From assembly GCF_902652985.1 (NCBI RefSeq), contig NC_047019.1:14190097-14254096 (forward strand): a DNA stretch of 64,000 nt, read 5' to 3'. Origin of the DNA: Pecten maximus. Taxonomy: Eukaryota. Every line of letters starts with the position of its first letter. Positions within the stretch are counted from its first letter, which is position 1. The notes under the pieces are model-generated. The model ran no database searches. It was given only the letters and a program-made list of their open reading frames with translations, and was not told where the DNA came from. Position numbers and translations under genes: made by a program. Positions 1 through 64,000 of the stretch are shown here, piece after piece.

Positions 1-3000
1 ATACCACACAGGGGCTTAATACTACACAGGGGCTTGATACTACACAGGGGCTAGATACTGCACAAGGGCTTGATACCACACATGGGCTTGATACCACACA
101 GGGGCTTGACACCACACAGGGACTTGATACCACACAGGGGCTTGATACTACACAGAGGCTTGATGCTACACAGGGGTTGACACTACACAGGGTCTTGATA
201 CTACACAGGGGCTTGATACTACACATGGGCTCGATGCTACATAAGGGCTAGATACTACACAGGGGTTTTATACCACACAGGGGCTTGACACTACACAGGG
301 ACGTGACATCACACAGGGGCTGGATTCGGGCTTGATACTACACTTGGGCTAGATACTACACATGGTCTTTACACTACATAGGGACTTGATACCACACATG
401 GCTTGATATCACACAGGGGCTTGATACCACACAGGGGCTTGATATTTAACAGAGGCTAGATACTACACAGGGGTTAGATACCACACAGGTGGTTGATACT
501 ACACAGGGGCTTGATACCACACAGGGACTTGATACCACACAGGGGCTAGATACCACACAGGGGTTTGATACCACACAGGGGCTTGATACTACACAGGGGC
601 TTGATACCACACAGTCGCTTGATATCACACAGGGGCTTGATACCATACAGGGGCTTGATACTACACAGGGGCTAGATACCACACAGGGGCTTAATACTAC
701 ACAGGGGCTTGATACTACACAGGGGCTAGAAACCACACAGGGGATTGATACCACACAGGGGCTTGACACCACACAGGGACTTGATACCACACAGGGGCTA
801 GATACCACACAAGGGCTTGATACCACACATGGGCTTGATACCAAACAGGGGCTTAATACTACACAGGGGCTTGATACTACACAGGGGCTAGATACCACAC
901 AGGGGCTTGATACCACACAGGTGTTTGATACTTCAAAGGGGCTTGACACCACACAGGGACTTGATACCACACATGGGCTTGATACCAAAAAGGGGCTTAA
1001 TACTACACAGGGGCTTGATACCACACAGGGGCTTGATACTACAGAGAGGCTTGATACTACACAGGGGCTAGATACCACACAGGGGCTTGATACCACACAG
1101 GGGCTAGATACCACACAGGAGCTTGATACCACACAGGGGCTTGACACCACACAGGGACTTGATACCACAAAGGGGCTTGATACCACAAGGGCTTGATACT
1201 ACACATGGGCTTGATACTACACAGTGGCTAGATACCACACAGGGGCTTGATACCACACAGGGGCTAGACACTACACAGGGGCTTGATACCACACAGGGGC
1301 TTGACACCACACATGGACTTGATACCACACAGACGCTTGATACTACACAGATGCTAGATATCTCACAGGGGCTAGATACCACAGAGGGGCTAGATACCAC
1401 ATAGGGGCTAGATACCACACAGGGGCTTGATACCACGCATGGGCTAGATAGTATACAGGGGCTAGATACTACACAGTGGCTAGATACCACACAGGGGCTT
1501 GATACCACACAGGGGCTAGATACCACAGGGGCTTGATACTACACAGGGGCTTGATACTACACAGGGGCTTGATACCACACAGGGGCTTGATACTACACAG
1601 GGGCTATATTCCACACACGGGTTTGATACCACACAGGGGCTTGATACTACACAGGGGCTTGATACCACACAGGGGCTTGATACTACACAGGGGCTTGATA
1701 CCACACAGGGGCTTGATACTACACAGGGGCTATATTCCACACACGGGTTTGATACCACACAGGGGCTTGATACTACACAGGGGCCTGATACCACACAGGG
1801 GCTTGATACTACACAGGCGCTTAATACTACACAGGGGCTAGATACCACACAGGGGCTTAATACTACACAGGGGCTTGATACTACACAGGGGCTAGATACT
1901 GCACAAGGGCTTGATACCACACATGGGCTTGATACCACACAGGGGCTTGACACCACACAGGGACTTGATACCACACAGGGGCTTGATACTACACAGAGAC
2001 TTGATGCTACACAGGGGTTGACACTACACAGGGTCTTGATACTACACAGGGGCTTGATACTACACATGGGCTCGATGCTACATAAGGGCTAGATACTACA
2101 CAGGGGTTTTATACCACACAGGGGCTTGACACTACACAGGGACGTGACATCACACAGGGGCTGGATTCGGGCTTGATACTACACTTGGGCTAGATACTAC
2201 ACATGGTCTTTACACTACATAGGGACTTGATACCACACATGGCTTGATATCACACAGGGGCTTGATACCACACAGGGGCTTGATATTTAACAGAGGCTAG
2301 ATACTACACAGGGGTTAGATACCACACAGGTGGTTGATACTACACAGGGGCTTGATACCACACAGGGACTTGATACTACACACGGGCTTGATATCAAACA
2401 GGGGCTTGATACCACACAGGAGCTTGATACTACACAGGGGCTAAATACTACACAGGGGCTTGATACAACACAGGGGCTTGATACCACACACGGGTTTGAT
2501 ACCACACAGGGGCTTGACACCACACAGGGACTTGATACCACACAGGGGCTAGATACCACACAAGGGCTTGATACCACACATGGGCTTGATACCAAACAGG
2601 GGCTTAATACTACACATGGGCTTGATACTACACCGGGGCTAGATACCACACAGGGGCTTGATACCACACAGGTGTTTGATACTTCAAAGGGGCTTGACAC
2701 CACACAGGGACTTGATACCACACATGGGCTTGATACCAAAATGGGGTTTAATACTACACAGGGGCTTGATACCACACAGGGGCTTGATACTACACCGAGG
2801 CTTGATACTACACAGGGGCTAGATACCACACAGGGGCTAGATACCACACAGGAGCTTGATACCACACAGGGGCTTGACACCACACAGGGACTTGATACCA
2901 CTCAGGGGCTTGATACCACAAGGGCTTTATACTACACAGGGGCTATATTCCACACACGGGTTTGATACCACACAGGGGCTTGATACTACACAGGGGCTTG

Positions 3001-5225
3001 ATACCACACAGGGGCTTGATACCACACAGGGGCTTGATACTACACAGGCGCTTAATACTACACAGGGGCTAGATACCACACAGGGGCTTAATACTACACA
3101 GGGGCTTGATACTACACAGGGGCTAGATACTGCACAAGGGCTTGATACCACACATGGGCTTGATACCACACAGGGGCTTGACACCACACAGGGACTTGAT
3201 ACCACACAGGGGCTTGATACTACACAGAGGCTTGATGCTACACAGGGGTTGACACTACACAGGGTCTTGATACTACACAGGGGCTTGATACTACACATGG
3301 GCTCGATGCTACATAAGGGCTAGATACTACACAGGGGTTTTATACCACACAGGGGCTTGACACTACACAGGGACTTGACATCACACAGGGGCTGGATTCG
3401 GGCTTGATACTACACATGGGCTAGATACTACACATGGTCTTTACACTACATAGGGACTTGATACCACACATGGCTTGATATCACACAGGGGCTTGATACC
3501 ACACAGGGGCTTGATATTTAACAGAGGCTAGATACTACACAGGGGTTAGATACCACACAGGTGCTTGATACTACACAGGGGCTTGATACCACACAGGGAC
3601 TTGATACTACACACGGGCTTGATATCAAACAGGGGCTTGATACCACACAGGAGCTTGATACTACACAGGGGCTAAATACTACACAGGGGCTTGATACAAC
3701 ACAGGGGCTTGATACCACACACGGGCTTGATATCACACAGGGGCTTGATACAACACAGGGGCTTTATACTACACAGGGGCTTGATACTACCCAGGGGCAT
3801 GATACCACACAGGGGCTTGATACTACACAGGGGCTAGATACCACATGGGCTAGATTGCACATGGGCTTGATACAACTCAGGGTCTTGATACAACACAGGG
3901 GCTTGATACCACACAGGGGCTAGATACCACACAGGGGTTTGATACCACACAGGGGCTTGATACTACACAGGGGCTTGATACCACACAGTGGCTTGATATC
4001 ACACAGGGGCTTGATACCATACAGGGGCTTGATACTACACAGGGGCTAGATACCACACATGGGCTTAATACTACACAGGGGCTTGATACTACACAGGGGC
4101 TAGAAACCACACAGGGGATTGATACCACACAGGGGCTTGACACCACACAGGGACTTGATACCACACAGGGGCTAGATACCACACAAGGGCTTGATACCAC
4201 ACATGGGCTTGATACCAAACAGGGGCTTAATACTACACATGGGCTTGATACTACACCGGGGCTAGATACCACACAGGGGCTTGATACCACACAGGTGTTT
4301 GATACTTCAAAGGGGCTTGACACCACACAGGGACTTGATACCACACATGGGCTTGATACCAAAATGGGGTTTAATACTACACAGGGGCTTGATACCACAC
4401 AGGGGCTTGATACTACACCGAGGCTTGATACTACACAGGGGCTAGATACCACACAGGGGCTAGATACCACACAGGAGCTTGATACCACACAGGGGCTTGA
4501 CACCACACAGGGACTTGATACCACTCAGGGCTTGATACCACAAGGGCTTTATACTACACAGGGGCTATATTCCACACACGGGTTTGATACCACACAGGGG
4601 CTTGATACTACACAGGGGCTTGATACCACACAGGGGCTTGATACCACACAGGGGCTTGATACTACACAGGCGCTTAATACTACACAGGGGCTAGATACCA
4701 CACAGGGGCTTAATACTACACAGGGGCTTGATACTACACAGGGGCTAGATACTGCACAAGGGCTTGATACCACACATGGGCTTGATACCACACAGGGGCT
4801 TGACACCACACAGGGACTTGATACCACACAGGGGCTTGATACTACACAGAGGCTTGATGCTACACAGGGGTTGACACTACACAGGGTCTTGATACTACAC
4901 AGGGGCTTGATACTACACATGGGCTCGATGCTACATAAGGGCTAGATACTACACAGGGGTTTTATACCACACAGGGGCTTGACACTACACAGGGACGTGA
5001 CATCACACAGGGGCTGGATTCGGGCTTGATACTACACTTGGGCTAGATACTACACATGGTCTTTACACTACATAGGGACTTGATACCACACATGGCTTGA
5101 TATCACACAGGGGCTTGATACCACACAGGGGCTTGACACCACACAGGACTTGATACCACACAGGGGCTTGATACTACAGAGGCTTGATGCTACAAGTGTG
5201 TGACACTACACAGGTCTTGTATCAC
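1..5225. repeat. Tandem 20-bp satellite (consensus about caggggcttgatacYacaca), about 260 monomers, with an irregular higher-order repeat
   Basis: Direct reading shows a 20-bp period. Long blocks recur (for example 50-500, 1893-2350, 3121-3570, 4741-5100) at spacings of 1841, 1229 and 1620 bp, indicating higher-order units with unit gains and losses. ORFs are open on both strands because the monomer is stop-free in several frames. Confidence 0.95.
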
Positions 5226-5659
5226 AGTCGGCTTTCTGAAGGGTGAGCTACATATGCAGATACTAAAGGGTTATCGAGAAGGGGTGATCACTACTATGGT
5301 AGTGAATGACACAGGGCTGATGGTGAGCCAATTGAGAGAACAGGGTCAATGGTCTTACACTGGTTGAATACAATCTATGATATCACAGGGCTTATCAAAC
5401 TTATATTTACAGAGTAGATACAAGTTTGATACGACATAGGTGTTGATATACACAGGGTTATACACAAATCAGGGACATTTATAACACGGCCTTGACCAGG
5501 TTATACACACCTAATTACTACCAGATATACCGGGGTGATAAACACTGAACCACACGGCATATCACAGGTTCTAAAAGGTTTTTCAATTGAACTAGGTCAT
5601 GTGACCAAGGGCTTGATAATACAGTAAATAACTGGATCACATGGGATATATACAATCAA
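5226..5659. repeat. Degenerate satellite-derived spacer, paralogous to 6866-7265
   Basis: The blocks 'cagggtcaatggtcttacact...aatacaatctat' and 'cttgaccaggt...cacctaattac...ccagatatacc...gataaacactg(a/c)accaca' appear in the same order at 6866-7265. Confidence 0.7.
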
Positions 5660-6312
5660 GGTATACAACACAGGGGCTTGATACCACACAGGGGCTAGAT
5701 ACCACACAGGGGTTTGATACCACACAGGGGCTTGATACTACACAGGGGCTTGATACCACACAGTGGCTTGATATCACACAGGGGCTTGATACCATACAGG
5801 GGCTTGATACTACACAGGGGCTAGATACCACACATGGGCTTAATACTACACAGGGGCTTGATACTACACAGGGGCTAGAAACCACACAGGGGATTGATAC
5901 CACACAGGGGCTTGATACCACACATGGGCTTGATACCAAACAGGGGCTTAATACTACACATGGGCTTGATACTACACAGGGGCTAGATACCACACAGGGG
6001 CTTGATACCACACAGGTGTTTGATACTTCAAAGGGGCTTGACACCACACAGGGACTTGATACCACACATGGGCTTGATACCAAAATGGGGTTTAATACTA
6101 CACAGGGGCTTGATACCACACAGGGGCTTGATACTACACCGAGGCTTGATACTACACAGGGGCTAGATACCACACAGGGGCTAGATACCACACAGGAGCT
6201 TGATACCACACAGGGGCTTGACACCACACAGGGACTTGATACCACACAGGGGCTTGATACCACAAGGGCTTTATACTACACAGGGGCTTGATACCACACA
6301 TGGGTTAGACAC
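5660..6312. repeat. Continuation of the 20-bp satellite
   Basis: Same monomer as 1-5225. Confidence 0.95.
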
Positions 6313-6337
6313 ATGCGCGATGACCCAGAATGAAAAA

Positions 6338-6600
6338 AAAATATCCCCAGTTTACAATCTGTATACAGATATATGTATTTATGTATGTAAAAGAGTTTTC
6401 TGTATCTAAAATATAGATATCTATCTACACATATATGTATTAATATATATATAAGAGGTTTCTGTATTTAAAAGATAGATATCTGTATACAGATATATGT
6501 ATTTATATATATAAAAGAGTTTTCTGTATCTAAAATATAGATATCTGTATACAGATATATGTGTTTATGTATATAAAAGAGATATCTGTTTTTTTGTCAG
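6338..6600. repeat. AT-rich tandem repeat of about 60 bp, 4 copies
   Basis: The unit 'ctgtatacagatatatgtatttatgtat(a)taaaagag(t)tttctgtatctaaaatatagatat' is repeated. Confidence 0.85.
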
Positions 6601-6865
6601 AGATATTGGATGTGGATTTGATTATTTGATGATTTTATAATGCATGCTTGTCAGATTTTACCATCAGGAAATTATGCATTTTCAAATTCAAAGAAAAGAG
6701 GCCAAGAAAATAACATCTGAATAAAACAACTTTTTACAACTACTGTAATACCTTACAGCAATATATGAATGTGTGAAACCTCTTTCTATCAATCATGTCA
6801 GGATTTTTGAAGTTGTGACTCCACTTATGAAGTATTTTAAGTAGGGAATGGAGAGGGGGTGATAG

Positions 6866-7265
6866 TATATGTTAGTATGTACAATGGGAAGTGGAGGCCA
6901 ATTAAGATGACACAGGGTCAATGGTCTTACACTTTGTAATACAATCTATATATAGTATGGATAAATTCATATCTTTACTTTCAGATCAGATACATATTGT
7001 GCATTATATGATACATTATGCTGATAATTAGATATATGACCTAGTTAACACAAATGATAGAGGAAGACAATTTTATGACACGTGCCCTGACCAGGTCATA
7101 TCAGCACCTAATTACCTAGCCAGATATACCTGGAGTGGATAACACTGCACCACATCCATATTCTTTAAAAAGAATGTTTCAATGGTAACTTGATGGTCAT
7201 AGTGACAATTTGTGTCTATTAGATGACAGAAATACCTGGATCACAATATATATATATATATACAA
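6866..7265. repeat. Second copy of the degenerate spacer block (paralog of 5226-5659)
   Basis: Co-linear sequence similarity read directly. Confidence 0.7.
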
Positions 7266-7469
7266 TGTATACATGAGTGCGCTAAAAGTAACAAACTATT
7301 GTATGAATTTTTAATTGTCTCTTGACACAGTTTATCCCCTACTCTTAAAGTCTTAATGGTCCGCAGCTGCTTTGCTAGGGTCACATAGATAGAACATGGC
7401 TATAGTCTGGGGGGCAAAGCCTACATATCAATAGACCCAGTACAAGATGAAAAGGTTATTTATGATGTA

Positions 7470-8640
7470 AATACAACTAACTTTACTAAGTACCTCAAAA
7501 TGATCAGTAGGGTATTTATGGTACAAGTAACAATGTGTTCTGACAAGATGAGTAGGTTTTTTATGGTACAAGTACCAATGTTTTTCGACAAGATGAGTAG
7601 GGTATTTATGGTACAAGTACCAATGTGTTCTGACAAGATGAGTAGGGTATTTATGGTAGAAGTTTCAATGTGTTCTGACAAGATGAGTAGGGTATTTATG
7701 GTACAAGTACCAATGTGTTCTGACCAGATGAGTAAGTTATTTATGGTACAAGTACCAATGTGTTCTGACAAGATGAGTAGGGTATTTATGGTACAAGTAC
7801 CAATGTGTTCTGACAAGATGAGTAGGGTATTTATGGTACAAGTTTCAATGTGTTCTGACAAGATGAGTAAGTTATTTATGGTACAAGTACCAATGTTGTC
7901 CCACAAGATGAGTAGGGTATTTATGGTACAAGTACCAATGTGTTCTGACAAGATGAGTAGGTTATTTATGGTACAAGTTTCAATGTGTTCTGACAAGATG
8001 AGTAAGTTATTTATGGTACAAGTACCAATGTGTTCTGACAAGATGAGTAGGGTATTTATGGTACAAGTACCAATGTGTTCTGACAAGATGAGTAGGGTAT
8101 TTATGGTACAAGTTTCAATGTGTTCTGACAAGATGAGTAGGGTATTTATGGTACAAGTACCATTGTTGTCCCACAAGATGAGTAGGGTATTTATGGTACA
8201 AGTACCAATGTGTTCTGACAAGATGAGTAGGTTATTTATGGTACAAGTACCAATGTGTTCTGACAAGATTAGTAGGTTATTTATGGTACAAGTACCAATG
8301 TGTTCTGACAAGATGAGTAGGGTATTTATGGTACAAGTACCAATGTGTTCTGACAAGATGAGTAGGGTATTTATGGTACAAGTTTCAATGTGTTCTGACA
8401 AGATAAGTAGATTATTTATGGTACAAGTACCAATGTGTTCTGACAAGCTGAGTAGGGTATTTATGGTACAAGAACCAATGTGTTCTGACAAGATTAGTAG
8501 GTTATTTATGGTAGAAGTACCAATGTAGTCCAACAGGTTGAGTAGGGTATTTATGGTACAAGAACCAATGTACTCTGACAAGATGAGCAGGGTATTTATG
8601 GTACAAATACCAATGAAGTGTGATGTCTGACATGATGTGT
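7470..8640. repeat. Tandem 45-bp satellite, about 26 copies
   Basis: The unit 'gacaagatgagtagggtatttatggtacaagtaccaatgtgttct' has a 45-bp period. The 15-aa periodicity in the ORFs on both strands is an artefact of this. Confidence 0.95.
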
Positions 8641-9298
8641 AAGTTATTCATGATACCAATAACAACGTGATGATACATTACATGGAAAAGTATCTTATGG
8701 TAAACTTTAAGCTAGCACACATTTAAATTGGTTGACTGAATATAACTGAACAGGTAATTTGCAGATTATATTTCACTGTATGCATTACCATGAGGAAATG
8801 TACAAAACATACAAATAATTATGAAAGGGTATTCATGATCAGGAAAGTGTAGTAAATAACACACATGTAATTATTCAGTCTCTATTGAGATTTGTAAGAT
8901 AATCCACGGCCTGTGTCCAGGTTTAAGCCTGCTTTTATTGTTGAGATGTTTTAGAAATGTGTTTTTATTCTTAAGGATGACATGGTGACCAGTGGTAAGC
9001 AGGAAGTGACCACTATGCTGACCATGCATATGTGTTACAGTAGTACTCTTGTTGACTTCACTGAAGCGTATATAGATACAGTGAAATAGATTTCCATTGT
9101 ATGTACTGAAAAATTTCACAAAGATACAAATCAGACAAGAAAATATAAATAAACAGCATCTTTTTCATTGGTGTTACATTTCATTTGTAGATGGTTGTGC
9201 CCTAGATCTTGATCCAGACAAGAGAATTGGCGTGGAATATTGAGGAATTCGACCAGGAAATGCCCATACTCCTCAACTGATATAAAAACATTATTAAA

Positions 9299-9737
9299 AT
9301 GGATTCCGATGAAGATGATCGTATTGGTTTTGAAAACCAGGCCAGGATGGATCCATTTGATGTGATTATCAATGATCTCATTATGGAATTAGATGCTGAT
9401 GATTTGATATTCAATGAGGTTGTCAACCTGTCAAAGACTCCACTTGGGTTTTCTCATGATTTAAAATCTGGTGAAGAATATTTCAGACTTCTGGGGAATA
9501 ACTTGGGTAAGGAAGACATGCTGGATTTTCTGATTAATGTGACAGATTATCAGAACTGGCATTGTGACTTTGGTACTGAGAGGGTAGCAGACAGACTAAA
9601 GAAATACAAAGATAAGCTTGAGAAACACAAACAACAATGGAGGAGGAAGGACATTTTTGATCCCAATTTTGTTGGAAGGGACAAAGAAATCAACTCTATC
9701 ATGGAAGGAGTGCAGAATGAACACGGCACATTCACAG
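9299..9737 (+). CDS. NB-ARC/TPR STAND NTPase gene, coding exon 1 (ATG at 9299). It encodes an N-terminal domain of about 145 aa that is a possible death-fold.
   Basis: The ORF starts at the ATG. The donor is cacag|gtaagt at 9738 and leaves phase 1. The exon ends in 'FVGRDKEINSIMEGVQNEHGTFTG', which leads into the P-loop. An acceptor-like 'catttgtag' at 9190 suggests an upstream 5'UTR exon. Confidence 0.8.
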
Positions 9738-9938
9738 GTAAGTCATGAGAATCCTTTATAAAAAAGGCAACCACTGATGTGATATATGGTGGCATCAATA
9801 TTTTACTTTTAATTTGTTGCGACTGGATAGAAAAATCAATAATTTAACGTGTTGGGACTAGATAGAAAAATCAATAATAATGACTGAACTTGATGGTGTT
9901 TAAAAATACCATATTTACCCACAAATCATTCCTTCTCT

Positions 9939-10155
9939 GCGGTGGCCGAGTGGTCAAGGTGTCCCGACACTTTAACACTAGCCCTCCACCTTTGGGTTGC
10001 AAGTTCGAAACCTACGTGGGGCAGTTGCCAGGTACTGACTGTAGGCTGATGGTTTTTCTCTGGGTATTCCGGCTTTCCTCCACCTCCCAAACCTGGCACG
10101 TCCTTAAATGACCCTGGCTGTTAATAGGACAAAATAAACCAAACCAAATCCTTCT
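9939..10155 (+). mobile_element. tRNA-derived SINE copy in intron 1 of the NB-ARC gene
   Basis: The head 'gcggtggccgagtggtcaaggtg...ggttgcaagttcgaaacc' is tRNA-like (D-loop and T-loop-like boxes). The body is 'ccaggtactgactgtaggctgatgg...ctggctgttaataggac' and the tail is A/C-rich. Confidence 0.6.
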
Positions 10156-10743
10156 CTTAAAGTGGTCCACCAACAAGTCTTCCCCAAACTTAATACATTA
10201 CTAAACTTTCACAATGTAGCCAGCTGATGGTCAGGACAGGTGAGAAAGGTACTGTAAACATACATATTTTAGTGGTAACCTTATTTTAGCGCTTTTCACT
10301 CTATATTACGCAAAATCATTAATGTGCTAACTTAATAATCTATGAAATTAGCATTGATTATTTAAGTGAAATTGCAATTGGGTACCAGAGACTTGCAGAA
10401 TTTCATATCCCTGGTTTCCAAAATTCACCAACATAATGATGTTTTGTGATGCAAAAGTATTGAAATACTATAGCTTACACTGTATGCTTTCTTGCCATAA
10501 ATTTGTTAGGTTTTGGTGAAAACACATAGATCTACGTGATGTATAACTGTAAGTAAGTTTTGGAGATTGCTTTAAAATCCACTCCTCTGACAACGTCAGA
10601 TAATATGACGCAGTGTAATTGTTGTCACATTTAGATTTGTAGTTGTAAAAAAAATACGGTAGAAGAGGTTAAATCTTTTGATTCAGAATTAATAAAGATG
10701 TGTGATATCATATCAAACACTAATCGTATGTTCTGATTGGCAG

Positions 10744-10855
10744 GTGTGAGTATATTTGGCTCTGGAGGCATAGGGAAGACATCTCTGGGCAATGAAGTTT
10801 GTCGTCGACTTTGGGCCTTATCAAAAAACTGGCAAGTCATCAAAATTGATCTCAG
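10744..10855 (+). CDS. NB-ARC gene exon 2 (P-loop / Walker A)
   Basis: The acceptor is ttggcag|GT and the donor is ctcag|gtaaac. The exon encodes VSIFGSGGIGKTSLGNEVCRRLWALSKNWQVIKIDL, with the GxxxxGKT Walker A motif. Confidence 0.85.
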
Positions 10856-10887
10856 GTAAACTGCATAAGCACATTTACACTGTGCTT

Positions 10888-11000
10888 TTGGTTTGTTTAA
10901 CGTCCTATTAACAGCCAGGGTCATTTAAGGATGTGCCAGGTCTTGGATGTGGTGGAAAGATGGAGTGTCGGGACACCTTAACCACTCAGCCAACGCAGCC
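10888..11000 (-). mobile_element. Inverted, internally deleted copy of the same SINE, 33 bp downstream of exon 2
   Basis: This is the reverse complement of the 9939-10155 element (gtcctattaacagccagggtcatttaagg...gtcgggacaccttaaccactcagccaacgcagcc), with a central deletion of about 100 bp. Confidence 0.6.
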
Positions 11001-11564
11001 CCCAGTACGCTGTGCAAATAACTTCTTAGAATATAATCATAGTGTCCAAATGTGTAAAAATCTTAAAACAATGATTTCCTAAAGAGACACAGAGGCCTGA
11101 TTAAGTGATATTGGACCAATAGTATGCTGGAATGAAAGGCTACTAAGGACCTGTTACAGTATGGTTACATTGATTTTTGCCCACAATCAAATTTAATAAT
11201 TCCTGGGTGATATTTGTAGTACTATATGAGACAACCCATGAAGTATGTTTAAAAAATTCAAAAGGTCACAGGGGCCTGTTCTATGACCATTTTAGTATTA
11301 CCCTACATAGGAGTGTGACAGGGTTCCATTTTTAGTCAAAATAATGCACTTTTTTTAATGAATAAAGCTAGCCTACTCTGATATTTCAATAAAGTGGAAA
11401 TCAGCTTAGTATCTGCATAAATGACCTAAATCAACTTCATAGTTGCCCTAGAAGCAGGTGAGCGATACAGGTCTCTTTGTTGCTTTTTTTATTTGTCATC
11501 TTATATTAAAACTACATGTATTTTTATGATAACTACATATTATCATACCCCCTGAAACGAAGTG

Positions 11565-11945
11565 AGTGTATACTGGAATCAGGTTGTCCGTCCGTCTGTA
11601 GACACAACAATGTACCTGCTACTCCTCCTGAACTACTGAGGGAATTTCAACGAAACTTTATGGCAATAACCCTTATACATTGTAGATGTGCATAATCTTT
11701 ATTGTAATTTTGTGGTTACCATGGTAACCAGGTCACTATACTTCATTTTTTGGGTGAGTCCATAGTCACAACGATGTACCGGCTACTCTTCCTAAACTAC
11801 TGAGGGAATTTCAATGAAACTTTATGGCAATAACCGTTATACATTGAAGATGTGCGTAATCTGTATCATGTTGTAATTTTGTGGTTACCATGGTAACCAG
11901 GTCACTGTACTTCGTTTTTTGGGTGAGGGGGGATTTTGTCCAGTT
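11565..11945. repeat. Intronic tandem duplication of about 190 bp, 2 copies. It contains the palindrome ggttaccatggtaacc and a (gtcc)n-like motif.
   Basis: Two adjacent near-identical blocks read directly. A related fragment lies at 12040-12310. Confidence 0.75.
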
Positions 11946-12589
11946 ATCTCCTCATAAACCTGTGAACTGCTTCATGTCAAACTAAACAGGAGTGATAGGG
12001 ACCATGTGTAAATGTGCATGCATGATATTTATCTACAGAATTTTTGATTTCCATGGTTACCAGGTTTTAATGCCCATATTTTTGTGGAAAAGTTTGTCAA
12101 GACAACTTGGACAACTCCTTCATAGCTATCAACCGATTTCGTTTGAAATACATGTACACAGGAATATTAGGAAATCATAATGTGTACATTTGCATGCAGG
12201 TTTTTTCCCCCACAAATTTAGGTTGCCGTGGTAACCCGTTCACTAAAAACAAGTTTTTGTTGGAAAATCTTCACCAGAGGGGTGGTGGAGGGGCGGGGGG
12301 TATGAGTTGGCCCTCTGGACGACAGTTCTAGTTAACTTTGTCTTCGGTAAATACTTATTTTCAGGTTAATAAATCCATACATTGACCTTATCAAAAGGCT
12401 ATAACTGTATAGTGTTGAACTTTACTGATGAGCGAATATTCTAGTATAAAAAAAGCAAACAGAATGATTTTCACTTACAAAAAGAATTACTGTAAAGTGA
12501 ATGTAAGCTTCTGAAAGGTAAAAATCCATTTTGTACGAGCAGAAACAAGTAACATCACCTGTTTAAATGAATGTTTACTTGTGTTGCAG

Positions 12590-12762
12590 AGGGAAATACT
12601 CGATGGGAGATTTAATGAAGGACATTATCTTAGAGCTTCAACTGAAGGATGATGGAACAATGTCAGATGCTGATTCAGATGACCTGCAAAACAGCCTAAA
12701 AGATGCAATGGAAAGCAGGATGCAAGCTAACATTTTAAACCACCTAGGCAAAATCACACGCA
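12590..12762 (+). CDS. NB-ARC gene exon 3
   Basis: The acceptor is tgttgcag|a and the donor is cgca|gtaagtat. The phase is compatible with exon 2 (AG+A gives Arg). The exon encodes GKYSMGDLMKDIILELQ...NHLGKITR. Confidence 0.8.
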
Positions 12763-13439
12763 GTAAGTATATATTTGTGTTCATTATAAAAAGTGAGATC
12801 TTCACTTGTAATGGCTGTTAAGTACAGTCTGTGTTATGGCTAAATGTGTTACACAAAATGTCTCATCCGGTGTCATAGGTCAAGGTTGTTTCTAGTATGG
12901 GCTCTCTGACTAGATGTGGCTGTTGTCCTTCTGATATTGAATTTTCCCCCCTAAGCAACTTCTTCTCAGTATCCCAGAGACACATGGCTACAATACTGAT
13001 CCTTAAGAATATTGTGCTAAAGGGCTACCTTGCAAATATGTGAAAATTTTAATGATTTTTTTCTCAATAACAAAAAGGTCACGCGTGTCATATGTAAAAA
13101 TCCAGTTGCATAGTTGGATTCCAAAATATCCAGATGAATATAATATAGTTTACTGTGTTTTGTATTGAAGAACTGAATATCATCCATATCATCTTTGAAG
13201 TTGCATTAGTAACAGTCATGAGTGATACATGCCTATTGGACCTCTTGTTTTGTATTATTACAATGACTTTCCAAAAATCATAACTGTTATACTTTTAAAA
13301 CTTAAGTCTGGGGAAATAATACGATGATTTCTTTTCAAAGTGTAAAACAATGAATCAATCTAATTTAGATTTGCATGCAATTAATTACCATTGTAGAATA
13401 CTATCTCTAATGTTTGTTTGTTTTTCTCGATCACAACAG

Positions 13440-13546
13440 GAACGATTGTCATGCTGGATAATGTTGATGATATTATCCACAAAAATGAAAAAGGATTTAT
13501 ACCATTTGTCAAAATGCTATTGAATGCAATACAGACAAAATGCAAG
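13440..13546 (+). CDS. NB-ARC gene exon 4 (Walker B)
   Basis: The acceptor is cacaacag|g and the donor is caag|gtaaga. The exon encodes TIVMLDNVDDIIH..., with the hhhhDD Walker B motif. Confidence 0.85.
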
Positions 13547-13749
13547 GTAAGACCAATTTAATCTGACTTTATTTGAGAATGTTGTTTTGTGTCAGGTCTG
13601 GAAATAACAGACCAAAACTTACATGATGTATGTCATTAAAAATCTTGAGGCAGGTCTGAGCAAGGAGACATCAAAATGTTTTTGAAAATCTTGAGTTGCA
13701 GGTTCAGATAATGTGTATTTAATGTTTCTTGTCGATGACTTTATCCTAG

Positions 13750-13899
13750 GTCCGAGTTATCATTACAAGTCGTGTAAGCCTCCAGCGTGACAGATTTGGA
13801 GGAACCTTGACAGAACTGAGGGATCTCCTATCTGAAGTGGAAGTTCGACAGCTGCAGGTAGACGATGCTAAGGAACTGATCAGAAAGTGTACTCCAAAA
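13750..13899 (+). CDS. NB-ARC gene exon 5 (RNBS-B / sensor-1-like TSR motif)
   Basis: The acceptor is tcctag|g and the donor is aaaa|gtaaga. The exon encodes VRVIITSRVSLQRDRFGG...; in-frame, 150 nt. Confidence 0.85.
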
Positions 13900-14408
13900 G
13901 TAAGATCCGTTATCAGAAAATTAAATAATTGATGACATTATCAAGAGGGTGAGATTGATGCAAATAACATGTTTGAATGAAAATAATTTAGTCACTAAAA
14001 TAGGTAATTATCTCCCCTCAAAAATGAATCTTATTTTGTTACATTACTGTTACCTATAGTAGAGTGATGGGAAATAATTCAGAATCAATAATCAGAAACT
14101 CGAAATCGATTAATTATCGATTATAATCGCTTTTCTAAATTTGGCAAGGAGTTGTCCTTTTGCTGAAAATTTATGTTCATCTCAAATGAATTTATTACAT
14201 ATCTTAGCCTTTGTTATCAATGTTTTTATTATTGAACACAAACACAGCATTTAACGGTTGTTAATTCATTTGAATCTCCTTAATCGATGAACCTATTGGT
14301 AAAAGATAAGATCATCCACTTCTTGGTTCAGTAATATTGCAAAAATATGCGAAGCCATAGCTTTACGAACACACTTCCAGATTCCACTTTCCGATTTATT
14401 GCCTTTTT

Positions 14409-15460
14409 AGCTCACCTGGTCCGAAGGACCATGGTGAGCTTATGCCATACTGTAGCATCTGTCGTCCGTCGTCCGTCCGTCCGTCCGTCCGTCAACAATT
14501 TACTTCTTCTTCATAACCACAGATCAGAATTTGACCAAATTTGGTCAGAAGCATCCCTATGGGGTGGGGGACTCAAAATTGTACAAATGGTGGGGCTGAC
14601 CCCCCAGGAGGCTATATTGATATAAATAGCTTCTTCTCTGAAACAAACAATGGATATCACTCATATTTGCCTGGTAGCATCACTATGGGGTGGGGATTCA
14701 AAATTGTAAAGATGATGGGGCTGACCCCCAGGGGCCTGAGGGGCGGGGCAAAATGTGGTCAATTTGGCTATATTGAATAAACGACTTCTTTTCTGAAACT
14801 GAGCAATGGATATCGCTCATATTTGCCTGGTAGCTAGCATCCATAGGGAGTGGGGATTTAAAATTGTACAAATGGTGAGGCTGACTCCCAGGGGGTCTGA
14901 GGGACGGGGCAAAGATGGGTCAATTTCGCTATATTGATATGAACAACTTCTCCTCTGAAACTAAGCAATTCATATCACTCATATTTGACTGGTAGCATCC
15001 CCTTGGGTTAAGGATTCAAAATTGTACAAATTACGGGGCTGACCCCTGGAGGCTGAGGGGCGGAGCCCAAAGGGGTCAATTTGGCTAAATTGATATGAAC
15101 AACTTCTTCTCTGAATCAACTCATATTTGTCTGATAACATCCTTTTGGGTAGGGATTCAAAATTTTATAAAAGAAGGAACTGACCCAAAGGGGGCAGAGG
15201 GCGGGGTCAATTGGTTTAAACAACTTCTTTTCTGAAACTAATCAATGAATATCACTCACATATGTGTCGTAGTATCCTTATGGGGTTGGGCAAAAAGTCA
15301 ATTTCATTTCATGGATTAATGCATTTTTTAGCATAAAAATCTCACATACCCATATAAAATGCCTATAATATATTGACATAGCAATACCAGTGACAAATAT
15401 ACTTAAGCATCATTTTTGTTTCATATCATGAAAACCAGGTGAGCGATACAGGGCCTCTTG
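14409..15460 (-). mobile_element. Helentron-like non-autonomous element (HINE), copy 1, in NB-ARC intron 5
   Basis: It has a terminal hairpin 'agctcacctggtccgaaggaccatggtgagct', a (gtcc)n microsatellite at 14458-14492, and an internal tandem array of about 150 bp with 5 copies. The other terminus is 'ccaggtgagcgatacagggcctcttg'. It is flanked by T on both sides, consistent with a TT target. Confidence 0.65.
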
Positions 15461-15844
15461 TTTTAAAATTGTCATAGATGATTGTTTATTTTTATTTATC
15501 TTCTTTTTTTTTTTTTAACATTTAAACATTTCAATTTGTATTAAATGTTTAAACAGTACATTTTTCAACAGGTACGCTCAACCAAAATTCTCCTCATGGG
15601 TAGTGGTGTTCAGTCACATGACTGGGGATTATTCCAAAGTCATGTAACTTAATATTATTTTTCATCTCTTGCAGATTGGTAGATTACTTAATGCTTTAAT
15701 ATTTCGATTCTATCAGTCAAAGCTCTCATTATTTTCCAGAAAATTAAAACAAGTAGCAACACATTTGTATACTGGTTAGATTTATATCTGATATCCGATT
15801 GTGAAAAATATAATACTCTATACCTGATTATGTGTCTCCTGCAG

Positions 15845-17420
15845 GGGTTGGTATCAGAAGAGGAGTGTTATTGCCTGGTTAAACTGACTGAGAGGAACCC
15901 CCTGGCTTTACGTACAATATGTAGTATTCTGAAAAACTGCTGCAGACAGGTAAAGCCAGCTGAGGTGATTAGACATCTGAGGAGCAATGAAGGAAAACTG
16001 TCCATGGTTGGTATGGAAAAATGCCTCCAGGAGAGTTTCGATAGACTTGAAGATAGCATGAAAAATATTCTGATACAGTTGACATTGTTCAAGACCTCAC
16101 CTTTTGACATCAATGCTGCCAGTGAAGTTTTAAGGGCTGACAATACTCCAAAACCACAAATTTTGCTGACAAAGATGAATCTATTCCATTTGAAAAGCCG
16201 TCACCTTATTGAAGTCCAAGATACGACCATTCAGACAGAAGGAAACCTGAAACAGAACATCCAGCCCAGACCTGAAGAATTGGGAAACATCAACAGAAAT
16301 GTCCTGTATTCCCTACATCCCCTGGTGTTTGAGTTTCTAACCAAACAAAAAAGTCAAATGTCAGCAGTATTGATGCCTGCAAAAATAAGGTTTTTTGAAT
16401 ACATGGAAAGAATTATTGGAATAATCGGAAAGGAGCAAGAAAATTATTATTATAGCACTCAGCTGTATCTAAGAGAGTATCACGTACATATTCAGAGCTA
16501 TTTTGACATTACATTAGAGCTTCAGGGAGATATTGAGACCAGAAGAGTAAATATGACCACATCAAACCGAATTTTGGAGATAGGCCGACGAGTCCTTAAT
16601 CAGGACGGGCAGCTACGATGGCTTCAGTGGGTTACAGATAGAGCTGAACGAAATGGCCAAGTTGATCAGTGGGTCTTCTACCGTGGCTACATGATACAAT
16701 TGCTGACAGAAATGGATACAATTTCTGACATACCAAGCATCATGGATGTTACCGAAAGAAAACTTGATATGAAACTGAGGAGACCTGATACTGGTATGAA
16801 AGTAGCTTTAGGAAATTATCACCATAAAAAGGCAATGTACTTCAAAAAAATAGATAATCGACAGAAGGTCATCGAAAACTTGGAAAAGGCTAGGCAGTAT
16901 TTAGAGGATGAGGACATCAGACCAATGACAAACATGGTTATGATACTTGCCAATGTTTACAACGACCTTGGGTGTTCGTATTATCTACATGATTCAGAGA
17001 AGTGCAGAAGCTATCATGAAAAAGCGATTTCAAAATCGTTAGAAGAACACCCAGATGTGGACATGTTCAAAAACAATCTTGCTGTTTGTCAGTTAAAAGA
17101 TATATTGGACCAGACTTTAGAGCAGTCATCCCGAGATGAGAACATCGAAGAGACACTTGAACATTTCAGCAATGTAATAGCAAAAGGAAGACGGCAAGGC
17201 ACAGATAATACAGATTCACACACAGTAGCTCTGAGAAACAGATCAACATTGTATCTGCACTTAAAACGGTACGAGGAAGCATATTCTGATGCTAAAAAGA
17301 GTCTTGAAGTGCGAAAAAAGATTTTGAAGGACCCGCATGAGGACTTGACTTTGAGCTGTAGCCACGTGGCCCGTATTTTGTATAACTGGGGCGACCAGCA
17401 GATACGCAGTGGGAATATAG
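15845..17420 (+). CDS. NB-ARC gene exon 6: GLPLA-like motif, winged-helix/helical region and TPR-like repeats
   Basis: The acceptor is ctcctgcag|G. A 1.6-kb ORF encodes 'TERNPLALRTICSIL' followed by TPR-like helices (for example ALGNYHHKKAMYF..., ALRNRSTLYLHLKRYEEAYSDAKKSLEV). The donor is atag|gtttgt at 17421 (phase 1). Confidence 0.8.
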
Positions 17421-17465
17421 GTTTGTATTAATTTTCATGTACCCCTCTTTGACATAGGTTTCATA

Positions 17466-17760
17466 ACAAAATATAGTTCATTAGTCCTCCACATAGAACT
17501 AAGATGACCAATATAGTTTACTGGTGACCAGTGGTCCTCCACGCGGAGCCGAGGAGACCTATTGGTCTACTGATCATCCTCATAGAACTAGGGGGATCTA
17601 TAATTTATTGTCCTCCACATGGAACCGAGGTGACCTATAATTTATTGGTCCTCCACATGAAACCAAGGTGACCTACAATTTATTGGTCCTCCACATGAAA
17701 CCAAGGTGACCTATAATTTATTGATCCTCCACATATAATTGAGGTAGCCTATAAATTTAA
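17466..17760. repeat. 40-bp tandem repeat, about 7 copies, in NB-ARC intron 6
   Basis: The unit is 'tggtcctccacatgaaaccaaggtgacctacaatttat'. Confidence 0.85.
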
Positions 17761-17798
17761 AAGCAATGAAATGAAATGTAAATTGGTCCTTTTCACAG

Positions 17799-17977
17799 GC
17801 CTAGGGTTCCCCCACCTTAAGGAAGCTATCCATTTCTACGATGAGGCTCTAACAAAGATAAAGAATGGAGGGTTATCCATAGACCATGAAGAATATGCTG
17901 AAATAAAGAAATTCCACTTGAAAGCTGTAAACAGAGTAGACACAAAAAGAAAACAGCACTTGGAACAGGAATACCAG
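17799..17977 (+). CDS. NB-ARC gene exon 7 (TPR-like)
   Basis: The acceptor is tttcacag|gc and the donor is ccag|gttagt. The exon encodes LGFPHLKEAIHFYDEALTKIKNGG...; the phase is consistent. Confidence 0.7.
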
Positions 17978-18327
17978 GTTAGTTGGAAACAGCTGTTCAG
18001 CAAGCTACGTTGATAAGGTACAAGATTGGTAAATACCGTGTTTGGCTAATGATAAACAAAGTTACATTGTACATTAAACTGTTTCAATCCTCTAAGATTC
18101 TTTCAAGAGATACTTGTAACAAAAATTATGGAAATCCTCAAGGGTGATAAGAAAGTTCATCCTTTAACACTTAACAAATGCTTTATAGAAGACAAAGTTA
18201 TTAACCCTTAACAAATGCTACTCATAGATGCAACCCAGATTAATGTTGAGGTAATGACGGATTGATGTGTCGAGTGTAATTTTAATTTATTACAAATTAA
18301 GGTACAAGTTTTATTTTCCACCAACAA

Positions 18328-18431
18328 ATTATTTAATTGAGGTTCTCCTTATTTACTTGTGGGACTTTGGAAGAGTGCATTATTTAATTGAGGTTCTCCT
18401 TATTTACTTGTGGGACTTTGGAAGAGTGCAT
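18328..18431. repeat. 52-bp tandem duplication immediately upstream of the exon 8 acceptor
   Basis: The unit 'attatttaattgaggttctccttatttacttgtgggactttggaagagtgc' occurs twice. Confidence 0.85.
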
Positions 18432-18459
18432 TGCATTAGAAATAACTGTTGTGTTACAG

Positions 18460-18940
18460 GATCTGGTATACAGAAGATCTAGTATCTTATTTGATAGAGA
18501 GGATAGTGGACATTCCTCGGATGGTGGTAGTGACGAGCAGGGTTCCAGTACCGATGATCTGATGAGTGACATACAGACAGACAGTTCACAGGACGAACAG
18601 ATCAAAACCTCTCGGGATGAGGGAACGTTAAAGGAGATGCCAGTAGATACTCAGAAGACTTTAGATGACACCATGAACTTCCTATCTCCAATGTCCAAGG
18701 GTAAAGGCAGATATGAACATCAAGATTCTGGATATGTTATGGGAGGCAGTACCAGTTCCTTTCGTAGTTCCACATCTCGTCGTTTGTCCAGACAAGAATC
18801 TTTTGAAGTTCTTGATCGACCAAGCATGACATCAAACACTTCGGGATCTTCAGAAGATGTTTTTCCTCCACCTAGTCCACTAGATTTGTCTATGAATGAA
18901 TTAATTGCAAAAGTTTCAAGAAAGTCTTCCAGAAGCAAAG
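18460..18940 (+). CDS. NB-ARC gene exon 8 (acidic, Ser-rich disordered tail)
   Basis: The acceptor is tgttacag|G and the donor is aaag|gtatct. The exon encodes DLVYRRSSILFDREDSGHSSDGGSDEQGSSTDDL.... Confidence 0.7.
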
Positions 18941-19221
18941 GTATCTAAATGATGTTAATAGTGAAAGGTGAAAAAATCCATTATGACATTTCTTTATAAG
19001 TTTTGAAGATCAAATATTACAACAGAAAACATCACTACAAATTACAGTTTGATCAACATCTATTTATATATTAAGTATCTAACATATCGAGAAATCCTGA
19101 TGGTTCTGATGAAACATCCCTATAGTAGAAACATGTGAACAACACTCTCCAATAAATTGGACCATTGAATGAATCTCCATATTTGCTCACCGTTTTTTTT
19201 ACATATATGACCTGATTTATT

Positions 19222-19882
19222 AGCTAACCTGGTCCGAAGGACCAAGGTGAGCTTATGCCATACCGTGGCGTCTGGCGTCTGGCGTCCGTCGTCCGTCGTC
19301 CATCCGTCTGTCAACAATTGACTTATTTGACTTCTTTTTCATAACCGCTGATCGGAATTTCACCAAATTTGGTCAGAAGCATCCCTATGGGTAGGGGACT
19401 CAAAATTGTACAAATGGTGGGGCTGACCCCCCCAGGTGCCTGAGGGGTGGGGCCAAATGTGGTCAATTGAGCTATATTGATATAACGACTTCTCTGAAAC
19501 CAAGCAATGGATACAGCTCATATTTGTCTGGTAGCACCTACTTGGGGTAGGAATTCAAAATTGTACAAATGGTGGGGCTGACCCCCTGGAGGGCTGAGGG
19601 GCGGGGCCAAACAGGGTCAATTTGGCTAAATTGTTATAAACAACTTCTCCTCTGAAACTAAGCAATGGATATTGCTCATATTCGCCTGGTAGCATCCCCT
19701 CGGTGTAGAGATTCAAAATTGTACAATTGGTGAGGCTGACCCCCTGGGGAATGTTCATGTACCCATATAAAATGCTTATGATATATTGACATAGCAATAC
19801 CAGTGACAAATATACTTAAACATAGTTCTTGTTTCATATCTCATGAATCCAGGTGAGCGATACAGGCCCTCTGGGCCTCTTG
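19222..19882 (-). mobile_element. Helentron-like element copy 2, in NB-ARC intron 8, ending 36 bp before the acceptor
   Basis: It has the same hairpin (agctaacctggtccgaaggaccaaggtgagct), a (gtcc)n tract, tandem subrepeats and the 'caggtgagcgatacaggccctctgggcctcttg' terminus. Confidence 0.65.
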
Positions 19883-19918
19883 TTGTTTTTGTGAGACCTC
19901 ATGTACTTATATTAACAG

Positions 19919-20220
19919 GGAGGAGTCGTTCTCAACAGAGCGATATACCTAACAGGGAAGAGAAACTTTCCAGAGGTCACAGTGACACGACAATTCTTCA
20001 AACCACAGGGAAAGCAGACTGCACTACATCTTTTGATCAAAGGCAGGCTTCGATAGAAGGTAAAGATGAACCTATCAAAGTCCCAGAGAAAGATGAAGGT
20101 CAAGGTGACATGGAGAGTCCTTCAGTACCTGTCAAAGTGACAGGGAAACGAAAGGGTATAGAGGACACAGAAAGTCCGGTGGTACCAGCCAAGTTGACAA
20201 AGGAGGATTTGGGTCATTAA
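19919..20220 (+). CDS. NB-ARC gene terminal exon (stop TAA at 20218-20220)
   Basis: The acceptor is attaacag|gg, 36 bp after a Helentron-like insertion. The phase closes the 3519-nt CDS at exactly 1173 codons including the stop. Confidence 0.7.
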
Positions 20221-20437
20221 GATGGATAATGTCCTGATAAAACAGCCAAGGTCAAAATGGAGGAAAGCTGTCATGGTAACAATGATACAGTAAATTGGGT
20301 TGGACCAGTCATGGTCACAAAGGCATAGAGATGAACCATTCAAAATCCTGTTTGAGTGGTCAAGGTCACAAAGGAGGATAGAGGTCAAGTGACTCAAAAT
20401 ACTGATTCCTGTTAAGAGTTTCAGGGAAGGGTAAAAA

Positions 20438-20452
20438 GGGGGGGGGGGGGGG
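20438..20452. repeat. Poly-G homopolymer (15 G) about 220 bp downstream of the NB-ARC stop
   Basis: Read directly. Confidence 0.9.
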
Positions 20453-22439
20453 ATCTTTAATTAACAAGTACTTTAGCCATTTTTACAAAACATGGCCAGG
20501 GTGACAGAAAATTCTTTGATGCCAATTGTTTAAGTTTATAAGCTGTATTTGATATGTCACCTATTTCAGTCATTTTAACAGTTATATAATTGAGGATTTA
20601 GAGTTACATAAAATGTACAGAATCCATTTTGAGCTTTATAGTATTACAGAAATTTCAAATTTTGAAGTATTGAAATGTGTAAACGTGTGTAATGTTTCAT
20701 TTAAAAGACCTAGTGTAGAAATTCTGTGCTGTAGCCATAGTATCTTTATAAATGTTAAGCTTGCTGTACAGTAGTGAGTTGACAAAAGAAGACAATTCAC
20801 GATTAATTTACATTTCCTGTGATTGATTTCACAGCCAGTATTGTAAATTAGATATTTGTTTTTAAATTTTTATTGAACATTTTTATGCACCTCAAGGTAG
20901 AAAAAATCGGAGGCGAATGCCTTGATACAGAACATTCCGTATGTTGTTAGTGATATTTAGATGTTCAACTACCATGTTGATATCGCAGCACTCTGTTAAC
21001 TTTAAACATTTCATAGTTTCCACTTAAGTCACAATATGATTTAATTGTGCATTCAACAAGCATTTTAATTGTCTTAAAATGTATGTTATCGGCCAATAGC
21101 ATAAAAATGACATTGCCGTTTGTATCGTTAGTTTCGACTGGCTGCTGCAGCGTAATAATTTCTAACTGAAAATATTTCATCATTGAAAATAAATTCAATT
21201 ATAAGGATTAACTTGGATACATGTTTTATGTTATGTAGCTATAACATTTCCGTAACATAACAGTTAATTAATCCTAAAATGAATATGTGAATAAATAATG
21301 AATTCTTTATTTAGAATTACAAAACACGATAACATCCTTGTAAACAAACAAATGTTTTTTGTTAAAGTGTTGCTGGAAGAACAACCTTTGAAATATGTTA
21401 CTACTAGCAGATGTGAGTAAACGGCTGTCTTTTATTTTCTGTCACATATTTAATATGTAATGATACCTGCGGCACAATTTGCCCCAATCTGTTTACATCT
21501 ATCAAGTCTTTAAGACAATAATCCAGAATGCTTGAAAATGTGTGAGGGATCAAGAAGAATTTATTTTCCTGTATATATTTTCTTATTGCGATTTTGACTC
21601 TTTTAAAAAGAGCAAAACCGTTGTTTTACAATAAAAGCTGTTGTTTTGACTGTAAATCTTAAACTGTTCAGATTGATAAATAGTATGAGCATTCCTAAAG
21701 GAAGCCAGGATAATGTTATTCAACCTCATGATCAAAGAGATGAGGGGTTTTCTTTAGGAATCACATTCTTTGTTCATGAATAATTTTGTTTTTTTTTCTA
21801 TTGTTTTTGTTATCAAAAAAAAGAAATGGAAGAAAAATAAAACACTAGAAAATGCCTGGACATCTATAGTTACGGACACAAACGTCTCCTTTGACATCAC
21901 AATCATCAGATTCATAAAAAATGAACCATCATAAGCATTCAATAATTAAAGTTTCTTGTCAACAGAGATTCATATATTTTTAAAACATTTAATGTTAAAA
22001 TTTTACAGCACATTATTTTTATTTTTGAACTTTGGAGATTACAAGATGTATTTTTTTAATTCTCATGTTATTTTTAAACATTTTATCATGTTAATGCAAT
22101 ATAATAAAGTGCCATTGATTCTAACAGATTTTTATACAAAACTAATATAGTGTATTATGTAATGTTTTTGAATTAATTATGATTTTTAATGATGTATATT
22201 TACATATTGTTTTAAATTCATTTTGGAAATTAAATTTTCTGTCACATTCCAATCTATAATTTGCATGTCTTTGTAAATAATTATGAAGAGGTTGAAGTTT
22301 TTGTACAGAATACTTTTGGAGCATGTTTGATTTACAGACCATCACTAAATGAATTGAAATCATTTTCAATTTACGTCATAGAAACTGGTCGATCCAAAAT
22401 CATCTTTTCTTGACACAATTCCTTCCGATGCCTTTGTAG

Positions 22440-22870
22440 AAATGTAGTCTCTCTGACAGACATTAAGACATTATTAATGAGATACGCACAATGTTGTTAA
22501 TTTAATTGTTATTTATATGTACCAGTTTTGAATGCAGCTACAGATTATTTGATGAGATTTTGTGATTGTTTTTATTAATTAGACAATGCAGCTTCAGATT
22601 ATTTGATTACATGTAGATTTTGTGATTGTTTTTATTAATTAGGCGGACTTTTATTCTTAAATGTATTTGATTTGTACAAAACATTCTTTCATTATTGAAA
22701 ACCACAATATGTAGAAATGTAGACTCTTTGGGCACAGTAACACTTTATCACTAATTACATACACACAATGTTGTTAATTTAATTGTTATATACAAGTTTT
22801 GGATGCAGCTAAAGATTATTTAATGAGATTTTGTGATTGTTTTTATTAATTAGACAGTTGTACAAAGCTT
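22440..22870. repeat. About 3 copies of a 150-bp AT-rich intergenic repeat
   Basis: The block 'aatgtag(t/a)ctct...caatgttgttaatttaattgtta...gattttgtgattgtttttattaattagaca' recurs. Confidence 0.7.
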
Positions 22871-23519
22871 TCATTATGGAAGTGTGGGAAAATTTGTCTT
22901 TTTGTATTGTAATAAAGAAAATAATAGTTGTTGACTTATAAGGAGAAGGGGCGCTTAATTTAGAATGCAGATTGATTCACGTTTGAAAATATTTGACTTC
23001 TGAAAGGGCTCATAAGTTACTGTAAAAACCTGTGTAGCACATTTGTTTGTTTGTTGTTGTTTTTTTGTACTGAAATAAAAGTTAAAGTTGGGTGTGTGCA
23101 AATTATACAGGTAGAAATGCTTTCAATTTTGTTTTTACAGAAAAAAAAAAGAAAAAAAAAGAGCTTTTCTTTTTATGGTTAATTTGAATTAAGTAAACAA
23201 GATGCAATTTCCTTTAAAACTATTACAAACACATAATGATAAAATCATTTTAACCATCAAGTATTTTGTAGAATAATTTAAAGCAAAGATTTGTGATAAT
23301 CTGTCTTAGTTCCATTTCAATACATCGATAGTGCCATTTTCATACATTGATTTTGGGACCTCCTGGACATCGTTTTTCGTTAAATTTTTTCATGCGCAAA
23401 GTACACAGATAGAAGGTTTTCTGCAGCATTTTCAGCCCCATAAAGTACCTGCGCAAATCACAGGTTTTTACAGTAACAGTAAAGTGGATTGAATTAGAAG
23501 GACTCATGAGTTAGAAGGT

Positions 23520-23700
23520 AGACTGGACTCGTAATTGGAAGGAAAGTAGACTTTCTGGAGTTAGAAGGAAAGTAGACTTTCTGGTGTTAGAAGGAAAGTA
23601 GACTTTCTGGTGTTAGAAGGAAAGTAGACTTTCTGGTGTTAGAAGGAAAGTAGACTTTCTGGTGTCAGAAGGAAAGTAGACTTTCTGGTGTTAGAAGTGG
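23520..23700. repeat. 26-bp tandem repeat, 6 copies
   Basis: The unit is 'agaaggaaagtagactttctggtgtt'. Confidence 0.9.
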
Positions 23701-24094
23701 CCTCATGAGTTGTAAGACTAAACAGAATTTTGTGCTGTATTACATGTTGATAGAAAACGAGGAGATATAAGTTCCCTGGATTTGATAAATTGTACCTACA
23801 ATATGTATAAGTTAATGAAGATAAAACTTCAATATATCAATGATAAAAGGCTGTCCTTACCCCCACCATTAGGGAGGGTAAGGGTTATAACTTGTAAGCA
23901 GCAACTACACAAAGTAACACTTCTCATTGCTGTTATATTTGTTATGTACTAATATCTGATGTACAATGTCATGTAATTATAACGTTTTGTCAGTTTATGA
24001 GTATTTAATACAGTAGTATTATATATTTTTAAGTCAGATATGTGTATTGTACTGTTATTATAATGTATCTATTTTTTTTAAATGCTTATTTCAG

Positions 24095-24590
24095 CCACGT
24101 AAATGACATCCAGCGCATATATGTCATGACGTCATATTGTAACAATGTACTGTATATGACATCCAGCGATGTATGTCATGATATCATATTGTAGCTACGC
24201 AAATGACATCCAGCAAATGTCTGTTATAACGTCATATTGTAACCACCCAAATGACATCCAGCACATGTCTGTCATGACGTCATATTGTAGCCACCCAAAT
24301 GACATCCAGCACATGTTTGTCATGACATCATATTGTAGCTACGCAAATGACATCCAACACATGTCTGTTATAACGTCATATTGTAGCCATGCAAATAACA
24401 TCCAGCACATGTTTGTCATGACATCATATTGTAGCCCTGCAAATGTCATCCAACACATGTCTGTCATGACGTCATATTGTAGCCATGCAAATGACATCCA
24501 GCACTTGTCTGTCATGACATCATATTGTAGCCACGCTTATGACATCCAGCACTTGTCTGTTATGACGTCATAATTGTAGCTGTGGAGACA
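24095..24590. repeat. 60-bp minisatellite, about 8 copies; each unit carries a CRE-like palindrome tgacgtca or tgacatca
   Basis: The unit is 'atgacatccagcacatgtctgtcatgacgtcatattgtagccacSMaa'. Confidence 0.9.
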
Positions 24591-26307
24591 GCAACAGTAC
24601 ATAATGAAATGGCTGTCTAATGGATCACGCTGCTGGTAATTTTAACTATAATTGTATTTCAAATATAATTCTAGAATCTGTATGTTTAAAGATGCACAAG
24701 TTATAGCTAGCTTGCAATATGTTTGCCTGCAAAGCTCTTTCCATTAATACTAACGACAAATGCCTAACCCAGACAATCAAATACCATGTTAAAAACTAAC
24801 CCACTTTATACCCGGTATAAAAGATGTTTCAACGTAACCAAATGTGTATTTAGAGAGGTTTTAAAATGACATGCAGTGTCTTCAGAAAACAGTTCAGTGT
24901 TCCCCATTTGATAAATTCATCAGAAACATTCCATCCTTTTGACAACAATAATTAAGTGATTTACAGGGAGATTAAATACACAAGTTCTCAGAAGGAGTAA
25001 ATCAAAGCATTATAATTATGGTTAATTTTTGACAGCTCAAAATATAGCACCCTCAACCAATTATTTCTGATATTTTGATATCAATCAGTTTGGTTATTTT
25101 AACAATTTTGGGTACAGTACTTTGCATTAGACAGCAGAAGTGTTTCGATACTAGTCCATATTTGACAGTATAAGTACAAATGTACCAGTAATTCAGCATG
25201 GTAATGATATTTTGACCATTATGAGTATTTTGACGGTTCTGGGTAATTTTAAGGTATTGAGTAGTTTGAAAGTACTGGGTATTGTGACTGTACTGTATAT
25301 TTTGATATGAATTTGTAATTTGATAGTAGATGTTTTACGGTATGAATTATTTAAGAATTAATTGCAGTTTGTTTCATTCAAATTTTCATTATTTGTATAT
25401 CATTTTCATATGATTATCAAAAACGTCCACATCCCTTACCAATAAAACAAATTCATAAAAGTGCTGATTTTTTTATTCCAAATGGGTTAATTTGTGTTAT
25501 TTCTATAATGGCAGCTGCATTTTGAAGGAAGTAATCAAAGCTTGTTCTTGTTAATCTCAACTGATTAATTGGTCTTGTCCTTGTTTATTGACTACGTTTT
25601 ATTTTCAGGCGTAATGAGTGTTTTATCAATAAGAATTTTTAATATACAATTGCAGCATTTTGATAATGTTGATACATGATTTTGTTAACCTGAAAAAAAA
25701 TCAACCCACGACGAAGTTATATATGTTAATATATGACCATATAGTTGGTCGGTAAAAAATTGTTTAATTATTAAATGACTGTTTTGATTTTTGATAATGA
25801 TGAAATGAATGCAAATAACACTTGTAGATGTTATGATAGACTAATTTGTGAAGCATTTGTAAATATTACATTATATCATTTAAACATGTCACATTTAATA
25901 CTGTAATTCTTAAGGTATCTTAATAATCGTATAATCATAGTATTGCCTCTCATGTTTCAAAAGCGTGAAAGATATTTTGCATTATTTGACAGGGGGAAGT
26001 AATTCATAATAAATTTATTGTTAAAAACCCAGTCAGCCAGCATTTAAAACCAGCTTTTTTCTTTTATGGCTGGTCAGTGTTATTTTTTAGCAGAATCATA
26101 TGACACTATTGCAGCCAATCAGAAAAAGTAAAATATAAGATTTTATTATAATATTATAAGGCAAATAGTTGTATTAGTTTTAAGAGAAATGTCCTGATTA
26201 GTTGCATTTTTGTGAAAAATAAGCAGTACAAACAGAAAGCTTTTGTGTGAATTTTCTTCAGTTGAGCTTAATTAACAGATCATTGGTTCAAGTTTGAAAT
26301 GTGAACA

Positions 26308-26453
26308 GGCCCCGCTTGTATAAAAATACTTAAGTGTTGAGATTTCCTCAGGTTACTTGAGGAATTTTTATACAAGCCATATTTGAGGAAATCTCTAAGG
26401 AAATCTCAACTAAAGAAAATCTCAAGTTGAGATTTCTTTATGCAAGCGGGGCC
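26308..26453. mobile_element. 146-bp MITE-like hairpin element
   Basis: It has about 18-bp TIRs 'ggccccgcttgtataaa' and 'tttatgcaagcggggcc', and its interior forms a long palindrome. Confidence 0.55.
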
Positions 26454-26544
26454 CGAATGTTTTAACTTTAGGGAAAGAAGTGGTCTGGAAGAGTAATTTT
26501 TACGGTAAATTATCTCCCCTTAGAGAATAATTTTTCTAACATAT

Positions 26545-27059
26545 ACCTGGTGTGGTGTCCGTCTGTCCGTCTAGCGTCATTTTTTTCCAATTAAACAAAT
26601 TCTTTTTAATACCCAAAAGGCCCAGAGTACTGATATTGGGCCTATAGCATGCTGGGATGAAGGGCTACCATGTATATTAAAATGAATGACCTTGACCTAC
26701 ATTCAAGGGCACAGGGATTAAAGAGGCTAAAATCTTATGAATGACTTCTTCACAGAAACCAAGAGGCCCAGAGTACTGATATTGTAGCATGCTGGAGTGA
26801 AGGGCCAGACAGTTTGTTTAAATTAATGACCTTGACCTAAATTCATGGTCACAGGGGTCAAAATATTTTAAAATAAAATCTTTAAACAATGATTTCTCGA
26901 TGACCATGGGACGCAGATACCTGATATTCTGCCAGTGGTACAAAATTCATTTAAATCAAAATATAGTGGTTATCAGCATTTATTCAACATAAATGATCTA
27001 GAACAATTTCGAAGTTACATCAAAAGCAGGTGAGTGATAAAGGCCCATTGGGCCTCTTG
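26545..27059 (-). mobile_element. Helentron-like element, truncated at the hairpin end
   Basis: It has a (gtcc)n-like start 'ggtgtccgtctgtccgtc', 3 tandem units of about 155 bp, and the conserved terminus 'caggtgagtgataaaggcccattgggcctcttg' followed by TT. Confidence 0.5.
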
Positions 27060-27367
27060 TTTATTAGCACATTATACATGTAATCTGGTTTATGTATATC
27101 ATAAGCATGTAAAATAGATCTTCAGAATAGCTATATCGTTAGCTGCACATATAGGTATCATTAGCACATCATGATAGCTATATCATTACCACATTATTAT
27201 AGCATATAAAAGCAATAACATAGTTCAAGTTCTTTATTGACTTTGAGTCTTCTGACTCATCAGTATCATATACATACATAATATACTTATTTACATAACA
27301 TTGACAACATCAAACAAAGCAAGAAAACATAAATTCGTTCCAGAGACAATATACTCGGAGAACATAA

Positions 27368-27652
27368 CTATGCTAAGGAAACTCTTTTGACATTTGGCGT
27401 TTTGATGTTTTTGGCCAATTTTTCTAATTCTTTGGTATTTTGCCCGTTAAATAATTGTAACAATTTGAACATACTTGGTTTTTTAAAATAGTAAATTTTC
27501 AAATTTTTCTTACGAATATCAGAATAACTTGGGCATTTTAGAATAAAATGAAATTCATCCTCGACATCATTAAAATTACATACAGAACAAATTCTCAAGT
27601 GTCGCTGGATATTACAATTATAGCATATACATGTATTCTTATATGCATCCAT
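27368..27652 (-). pseudogene. Fragment of a non-LTR retrotransposon ORF2 C-terminal Cys/His motif
   Basis: A 94-aa ORF contains 'CSVCNFNDVEDEFHFILKCPSYSDIRKK', which matches the conserved C-terminal motif of non-LTR RT proteins. It is short, isolated and has no RT core. Confidence 0.45.
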
Positions 27653-28334
27653 ATGTTACTTCAGTACATTGTTATATTGTGTTATCAGTACACTATATAC
27701 CTGTTATAGTGTGTCTTCAGTACATTTCATATGTATAATTTAGCAGAATGCAGCCATGGTGAAAAAGTGCTAAATTAAACTTTCATCTGCAATACAATGT
27801 GTGCTTACAGTACATTTATCCTGCTAGTAGCATTACAAGGATGCCTTGTGTAACATGTAGGCCTACACATTATCATGAAGGCACCTGTCCATGGTAAGGT
27901 CACCATGTTTTTTTTCTCTCATGTGTACATTAAAGATATATGTCATATAATACTGAGTTGTTTTTGTTGTTGTTGTAGTTGGAAAAGTGTTGATGTAATT
28001 ATAAGTTCTAAGGAATATATTTAGGCCTACAGGTTTATTGTATAACTAAATCCTGTATACTCTATTCTGCCTCAGCTCTAGTAAAATGCAGTTTGCATGC
28101 TGGGTTCATAGCACTATTAATAGACAAGGTAATAGATGATAATGTAGTAGCTGGTGGCGACCACACTGCACGTCATAACGGAGTCCTGCCACATGCTATC
28201 CATGACTCATTACTAGTAATATGAAACTTCACCGAGTGAGCTAACACATCCCTAAATAAACTACAAAATATTTACAATCCAGTAGCATTTGTTCAAAGTG
28301 AGACGTTTTACACTGAGCTTGTGCATAATTAGGC

Positions 28335-28560
28335 AGCGTCGGTCATCTGTTAACAATTCCTTTAAATGGCTACTTCTCCTGAACGGCAGAATGAATTTTG
28401 ACCAAGTTTGATCTGAATCCTGGATACAAAAGCGTGGTGCCCATCATCTGTTAACATTTCCTTTAAATGGCTACTTCTCCTGAACGGCTGAATGAATTTC
28501 GATCAAATTTGATCTTAATCCCGGATGCAATGGCATGATGCCCAATAGGAAACCCATCTG
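28335..28560. repeat. Tandem duplication of about 115 bp, 2 copies
   Basis: The block 'catctgttaaca(a/t)ttcctttaaatggctacttctcctgaacggc(a/t)gaatgaattt' occurs twice. Confidence 0.8.
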
Positions 28561-29261
28561 AATAGATATAAAATCATTTGTTAGGATGAAGGTATTTTGC
28601 CCAAATTTGTTGAGTGATTTGCCACGGTTACTGAAATATTTTCCAGATGAGCGATGCAAGTCCTCTGAATGTTTCGTGAAATAAATGTTTTGTGTTCTTT
28701 CGTTAACTTAAAATATACCACAGTAAGATTTTTAATGCATAAAGATGCACTGTATTTAAAATTCATCCGATTCATATAGAAATTGTCCAGCTTACCGTCA
28801 AGACTCCTTTAGACAAAGCTCTTGTCGGAGTCAGTCACCAGATAAAATAGATACCGACACTAACAATTTCTCATGTCCCTGTGAAAATGAACACCGACAA
28901 AAACAATTTCTAGGTTCCCTGTGATAATGAACTCAGACATTAACTATTTCTCATGCCCCTGTAGCTATTACAGCAGCTACTTTCCGAGTACATTTCGCGA
29001 ATTCAATTCTTTTTGTTCTCTTTTGACTGATCTATTGTAGATATTAAAAAGCTTGCGCAATTCCAAACCCAACATTTTAAAGAGTCATGAAAAGTTCTAC
29101 GGTACAGCAAAAAGACTACACGCGATGGTAGTCGAGGTATACCTATAATATACATGTATCTGCAATTCACACGGGAGTTGTATGTAGGTAATTCACAGTT
29201 CAGAAAGGGAAATTAATCGAAACCGGAATAAAATATGACGCTATTTTTAAATAGAATAATA

Positions 29262-29467
29262 TGGCGTAAGAATGGAACATGCAGACAGTGGAGTTTCCTA
29301 CGTCATAATTGGACTAACCAAGGTATGACGTCACAAACACAAACACGTCACGAAGTGTCGGCGCTTAGCGATGATTTGTCACCGATAACTTTAGGACGTC
29401 GGATGCTTGATGTGGAGGCGTTGCACATTTAGCGATGTTTATCAACGTGGAACACGGAGGTAAGCTT
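29262..29467 (+). promoter_or_regulatory. CRE-rich promoter-like module, copy 1: tgacgtca at 29326-29333 and a splice donor gag|gtaagc at 29460
   Basis: It has the motifs 'tttcctacgtcata', 'tgacgtcac', 'ttaggacgtc' and ends '...gtggaacacggag|gtaagc'. It is one of three diverged copies. Confidence 0.45.
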
Positions 29468-29934
29468 ACATAATATTTTATTGACTGTAAGTGTAGACAG
29501 GGAGGATTATCAGGGAACAAGAGATTGGAAAATGAGAGAGAATTGAGAATACCTGGGAAATGAGGAAATGGGAACAGGGGCTATACTGACTACATTACTC
29601 GTTCCCCCTTTATCAGAAAAAATATGTCCAGATATTTCCCGAATTACTTAGAAACCATTATAATTTGTAGCTACGAAATAAATACATGTATTCTTCGTTG
29701 TTGTTCCGTTGCTAAGCCTACTTTGCTCTGTGGTACGTAACAAGAGGTCCAGAGGCCTACATCGCTCGCCTGGATAATTCACTAACCATGGAAAATACTT
29801 GTCAAATATTTACCTACTTTTTAAGCTGCCTCTCTAACTAAATGTGGACCAAATCCTGCCAGTTTTAAAGAATTTGCTGTATTTCCGCTATTAGAACCCA
29901 ACCCTCCGGCTCATGATTATACAAAATTATATCT

Positions 29935-30595
29935 CAATTGTCCAATAATATTCCAGACAAAATTCCATCAAAACCCATTCAGTCGTACATGACTAATAGC
30001 AGTTTAAACGTTTTACCTCGATTTCCCATATTGGGCCTTTGCTCAGCATTGCCCAATAAATACCCCAGACAAAATTTCATTAAATCCATTCGGTCGTTCA
30101 AGACAATAAGGATTTTAAACTCTATTTACCTTTTTTTTCCAATATTGAGCCCCGACCCTCTGGTCCTTGAGGTGTCACATCCTCCTTTTATACAACATTG
30201 GCACCCTTTTGCCAAATAATACTCAAGACGAAATTCCATCAAATTCCATTCAGCCGCACAGGGCTAGTAGCGGTTTAAGCGTTTTCCCTCTATTTTTCCT
30301 ATCGGGTCTTAACACTCTAAGGTGCCACACTCTCCATTTATACTGTATCGTTTTCGCCCAACAATGCCCTAAATCCACCCAGTCGTTCAAGACAAGTAAA
30401 CGATTAAGCTATATTTTCACAATTCGATCCCATTACTCAGGCCCCAACAGAGCCAAGCCCTCCGTTTATACATTGGATCTCCACTGCTCAATAATACTTC
30501 AAATATACAATATTGCGCAGTATAATGGTCCATACCAAATCATCAATATCCATTCAGTCGTTCTGGATTAGTAGCGATTCTAAGGAAATGTTGAT
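29935..30595. repeat. Tandem repeat of about 120 bp, about 5 diverged copies
   Basis: The block 'aataatactcaagacgaaattccatcaaa(t/a)(t/c)ccattcag(t/c)cg...ttt(a/c)cct...tt(g/t)ggc' recurs. Confidence 0.75.
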
Positions 30596-31109
30596 GAACG
30601 ATATACGCTGCTCCAAGGCATAAGTTCGCCGTCTTTTACCAGATGAGCTAAAAACGAATATTGACATCATTTTGAGGTTTCGTGTTTTTGGTTTTTGCGT
30701 CAGTGTTTTTCGTTATTTCGTCTCTTGCTGCGTAAAGGCGACGATTGACGGGGAAGTAAAAACGATAATCATCGATTGTTCAATAATAATACGATGATAT
30801 TATCATAATAAAACGGTACATATCAAATACGATAGGGAACCAAAAATGGTAGGTAACTTTCTGAGTCGTGTCGCCATACCATTTACATTAGCCGTGTAGA
30901 GTTATAAATCTGTGGTCGAATACCATTAGATATTGTAACTGTACGGTGTCATTCACACCTAGGGATAGTTTGTCTGTAACATATTTAACCAGTGACAAGA
31001 CGGTTGGGTACAAGTTATTATATAGCTATACATATTAAGCCAGGGAAACGAAACTATTCGGATCCAGAAAACGAAACAGGATTAAAAAGTGGCGCCATTG
31101 TATGGTGGC

Positions 31110-31290
31110 TGATTTCGGTCATGTCTCATTGGCGACAGTGCGCCATGGGAAAAAAACGACGGTGCGCCATGCGAAAAGCGAGTGCGCCATGTGAAGAGCG
31201 GAAGTGCGCCATGCGAAGAGTGATAGTGCGCTATGAGAAGAGCGACAGTGCGCCATGCGAAGAGTGACAGTGTCCATATAAAGAGCGACA
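31110..31290. repeat. 15- to 17-bp tandem repeat (agtgcgccatgcgaaga), about 10 copies, directly upstream of module copy 2
   Basis: Read directly. Confidence 0.85.
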
Positions 31291-31317
31291 ATGCGCCCTG
31301 ACGTGGGAATGAATCAT

Positions 31318-31506
31318 ATAGACAGTCGAGTTTCCTACGTCATACGGCTAGTTGAACTAACCAAGTTTTGACGTCACATACGACTCACTAGTGTCTGCAC
31401 TTAGCTAAGATTTATCACTGAGAACTTTAGGACGTCAGAAGCTATAAAAGGAGACTGCATATTTATTGAGTAATGCTTGTTAATGTGGAACACGGAGGAA
31501 AGCGTA
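31318..31506 (+). promoter_or_regulatory. CRE-rich promoter-like module, copy 2: TATA-like gctataaaagg at 31441-31451; the donor is lost
   Basis: It is homologous to 29262-29467 and 32657-32856 and contains 'tgacgtcac' and 'ttaggacgtcag'. Confidence 0.45.
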
Positions 31507-32656
31507 CATAGTATTTCACCGACAAGGCCGTAATAGTGGACGTTTAACCCATTAATTATAATAATAATCCATCGACTTTAGGTCAGATAGGAGGGTCAAG
31601 GAACAAGGGGTCGAGGTGGTAAGAACTGGGTACTAAGGAGTTGGGACCCAGTGACTATAGTGGGTGAGCTAATTCATCGACTGTGTTCATGTTTTTCGTG
31701 GCAGCGAAAAGGCGATGTTTGGCAGTGCGGAAAGACGACAACATATCCTTACAGTGTGTATGTAAGTGTTAATATGTCGTTACGAAATAACGACAATCGT
31801 CGATCAACGTAGCCATACTGGGCTTGGAACGAAGATTATTACTTTGCTCTAGATCTGCGGCACGTCATGATAAACGTAAGGTGATATTAAATGACTGGGT
31901 CGCTAAACATCGACTGCTTTGGATTATTCACGCAACTGTTTTTCTTTGCTGCGAAGACGACAATTTCCTGTGGTTCAGCAATAAAGCAACGGTATATGAC
32001 GTATTTGACTGCACATGACGTGTAAATCTCTTTTTGGGTGCCACAATAACATTATGAAGTAGTCCCGAATCGCGTTGCTATTCCATTCATAACTATGATG
32101 CTGGGTTCGGTACTACATTTCACAGCATCCATTGGTCATTAAACGTTATATTAACAATGTTAAGACCATCTCTTTAAGGGACATGCCTTCGTTTGAATAA
32201 AGTTTATGTCGCCAAAATGAAACTTAATAGGAAATGTGTATTTCCCCCCAAGTAGTAAAAATTAATAACCTTTATATTAATACGAAAGTTTTACTCTCAA
32301 GGGAAACAAAAGTGCTTAAAGTTTTAAATAATAAAAATTCTCAATTCGACTCGAAGTATTACTAATTACCTCAAAGACAGACGGTATTTGTGTACGGAAC
32401 GTCATTTTTCTGTACATTTCGGCGTTAATTTCATTACTGGTAGGCATACAAACTCGTATAATCCTTATTCGGGAATAGATTATATCAATAGAAATGTTGC
32501 ACGTTTCTGATGTCCGAACGAAGGAATGCCCCTTTAAATAACCACATCAATCACCTCGAACATCCAAACAGGAAAGCGAAAATGATAACCATTTAATTCA
32601 TGGAAAAGAATAAGAATAAAAAAGAATAGGATGTCAAATAAAATGAATCGACGGAG

Positions 32657-32856
32657 AAATAGTGTACATTCTGAGAGTCAAGTTTGTTACGTCATAAGTG
32701 AACTAGCCAAGGGTTGACGTCACAGACACATTACGTCACTAAGTGTCCGTGCTTAGCGATGCTTCACTATTAAGAACTTTAGGACGTCAGAGGCTGCAAG
32801 TGAAGAATTTACACATTTAACGATGTTTATCAACGTGGAACACGGAGGTAGGCTTA
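32657..32856 (+). promoter_or_regulatory. CRE-rich promoter-like module, copy 3, with the donor gag|gtaggc at 32848. It lies 1.1 kb upstream of the small-protein gene.
   Basis: It is homologous to copies 1 and 2 and contains 'gttgacgtcac' and 'ttaggacgtcag'. Confidence 0.45.
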
Positions 32857-33964
32857 CATAGGATAGGGGGAAGAAGACTCGATACCCGGAAATTATTTAA
32901 GGGGTCGGAAACTACATTGTTTGTATAGGGAAAACGGTTATAGAACTAGGGTGTAGCGAGAAGACTCAGAATTAATGACCCACCACTGTCCATCCCTCTT
33001 TATTGGTAAATATGTATATCCAAAGAATCCTTGAATTTTTTCAGATGAAATAGCAACGAAATTACCTTTCGGAACCGTTTGCTATTGGGGTCAAATGGAT
33101 AAGTCGATGTCACTTACTATAACTCAAGTTCTCTTGGGTTAAACAAGCACAAACTTCACATGGTGCTTTCAATCGACAATCGGCTTGCTCGGGATAGCTT
33201 CTTGATGTGAAATATGACAAAGGTAAAGGTCACTGTTACTATAGAAAAACTTTCCGCTCAATAATTTGAGTTCCCTTGAACCGATCCGTCCGTCAGGGTC
33301 ACCATCTTTAGTTCATATGATCTAAAGGTAACTGTTGCTATAAAGTGAAACTCTAAGTGCTTTCCCACCAACACGACTTGCTTCGAATTGCTTCTTGATT
33401 TAAAAGGTCACGGTCACTATGACTATACAAAAAAAATCGTTTCCGTGTATCTAGAATATTTTTACTGCCTAAAGGATGTTTTGAATCATCGTTTTGAGAT
33501 GTAGGCAACATATCATGCATTTTTTATGATTATGGTACCATGTTGTCGGTGATTTCATTTGATAACTACGGAAAGCCAGACTATGTAGAAATATCCGAAA
33601 TACTTGACCACTTAAAATTGTCCTCCTGGCTGTGACTACTGAGAGACGAAAAGATATTCGTCAGACAATGTTTTATAATATTGTCCACAACAAAGTCACT
33701 GTCGTAAAACTGACAGACTAACCCCTCCTGTCAAACACTCCAAACCAGCTTTCCTTCCAAATATGTGGCGTGGGAAGGATGTCATAATAACCAGAGACCT
33801 ATATAGTATATAGGTCTCTGTAATAACTTATTTTTTGTCTATGCAAAACTATTTTTCCATAGGCAATATTCTTATAAACAACTTTCGCAAATAGGGACTA
33901 TTTTATGCAGCGGATCCAAAGAAATCTATATTTCCAAGCGTAGTGAATCATGCTCTTGAAAAAA

Positions 33965-34081
33965 ATGGCAGCCGGTCGCGACCGTTTGTCCAGACTGCTA
34001 ATTAGGTTGGTCAACACTGATTGTGGCGACCAGGACTACCTGGATTCGTCGTTACTTCGTCTGGACAATCTGGCCATTAAG
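33965..34081 (+). CDS. Small basic protein gene, exon 1 (ATG at 33965; an alternative in-frame ATG lies at 33950)
   Basis: aaaATGg is a Kozak-like context. The exon encodes MAAGRDRLSRLLIRLVNTDCGDQDYLDSSLLRLDNLAIK. The donor is aag|gtagga (phase 0). An acceptor-like 'tatatttccaag' lies at about 33940, just upstream. Confidence 0.5.
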
Positions 34082-34731
34082 GTAGGAGGAATGAGTCATC
34101 GCTATAGCGAGTCCAGTAGACTCGTCTTAGACTGAACTTACTAGCAGGGGAAAGTAATCTTGGTAACGTTGGATCAGGCGACGTTGACGTCATTTCGTCA
34201 TCCATTTTCCCGCTGAAACTTCGATCGCGTAGGAATATTTACAAAGTTGTAAGGTTATTTTTGATTGGCTAATAGATTGATCAGAATTCTAATATTGTCT
34301 GTGCAAAAATAGAATTAAATTTTGCACAGGCAAAAATAATTTTTCATATGCAAAAATATTTAATTATGACACACTATTTTTAAGCTTCCCGCGCCAAACA
34401 AGTACGTCATTCTAAAACTCGGGTTAGAGCATGTAACTGAATGGAAGGTCACATCACAGATTCATTCAAATGTTGGCATGCATCTACTGTACATGTAGCA
34501 CCAGTATTCATTAATAAATATCAAAAAGAAAATAACTACTTTTCCCATCCAACTCCTCTCTGGCAATTCCCCTGCAAATGGTTGGCCAGTACCATAATTC
34601 GATTTCGCCGGCATCCATCTTTGGTGACCGTAGTAAATATTACGGTCACCACTGTGTACACACTGATTATTGTAAAAGTACATGAATTAGAATTATATGT
34701 GTTGCATTATAAATCTGTTTCAGATGGTAAG

Positions 34732-34810
34732 ACACTGTTGGTGAACCCCGACTGTAATGCTGTAATTCTACAGGATTACGTGAGGAGGTCGTGTGGTATC
34801 AAGTCTACAG
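34732..34810 (+). CDS. Small basic protein gene, exon 2 (the acceptor is uncertain: 34732 is phase-consistent; 34724 after tttcag is not)
   Basis: The donor is tacag|gtaggt at 34811. The exon encodes TLLVNPDCNAVILQDYVRRSCGIKST, which repeats the LVN-x-DC...DY motif of exon 1. A total CDS of 642 nt (3x214) holds only with the 34732 start. Confidence 0.45.
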
Positions 34811-34875
34811 GTAGGTCTCTATAATGGCTTTATAACGTCAAACTGAGCAACGAATTAATAGTCGGTATAAATAAA

Positions 34876-37800
34876 CAAGAGGCCCATGGGCCTTAACGGT
34901 CATCTGACAAACACTTACACTTACAGCAGGGACACACCCCTCAATCCAGCATTATTACCATAAATTATTTATCGCAGCCAGTTATGTTTTAGATCAAATT
35001 TGGTTTTTATCCATTTAGCTTGTCCAGGAAGAGCAGCATCATAAAGCAAAATTTTAGCCAAGTTCCCATTTTTGGGGCATGCCCCTCTGTCCCAATAGGT
35101 CAGACAAGACTCATTTATATCAATTAGGATTGCCTTTCCCCAATGATGTTTCATACTAAATATAGTTGTAATCAATTAAGGCATTAAGGAGGAATTGCAT
35201 TTTAAAGAAATATTTAACCTAAGCGCTCCTTTTGCCCCATCTTTTTTTCCCCAGGGGTCAAACCTGTCTCATTAAAAAATATGATTGCCGTCACCTTATG
35301 TTTCACATCAAATTAGGTTGTAATCCACCAAAAGGTTAGGGAGGATTAGGATTTAACAGCAAATATTCACCAAAGTTCCCCTTTTGGGGCCCTGCCCCTC
35401 AGGCCCCAGGGGTCACACTAGCCTCGTTTATATAAAATATGACCACCCTTCCCAAAGGATGTTTCACACCATATTTCGTATTAATCCACCCAAGGGTTAG
35501 AGAGAAGTAGGATTTATAGCAAAAATTCACCAAAGTTCCCCTTTTGGGGCCCCGCCCCTCTGGCCCTAGGGGTCAAACCAGCCTCATTTATATAAAATAT
35601 GATTGTCCTCCTCCAATGATGTTTCACACCAAATTTGGTAATAATTCACTATGGGGGTTAGGAGGAGTAGTATTTTAAAGCAAAATTTCATCAAAGTTCC
35701 CCTTTTGGGGCCCTGGGCCCATATTCATAAAAAAACTTAAGTTAAGTATTTCACTTAAGAAAATACTTAAGTAGGACATTTGTACTTAAGTACTAAAATA
35801 AACTTAAGTATTTACTTAATTCAAGGTTTTATCTTAAGTTGTATTCATAAAACTACTTAAGCTTAAGTATTACTTAAGTTTTTACTTAAAGTTAAGTAAC
35901 GTCACGAGGATGTTTAACTTCCTTTAAAAATACTTAAGTAAATACTTAACAACTCAGGTGAAAGATGTCTTCACGAAATCGACAGAAATCAAATTGTTTT
36001 TAAGAAAAAAAATCATTAACTTCAGATTTTGTTGTATTCCATCATTTAAAACAAGATGTAAAGGTTTGAATCGAAGATGGAGGAGTCAATCTCACTGTCG
36101 TTAAGGCCCATTACGAAGTCAATACTACAACGACACGGAGCAATTGTAGTTTATAAGAAACATACCCATATACCAATCAAATTCTATTTAGATAAAACTT
36201 CATTTTTGTTTCTCTTGCTGACTTTGACAAAGCAGAAATACTGCCTCAAAGTTTTATTGTATCTTTTATTCATTAATCTAAAAAAATGTATATCTATAGA
36301 GTTCTTACCTGTGTATTAAAAAACATTGTGGTTACTTGTACTTTAACTTAAAACCCGTTCATGTGCATTCCAGCCCTGTCATGTAGTACTCCCCTGCTTT
36401 GATAACGAAACGAAAGTTTTAAATAACAGTTGATTGTTGTGACAGTTCTAGCATGCTTGGGGGTGGGATTTTACAGATCGTACAATGTAACTAGGGGTTT
36501 GATATGTACATTTCAACTGATGTTTGGTTTAGTGGAAATCAACTAAAACGTACTTGTTCTCCTTGACTCTACGATGAACACGATATGTGCATTTTTGGCC
36601 TGAACGACGAGGTTAGTCTAATTTTCGTGCATTCTTCCGACTCTCTCCTGATTAATACATTTGATCTGTTCAATCTGCCGGCAACCTGAACCCACGCTTG
36701 CCTATTTGCAGATGCCGACATTCCGTCCTTAAATCGTCCACGTATGACATGTTTACTTTCACTTGTAAACATGTACTAGCCTCACCATCGCCAGACATTC
36801 GTCCTTTGTCCAGTTTGGTCATCTCATCTTTTTTGCTGTTGCCATTTCCGGATTCTGATCGTCTTGGAATGCCAGGAACGCCGGTGCCAAATTTCACGTT
36901 TTACGAAAAACATCACGCAGCTACTTAACAACAACATAGCAACTACATGAAATACTTAAATGTTTATACTTAGCTAAGTATGTACTAAGTAAATACTTAA
37001 GTCGTTTATGAATAGTACTTAAGTTCAAACTTGAGTTTTATTTAACTAAGTAAAATATTTATAGTTAAGTATAACTTAAGTCAAACTTAAGTATTTAACT
37101 TAAGATTTTTTATGAATATGGGCCCTGCCCTTCTGGCCCCAGGGGCCACACCAGCCTAATTTATATAAAATATGACCACCTTCCCCCAATGATGTTTCAC
37201 ACCATATCTTGTTGAAATCCACCAAAGGGTTAAGGAGGAGTAGGATTTTATAGCAAAATTTCATCAAAGTTCCCCTTTTGGGGCCCTGCCCCTCTGGCCC
37301 CAGGGGCCACACCAGCCTCATTTATATAAAATATGACCACCCTCCCCCAATGATGTTTCACACAATATCTGGTTGAAATCCACCAAAGGGTTAAGGACGA
37401 GTAGGATTTTATAGCAAAATTTCATCAAAGTTCCCTTTTTTTGGCCCGTCACTCTGGCCCCAGGGCTCACACCAGCCTCATTTATATAAAATATGACCAC
37501 CCTCCCCCAATGATGTTTCACACCAAATTTAGTTGTAATCCACCAAAGGGTAAAGGAGGAGTAGGATTTTATAGCAAATATCCACCAAAGTTCCCTATTT
37601 AGGGCCCGCGAGGCCCCTCTGGCCCTAGGGGTCAGACCAGCCTCGTTTATATAAAACATGATTGTCCTCCTCCAACGATGTTCCACACCAAATTTTGTAA
37701 TAATCTACTTTTGGGTTTTGGAGGAGTAGTATTTTAAAGCAAAATTTCATCAAAGTTGCCCTTTTGGGGCCCCGCATCTCTGGCCCCAGGGGTCACACTA

Positions 37801-38477
37801 GCCTCATTTATATAAAATATGACCACCCTCCCCAAATGATTTTTCACAACATATCTGGTTGAAATCTACTAAAGGGTTAAGGAGGAGTAGGATTTTATAG
37901 CAAAATTTCATAAAAGTTCCCCTTTTGGGGCCCCACCCCTCAGGCCCCAGGGGTCACACTAGCCTCATTTATATAAAATATGACCACCCTCCCCAAATGA
38001 TTTTTCACAACATATCTGGTTGAAATCTACTAAAGGGTTAAGGAGGAGTAGGATTTTATAGCAAAATTTCATAAAAGTTCCCCTTTTGGGGCCCCGCCCC
38101 TCAGGCCCCAGGGGTCACACCAACTTCATTTATATAAAATATGACCGCCCTCCCCCAATGATGTTTCACACCAAATTTAGTTGTAATCCACCCAAGGGTA
38201 AAGGAGGAGTAGGATTTTATAGCAATATTCACCTAAGTTCCCTTTTCGGCGCCCCGCCCTTCTGGCCCCAGGGGTCAGACCAGCCTCATTTATATAAAAT
38301 ATGATTGCCCTCCCCCAATGATGCTTCAAACCAAATTTGGAAGTAATCCACCCAAGCGTTAATGAGGAGTAGCGTTTTGAAAGAAAAAGTTTACGGACGG
38401 CGCACGGCGGACGGCGGACGACGACGGACGAAGCACGATGACTATAGGTCATCCTGACCCTTTGGGTCAGATGACCT
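34876..38477 (+). mobile_element. Helentron-like element carrying a satellite array of about 160 bp (about 20 monomers) and a nested 1.4-kb TIR transposon. It sits in intron 2 of the small-protein gene.
   Basis: The 5' terminus is 'caagaggcccatgggcc'. The 3' end has (ggac)n at 38398-38431 and the hairpin 'aggtcatcctgaccctttgggtcagatgacct' ending at 38477. A 160-bp unit 'ccccttttggggccccgcccctctggccccaggggtcacac...' occupies 34990-38400. The element is inserted between A|A (T|T on the other strand). Confidence 0.65.
35715..37125. mobile_element. Nested non-autonomous DNA transposon with perfect 20-bp TIRs (gggcccatattcataaaaaa / ttttttatgaatatgggccc)
   Basis: It interrupts one 160-bp satellite monomer, and the flanks reconstitute the monomer with a 3- to 5-bp duplication (ctg/ccctg). 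The interior is rich in the 'acttaagt' palindrome. It has no recognisable transposase ORF. Confidence 0.65.
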
Positions 38478-39125
38478 AATAAATACTAATATTCTTTGAT
38501 CTCTGTCCTTTCCAGCAGTTACTTACATCTGGTAGCTCTAATATATCACCTGATGATAATATATCTTAACAAAAATTCATAATTGTAACATTTTATCTAC
38601 TAATAAATTGAATTAAAACCCGACATAACTCAAATCTGTAAGTACACTCCCTGCACTATATTTTTTTGCTTGGTGTGATGATGTTTAAGCTTGAGTGTTA
38701 ATTTGAACAAATGTGTGCATCGAGTTATTATATGTACTGTATGTTAAAAAGAAATGGTGTGTAAATGTGTGTAACTTACCAGGTAAATGAGTATGTATTT
38801 GTGGGTCATGTTCCAATTTTCGTCGATTTTGATCAACATGTATTCACCGGATTCACAGGAAAAGGCTTGTATAGGCTTGCATGTTGTCTAATCATTTTGT
38901 ACAATTTGTGAAATAGAATTTATTGAAATGAAACGATTAAAGCAAGTATTTTAATTTCGATAGTCCATCGCTGGTATGCAGTATAGAACAAGTATATACC
39001 ATTGTGTACATATCTCATGTTTTACTTTGAAATCTACAGCACTATTGATTAATCTCACAAATATAAATTTCAATATTAATGAAAAAACATTATCTAATAT
39101 GAACTGTTAACGTGTGTTGGTACAG

Positions 39126-39245
39126 TGACAATCGACTTTAGTGATGAAAATGCTGTTCTGACGGAGCTGTTCAGTAAACCCCCACAGGAGAACATGTTTG
39201 ATTTCTTCATGCCACGCAGCACATTTGTACTGGTACAGATTGACC
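39126..39245 (+). CDS. Small basic protein gene, exon 3
   Basis: The acceptor is gttggtacag|tg and the donor is gacc|gtaagt. The exon encodes VTIDFSDENAVLTELFSKPPQENMFDFFMPRSTFVLVQID. Confidence 0.65.
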
Positions 39246-39904
39246 GTAAGTCTCATTAAAAAAACACCATGTATTAGAAAGTATGTATGTGATTTTTTTA
39301 GTTAAGTGAAAAATGATTTTTGTTTGTTTGGGAGTTATTATGGTATGTAATTCAAAAGAGGCAACAACAATTTTTAACCCTCTTGTTGTTAATAAATGCC
39401 TCAGAAAATAAAATATTTTACATTATACAGTTTTGGGTTATCTCCCCTACATAGTAGTTTTGAGTGTGACCCAATCGAGTCAAGAAATACACAAATTAAC
39501 TTTTAAATTTTCCGTTAAAGCATTTTTAGATTTAAAGATTAAAAGAAAAATCTATCTTATTTACTATGAAAAAAAACAACAAAAAAACAAAACAAAACAA
39601 CAATTTTTTTAGAGATTTACAGTAATATATTTAAATAGATCACTTGAGAATTTCTGAATAACACTGTTCCTTGTCATATAAAATTGAGTTAATTTGTTTT
39701 CAAAGTGATTTAAAGATTAGAAAACATATCTTAGTTCCTATGAAAAAATAAGTTAAGGAATTAACTTATGCTTATGAATATTGAAGGCCCAGTACATTTT
39801 AATGCTCCTTAGAACAACTGAGAGATTTACACTAATCAACAGCTTGAGAACCCTGTTCATTGGTGATCTATATGTCAACTTATTTTCAATGTGTATTACT
39901 ACAG

Positions 39905-39979
39905 GAGGAGCAGATGGCAGCATCTTAAAAGTGACTCCCCTACTTACAGACTGGGAGAAGAAGTACCCTTTCCTGGAGA
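39905..39979 (+). CDS. Small basic protein gene, exon 4
   Basis: The acceptor is tattactacag|ga and the donor is ggaga|gtaagt. The exon encodes RGADGSILKVTPLLTDWEKKYPFLE. Confidence 0.65.
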
Positions 39980-40648
39980 GTAAGTTTGATGTAACACATT
40001 TCAATCAAGAAATAAGATTTGTAGGTCACAGGTGTGAGGACATACAAGTTAATGCCATTGGTGTACCCTTAAAGGTCTTCCAAATACTCAGTTTAGCTAG
40101 TAGCTTGATTGGAAACCAACCATCAATTTGCTTTAACAAATGACCTTGAATCAAGGCCTAGAGGCCAATATGATATTCAGATTTTAGCGTTCTAGCAGAA
40201 AGATGATCAAATTTATAAAAATGACCTTATGATCTTGATCAGCATTTCATGGTTTTAAACAAGGTGAACCTGTAGTTTTTCTGAATAGATGACCACACTT
40301 TAATTTGATCTGTTGCATGCAAGAGTGAATGTTGATTTGGCATTGCCCCAACCAGAGACCTATACATGCACTTAATTTCATATGCAAAATCAAAGTGAAA
40401 TAGTATGATGTTTGTTTATTGGATTTATCTCCCCCTGAACAACCAGGGTCATTTTGCATTGAGATCGCCTTAAATTGTAGTAGTTGGTGACTTCCTCACT
40501 GAACAACATATGGGATGCCTGTCGCATGCCATCAAAAGCAATAAGGGTAAAGCGTCTTGCCCTAGGACACAATAACAACAGTACAGACTGCAATTGCATG
40601 GATCATATTGCTGTGATAATTATTATTGGATACATGTGAAATGTTTAA

Positions 40649-41624
40649 CAAGAGGCCCAGAGGGCCTGTATTGCTCACCTGGATTTCATGAGATATGAAA
40701 CAAGAATGATGATTAATTATAAGTATATTTGTCACTGGTATTGCTATGTCAATATATCATAGGCATTTTATATGGGTACGTGAGGATTTTATGTCAAAAA
40801 ATGCATTAATCCATGAAATAAAATTAACTTTTGGCACAACCCCATAGGGATGCTACCACACAAATGTGAGTGATATCCATTGCTTAGTTTCAGAAAAGAA
40901 GTTGTTTAAACCAATTGACCCCTTTTGAACCCGCCCTCTGCACCCCTGGGGGAGTGGGGGTCAGTTCCTTCCTTTATAAAATTTTGAATCCCTACCCAAA
41001 AGGATGCTACCAGGCAAATATGAGCGATATCCTTTGCTTAGTTTCAGAAAAGAAGTTGTTCATATCAATTCAGCCAAATTGACCCCTCTTGGCCCCGCCC
41101 CTCAGGCCCCCGGGGGGGTCAGCCTCACCATTTGTACAATTTTGAATGCCCACCCAATAGTGATGCTACCAGGCAAATATGAGCGATAGCCATTGCTTGG
41201 TTTCAGAGAAGAAGTCGTTTATATCAATATAGCCAGATAGACCACATTTGGCCCCGCCCCTCAGGCCCCTGGGGGGTCAGCCCCATCATTTGTACAATTT
41301 TGAATCCCCAACCCATAGCGATGCTACCAGGCAAATATGAGTGATAGCCATTACTTGGTTTCAGAGAAGAAGTCGTTTATATCAATAGCGCAAAAATGAC
41401 CCCTTTTGGCCCCGCCCCAGAGGCCCCCAGGGGGTCAGCCCCATCATTTGTACAATTTTGAGTCCCCTACCCATAGGGATGCTTCTGACCAAATTTGGTC
41501 AAATTCTGATGTGTGGTTATGAAGACGTCAATTGTTGACGGACAGACGGACGACAGACGACGGACGGACGACAGACGCAACAGTATGGCATAAGCTCACC
41601 TTGGTTCTTCGGACCAGGTGAGCT
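40649..41624 (+). mobile_element. Helentron-like element copy 3, in intron 4 of the small-protein gene, ending 26 bp before the acceptor
   Basis: The 5' end is 'caagaggcccagagggcctgtattgctcacctgg'. It has 4 to 5 tandem units of about 150 bp, a (gacg/ggac)n tract, and the 3' hairpin 'agctcaccttggttcttcggaccaggtgagct'. The flanks are A|A. Confidence 0.7.
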
Positions 41625-41650
41625 AACAAAGGATGTCTAATGTTTTACAG

Positions 41651-41764
41651 GGAAGCTGAGACAAAGAGACAAAAAAGCCAAACAAAATCTTGCAGCAGAG
41701 AAAGATGTCAAAGAAAAGGGGCGTCCGGGTAGTAAAATGTCTGTTAAGAGTGATTCTCCAACCT
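41651..41764 (+). CDS. Small basic protein gene, exon 5 (Lys/Arg-rich)
   Basis: The acceptor is ttttacag|gg, 26 bp after a Helentron-like insertion. The donor is acct|gtaagt. The exon encodes RKLRQRDKKAKQNLAAEKDVKEKGRPGSKMSVKSDSPT. Confidence 0.65.
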
Positions 41765-41799
41765 GTAAGTATACACCAGCACTTCCTTACATGTCTCTG

Positions 41800-42170
41800 T
41801 AGCGTAGCGACACGACAGGCTGCAATATTTTTGGTATTACTCAGGATATATGTATAATTTACCTGTGTAGGTAGGTTTTAATGCATTAAAGATATATGTA
41901 TATTTTACCTGTGTAGGTAGTTTTTTATGCATTAAAGATATACATGTATGTCTATTTTACCTTTATGCATTAAGGATATACATGTACATGTATGTATATA
42001 AATTACCTATGTAGGTAGGTTTCCATGTATTCAGAATATGTATATTTTACCTGTGTATGTAGGTTTTCATGTATTCAGAATATGTATTTTTTACCTGTGA
42101 AGGTAGGTGTTTAGGTCACCTTAGGATATATATACCTGGTATATATATTTTACCTGTGTAGGTGTCTTAG
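41800..42170. repeat. Tandem repeat of about 60 bp, 6 copies, in the last intron of the small-protein gene
   Basis: The unit is 'atgcattaaagatatatgtatattttacctgtgtaggtaggtttt'. Confidence 0.85.
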
Positions 42171-42250
42171 CTTTCTTTGCATTGTTATCCAAGCAATATC
42201 ATTTAAAAAAAATATCTACACATCTAAGTATTTTATCTTTTCCTCAACAG

Positions 42251-42387
42251 CAACTCCAAGCAAAGTTAATGTCAAGAACGGGAAGAATTCAGCTAAGGGA
42301 GATAACCGCACATTGAGTATAGCACCGGATGAAACTGCCCCTCCCAAAAAAACCAGCAGCAAGGGCAGGAAAAAGCATGCACATTGA
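42251..42387 (+). CDS. Small basic protein gene, terminal exon (stop TGA at 42385-42387)
   Basis: The acceptor is cctcaacag|ca. The exon encodes STPSKVNVKNGKNSAKGDNRTLSIAPDETAPPKKTSSKGRKKHAH*. Confidence 0.65.
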
Positions 42388-42452
42388 GGGATTCAACAAT
42401 GAAGAACATTGTCTTTAATGTGATCAAACAGAAGATTTAATTTACTTTATAA

Positions 42453-42458
42453 AATAAA
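42453..42458 (+). terminator. AATAAA polyadenylation signal for the small-protein gene
   Basis: The hexamer lies about 66 bp downstream of the stop codon. Confidence 0.5.
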
Positions 42459-43499
42459 GTCACAAATATTGAAGTTTCATTTACGGGTTTACTCTTTATT
42501 TATACCTAAGCAGATTTGCTTCATTTCACAGATTTCATGGCGAAGGTTCCACCCCTTCTGGTAGTTACTTAAGGTGTAAGCTATACCTTGTATGTTGTAC
42601 AAACCAACTGATTTGAAGGTAAAACACCTTTTGGTTGTTATGGCGTATATACTTGTACTGTATATAGAGAAAAAACTGCATGTTTGAAATAATTCCCATT
42701 TCTTTATTCACCTCTTACATATGTATGTACAAGTTGTGCTGCACATGTATGACTCCCATATATCAATATTTACTTCGAAGCTGAGTTCAGGTGACGTGAG
42801 GGGATGGACTTTATCTTTCAATCCAAGTCCTGCACTTCTGGTGATAGATGTTGACAGGGAGTTAACAAGCACCCTGAAACAGGAGTAGTCTGGTGACCTG
42901 CTCAAGGATTCCCTCGGTCTGCAGATAAACCTCTTCAGTCTAATGCTGCAACTCCAGTGACTTCAACATATTTCACTTACATGTCTTTCATTTTTAGCTT
43001 TCTCACAGGATCACATTTGTTCAATCAAACCTTTCATTAGGTCTAGTTTCACAAAAAGTTTTCTTACTATTAAAAATCTAGCACATGTTTTGCAGTTTGT
43101 CAGGTGTACATGAAAAAGAATGAAATATCTCCTTGGTATTATAGGACATATGGACAACCTAAAGACCAAAGGACAACTTATGGATGGCGTTGCTCCCCAT
43201 ATTCCTCTATAAATCAGATATTATGTATGAATGATTGATAAGATATACAACATTAAGTTATAGGTATAATTAAACAATAATAGATTATTTTTAGCTCTAT
43301 TCCATAACTCAATAAAATTAAGATCCACGCTCTCTCTAATAAATACTTCATATAAAAATATATGGCAGTATTTCTCCATTCCTCACAATCCAAAAGAATA
43401 TTAACTTCATTGATTCCTCTTAATCCATCGTTAAATCTTAGCTGGAGAATACATTCACTGATTCCTCCAAATCCATTGGTAAATCTGAGCTGGAGAATA

Positions 43500-43651
43500 C
43501 TAACTCTTTGATGTTTTCTTCTTCTTCTTTTGCTTTTTCTGTGGGCTATTTGAGGCCTTTTTCAGGGCATTGATGTCAGATTTGTCCTCAGGTGAGGGAC
43601 ATCCAAGAAAATACCTCCTCATTTCAACAGACACATCTTCTGCTGACAGAC
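43500..43651 (-). CDS. Large helical-protein gene, terminal exon (Lys-rich tail; stop TAG at 43500-43502)
   Basis: It has a strong acceptor ttgttgtctttctgtag|GT. The phase continues from the 44105 donor. The exon encodes GLSAEDVSVEMRRYFLGCPSPEDKSDINALKKASNSPQKKQKKKKKTSKS*. Confidence 0.55.
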
Positions 43652-44104
43652 CTACAGAAAGACAACAACACAAAATAATCTTAACTTCATTATAACATTA
43701 CTCGTACAATATCCATTTATACATTCTTAAATTCTGCATATTAGTTTTGGTGTAGACTTGAAACTAAGAAGTATTTGTGTTTTGAATACTTGCATCATGT
43801 TTTGTCTTATTTAAAAGCAAAATGAAAACACATATTCTACTTAGAGTGGAAATGACCTTGGGCAATAACCCTCAGACACCTTCATCACAATTCCCTGTGT
43901 TGTGGCACAATAAGATGTTATCAAAGATGATAACACAAATTCCATTGTCATCAGACAGACATTGGGCAAAACACATGGTCTTGGTGGTAGGGTTATACTA
44001 TCATGGATAATATATAGATTTTTGGATGGATACTGAAATACATTGCCATTAGCTTAATGAGAATTGTTCATGGAATATCATATTTTGTAATCATTTTACT
44101 GTAC

Positions 44105-44928
44105 CTGATGTGTTCAAATTGCAGAAGAACTCCCTCCAAACTGGCGACATCTCTCCTTCCTCATGACTGGCTATGTAACGCATCAGTTCATTCATCTTCA
44201 CCAACACCTCATTTAAACATGGTCTTACAGACTCTTTTGTACAAGAATCACAGTCTACATAAAGCTTGTCACTACTAGTGTTATACAGTACATTATAGAT
44301 CTGAAGGAGACACCTCACAAACTCCTTCTTTTCTGTGTCCCTGAAATGCTTGGCCAGAGATCCTGCACTAAAATGCTGGTGTATCCAAGACACAATGCCA
44401 ACCAATGTCTCGTTGCTCACATATGGAAGACTAGTTACTAAGAAGGAAATTGCTGCCATGGCAACAGTACATACGACTTGAACACCATCATTACCTGTGT
44501 CACATGACACAAGTAGACTTGGTTTCCAATGCAACAGCAAACCAACACTTAAAGGACAAATTTTTGTATTGGTGTCATTTTCTTCTGATCCTTTGTCTGT
44601 CTTTTCTGTCATGTCTTCATTTTCTTTTTGGATAATGGCCTTTCCATCCTTTGTCAGTTTCACCTCTTGTCTAGATGCCCCCTTGCTTCCTGATTGTTTT
44701 CCCTTTACATTCAAGAGTTTTAAGGCCCCAGTACAAGTTGTTTCTACGTTTTTGTCCTTGACGATTCTCGCCGAGTTGACTAGGATACCACAGACATCCT
44801 GTGTGGTTAGAGGTGTAACAGTCACCTGTCCCTTGTCCTTGAGAAGCACTACAGATTCCTTCAGGTGATTTAGCACAGACACCAGTGTCTCCAAACATTT
44901 CTCGTATACCGTGTGGATTGTTTCTTCC
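44105..44928 (-). CDS. Large gene exon. If the donor catcag|gtacag at 44104 is skipped, read-through ends at an in-frame TGA (44091-44093).
   Basis: The acceptor is ttttattttcccag|G. An 824-nt ORF encodes EETIHTVYEKCLETLVSVLNHLKES...CNLNTS. Confidence 0.7.
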
Positions 44929-45318
44929 CTGGGAAAATAAAACAGTTTTTATCAGCAAAGTCTGTTGGTAATATCAATATGAAAAAACATCTGTAACAAA
45001 TAGAAACATTTTTTGTAACATTATCTTTGATAATTTATATGCTTTTTACATAAGTGATATCCATCACATTTATGACAAAATAGTATACTTCCAATAAACT
45101 GATGCCAGTTTCACAAATATTCCTGACTTAAGGAAATTCCTGAATTAAAATTATATTTTTTTTTTCATAGGAAAACATTATAAGTTCAGAATTCAAGAAA
45201 AGCTCCTCAACTAAGATTTTCCCTTTAATCCCACAATGCAAAACTAGGGCCTGGTATTTTATGCAGTGAAACCCCACTAACTCCCGTTCTATAGATAACC
45301 CGGCTTCCCAAAACTTAC

Positions 45319-45510
45319 CCACAACACCTGACAAGCGACAGAAGACAAGTCAGCACCTCCCTGGATATGGCCAGTGGCAAGCATTTCGTTTCCTGCCCTT
45401 CTTCGTCTATTTCAGAGTTGTTTCCCCTGATGGATCGGTGTCGTACCATTGAAAACCACAGATTGTGGAGTATATCAGACAGTATTTCAAGCTTGCCAGC
45501 ACCAATGTTT
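45319..45510 (-). CDS. Large gene exon
   Basis: The acceptor is taatttcag|a and the donor is gtgg|gtaagt. The exon encodes NIGAGKLEILSDILHNLWFSMVRHRSIRGNNSEIDEEGQETKCLPLAISREVLTCLLSLVRCC. Confidence 0.7.
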
Positions 45511-45715
45511 CTGAAATTATATAACAAATATTCTTAAAATTATATGAGAGTTTTGAATACTTAGTATTTATAGTACAGTTGAACCATTTTTTGTTTTTAC
45601 ATTTTGATATCAGGAAATATTTTCATTTATATTCTTAACATCTTAATTCTTTAGTTTAGATTTAGAATTATTAACATTTTTCCAAAAGATTAAGTATAAT
45701 ACCTGGTTATGACAC

Positions 45716-45888
45716 CTGTTAACCAACTCAATATCCCATGTTGCTTCACTAGGTAAAAAGTCACTGTTCTTTGTCCAGAGGCTGACTTCAATATGTCCAA
45801 TACCTGCAGCTGTAACACCATAAATTGGGCAAAATGTTCTATAAATAGTCCTTACATACCAAGAGTTAAAATCATTGGGTTTATATGT
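45716..45888 (-). CDS. Large gene exon (boundaries tentative)
   Basis: The ORF is open in frame (TYKPNDFNSWYVRTIYRTFCPIYGVTAAGIGHIEVSLWTKNSDFLPSEATWDIELVN). A weak acceptor gttaag|ACA and the donor aacag|gtgtca were chosen because they keep phase with the neighbours. The stronger donor cag|gtatta at 45703 breaks phase. Confidence 0.35.
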
Positions 45889-46197
45889 CTTAACACTTTC
45901 CCTTTCTTTTTGCAAATATCAAAAATTAAAGTGTGTATTTCAAAATCTTTTAAGAATTGCTTTTTTTCAAATTTTGCGTTCGGTATACATATTAAAAGTT
46001 TCATTTTTCTTCCACATGTTTTTCTGTTATATCAAAATTCAGTTTTGATGAAATGGGATTTAAGTGACATATATCTGATGATTTGTAATAAAGCTAAATC
46101 AAATATATTTCAATTAGAAAATTTTAATCTTGAATCTTACATATTTCAGTTAATATAGTTAAGTATGAAATGTAAGTTTACAACCGTGTACACTGAC

Positions 46198-46341
46198 CTG
46201 AGAAGAGTTGTCACTAATACCAGAATCGTGGAAGCTGAGTAAGAGTTTGAAGACATAACGAGCCTCAAACAACTTGTAGTCCAGTGTCTCTCTCAAACCA
46301 TCTTTACATAAATCTAAAATCCATGATCTTTCCACCTTAAA
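46198..46341 (-). CDS. Large gene exon
   Basis: The acceptor is ctgttacag|T and the donor is tctcag|gtcagt. The exon is 144 nt and phase 0, and encodes FKVERSWILDLCKDGLRETLDYKLFEARYVFKLLLSFHDSGISDNSSQ. Confidence 0.7.
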
Positions 46342-46632
46342 CTGTAACAGAAACACCAGTCATGTGAACTTTAAAACAGTTCTGACAAACACTGATAATT
46401 TTTAAGTTTGTTTTACTAATACGACAAAAAGATCATATTGTATTGCATAATTATGAAGGTATATGTAAGTTATGAAATATGCAAATACATGTAATCTGTC
46501 CTGCTATGTACTTATTCATTTTTTCTGAAAGTATATCCTTGCACATTCTCCCTCAGAAATTTTTCTGGCCAAATACTTATTCACATGCATTATTCATGAG
46601 TCATTGAAAATATTCTGAGCTGGCTACAATAC

Positions 46633-46739
46633 CTCGAAGGCTGAACTGTTGAACAGTTTGTAGAACTCTGGCACTTTGGTGATGTCCATCGCAGGTTTCA
46701 ATAACAGGAAGTAGTTCATCACTTTGTACATGTGGTCAT
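46633..46739 (-). CDS. Large gene exon
   Basis: The acceptor is tctctgtacag|AT and the donor is ttcgag|gtattg. The exon encodes (D)DHMYKVMNYFLLLKPAMDITKVPEFYKLFNSSAFE. Confidence 0.65.
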
Positions 46740-47401
46740 CTGTACAGAGACAAAACCACAAACATTGTATAAACTCTCTATAAACTCTCAGAAGAAAGTG
46801 CCATTTATGGCATAATAATAAAGCCTATCAAGTTTGAAACAGATCACTTGAAAACTGAGAGAGAAGATCTGATAACAAGATTAATTTGCTGCAAGATTGG
46901 GCAGTACTATCTCTCTCAGAACATTTTGAATCTATCTGCAACTTGCCAAAAGTACAATTTGATGTTATGGTTACAATCTTAAGTTTTTTTAAAGAGATCA
47001 GCAGAAAACTGAGATAGGAGACCTTATAAGAAGAGTTTACAACAGATGGATGCACAATCTTACTTTTAGACCAGCATATAAAAACTTAGAACTTGACTGT
47101 GACTTGACAAGTATGAAATGACTTGTATAGCTGTTTTTACCTATGTACTATTAATATTTAATATAGATGACATTCAACTTGAAGACTCAGATCACCTCGT
47201 AGGCCTCAATTCTGACCTCAAACATTCAGATATCCCTTGCTGACTGATTACAAAAACTTTATTTACATATACTATAAAATCCATTCACTGATATTCAGAT
47301 GATGACTCAAAACAAAACACAGAGAAAATGTACCCAAATATCTAAAACGGTTTCCAGGAAAAGATGACAATTGCACTTTTAGTCTTTGAACTTTGACTTA
47401 C

Positions 47402-47674
47402 CATGCAGGAACATGAGCGACACCATCCTGGCAAGAAACACTGTGATGGTACAGGCAAGTTTGGTATTTGGGCGTGTCACACTGTCTCTCAGCAGGCTGA
47501 CCAGATACAACATCTGTTGTTGTTCTGGGAAACGTGCTCCCTCAAGATGGTGGAGATACTGGGCTAAAACATGGTAGGCAACACCCCTCACGCCAGCGTC
47601 ATGGCAACTCAGGGCGGCAATGGTGTATCCTAGACATAATGTCTCCGCAAACTTTCGGCAGTTTACATAAGAAT
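47402..47674 (-). CDS. Large gene exon
   Basis: The acceptor is tttgccacag|AT and the donor is gcatg|gtaagt. The exon encodes SYVNCRKFAETLCLGYTIAALSCHDAGVRGVAYHVLAQYLHHLEGARFPEQQQMLYLVSLLRDSVTRPNTKLACTITVFLARMVSLMFLH. Confidence 0.7.
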
Positions 47675-48141
47675 CTGTGGCAAATAAAAATTGTTAAACA
47701 ACTGTTTTTACATAGTTTCATTCTCAACACTTCAATGGGTACATTCATTTTTACACACTGCATCCCTACAATAAGTCACAACAAAATTGAAGGCAAGCAA
47801 CTACATGTAGTTAGATTCATTTGTATCGAGGAACTGTTGCATTTCTTCTGAGGATTTCCGAGGAGTCACAACCAAGTTCCAAATCAAATTACTGGTATGA
47901 TGATTTTTTTGTTGGTATAAACTAGTCTTTCTGTTTTGGTTTTATCCACAAGATGACGGTGACTGAACATTCACGGTTTTGTCATGACATATTCCAGGGG
48001 TGCGGAGTGAAAGTGAACAAAACTATTGGAGTATCGAGGATGCATGATCTAGTTTGAACTTAAGATTTTATAGATCAATTCAAATGTACCATAACAGTTA
48101 AGATGTATTATTATTGAATAAACTTCAGAATTTGTCCTCAC

Positions 48142-48238
48142 CTGGAGACAATAAACTGCTAAACAATGGCAGGATAAAGCAGGGGTCATAGAGGTCATCA
48201 TCAACTCCGAAGACTGACAAGTCCTGTAGCAAGCCCGG
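48142..48238 (-). CDS. Large gene exon
   Basis: The acceptor is ttctacttttctgttaaccag|C and the donor is tctccag|gtgagg. The exon encodes PGLLQDLSVFGVDDDLYDPCFILPLFSSLLSP. Confidence 0.6.
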
Positions 48239-48560
48239 CTGGTTAACAGAAAAGTAGAACAATAGCACTAGTAAGTATATAGCAGACAGAAGAGAGATGG
48301 CTACAAAACTACACAGTTTCATTGTCACTTCAATAGTTTTTTTGTGATTTGAAATATCTCTGAAAATGACACAAATTTGCAGATGTTTACCTGGAAATTA
48401 TAATTGTTAATTCAATATTATTTCCATGACGACCATAATAATGTTAAGATTTTCCAATGTTCTTATGACATATCTATGAATCATCAAGCCATCTTTGCCA
48501 AATCAGAGTGTTAAAGACAGATTACCTTACAGTATTTCAGGATTAGTCTATGATACCAAC

Positions 48561-48723
48561 CTGGAGTTTCCGTAGCAGTGGAAACTTGACGATTGACCTT
48601 TGTAGCCGGTCACGGTCTATATACTCCAACACTTGGTCTGTGGATGGCTGTTTCCATAGAGACGCCCCCATGGACTTCCTAATGGTGTGCTGCTCTGTGG
48701 CCTTTGACCCCCATAGGTATGGC
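48561..48723 (-). CDS. Large gene exon
   Basis: The acceptor is gtttcattgcccag|G and the donor is ctccag|gttggt. The exon encodes PYLWGSKATEQHTIRKSMGASLWKQPSTDQVLEYIDRDRLQRSIVKFPLLRKLQ. Confidence 0.65.
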
Positions 48724-49206
48724 CTGGGCAATGAAACAATTGTTTGTAGTGACAGAATTCCAAACCAGTGACATCAAGAATAGATTTTACATTTCATAAG
48801 TAATATTCTTTATGGGGACCTCACACCAGATGAAATTTTCATATTGTAAAAGTGAAACTGATAAGTTAAGGATGCATTCATTGAATTGTAAAATTAACAT
48901 GTAACTGGATAAGACATCCCTATATATAGATATGTACTTACCTGTACTCCTTCTTATTAACAGGTATCTGGACTAGACATCCCTATATATAGATATGTAC
49001 TTACCTGTACTCCTTCATGGAGACCTCATTGTTCTCATACAGGTGAAGAAGTCTCAGCAGTTTTTGGTCTGAAATTGAACACCAGAATGCAAAAGGTAAT
49101 GCAATCAGTAATATTGAGTAATTAATTGTCTTTTAATTAAAAAGAGAAATATGATAACCAGTATCAATGTATCATGACCTAGTTTACTGGTAGAAAACAA
49201 GCTACA

Positions 49207-52175
49207 ACCCTGTACATACCTGTTTGTGACAGGGTGGTACTGTAGGGCCCTGTACATACCTGTTTGTGACAGAGTAGCACTGTAGGGCCCTGTACATACC
49301 TGTTTGTGACAGAGTGGCACTATAGGGCCCTGTACATACCTGTTTGTGACAGGGTGGCACTGTAGGGCCCTGTACATACCTGTTTGTGACAGAGTGGCAC
49401 TGTAGGGCCCTGTACATACCTGTTTGTGACAGAGTGGCACTGTAGGGCTCTGTACATACCTGTTTGTGACAGAGTGGCACTATAGGGCCCTGTACATACC
49501 TGTTTGTGACAGGGTGGCACTGTAGGGCCCTGTACATACCTGTTTGTGACAGAGTGGCACTATAGGGCCCTGTACATACCTGTTTGTGACAGAGTGGCAC
49601 TATAGGGCCCTGTACATACCTGTTTGTGACAGAGTAGCACTGTAGGGCCCTGTACATACCTGTTTGTGACAGAGTGGCACTATAGGGCCCTGTACATACC
49701 TGTTTGTGACAGGGTGGCACTGTAGGGCCCTGTACATACCTGTTTGTGAAAGAGTGGCACTGTAGGGCCCTGTACATACCTGTTTGTGACAGAGTGGCAC
49801 TGTAGGGCCCTGTACATACCTGTTTGTGACAGAGTGGCACTATAGGGCCCTGTACATACCTGTTTGTGACAGGGTGGCACTGTAGGGCCCTGTACATACC
49901 TGTTTGTGACAGAGTGGCACTATAGGGCCCTGTACATACCTGTTTGTGACAGAGTGGCACTGTAGGGCCCTGTACATACCTGTTTGTGACAGGGTGGCAC
50001 TGTAGGGCCCTGTACATACCTGTTTGTGACAGAGTAGTACTGTAGGGCCCTGTACATACCTGTTTGTGACAGGGTGGCACTGTTGGGCCCTGTACATACC
50101 TGTTTGTGATAGAGTGGCACTGTAGGGCCCTGTACATACCTGTTTGTGACAGAGCAGTACTGTAGAGCCCTGTACATACCTGTTTGTAACAGGGTGGCAC
50201 TGTTGGGCCCTGTACATACCTGTTTGTGACAGGGTGGCACTGTAGGGCCCTGTACATACCTGTTTGTGACAGAGTAGTACTGTAGGGCCCTGTACATACC
50301 TGTTTGTGACAGGGTGGCACTGTAGGGCCCTGTACATACCCGTTTGTGACAGGGTGGCACTGTAGGGCCCTGTACATACCTGTTTGTGACAGAGTGGCAC
50401 TGTAGGTCCCTGTACATACCTGTTTGTGACAGAGTGGCACTGTAGGGCCCTGTACATACCTGTTTGTGACAGAGTGGCACTGTAGGGCCCTGTACATACC
50501 TGTTTGTGACAGAGTGGCACTATAGGGCCCTGTACATACCTGTTTGTGACAGGGTGGCACTGTTGGGCCCTGTACATACCTGTTTGTGACAGAGTGGCAC
50601 TGTAGGGCCCTGTACATACCTGTTTGTGACAGAGTAGTACTGTAGGGCCCTGTACATACCTGTTTGTGACAGGGTGGCACTGTAGGGCCATGTACATACC
50701 CGTTTGTGACAGGGTGGCACTGTAGGGCCCTGTACATACCTGTTTGTGACAGAGTGGTACTGTAGGGCCCTGTACATACCTGTTTGTGACAGGGTGGCAC
50801 TGTAGGGCCCTGTACATACCTGTTTGTGACAGGGTGGCACTGTAGGGCCCTGTACATACTTGTGTGTGACAGGGTGGCACTGTAAGGCCCTGTACATACC
50901 TGTTTGTGACAGGGTGGCACTGTAGGTCCCTGTACATACCTGTTTGTGACAGAGTGGTACTGTAGGGCCCTGTACATACCTGTGTGTGACAGGGTGGCAC
51001 TGTAGGTCCCTGTACATACCTGTTTGTGACAGAGTGGTACTGTAGGGCCCTGTACATACCTGTTTGTGACAGGGTGGTACTGTAGGGCCCTGTACATACT
51101 TGTGTGTGACAGGGTGGCACTGTAAGGCCCTGTACATACCTGTTTGTGACAGGGTGGCACTGTAGGTCCATGTACATACTTGTGTGTGACAGGGTGGTAC
51201 TGTAGGTCCCTGTACATACCTGTTTGTGACAGGGTGGCACTGTTGGTCCCTGTACATACCTGTTTGTGACAGGGTGGCACTGTAAGGCCCTGTACATACC
51301 TGTTTGTGACAGGGTGGCACTGTAGGTCCCTGTACATACCTGTTTGTGACAGGGTGGTACTGTAGGGCCCTGTACATACCTGTTTGTGACAGAGTGACAC
51401 TATAGGTCCCTGTACATACCTGTGTGTGACAGGGTGGCACTGTAGGTCCCTGTACATACCTGTTTGTGACAGAGTGGCACTGTAGGGCCCTGTACATACC
51501 TGTGTGTGACAGGGTGGCACTGTAGGTCCCTGTACATACCTGTTTGTGACAGGGTGGTACTGTAGGGCCCTGTACATACATGTTTGTGACAGAGTGGCAC
51601 TATAGGGCCCTGTACATACCTGTGTGTGACAGGGTGGCACTGTAGGTCCCTGTACATACCTGTTTGTGACAGAGTGGCACTGTAGGGCCCTGTACATACC
51701 TGTTTGTGACAGAGTGGCACTGTAGGGCCCTGTACATACCTGTTTGTGACAGAGTGGTACTGTAGGTCCCTGTACATACCTGTTTGTGACAGAGTGGCAC
51801 TGTAGGGCCCTGTACATACCTGTTTGTGACAGGGTGGCACTGTAGGCTCCTGTACATACCTGTTTGTGACAGAGTGGCACTGTTGGGCCCTGTACATACC
51901 TGTTTGTGACAGAGTGGCACTATTGGGCCCTGTACATACCTGTTTGTGACAGAGTGGCACTATAGGGCCCTGTACATACCTGTTTGTGACAGGGTGGCAC
52001 TGTAGGCTCCTGTACATACCTGTTTGTGACAGAGTGGCACTGTTGGGCCCTGTACATACCTGTTTGTGACAGAGTGGCACTTTTGGGCCCTGTACATACC
52101 TGTTTGTGACAGAGTGGCACTGTAGGGCCCTGTACATACCTGTTTGTGACAGGGTGGCACTGTAGGCTCCAAGGT
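49207..52175. repeat. 40-bp satellite A, about 74 monomers, inside an intron of the large gene. Each minus-strand monomer contains a donor-like aacag|gtatgt and an acceptor-like tgtacag.
   Basis: The plus-strand unit is 'ccctgtacatacctgtttgtgacagRgtggcactgtaggg'. The minus strand is open in all 3 frames, giving the 892-aa ORF artefact. Confidence 0.95.
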
Positions 52176-52248
52176 ATATGCCTATATGACTGGAGGTAGA
52201 GCAGTCTGGACGAAGCTCCACAAGTGTCATCAGGAGATCCACCAAACA
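52140..52248 (-). CDS. Large gene exon (tentative). Its last roughly 35 nt and its GTATGT donor are the first monomer of the 40-bp satellite.
   Basis: The acceptor is attattatagag|TG and the donor is aacag|gtatgt at 52139. The 109-nt exon is phase-compatible with both the upstream (52775) and downstream (48723) exons. It encodes VFGGSPDDTCGASSRLLYLQSYRHIPWSLQCHPVTN. Confidence 0.4.
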
Positions 52249-52774
52249 CTCTATAATAATATATCAACTTATATAGTCATCATCTTGTTTGTTTGAAGTA
52301 TACACATTAAACAATAGAAAACTTACATCATCTCATCAGGACACATCTTCTTTAACAGATAAAATTACAACTGAAAGTCATTTTTAACTAATACCGCTAT
52401 TATTTGTGATCATGGTAGCTACATGTACATGACATCTATATTTTTTTGAAAATAGCACCATTGTATTTGCTATCCCTCAAAACCATTATATAAAGATTGA
52501 CAGCTTAATCTGACAATATCTCAATATTAGTCAACCAGTATTCCATTATGTTTCTATAGTTACGGTTATTGAAATACTTGATGCTTTTCTCTCTAGTATA
52601 ACACTTAACAAACAATAACTTGCTCTGTGCCACAAATGTGACAATTTTTTTTAAATATTTTGTTTGTTTGTTTATCTATAATTTATCTACCATGATATAA
52701 TCTAGTTTATCAAAAAGTTGATGCTTTCATGAAATACACAACACCAAATAAAGCCATATTTCTTATTAACTCAC

Positions 52775-53015
52775 CTTTGACCTCAGATCCTGCCTCGTCA
52801 AGTATGATCGACAAAAACATTGAGTGACTGAGTACCATGTCAAAGATAGTGTTGGGAGTCAGATCAAGTGTCTCTCCACTTGAGTACACCATCTTCACCA
52901 GCGTGTTGAGGATCTTATGAGTACTGGCATTGGAGTACTGGGATCGTAAACATGCTTTCACAAAGGACGAGAAATCTTTATGTACCTCAGATGGCTTCAA
53001 TTGTTGGATGACATC
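52775..53015 (-). CDS. Large gene exon
   Basis: The acceptor is tttgtatacag|G and the donor is caaag|gtgagt. The exon encodes DVIQQLKPSEVHKDFSSFVKACLRSQYSNASTHKILNTLVKMVYSSGETLDLTPNTIFDMVLSHSMFLSIILDEAGSEVK. Confidence 0.7.
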
Positions 53016-53830
53016 CTGTATACAAACATGGATAATATCATTAATTACTAACATCTTATAATTATATACAAACATGGATAATATCATTAATTACTAATAT
53101 CTTATAATTATATACAAACATGGATAATATCATTAATTACCAACATCTTATAATTATGTACAAACAAGGATAATATCATTAATTACTAACATCTTATAAT
53201 TATGTACAAACATGGATAATATCATTAATTACTAACATCTTATAATTATGTACAAACATGGATAATATCATTAATTACTAACATCTTATAATTATGTACA
53301 AACATGGATAATATCATTAATTACTAATATCTTATAATTATGTACAAACATGGATAATATCATTAATTACTAACATCTTATAATTATGTACAAACATGGA
53401 TAATATCATTAATTACTGTCCTGTATACAAACATGGATAATATCATTAATTACTAACATCTTATAATTATGTACAAACATGGATAATATCATTAATTACT
53501 GTCCTGTATACAAACATGGATAATATCATTAATTACTAATATCTTATAATTATATACAAACATGGATAATATCATTAATTACTAATATCATATAATTATG
53601 TACAAACATGGATAATATCATTAATTACTAATATCTTATAATTATGTACAAACATGGATAATATCATTAATTACTAATATCTTATAATTATATACAAACA
53701 TGGATAATATCATTAATTACTAACATCTTATAATTATGTACAAACATGGATAATATCATTAATTACTAATATCTTATAATTATGTACAAACATGGATAAT
53801 ATCATTAATTACTAATATCATATAATTATG
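53016..53830. repeat. 47-bp minisatellite, about 17 copies, starting exactly at the 3' splice site of exon 52775-53015. Units include acceptor-like 'tgtatacag' variants.
   Basis: The unit is 'acaaacatggataatatcattaattactaacatcttataattatRta'. Copies at about 53400 and 53500 carry 'cctgtatacaaacatgg', whose minus strand reads ccatgtttgtatacag|g. Confidence 0.9.
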
Positions 53831-54394
53831 AATGGCCATTTTGTCATGATACCTGGGCCCTGAAGAGTAGTTCAATGTTTCTTTATTTGGACTCTTGACA
53901 ACCGACAGAAACCTTCAATTGTGAAATACACTCAAAAATAGAAATGTTGTAAAGTGCTGTTTTCAATGAGGTAATGAATTTTTCCAAGAACAAGCTCTGG
54001 TATAAGCCCACACATGTCCATCGCTTTTTAAGCAAAAACTTCTAACATCAACTATTTTATTGTCCTTCAGCATTTGGTCAAATGTTATGTGTTGAAAACA
54101 GATAACATATTTACATTTGTGCCACATTTCCCTATTGAAACAATGCCAAGAGGCAGTTGCTACCATACATCTATAACACCCAGTGGGTCATGTGACATTT
54201 AAAAAAGGCAGTAATTCATTTGTTGGTTCAGTTTTCAAAACTGATAAAAATGGTTAGGCGATTTAAGTATTGAACAGTTGTTTTAATGTTGTTATATGGT
54301 AGTAAGATGTATGTTGGACATGTACAAATGTCATGGGAACCAGTTGTTCATCATTAAACATTTACATGATGATTTCTTGCTTTGTATGTTGCCA

Positions 54395-54470
54395 GGCCAA
54401 ACAAGATTATATTGAACTCACCTGACTGGCCAGGCCAAACAAGATTATATTGAACTCACCTGACTGGTTT
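54395..54470. repeat. 38-bp tandem duplication spanning the donor site of exon 54460-54716
   Basis: 'ggccaaacaagattatattgaactcacctgactgg' occurs twice. The second copy places a duplicate 'cag|gtgagt' donor 38 nt into the intron. Confidence 0.85.
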
Positions 54471-54716
54471 TAGACAGAAGACTTTGAAGGTATTCCACTA
54501 AATCCCCATCTAATTTCTCCTTTTTCTGAAGAGTGTACATCAAGCATCTCCGACACACAGAGTAAACCTGGGCCTCAGTAATGACAGGCTCAGTGCTGAC
54601 CCCTGGTGTAGATGAGGAAAGGTAACGAAGCACTTGGATGTGATCCCTTTTCACAGTTTTTTTGGCCTTAATACTACTAGTAATGCTCCGATAAATGTCT
54701 TTCTGTTTGTCAATGT
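54460..54716 (-). CDS. Large gene exon
   Basis: The acceptor is ctttttttccag|AC and the donor is agtcag|gtgagt. The exon encodes IDKQKDIYRSITSSIKAKKTVKRDHIQVLRYLSSSTPGVSTEPVITEAQVYSVCRRCLMYTLQKKEKLDGDLVEYLQSLLSKTSQ. Confidence 0.7.
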
Positions 54717-55315
54717 CTGGAAAAAAAGAATGAATAAAATGAATTTCTCCTAACTAAACAAATAATGAACAAAATGAAAAAGAAAAATTTATGATGTATT
54801 ATTTATATACCATATACAATGTATTTGTAGTTTCAAGGTTATGTTTTTCATGTGTCACTGTCTTAATTGTATCTGTTTGTCTCTCTCTATTTCTTAATTA
54901 AATAATTTTGAAGAATATTTTCATTCAAAGGTTAAGATTAAGAGAAGTTAGGAACATCTGACTCCACTACATCTATTGGGCATCCCTTGGGAAATGCTTT
55001 GCCTAGTACATGTATACGCATCCTTGGGCAAATACACACAGATGAATGTTAATGCTATCTAAAACGTTGGCTAATGGCAAGAGTGACACTGCTAGATACC
55101 GTGATGACTGTATTAGTGTCCATTCTTCAAATAAACAAGTTCAAAACACTCATTTCCTTAAATTAATATTCATTTCTTGTGTTTCAATATAGATTTTATC
55201 TCTATCCAAAAATGATTTTACTAGCTAAATGTTCTTGTAGGTAGATTTTGGCACTTCAGTAAATGAACATGAGAAAAAAAATTCTTTAAAGATATTTTAC
55301 TCGTTGCTGACTTAC

Positions 55316-55459
55316 CTATAACTTTGAGCTTACACAGCAGGGTAGCCAGTTCACATAGATCTCCTATAAAATCAGAGTGCTGTTCAGATGTTCCCATCAA
55401 AGTTCCCACACAGTCCGCATAATCCCTGTAGATTTTGTGAACAGCCTCTGTGGCTTCCG
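55316..55459 (-). CDS. Large gene exon
   Basis: The acceptor is cattgtttccag|CG and the donor is gttatag|gtaagt. The exon encodes EATEAVHKIYRDYADCVGTLMGTSEQHSDFIGDLCELATLLCKLKVI. Confidence 0.7.
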
Positions 55460-56513
55460 CTGGAAACAATGAGATAAACCAACAATTACCTTTATAAGTT
55501 CTTGGTATCAGGCCAACAGATACATGTACATGTACCATAACATACACGAGACATGCTCTAGTACAGATTATTTATATGGTGTGTATCAATTTCATGTTAT
55601 CAAAACCTTACTGATGTAATGGAGTTTTCTGAGAAGAATGAATATTTCCGAAATCTATAAGAAATCAGAAAATATATACACTGTGCATATATAATCAAAT
55701 AAGAGACGAATAATAGAAGTGACATTTCATGTAATTACTCGATCAGCAGTCCTCAGTTGGCTTTTCAGTAGTTCCTATGCAACAGATACGATGTAATGCT
55801 TACAGCTACAGCATCTTGGAGGGGCAGACAATAGTAGTCTTTATAGACAGGTGACTGAGGTTCATATACAAACCTGTCTACAAAGGCTTCTCATTGGAGG
55901 AACAGACAAAAGTGGTCTTTATAGACAGGTGACTGAGGTTCATATACAAACCTGTCTACAAAGGCTTCTCATTGGAGGAGCAGACAATAGTGGTCTTTAT
56001 AGACAGGTGATTGAGGTTCATATATAGTCAAACCTGTATATAAAGGCTGCTCAGTGGATCAGAAAATAATTGCTTTTATGGAAAGGTGGCCTTTATGTAA
56101 AGGATCATATACAATGAATTTTGTTACATTGGGACCCGAAACATGCGACCTTTAAAGATTGGCCCTAAATGACTCAAACTGTTGATGGGCTGTAAAACAA
56201 TACAATACCTTACAGTCCTTTATTGTTTATGGACAGATTTTTCCAATATACAGGTGAATTGGGTTTATTATAAACAGGTCACCTTTATGGGCAGGTTTTT
56301 GCAATATATGTGATCTTTATCAACAGGTATTTGTTATATATAGGTGGTCTCAACCACAGATTTAAAAAAAACCAGTTGGTCTTTATAGACAAGTTTTTTG
56401 TTATACAGGTGGTCTTTATAGACAGGTTTTTTTTGTAATACAAGTGGTCTTTATAGACAGGTTTTTTGTAATACAGGTGGTCTCTAGGGCAGGTTCTATA
56501 TGGTTTTGCCTAC

Positions 56514-57486
56514 CTTTCCTGTCCGTTACACACTGCAGGTAGGTGTTCAGTAACGGGATGTTCACAAACTTCCGGTCACTGTCGATATTTGTTGCCATAA
56601 TCCATTCCTCAAGATTTGACCTGGCCACGGAGTTATGTTTGACCACAGTCATTGCTATCTTATGCTTTACTATGGAGGAGCTATTCAGGAGATGCCACAT
56701 GGTTTCCTTGGTAACCGCAACAGAGAAATGAGGAAATGTTTGCAGAAGATTTTGACAATTATTGTCAATAACATTTGAGTCGATACTGCACATCATCTCT
56801 AACAACACCTCAAAATCCTTAATATGTAGAAACACGAAGCTGTGGTGATGAACAGACAGGTTACTATGGATCTCTTCTAAAAGGTTCATCAGAAAACTCC
56901 CCAAGGGAGATAACTCTGATGAGGAATTGACAAGTAAAGTCTTCGGTAGGTATAGGACAGTGTGAAGGAGTGAAAACTGTGCCTCTATGTCTAAGAAATT
57001 TGTAAACAACCCTAAGTTGTTCTGGATCAGTCCGACCAATTTTTGGTAGGTTGGACTTGGTTCATTTCTGTTTTTGATGGAGTCCATGAATTTTTTTATT
57101 TTATCCACATATCTTTTCAGAACCAGTGACAACTGACTGAGGTCCTGCTTTTCAATGGATAAGAAGATCTGGCTCATTTGCGATGTGACAAGAAATTGAA
57201 GACAGCTGACTGTCGGTGGTGGGTATGCAGGATCCTCCAGTTTATCAGTTGGGTCATACAGGAACCATCTGAGCAACACAGGATGTGTTAAAACCATTTG
57301 GAGCATTTCAAACAGAGGCTCTGACCTTGCGTTCTGACCAAGGTCAGAGAGCAGATCAAAGTTACTATCATTTAACTTATCATTACATTCTTCTGAAACA
57401 GTGGCTTGTCTTGTCATACATAATTGTATCAATGCATGAAGTGTTTCTAAAAGGACTTCCATAGCAACACTGGATTTTGATCCTGT
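56514..57486 (-). CDS. Large gene exon (973 nt), alpha-helical (ARM/HEAT-like)
   Basis: The acceptor is tttgtatttttcag|A and the donor is aggaaag|gtaggc. A 324-codon ORF encodes TGSKSSVAMEVLLETLHALIQLC...LQCVTDRK. Confidence 0.75.
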
Positions 57487-57645
57487 CTGAAAAATACAAA
57501 CAATGATATTCAACACCAAACTATCAATTGTTAAAATCCAGTTATGCTACACTAAATATTCAGAAATTCAGGAGATAATGACTATGATAAGTGTCATTTA
57601 TTTGTGTTCAGGATTTTCGAAGTAGTCATAAATTAACCCACATAC

Positions 57646-57855
57646 CTGGCCACATGTTTTCTCCAGAGTAACGAAATACAGCAGCAGTTGCTTGGCAACA
57701 AGAAGCATGTCCTCCACATCCAAATCACCAAGACTCTTTGTTAGTTCCTTGACCTTCACCTCTTCTGCCTTAGCACACATCTTGATGAAGGCACGCATCA
57801 GTGGTCTACTGGATAGTATCTGTATCCCTTCCTTGGGCATTTTCATCCTCTTAAA
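57646..57855 (-). CDS. Large gene exon. It contains an in-frame 'aggATGaaaATGccc' that could alternatively be the start codon.
   Basis: The donor is ggccag|gtatgt. A weak acceptor gtgttaaag|TTT keeps phase 0 with the upstream exon. The exon encodes FKRMKMPKEGIQILSSRPLMRAFIKMCAKAEEVKVKELTKSLGDLDVEDMLLVAKQLLLYFVTLEKTCGQ. Confidence 0.5.
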
Positions 57856-58232
57856 CTTTAACACAATATATACCACTTTTACAATATTTTTACATAAATT
57901 TAATTTGTTTTTTGATTTTTTCCATCATCAACCCCTTACAATCTCTTACAACTTTTGCAGCATTGATATATCTATAATAAATATAAAGATATAAATTTTA
58001 CTTATTTTACAATTGCAAAACCATTTTCTACCAACTTAAATATATTATTGATTCTAAACTGAAGCTTCAAGGGGTCTTAGAGTGGGCGGAAACCGGAGGA
58101 CCCACAGCAAACCCATGAGGTCAGACAGGTCCCTATCATAATGCTCACATATGATTTTTCTATCAGAATTAAAAATCATTTTCAACATGTTTCATATAGC
58201 TAAACCTACTAAATATTCTAATCAAAATGTTT

Positions 58233-58330
58233 CCATCATTTCGTTCTGTAATCATTAGATACCTTTTCTGATGGTAACCATGACAATACGTTCTGTAATC
58301 ATTAGATACCTTTTCTGATGGTAACCATGA
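58233..58330. repeat. 47-bp tandem duplication spanning the donor site of exon 58310-58461
   Basis: 'gttctgtaatcattagataccttttctgatggtaaccatgacaataY' occurs twice. This duplicates the last 33 nt of the exon plus the gtatct donor about 47 nt into the intron. Confidence 0.85.
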
Positions 58331-58461
58331 CAATATGTACTTGATGACCCCACTCTCTAGCTGATCTCCATGGCAAGCGTTCAGCATACACACCAGAGGG
58401 AGAGGCTGTATTTGGGAGTGGAAAAGGTCAAGGACAATTCCAGACATGTAGTTTTTCACAC
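58310..58461 (-). CDS. Large gene exon
   Basis: The acceptor is ctactcaacag|GT and the donor is gaaaag|gtatct. The exon encodes VKNYMSGIVLDLFHSQIQPLPLVCMLNACHGDQLESGVIKYILSWLPSEK. Confidence 0.6.
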
Positions 58462-59130
58462 CTGTTGAGTAGATAAGTATATATGTATAGGGTCACAATA
58501 AGTATCTAATTTTATGTATAGTGTCACAATAAGTATATGTATAGGATTCCACATAATAACAGGTAATAGGTCAAACATTGAAATTAAATTGGATTATCGT
58601 AAATGCACACCTATGAGAACAAAGGAAAATTCTGCATGTATTATGAATGATAAGCCAGTATTTGCGATTGAAATTATAAAAGAGAATGAGCTTAACTGAT
58701 CTAAGCATTACATGTATACAAAATCTATTCCCCCCCTGCCCTGCTAAGAATAGTAACAGAAACCTTGACCTCAAAACCCTGTAACTAGAACATATTATGG
58801 TGCTTTATCATTGTGTAAAGATTGATTAAAATCCCTCAAGGAATGATGCCGTAAGAGCACTGACAAATTTAGGTATTACATACATAATACGTACCAGACA
58901 GAGATAAACCTACATACATAATATGTACCAGACAGACAGAGAGAAAACCTACATACATAATACGTACCAGACAGAGATAAACCTACATACATAATATGTA
59001 CCAGACAGACAGAGAGAAAACCTATCGCCCGCCCTTCCCCCCTGTTTCACTGTTAGAGAGCTATGAAGTGTCCAGTTAAACTGACAACAGAGGCAATAAC
59101 CAGTATTGGGAGTTTAAGACCTTTACTTAC

Positions 59131-59198
59131 TCGGAGGCATATTTTCTGTCTTGGTCAGATGTTCCAAAGCAATCACCACCATTGGGCTGTAGGGAAAC
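59131..59198 (-). CDS. Large gene candidate upstream exon (tentative). The gene may continue 5' beyond the satellite or the window end.
   Basis: The acceptor is ctctcattgtag|G and the donor is ccga|gtaagt. The exon encodes (F)PYSPMVVIALEHLTKTENMPP, and its phase matches exon 58310-58461. Confidence 0.3.
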
Positions 59199-59280
59199 CT
59201 ACAATGAGAGTGAACATGATTAAACACTGGGCTATATCTGTATCTAAATCATTGTTCTAGTTAAACTAAAACACATTTAT

Positions 59281-62200
59281 AGTGACTGTATCAACACAAT
59301 TGTCATGTAAGTACTATGACTGTATCCATACATCCACACAATTGTCATGTAAGTACTATGACTGTATCCATACATCCACACAATTGTCATGTAAGTACTA
59401 TGACTGTATCCATACATCCACACAATTGTCATGTTAGTACTATGACTGAATCCATACATCCACACAATTGTCATGTAAGTACTATGACTGTATCCATACA
59501 TCCACACAATTGTCATGTAAGTACTATGACTGTATCCATACATCCACACAATTGTCATGTTAGTACTATGACTGTATCCATACATCCACACAATTGTCAT
59601 GTTAGTACTATGACTGTATCCATACATCCACACAATTGTCATGTTAGTACTATGACTGAATCCATACATCCACACAATTGTCATGTAAGTACTATGACTG
59701 TATCCATACATCCACACAATTGTCATGTAAGTACTATGACTGTATCCATACATCCACACAATTGTCATGTAAGTACTACGACTGTATCCATACATCCACA
59801 CAATTGCCATGTAAGTACTATGACTGTATCCATACATCCACACAATTGTCATGTTAGTACTATGACTGTATCCATACATCCACACAATTGTCATGTTAGT
59901 ACTATGACTGAATCCATACATCCACACAATTGTCATGTAAGTACTACGACTGTATCCATACATCCACACAATTGTCATGTTAGTACTATGACTGTATCCA
60001 TACATCCACACAATTGTCTTGTACGTACTATGACTGTATCCATACATCCACACAATTGTCATGTAAGTACTACGACTGTATCCATACATCCACACAATTG
60101 TCATGTAAGTACTATGACTGTATCCATACATCCACACAATTGTCATGTTAGTACTATGACTGAATCCATACATCCACACAATTGTCATGTAAGTACTACG
60201 ACTGAATCCATACATCCATACAATTGTCATGTAAGTACTATGACTGTATCCATACATCCACACAATTGCCATGTAAGTACTATGACTGTATCCATACATC
60301 CACACAATTGTCATGTAAGTACTATGACTGTATCCATACATCCACACAATTGTCATGTAAGTACTATGACTGTATCCATACATCCACACAATTGTCATGT
60401 AAGTACTATGACTGAATCCATACATCCATACAATTGTCATGTAAGTACTACGACTGAATCCATACATCCACACAATTGTCATGTAAGTACTATGACTGTA
60501 TCCATACATCCACACAATTGTCATGTTAGTACTATGACTGAATCCATACATCCACACAATTGTCATGTAAGTACTACGACTGAATCCATACATCCATACA
60601 ATTGTCATGTAAGTACTATGACTGTATCCATACATCCACACAATTGCCATGTAAGTACTATGACTGTATCCATACATCCACACAATTGTCATGTACGTAC
60701 TATGACTGTATCCATACATCCACACAATTGTCATGTAAGTACTATGATTGTATCCATACATCCACACAATTGTCATGTAAGTACTATGACTGTATCCATA
60801 CATCCACACAATTGTCATGTAAGTACTATGACTGTATCCATACATCCACACAATTGTCATGTTAGTACTATGACTGTATCCATACATCCACACAATTGCC
60901 ATGTAAGTACTATGACTGTATCCATACATCCACACAATTGTCATGTAAGTACTATGACTGAATCCATACATCCACACAATTGTCATGTAAGTACTATGAT
61001 TGTATCCATACATCCACACAATTGTCATGTAAGTACTACGACTGTATCCATACATCCACACAATTGTCATGTAAGTACTACGACTGTATCCATACATCCA
61101 CACAATTGTCATGTTAGTACTATGACTGAATCCATACATCCACACAATTGTCATGTAAGTACTATGACTGAATCCATACATCCACACAATTGTCATGTTA
61201 GTACTACAACTGTATCCATACATCCACACAATTGTCATGTTAGTACTATGACTGTATCCATACATCCACACAATTGTCATGTTAGTACTATGACTGAATC
61301 CATACATCCACACAATTGTCATGTAAGTACTACAACTGTATCCATACATCCACACAATTGTCATGTAAGTACTATGACTGAATCCATACATCCACACAAT
61401 TGTCATGTTAGTACTATGACTGAATCCATACATCCACACAATTGTCATGTTAGTACTATGACTGAATCCATACATCCACACAATTGTCATGTTAGTACTA
61501 TGACTGAATCCATACATCCACACAATTGTCATGTAAGTACTATGACTGAATCCATACATCCACACAATTGTCATGTTAGTACTATGACTGAATCCATACA
61601 TCCACACAATTGTCATGTTAGTACTATGACTGAATCCATACATCCACACAATTGTCATGTAAGTACTATGACTGAATCCATACATCCACACAATTGTCAT
61701 GTTAGTACTACAACTGTATCCATACATCCACACAATTGTCATGTACGTACTATGACTGAATCCATACATCCACACAATTGTCATGTTAGTACTATGACTG
61801 TATCCATACATCCACACAATTGTCATGTAAGTACTATGACTGAATCCATACATCCACACAATTGTCATGTTAGTACTACGACTGAATCCATACATCCACA
61901 CAATTGTCATGTAAGTACTATGACTGTATCAATACATCCACACAATTGTCATGTTAGTACTATGACTGAATCCATACATCCACACAATTGTCATGTTAGT
62001 ACTATGACTGAATCCATACATCCACACAATTGCCATGTAAGTACTATGACTGAATCCATACATCCACACAATTGTCATGTTAGTACTATGACTGAATCCA
62101 TACATCCACACAATTGTCATGTAAGTACTATGACTGAATCCATACATCCACACAATTGTCATGTAAGTACTATGACTGAATCCATACATCCACACAATTG

Positions 62201-64000
62201 TCTTGTAAGTACTATGACTGAATCCATACATCCACACAATTGCCATGTAAGTACTATGACTGAATCCATACATCCACACAATTGTCATGTAAGTACTATG
62301 ACTGTATCCATACATCCACACAATTGTCATGTAAGTACTATGACTGAATCCATACATCCACACAATTGTCATGTTAGTACTACAACTGTATCCATACATC
62401 CACACAATTGTCATGTTAGTACTATGACTGTATCCATACATCCACACAATTGTCATGTTAGTACTATGACTGAATCCATACATCCACACAATTGTCATGT
62501 TAGTACTATGACTGAATCCATACATCCACACAATTGCCATGTAAGTACTATGACTGTATCCATACATCCATACAATTGTCATGTAAGTACTATGACTGTA
62601 TCCATACATCCACACAATTGTCATGTAAGTACTATGACTGTATCCATACATCCACACAATTGTCATGTAAGTACTATGATTGTATCCATACATCCACACA
62701 ATTGTCATGTAAGTACTATGATTGTATCCATACATCCATACAATTGTCATGTTAGTACTATGATTGTAACCATACATCCATACAATTGTCATGTTAGTAC
62801 TATGACTGAATCCATACATCCATACAATTGTCATGTAAGTACTATGACTGTATCCATACATCCACACAATTGTCATGTAAGTACTATGACTGTATCCATA
62901 CATCCACACAATTGTCATGTAAGTACTATGATTGTATCCATACATCCACACAATTGTCATGTAAGTACTACGACTGTATCCATACATCCACACAATTGCC
63001 ATGTAAGTACTATGACTGAATCCATACATCCACACAATTGTCATGTTAGTACTATGACTGAATCCATACATCCACACAATTGTCATGTTAGTACTATGAC
63101 TGAATCCATACATCCACACAATTGCCATGTAAGTACTATGACTGTATCCATACATCCACACAATTGCCATGTACGTACTATGACTGTATCCATACATCCA
63201 CACAATTGTCATGTTAGTACTATGACTGAATCCATACATCCACACAATTGTCATGTTAGTACTATGACTGAATCCATACATCCACACAATTGCCATGTAA
63301 GTACTATGACTGTATCCATACATCCACACAATTGCCATGTAAGTACTATGACTGTATCCATACATCCACACAATTGTCATGTAAGTACTATGACTGTATC
63401 CATACATCCATACAATTGTCATGTAAGTACTATGACTGTATCCATACATCCACACAATTGTCATGTTAGTACTATGACTGTATCCATACATCCACACAAT
63501 TGTCTTGTAAGTACTATGACTGAATCCATACATCCACACAATTGCCATGTAAGTACTATGACTGTATCTATACATCCATACAATTGTCATGTAAGTACTA
63601 TGACTGTATCCATACATCCATACAATTGCCATGTAAGTACTATGACTGTATCTATACATCCATACAATTGTCATGTAAGTACTATGACTGTATCCATACA
63701 TCCATACAATTGTCATGTAAGTACTATGACTGTATCCATACATCCACACAATTGTCATGTAAGTACTATGACTGTATCCATACATCCATACAATTGCCAT
63801 GTAAGTACTATGACTGTATCTATACATCCATACAATTGTCATGTAAGTACTATGACTGTATCCATACATCCACACAATTGTCATGTAAGTACTATGACTG
63901 TATCCATACATCCATACAATTGCCATGTAAGTACTATGACTGTATCCATACATCCACACAATTGTCATGTAAGTACTATGACTGTATCCATACATCCATA
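59281..64000. repeat. 40-bp satellite B, about 118 monomers, running to the window edge
   Basis: The unit is 'atccatacatccacacaattgtcatgtaagtactatgactgt'. It resembles satellite A in the acatacc/acatcca...ttgtgaca/ttgtca blocks. The 877- and 688-aa ORFs are artefacts. Confidence 0.95.

Follow-up and report, generated by a model that had tools for sequence, protein, structure and literature searches.

Tandem repeats reiterate the donor splice sites of four exons in the URB1 gene of the scallop Pecten maximus

Introduction

Why would one gene carry tandem repeats across several of its 5′ splice sites? The question is raised by the minus strand of a 64,000-nucleotide stretch of the Pecten maximus genome (contig NC_047019.1; hereafter the window), in which a preliminary description had pointed to direct duplications of 38 and 47 bp at the donors of two exons, had counted four junction-centered duplications in a single gene, and had suggested replication slippage at splice junctions or selection for redundant donors as their source. 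Here we establish the identity and exon ends of the gene, describe the four repeats and the coding consequence of using their downstream donors, and weigh the possible explanations for their recurrence.

Results

Identity and exon model of the gene

The minus strand from ~59200 to 43500 holds a gene with a NopRA1 domain (Pfam PF16201; match at 47379-47591, E = 1.4e-11, above the gathering score). Its exon chain was first assembled from open frames, splice consensus and phase, and then assessed with a codon-usage score, which is above 0 for every exon piece, compared with a mean of -0.24 ± 0.16 bits/codon in stop-free intronic stretches. An exhaustive search of protein representatives with the largest exon returned a 2261-aa protein with 100% identity over 324 residues, namely XP_033740037.1, the nucleolar pre-ribosomal-associated protein 1-like of Pecten maximus. 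Once spliced and translated, the 18-exon model (Table 1) is exactly identical to the C-terminal 1425 aa of this record. At the repeat-bearing junctions the record reads ...ILSWLPSEK/FKRMKMP... (47-bp site), ...SLLSKTSQ/DVIQQLKP... (38-bp site), ...GAYSATLSQT/DQKLL... (40-bp site) and ...SMKEYR/PYLWG... (63-bp site). Because the spliced model translates exactly to the annotated protein, the exon ends at 58310, 54460, 52140 and 49005 are confirmed, and the 38- and 47-bp duplications do span true donors, as had been proposed.

Orthologs agree with these boundaries. Scallop URB1 is 35% identical to the Haliotis protein and 31% identical to caecilian URB1 over ~2050-2090 aligned residues, and the Haliotis asinina and caecilian sequences align without gaps over three of the four repeat-bearing junctions; the remaining junction, in the poorly conserved E1/E2 region, shows a single-residue gap. 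GAYSATLSQT/DQKLL is conserved in both Haliotis and caecilian URB1, and the SMKEYR/PYLWG junction is likewise collinear with orthologs. With the exact protein match and the collinearity of orthologs over the junctions, the purely intronic reading that the preliminary description had named as its refutation fails.

Two alternative exon models were considered and rejected. A donor at 58393 (CTG/GTGTGT), which has the same phase and a higher score, would make the 47-bp duplication purely intronic. It was ruled out by the codon-usage score, which is +0.13 bits/codon for the segment 58393-58310 against the intronic -0.24 ± 0.16 and backs coding as far as 58310, and also by the annotated protein and the Haliotis alignment (KYILSWLPSEK versus QYITSWIHSSK). 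A purely intronic 40-bp array was ruled out by XP_033740037.1, which reveals the exon 52250-52140.

XP_033740037.1 matches the upstream donor copy at all four repeat sites. This is not evidence of usage, because an annotation pipeline picks the frame-preserving donor anyway. Among the other searches, a word-indexed protein search with a 662-aa spliced query found no homologue, the same kind of search with the NopRA1 region found three short metagenomic fragments only, and a sequence search of the PDB gave no match to URB1.

Table 1. Positions in the window of the URB1 exon model, the donor-spanning repeats and other features. A slash marks an exon-intron junction or the equivalent point of a donor-like motif.
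Feature	Position	Strand	Period and copies (identity)	Remarks
3′ 18 exons of Pecten maximus URB1	43500-59198	-		Residues 837-2261 and stop codon
URB1 exons 1-6 of the model	59198-59131, 58461-58310, 57855-57646, 57486-56514, 55459-55316, 54716-54460	-		
URB1 exons 7-12 of the model	53015-52775, 52250-52140, 49068-49005, 48723-48561, 48238-48142, 47674-47402	-		
URB1 exons 13-18 of the model	46739-46633, 46341-46198, 45809-45703, 45510-45319, 44928-44105, 43651-43500	-		
47-bp tandem duplication	58242-58335	-	47 bp, 2.00 copies (100%)	Spans donor of exon 58461-58310; unit 26 nt exon + 21 nt intron; last exon base 58310; authentic AAG/GTATCT, GT at 58309-58308; pseudo-donor GT at 58262-58261
38-bp tandem duplication	54391-54467	-	38 bp, 2.03 copies (100%)	Spans donor of exon 54716-54460; unit 7-8 nt exon + 30-31 nt intron; last exon base 54460; authentic CAG/GTGAGT, GT at 54459-54458; pseudo-donor GT at 54421-54420
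40-bp minisatellite	49208-52166	-	40 bp, 74 copies (93% matches)	First unit spans donor of exon 52250-52140; unit 1 is last 27 nt of exon (coding ...YSATLSQT) + first 13 nt of intron; authentic CAG/GTATGT, GT at 52139-52138
63-bp tandem duplication	48893-49016	-	63 bp, 2 copies (93%)	Spans donor of exon 49068-49005; unit 12 nt exon + 51 nt intron; authentic perfect CAG/GTAAGT, GT at 49004-49003; pseudo-donor GT at 48941-48940
42-bp satellite	59290-63998		42 bp, 112 copies	Fills intron upstream of exon 59198-59131; runs off window end; strong donor-like motifs
73-bp duplication	58877-59024		73 bp, 2 copies (perfect)	34-bp subunits; 106 nt into intron after exon 59198-59131; sense-strand CTG/GTACGT donor-like sites in the subunits
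Imperfect direct repeat	58482-58536		24 nt (96%), 31-nt spacing	~20 nt upstream of acceptor of exon 58461-58310
46-bp minisatellite	53021-53830		46 bp, 17.6 copies	Ends 5 nt before acceptor AG of exon 53015-52775
Imperfect duplication	43406-43500		48 bp, 2 copies (87%)	Begins exactly at last base of URB1 stop codon (TAG, 43502-43500)
Non-junction arrays in or around URB1	41845-42113, 55816-56058			Strong donor-like motifs
Second gene	9299-20300	+		533-aa exon 15830-17431; weak TPR matches
Arrays of the second gene	9808-9878, 17532-17776, 18328-18432			Start ~69-110 nt downstream of a donor
Core-repeat loci	14463-15115, 19266-19747, 35298-35715, 37120-38431, 40956-41577		~156-161 bp core	
18-bp satellite	1-6304		18 bp, 355 copies	Runs off window start
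45-bp satellite	7502-8615		45 bp, 25 copies	

Four donor-spanning repeats

The direct duplications of 38 and 47 bp were recovered both by Tandem Repeats Finder and by an exhaustive exact-match scan, within a few bases of the positions given for them previously (54395-54470 and 58233-58330). Read along the minus strand, the units are CAGTCAG/GTGAGTTCAATATAATCTTGTTTGGCCTGGC (38 bp) and TATTGTCATGGTTACCATCAGAAAAG/GTATCTAATGATTACAGAACG (47 bp). Perfect adjacent repeats of these lengths cannot have arisen by chance, and apart from the large arrays the exact-match scan detects no more than four perfect two-copy duplications with a period >18 in the 64 kb, namely the two described here, 18328-18432 and 58877-59024. 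Microhomology at the duplication ends amounts to 1 nt for the 38-bp and 0 nt for the 47-bp case, which leaves classical slippage between short direct repeats, as a form of the slippage suggested earlier, unsupported in the two young duplications. RNA folding at the same two sites revealed no significant structure (z = -0.8 and -1.0). Since an imperfect direct repeat lies just ahead of the acceptor of exon 58461-58310 (Table 1) and the 47-bp duplication lies across its donor, this exon has a small duplication on both sides.

The other two junction-centered repeats are the 63-bp duplication and the 40-bp minisatellite, and the count of four in one gene thus holds. Folding of the minus strand at 48885-49030 predicts a modest hairpin (z = -2.6), not strong enough to build on, in which the second 63-bp donor (ACAGGUA) pairs with UACCUGU in the first copy's tail; the equivalent tail of the second copy is mutated to UACAUGU. 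Within the 40-bp array, unit 1 has the most frequent sequence of all units (16 occurrences), the 9-mer CAGGTATGT is kept in 68 of the 74 units, and 20 of the 40 columns are invariant, with donor positions +1 to +9 among them in all 74 units. The array is mostly stop-free in the three sense frames, with open reading frames of up to 892 aa.

The four repeat units have nothing in common beyond the donor consensus, and they differ in age, two of the repeats being 100% identical, one 93% identical and one grown to 74 units. Because only the donor consensus is shared and the ages differ, the four repeats represent independent events. The donors they repeat are not a special class among the 17 of the gene segment: by position-weight score they reach 5.6, 10.1, 12.8 and 13.1, within an overall range of 4.6-13.1. 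The weakest is AAG/GTATCT (5.6), and CAG/GTGAGT, CAG/GTATGT and CAG/GTAAGT are strong, at 10-13.

Repeats that span an acceptor were not found in the URB1 gene segment. The 46-bp minisatellite ends 5 nt before the acceptor AG of exon 53015-52775, so that its last unit must supply the polypyrimidine and branch-site sequences of this acceptor; the start of the exon is excluded from the unit. At the 3′ end of the gene, the imperfect 48-bp duplication sits at the boundary between coding sequence and 3′ UTR.

Coding consequence of the downstream donors

Use of the downstream donor would be frameshifting at the 38- and 47-bp sites, as had been stated, both lengths being 2 mod 3. In the 38-bp case an in-frame TAA follows after 4 codons, in the 47-bp case a stop is reached 20 codons past the junction, and the downstream donor of the 63-bp duplication leads to an immediate in-frame TAA. 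Because all three two-copy pseudo-donors give premature stops, they offer no productive back-up for the real site, and this counts against the proposed selection for redundant donors, which therefore finds no support here. Within the 40-bp array, donors 2 and 3 shift the frame, and every third donor would add an in-frame block of 40 residues; donors 4 and 7 give uninterrupted in-frame blocks of 40 and 80 residues (GMYRALQCHSVTNRYVQGP.VPLCHKQVCTGP.SATLSQT). Beyond the four repeats, the introns run on for 139-1375 nt to their own acceptors.

Recurrence in one gene

Tandem repetition is abundant in the 64-kb window, where 32 arrays were tabulated and about one third of the bases lie within arrays. 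The chance of recurrence was assessed with a placement test, in which the 8 arrays of the gene segment were collapsed to single units, leaving 11,551 bp, of which 7,272 bp are intronic, with 17 donors, and each collapsed unit was then positioned at random. Placement anywhere in the gene gives an expectation of 0.60 donor-spanning arrays, and placement restricted to tolerated positions (intronic or donor-spanning) an expectation of 0.95. Four of the 8 arrays actually span a donor, with P(≥4) = 0.0017 and 0.009 respectively. Four such cases in one gene are unusual, as had been noted before, and for URB1 taken alone pure chance is an uncomfortable explanation. The enrichment is nominal, however, coming from one gene chosen after the fact for its pattern, in a genome that has tens of thousands of genes and is rich in tandem repeats.

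Other repeats and features of the window

The five loci with core repeats of ~156-161 bp are, in four cases, flanked by a (CGTC/ACGG)n microsatellite, and they share the modular organization described in bivalves for Helentron-associated tandem-repeat MITEs of the pearl/DTC84 type (PMC3879986). Two large satellites occupy parts of the first 9 kb (Table 1). An Rfam scan of the whole 64-kb window gave no matches.

Discussion

Tolerated duplication at exon ends as the probable explanation

The probable explanation of the four repeats is tolerated, near-neutral growth of tandem duplications and of a minisatellite at exon ends, with the upstream donor doing the work. The repeats would have begun as ordinary germline tandem duplications, one of which later expanded into the minisatellite, and each includes the last 7-27 nt of a URB1 exon and the first 13-51 nt of the next intron. 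A head-to-tail copy of this kind keeps the original exon-donor junction at the upstream copy and places the extra copy inside the intron. Because the original junction stays intact, a normal mRNA can still be made via the first donor, and the downstream donor copies would be pseudo-sites that are spliced out with the intron. Donor-spanning events would then be tolerated just as purely intronic duplications are. Exon-internal duplications shift the frame, acceptor-spanning ones would introduce extra out-of-frame sequence downstream of the first AG that can be used, and both would be selected against; the restriction to donor-side cases would follow, because exonic and acceptor-side duplications would be purged.

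Several parts of this explanation can be graded separately. By analogy with human F7, LMNB2 and PDGF, the upstream donor would be the one predominantly used. The donor repeats of URB1 are presumably near-neutral, and the two perfect duplications would be recent and probably polymorphic. Their recurrence in this gene most likely reflects the very high tandem-repeat density of the gene and genome, together with chance and the post-hoc choice of gene. Silence of the pseudo-sites should nevertheless not be assumed, because three of the four repeated donors are strong and their spacings are 38-63 nt, for which the engineered substrates compared below gave a different result.

Donor sites as possible mutational hot spots

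A first alternative, which we regard as unlikely, is that tandem duplications and minisatellites of this genome arise preferentially at donor sites, which would be mutational hot spots, so that the recurrence is mechanistic and not due to chance. Possible causes would be DNA damage linked to transcription or splicing close to 5′ splice sites bound by U1, or a CAGGTRAGT-like motif prone to breakage or recombination. We know of no established mechanism that seeds tandem repeats at donor sites. The placement test favors a hot spot (4 of 8 arrays; P = 0.0017-0.009), as does the spread of ages among the events, which suggests a persistent tendency. Against this, the test concerns a single gene picked post hoc, and in a window of which about a third is tandem repeat a junction-specific process is inseparable from chance combined with that choice. 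Proximity to donors also extends past the spanning cases: two further URB1 arrays start just 30 and 106 nt into an intron, and three small arrays in the neighboring plus-strand gene start close downstream of donors (Table 1). Many introns are short, however, so most intronic positions are near a donor anyway, and none of the three arrays in the neighboring gene spans one.

The sequence of the repeated sites can be read in the same two ways. The 7 non-junction arrays of the URB1 region, among them 41845-42113, 55816-56058, 58877-59024 and 59290-63998, are slightly richer in donor-like motifs than random windows (Fisher P = 0.027), an excess that may be due to chance, and the 21 arrays elsewhere in the window (1-41500) show none (P = 0.80). 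The breakpoints are not anchored to the junction, as the exonic and intronic parts of the unit vary from one repeat to the next, and the repeated donors range from weak to perfect and thus share no common motif. That 5′ splice sites may seed tandem duplications and minisatellites in the scallop germline, through a mutational process associated with the junction, is accordingly a proposal that we hold to be distinctly unlikely. If it is true, donor-spanning repeats should be over-represented genome-wide, and URB1 would be a visible hot spot instead of a coincidence. Enrichment across the genome would point to a hitherto unrecognized connection of splice sites with the origin of tandem repeats; a lack of enrichment would make URB1 simply a neat case of structural variation that is tolerated where exons end.

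Possible functional use of the reiterated donors

It is very unlikely that the reiterated donors are used and functional. Such use could take the form of NMD-targeted transcripts that tune URB1 dosage, of in-frame 40-residue blocks, or of extra U1 snRNP recruited to the intron. The rival sites are identical, mostly strong and 38-63 nt away, and in vitro work predicts substantial use of intron-proximal sites under these circumstances (PMC3413131). Precedents in human genes point in both directions: as outlined in the F7 report, two pseudo-sites are used constitutively in IFI6 and CBS and the pseudo-sites of F7, LMNB2 and PDGF are silent (PMC1557585), and one unit of the ABCA7 VNTR is sometimes retained (PMC5954066). 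In the 40-bp array, the uninterrupted in-frame insertions from donors 4 and 7 would be compatible with a function, but the other three sites yield premature stops only, the 38- and 47-bp duplications seem too recent for an adaptation, and the annotated record has no isoform label. The invariance of donor columns +1 to +9, which might be taken as a sign of constraint, is expected from homogenization of the array, and it extends beyond the donor itself to half of the columns.

Possible artifacts

That the 38- and 47-bp duplications are assembly or polishing artifacts, or belong to a rare defective haplotype caught by the assembly, is most improbable: their copies show 100% identity and end bluntly (microhomology of 0-1 nt), no other contig on record encodes XP_033740037.1 or three of the open reading frames in the window, and a metagenome scan found no relatives, but the 40- and 63-bp repeats differ between copies by substitutions and are certainly real, ordinary intron sequence holds two more perfect duplications of comparable length (18328-18432 and 58877-59024), which fit a common class of natural variant, and the URB1 frame is otherwise intact across its 1425 codons.

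Comparison with known systems

The architecture described here is already known in human genes, and it is the occurrence of four such repeats in one gene that is unusual. The closest counterpart is the 37-bp VNTR in IVS7 of human F7, in which 4 bp from the end of exon 7 and 33 bp from the start of the intron make up the first unit (Borensztajn et al. 2006, PMC1557585). As in URB1, identical pseudo-sites recur behind the authentic donor at a constant distance (~37 nt), the next site shifts the frame, and the unit size and layout are those of the scallop repeats of 38, 40, 47 and 63 bp. The F7 pseudo-sites are functional when tested and normally unused, the most upstream site being chosen (PMC1557585). 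F7 differs in having one array with 5-9 polymorphic units, whereas URB1 has four with copy numbers of 2, 2, 2 and 74, and in the weakness of its site (TGG/GTGGGT), three of the four scallop donors being strong and close to consensus. Upstream-only use was shown experimentally for F7 and is presumed for the scallop gene.

In human ABCA7, a 25-bp VNTR in intron 18 includes the donor of exon 18 (De Roeck et al. 2018, PMC5954066), and like the scallop repeats it adjoins an exon and contains its donor. Occasional use of the second-unit donor keeps one unit in the transcript, with a frameshift and premature stop as the result (PMC5954066). The ABCA7 repeat differs in that its unit begins precisely with the GT and contains no exonic sequence, and in being polymorphic in length, which correlates with splicing and expression. 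The F7 report further outlines IFI6 (6-16), CBS intron 13, LMNB2 and PDGF as cases of a minisatellite with an exon-intron boundary inside its first monomer, with the authentic site only used in LMNB2 and PDGF and the authentic site plus two pseudo-sites in IFI6 and CBS (PMC1557585). Unlike scallop URB1, none of these four genes is described in that outline as having several such arrays.

Two other systems resemble the URB1 repeats less closely. Short-distance tandem splice sites comprise NAGNAG acceptors and donors 3-12 nt apart, usually by a multiple of 3, so that the protein varies subtly; the URB1 spacings are 38, 40, 47 and 63 nt, of which the first three shift the frame and the last inserts an immediate in-frame TAA. 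The model in which introns are gained when part of an exon containing AGGT is duplicated in tandem (e.g. PMC4974935) is similar in that an intragenic tandem duplication makes extra splice signals. In that model, however, the duplicated sequence belongs to an exon, and the GT of one copy and the AG of the other delimit a new intron, whereas the URB1 units hold a pre-existing exon-intron boundary, the intron is already present, and only donors are duplicated, with no new intron.

A further comparison is with engineered substrates, in which duplicated strong 5′ splice sites of globin and adenovirus compete and the intron-proximal site wins (Hodson et al. 2012, PMC3413131). The shift toward the proximal site starts beyond ~30 nt and reaches ~100% at a separation of at least 45 nt (PMC3413131). 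As in URB1, two identical strong donors compete in cis at set spacings; the substrates are artificial and were assayed in vitro or in HeLa, and they predict downstream use, opposite to the F7 result and to the scallop annotation. Published results therefore conflict, as the upstream site always wins in F7 and the downstream site wins among engineered strong sites at least 45 nt apart. Where a repeat reiterates a donor, the spliceosome faces a choice among identical sites, which makes such repeats natural experiments in that choice, and one essential scallop gene supplies four natural substrates (38, 40, 47 and 63 nt), mostly of consensus strength and one present in 74 copies, with spacings that straddle the 30-45 nt transition of the engineered ones. 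For pipelines of gene annotation and variant-effect prediction the locus is a caution that a duplicated donor is not necessarily damaging, and for splicing itself it constitutes a natural four-substrate test of upstream scanning versus intron proximity among identical tandem donors.
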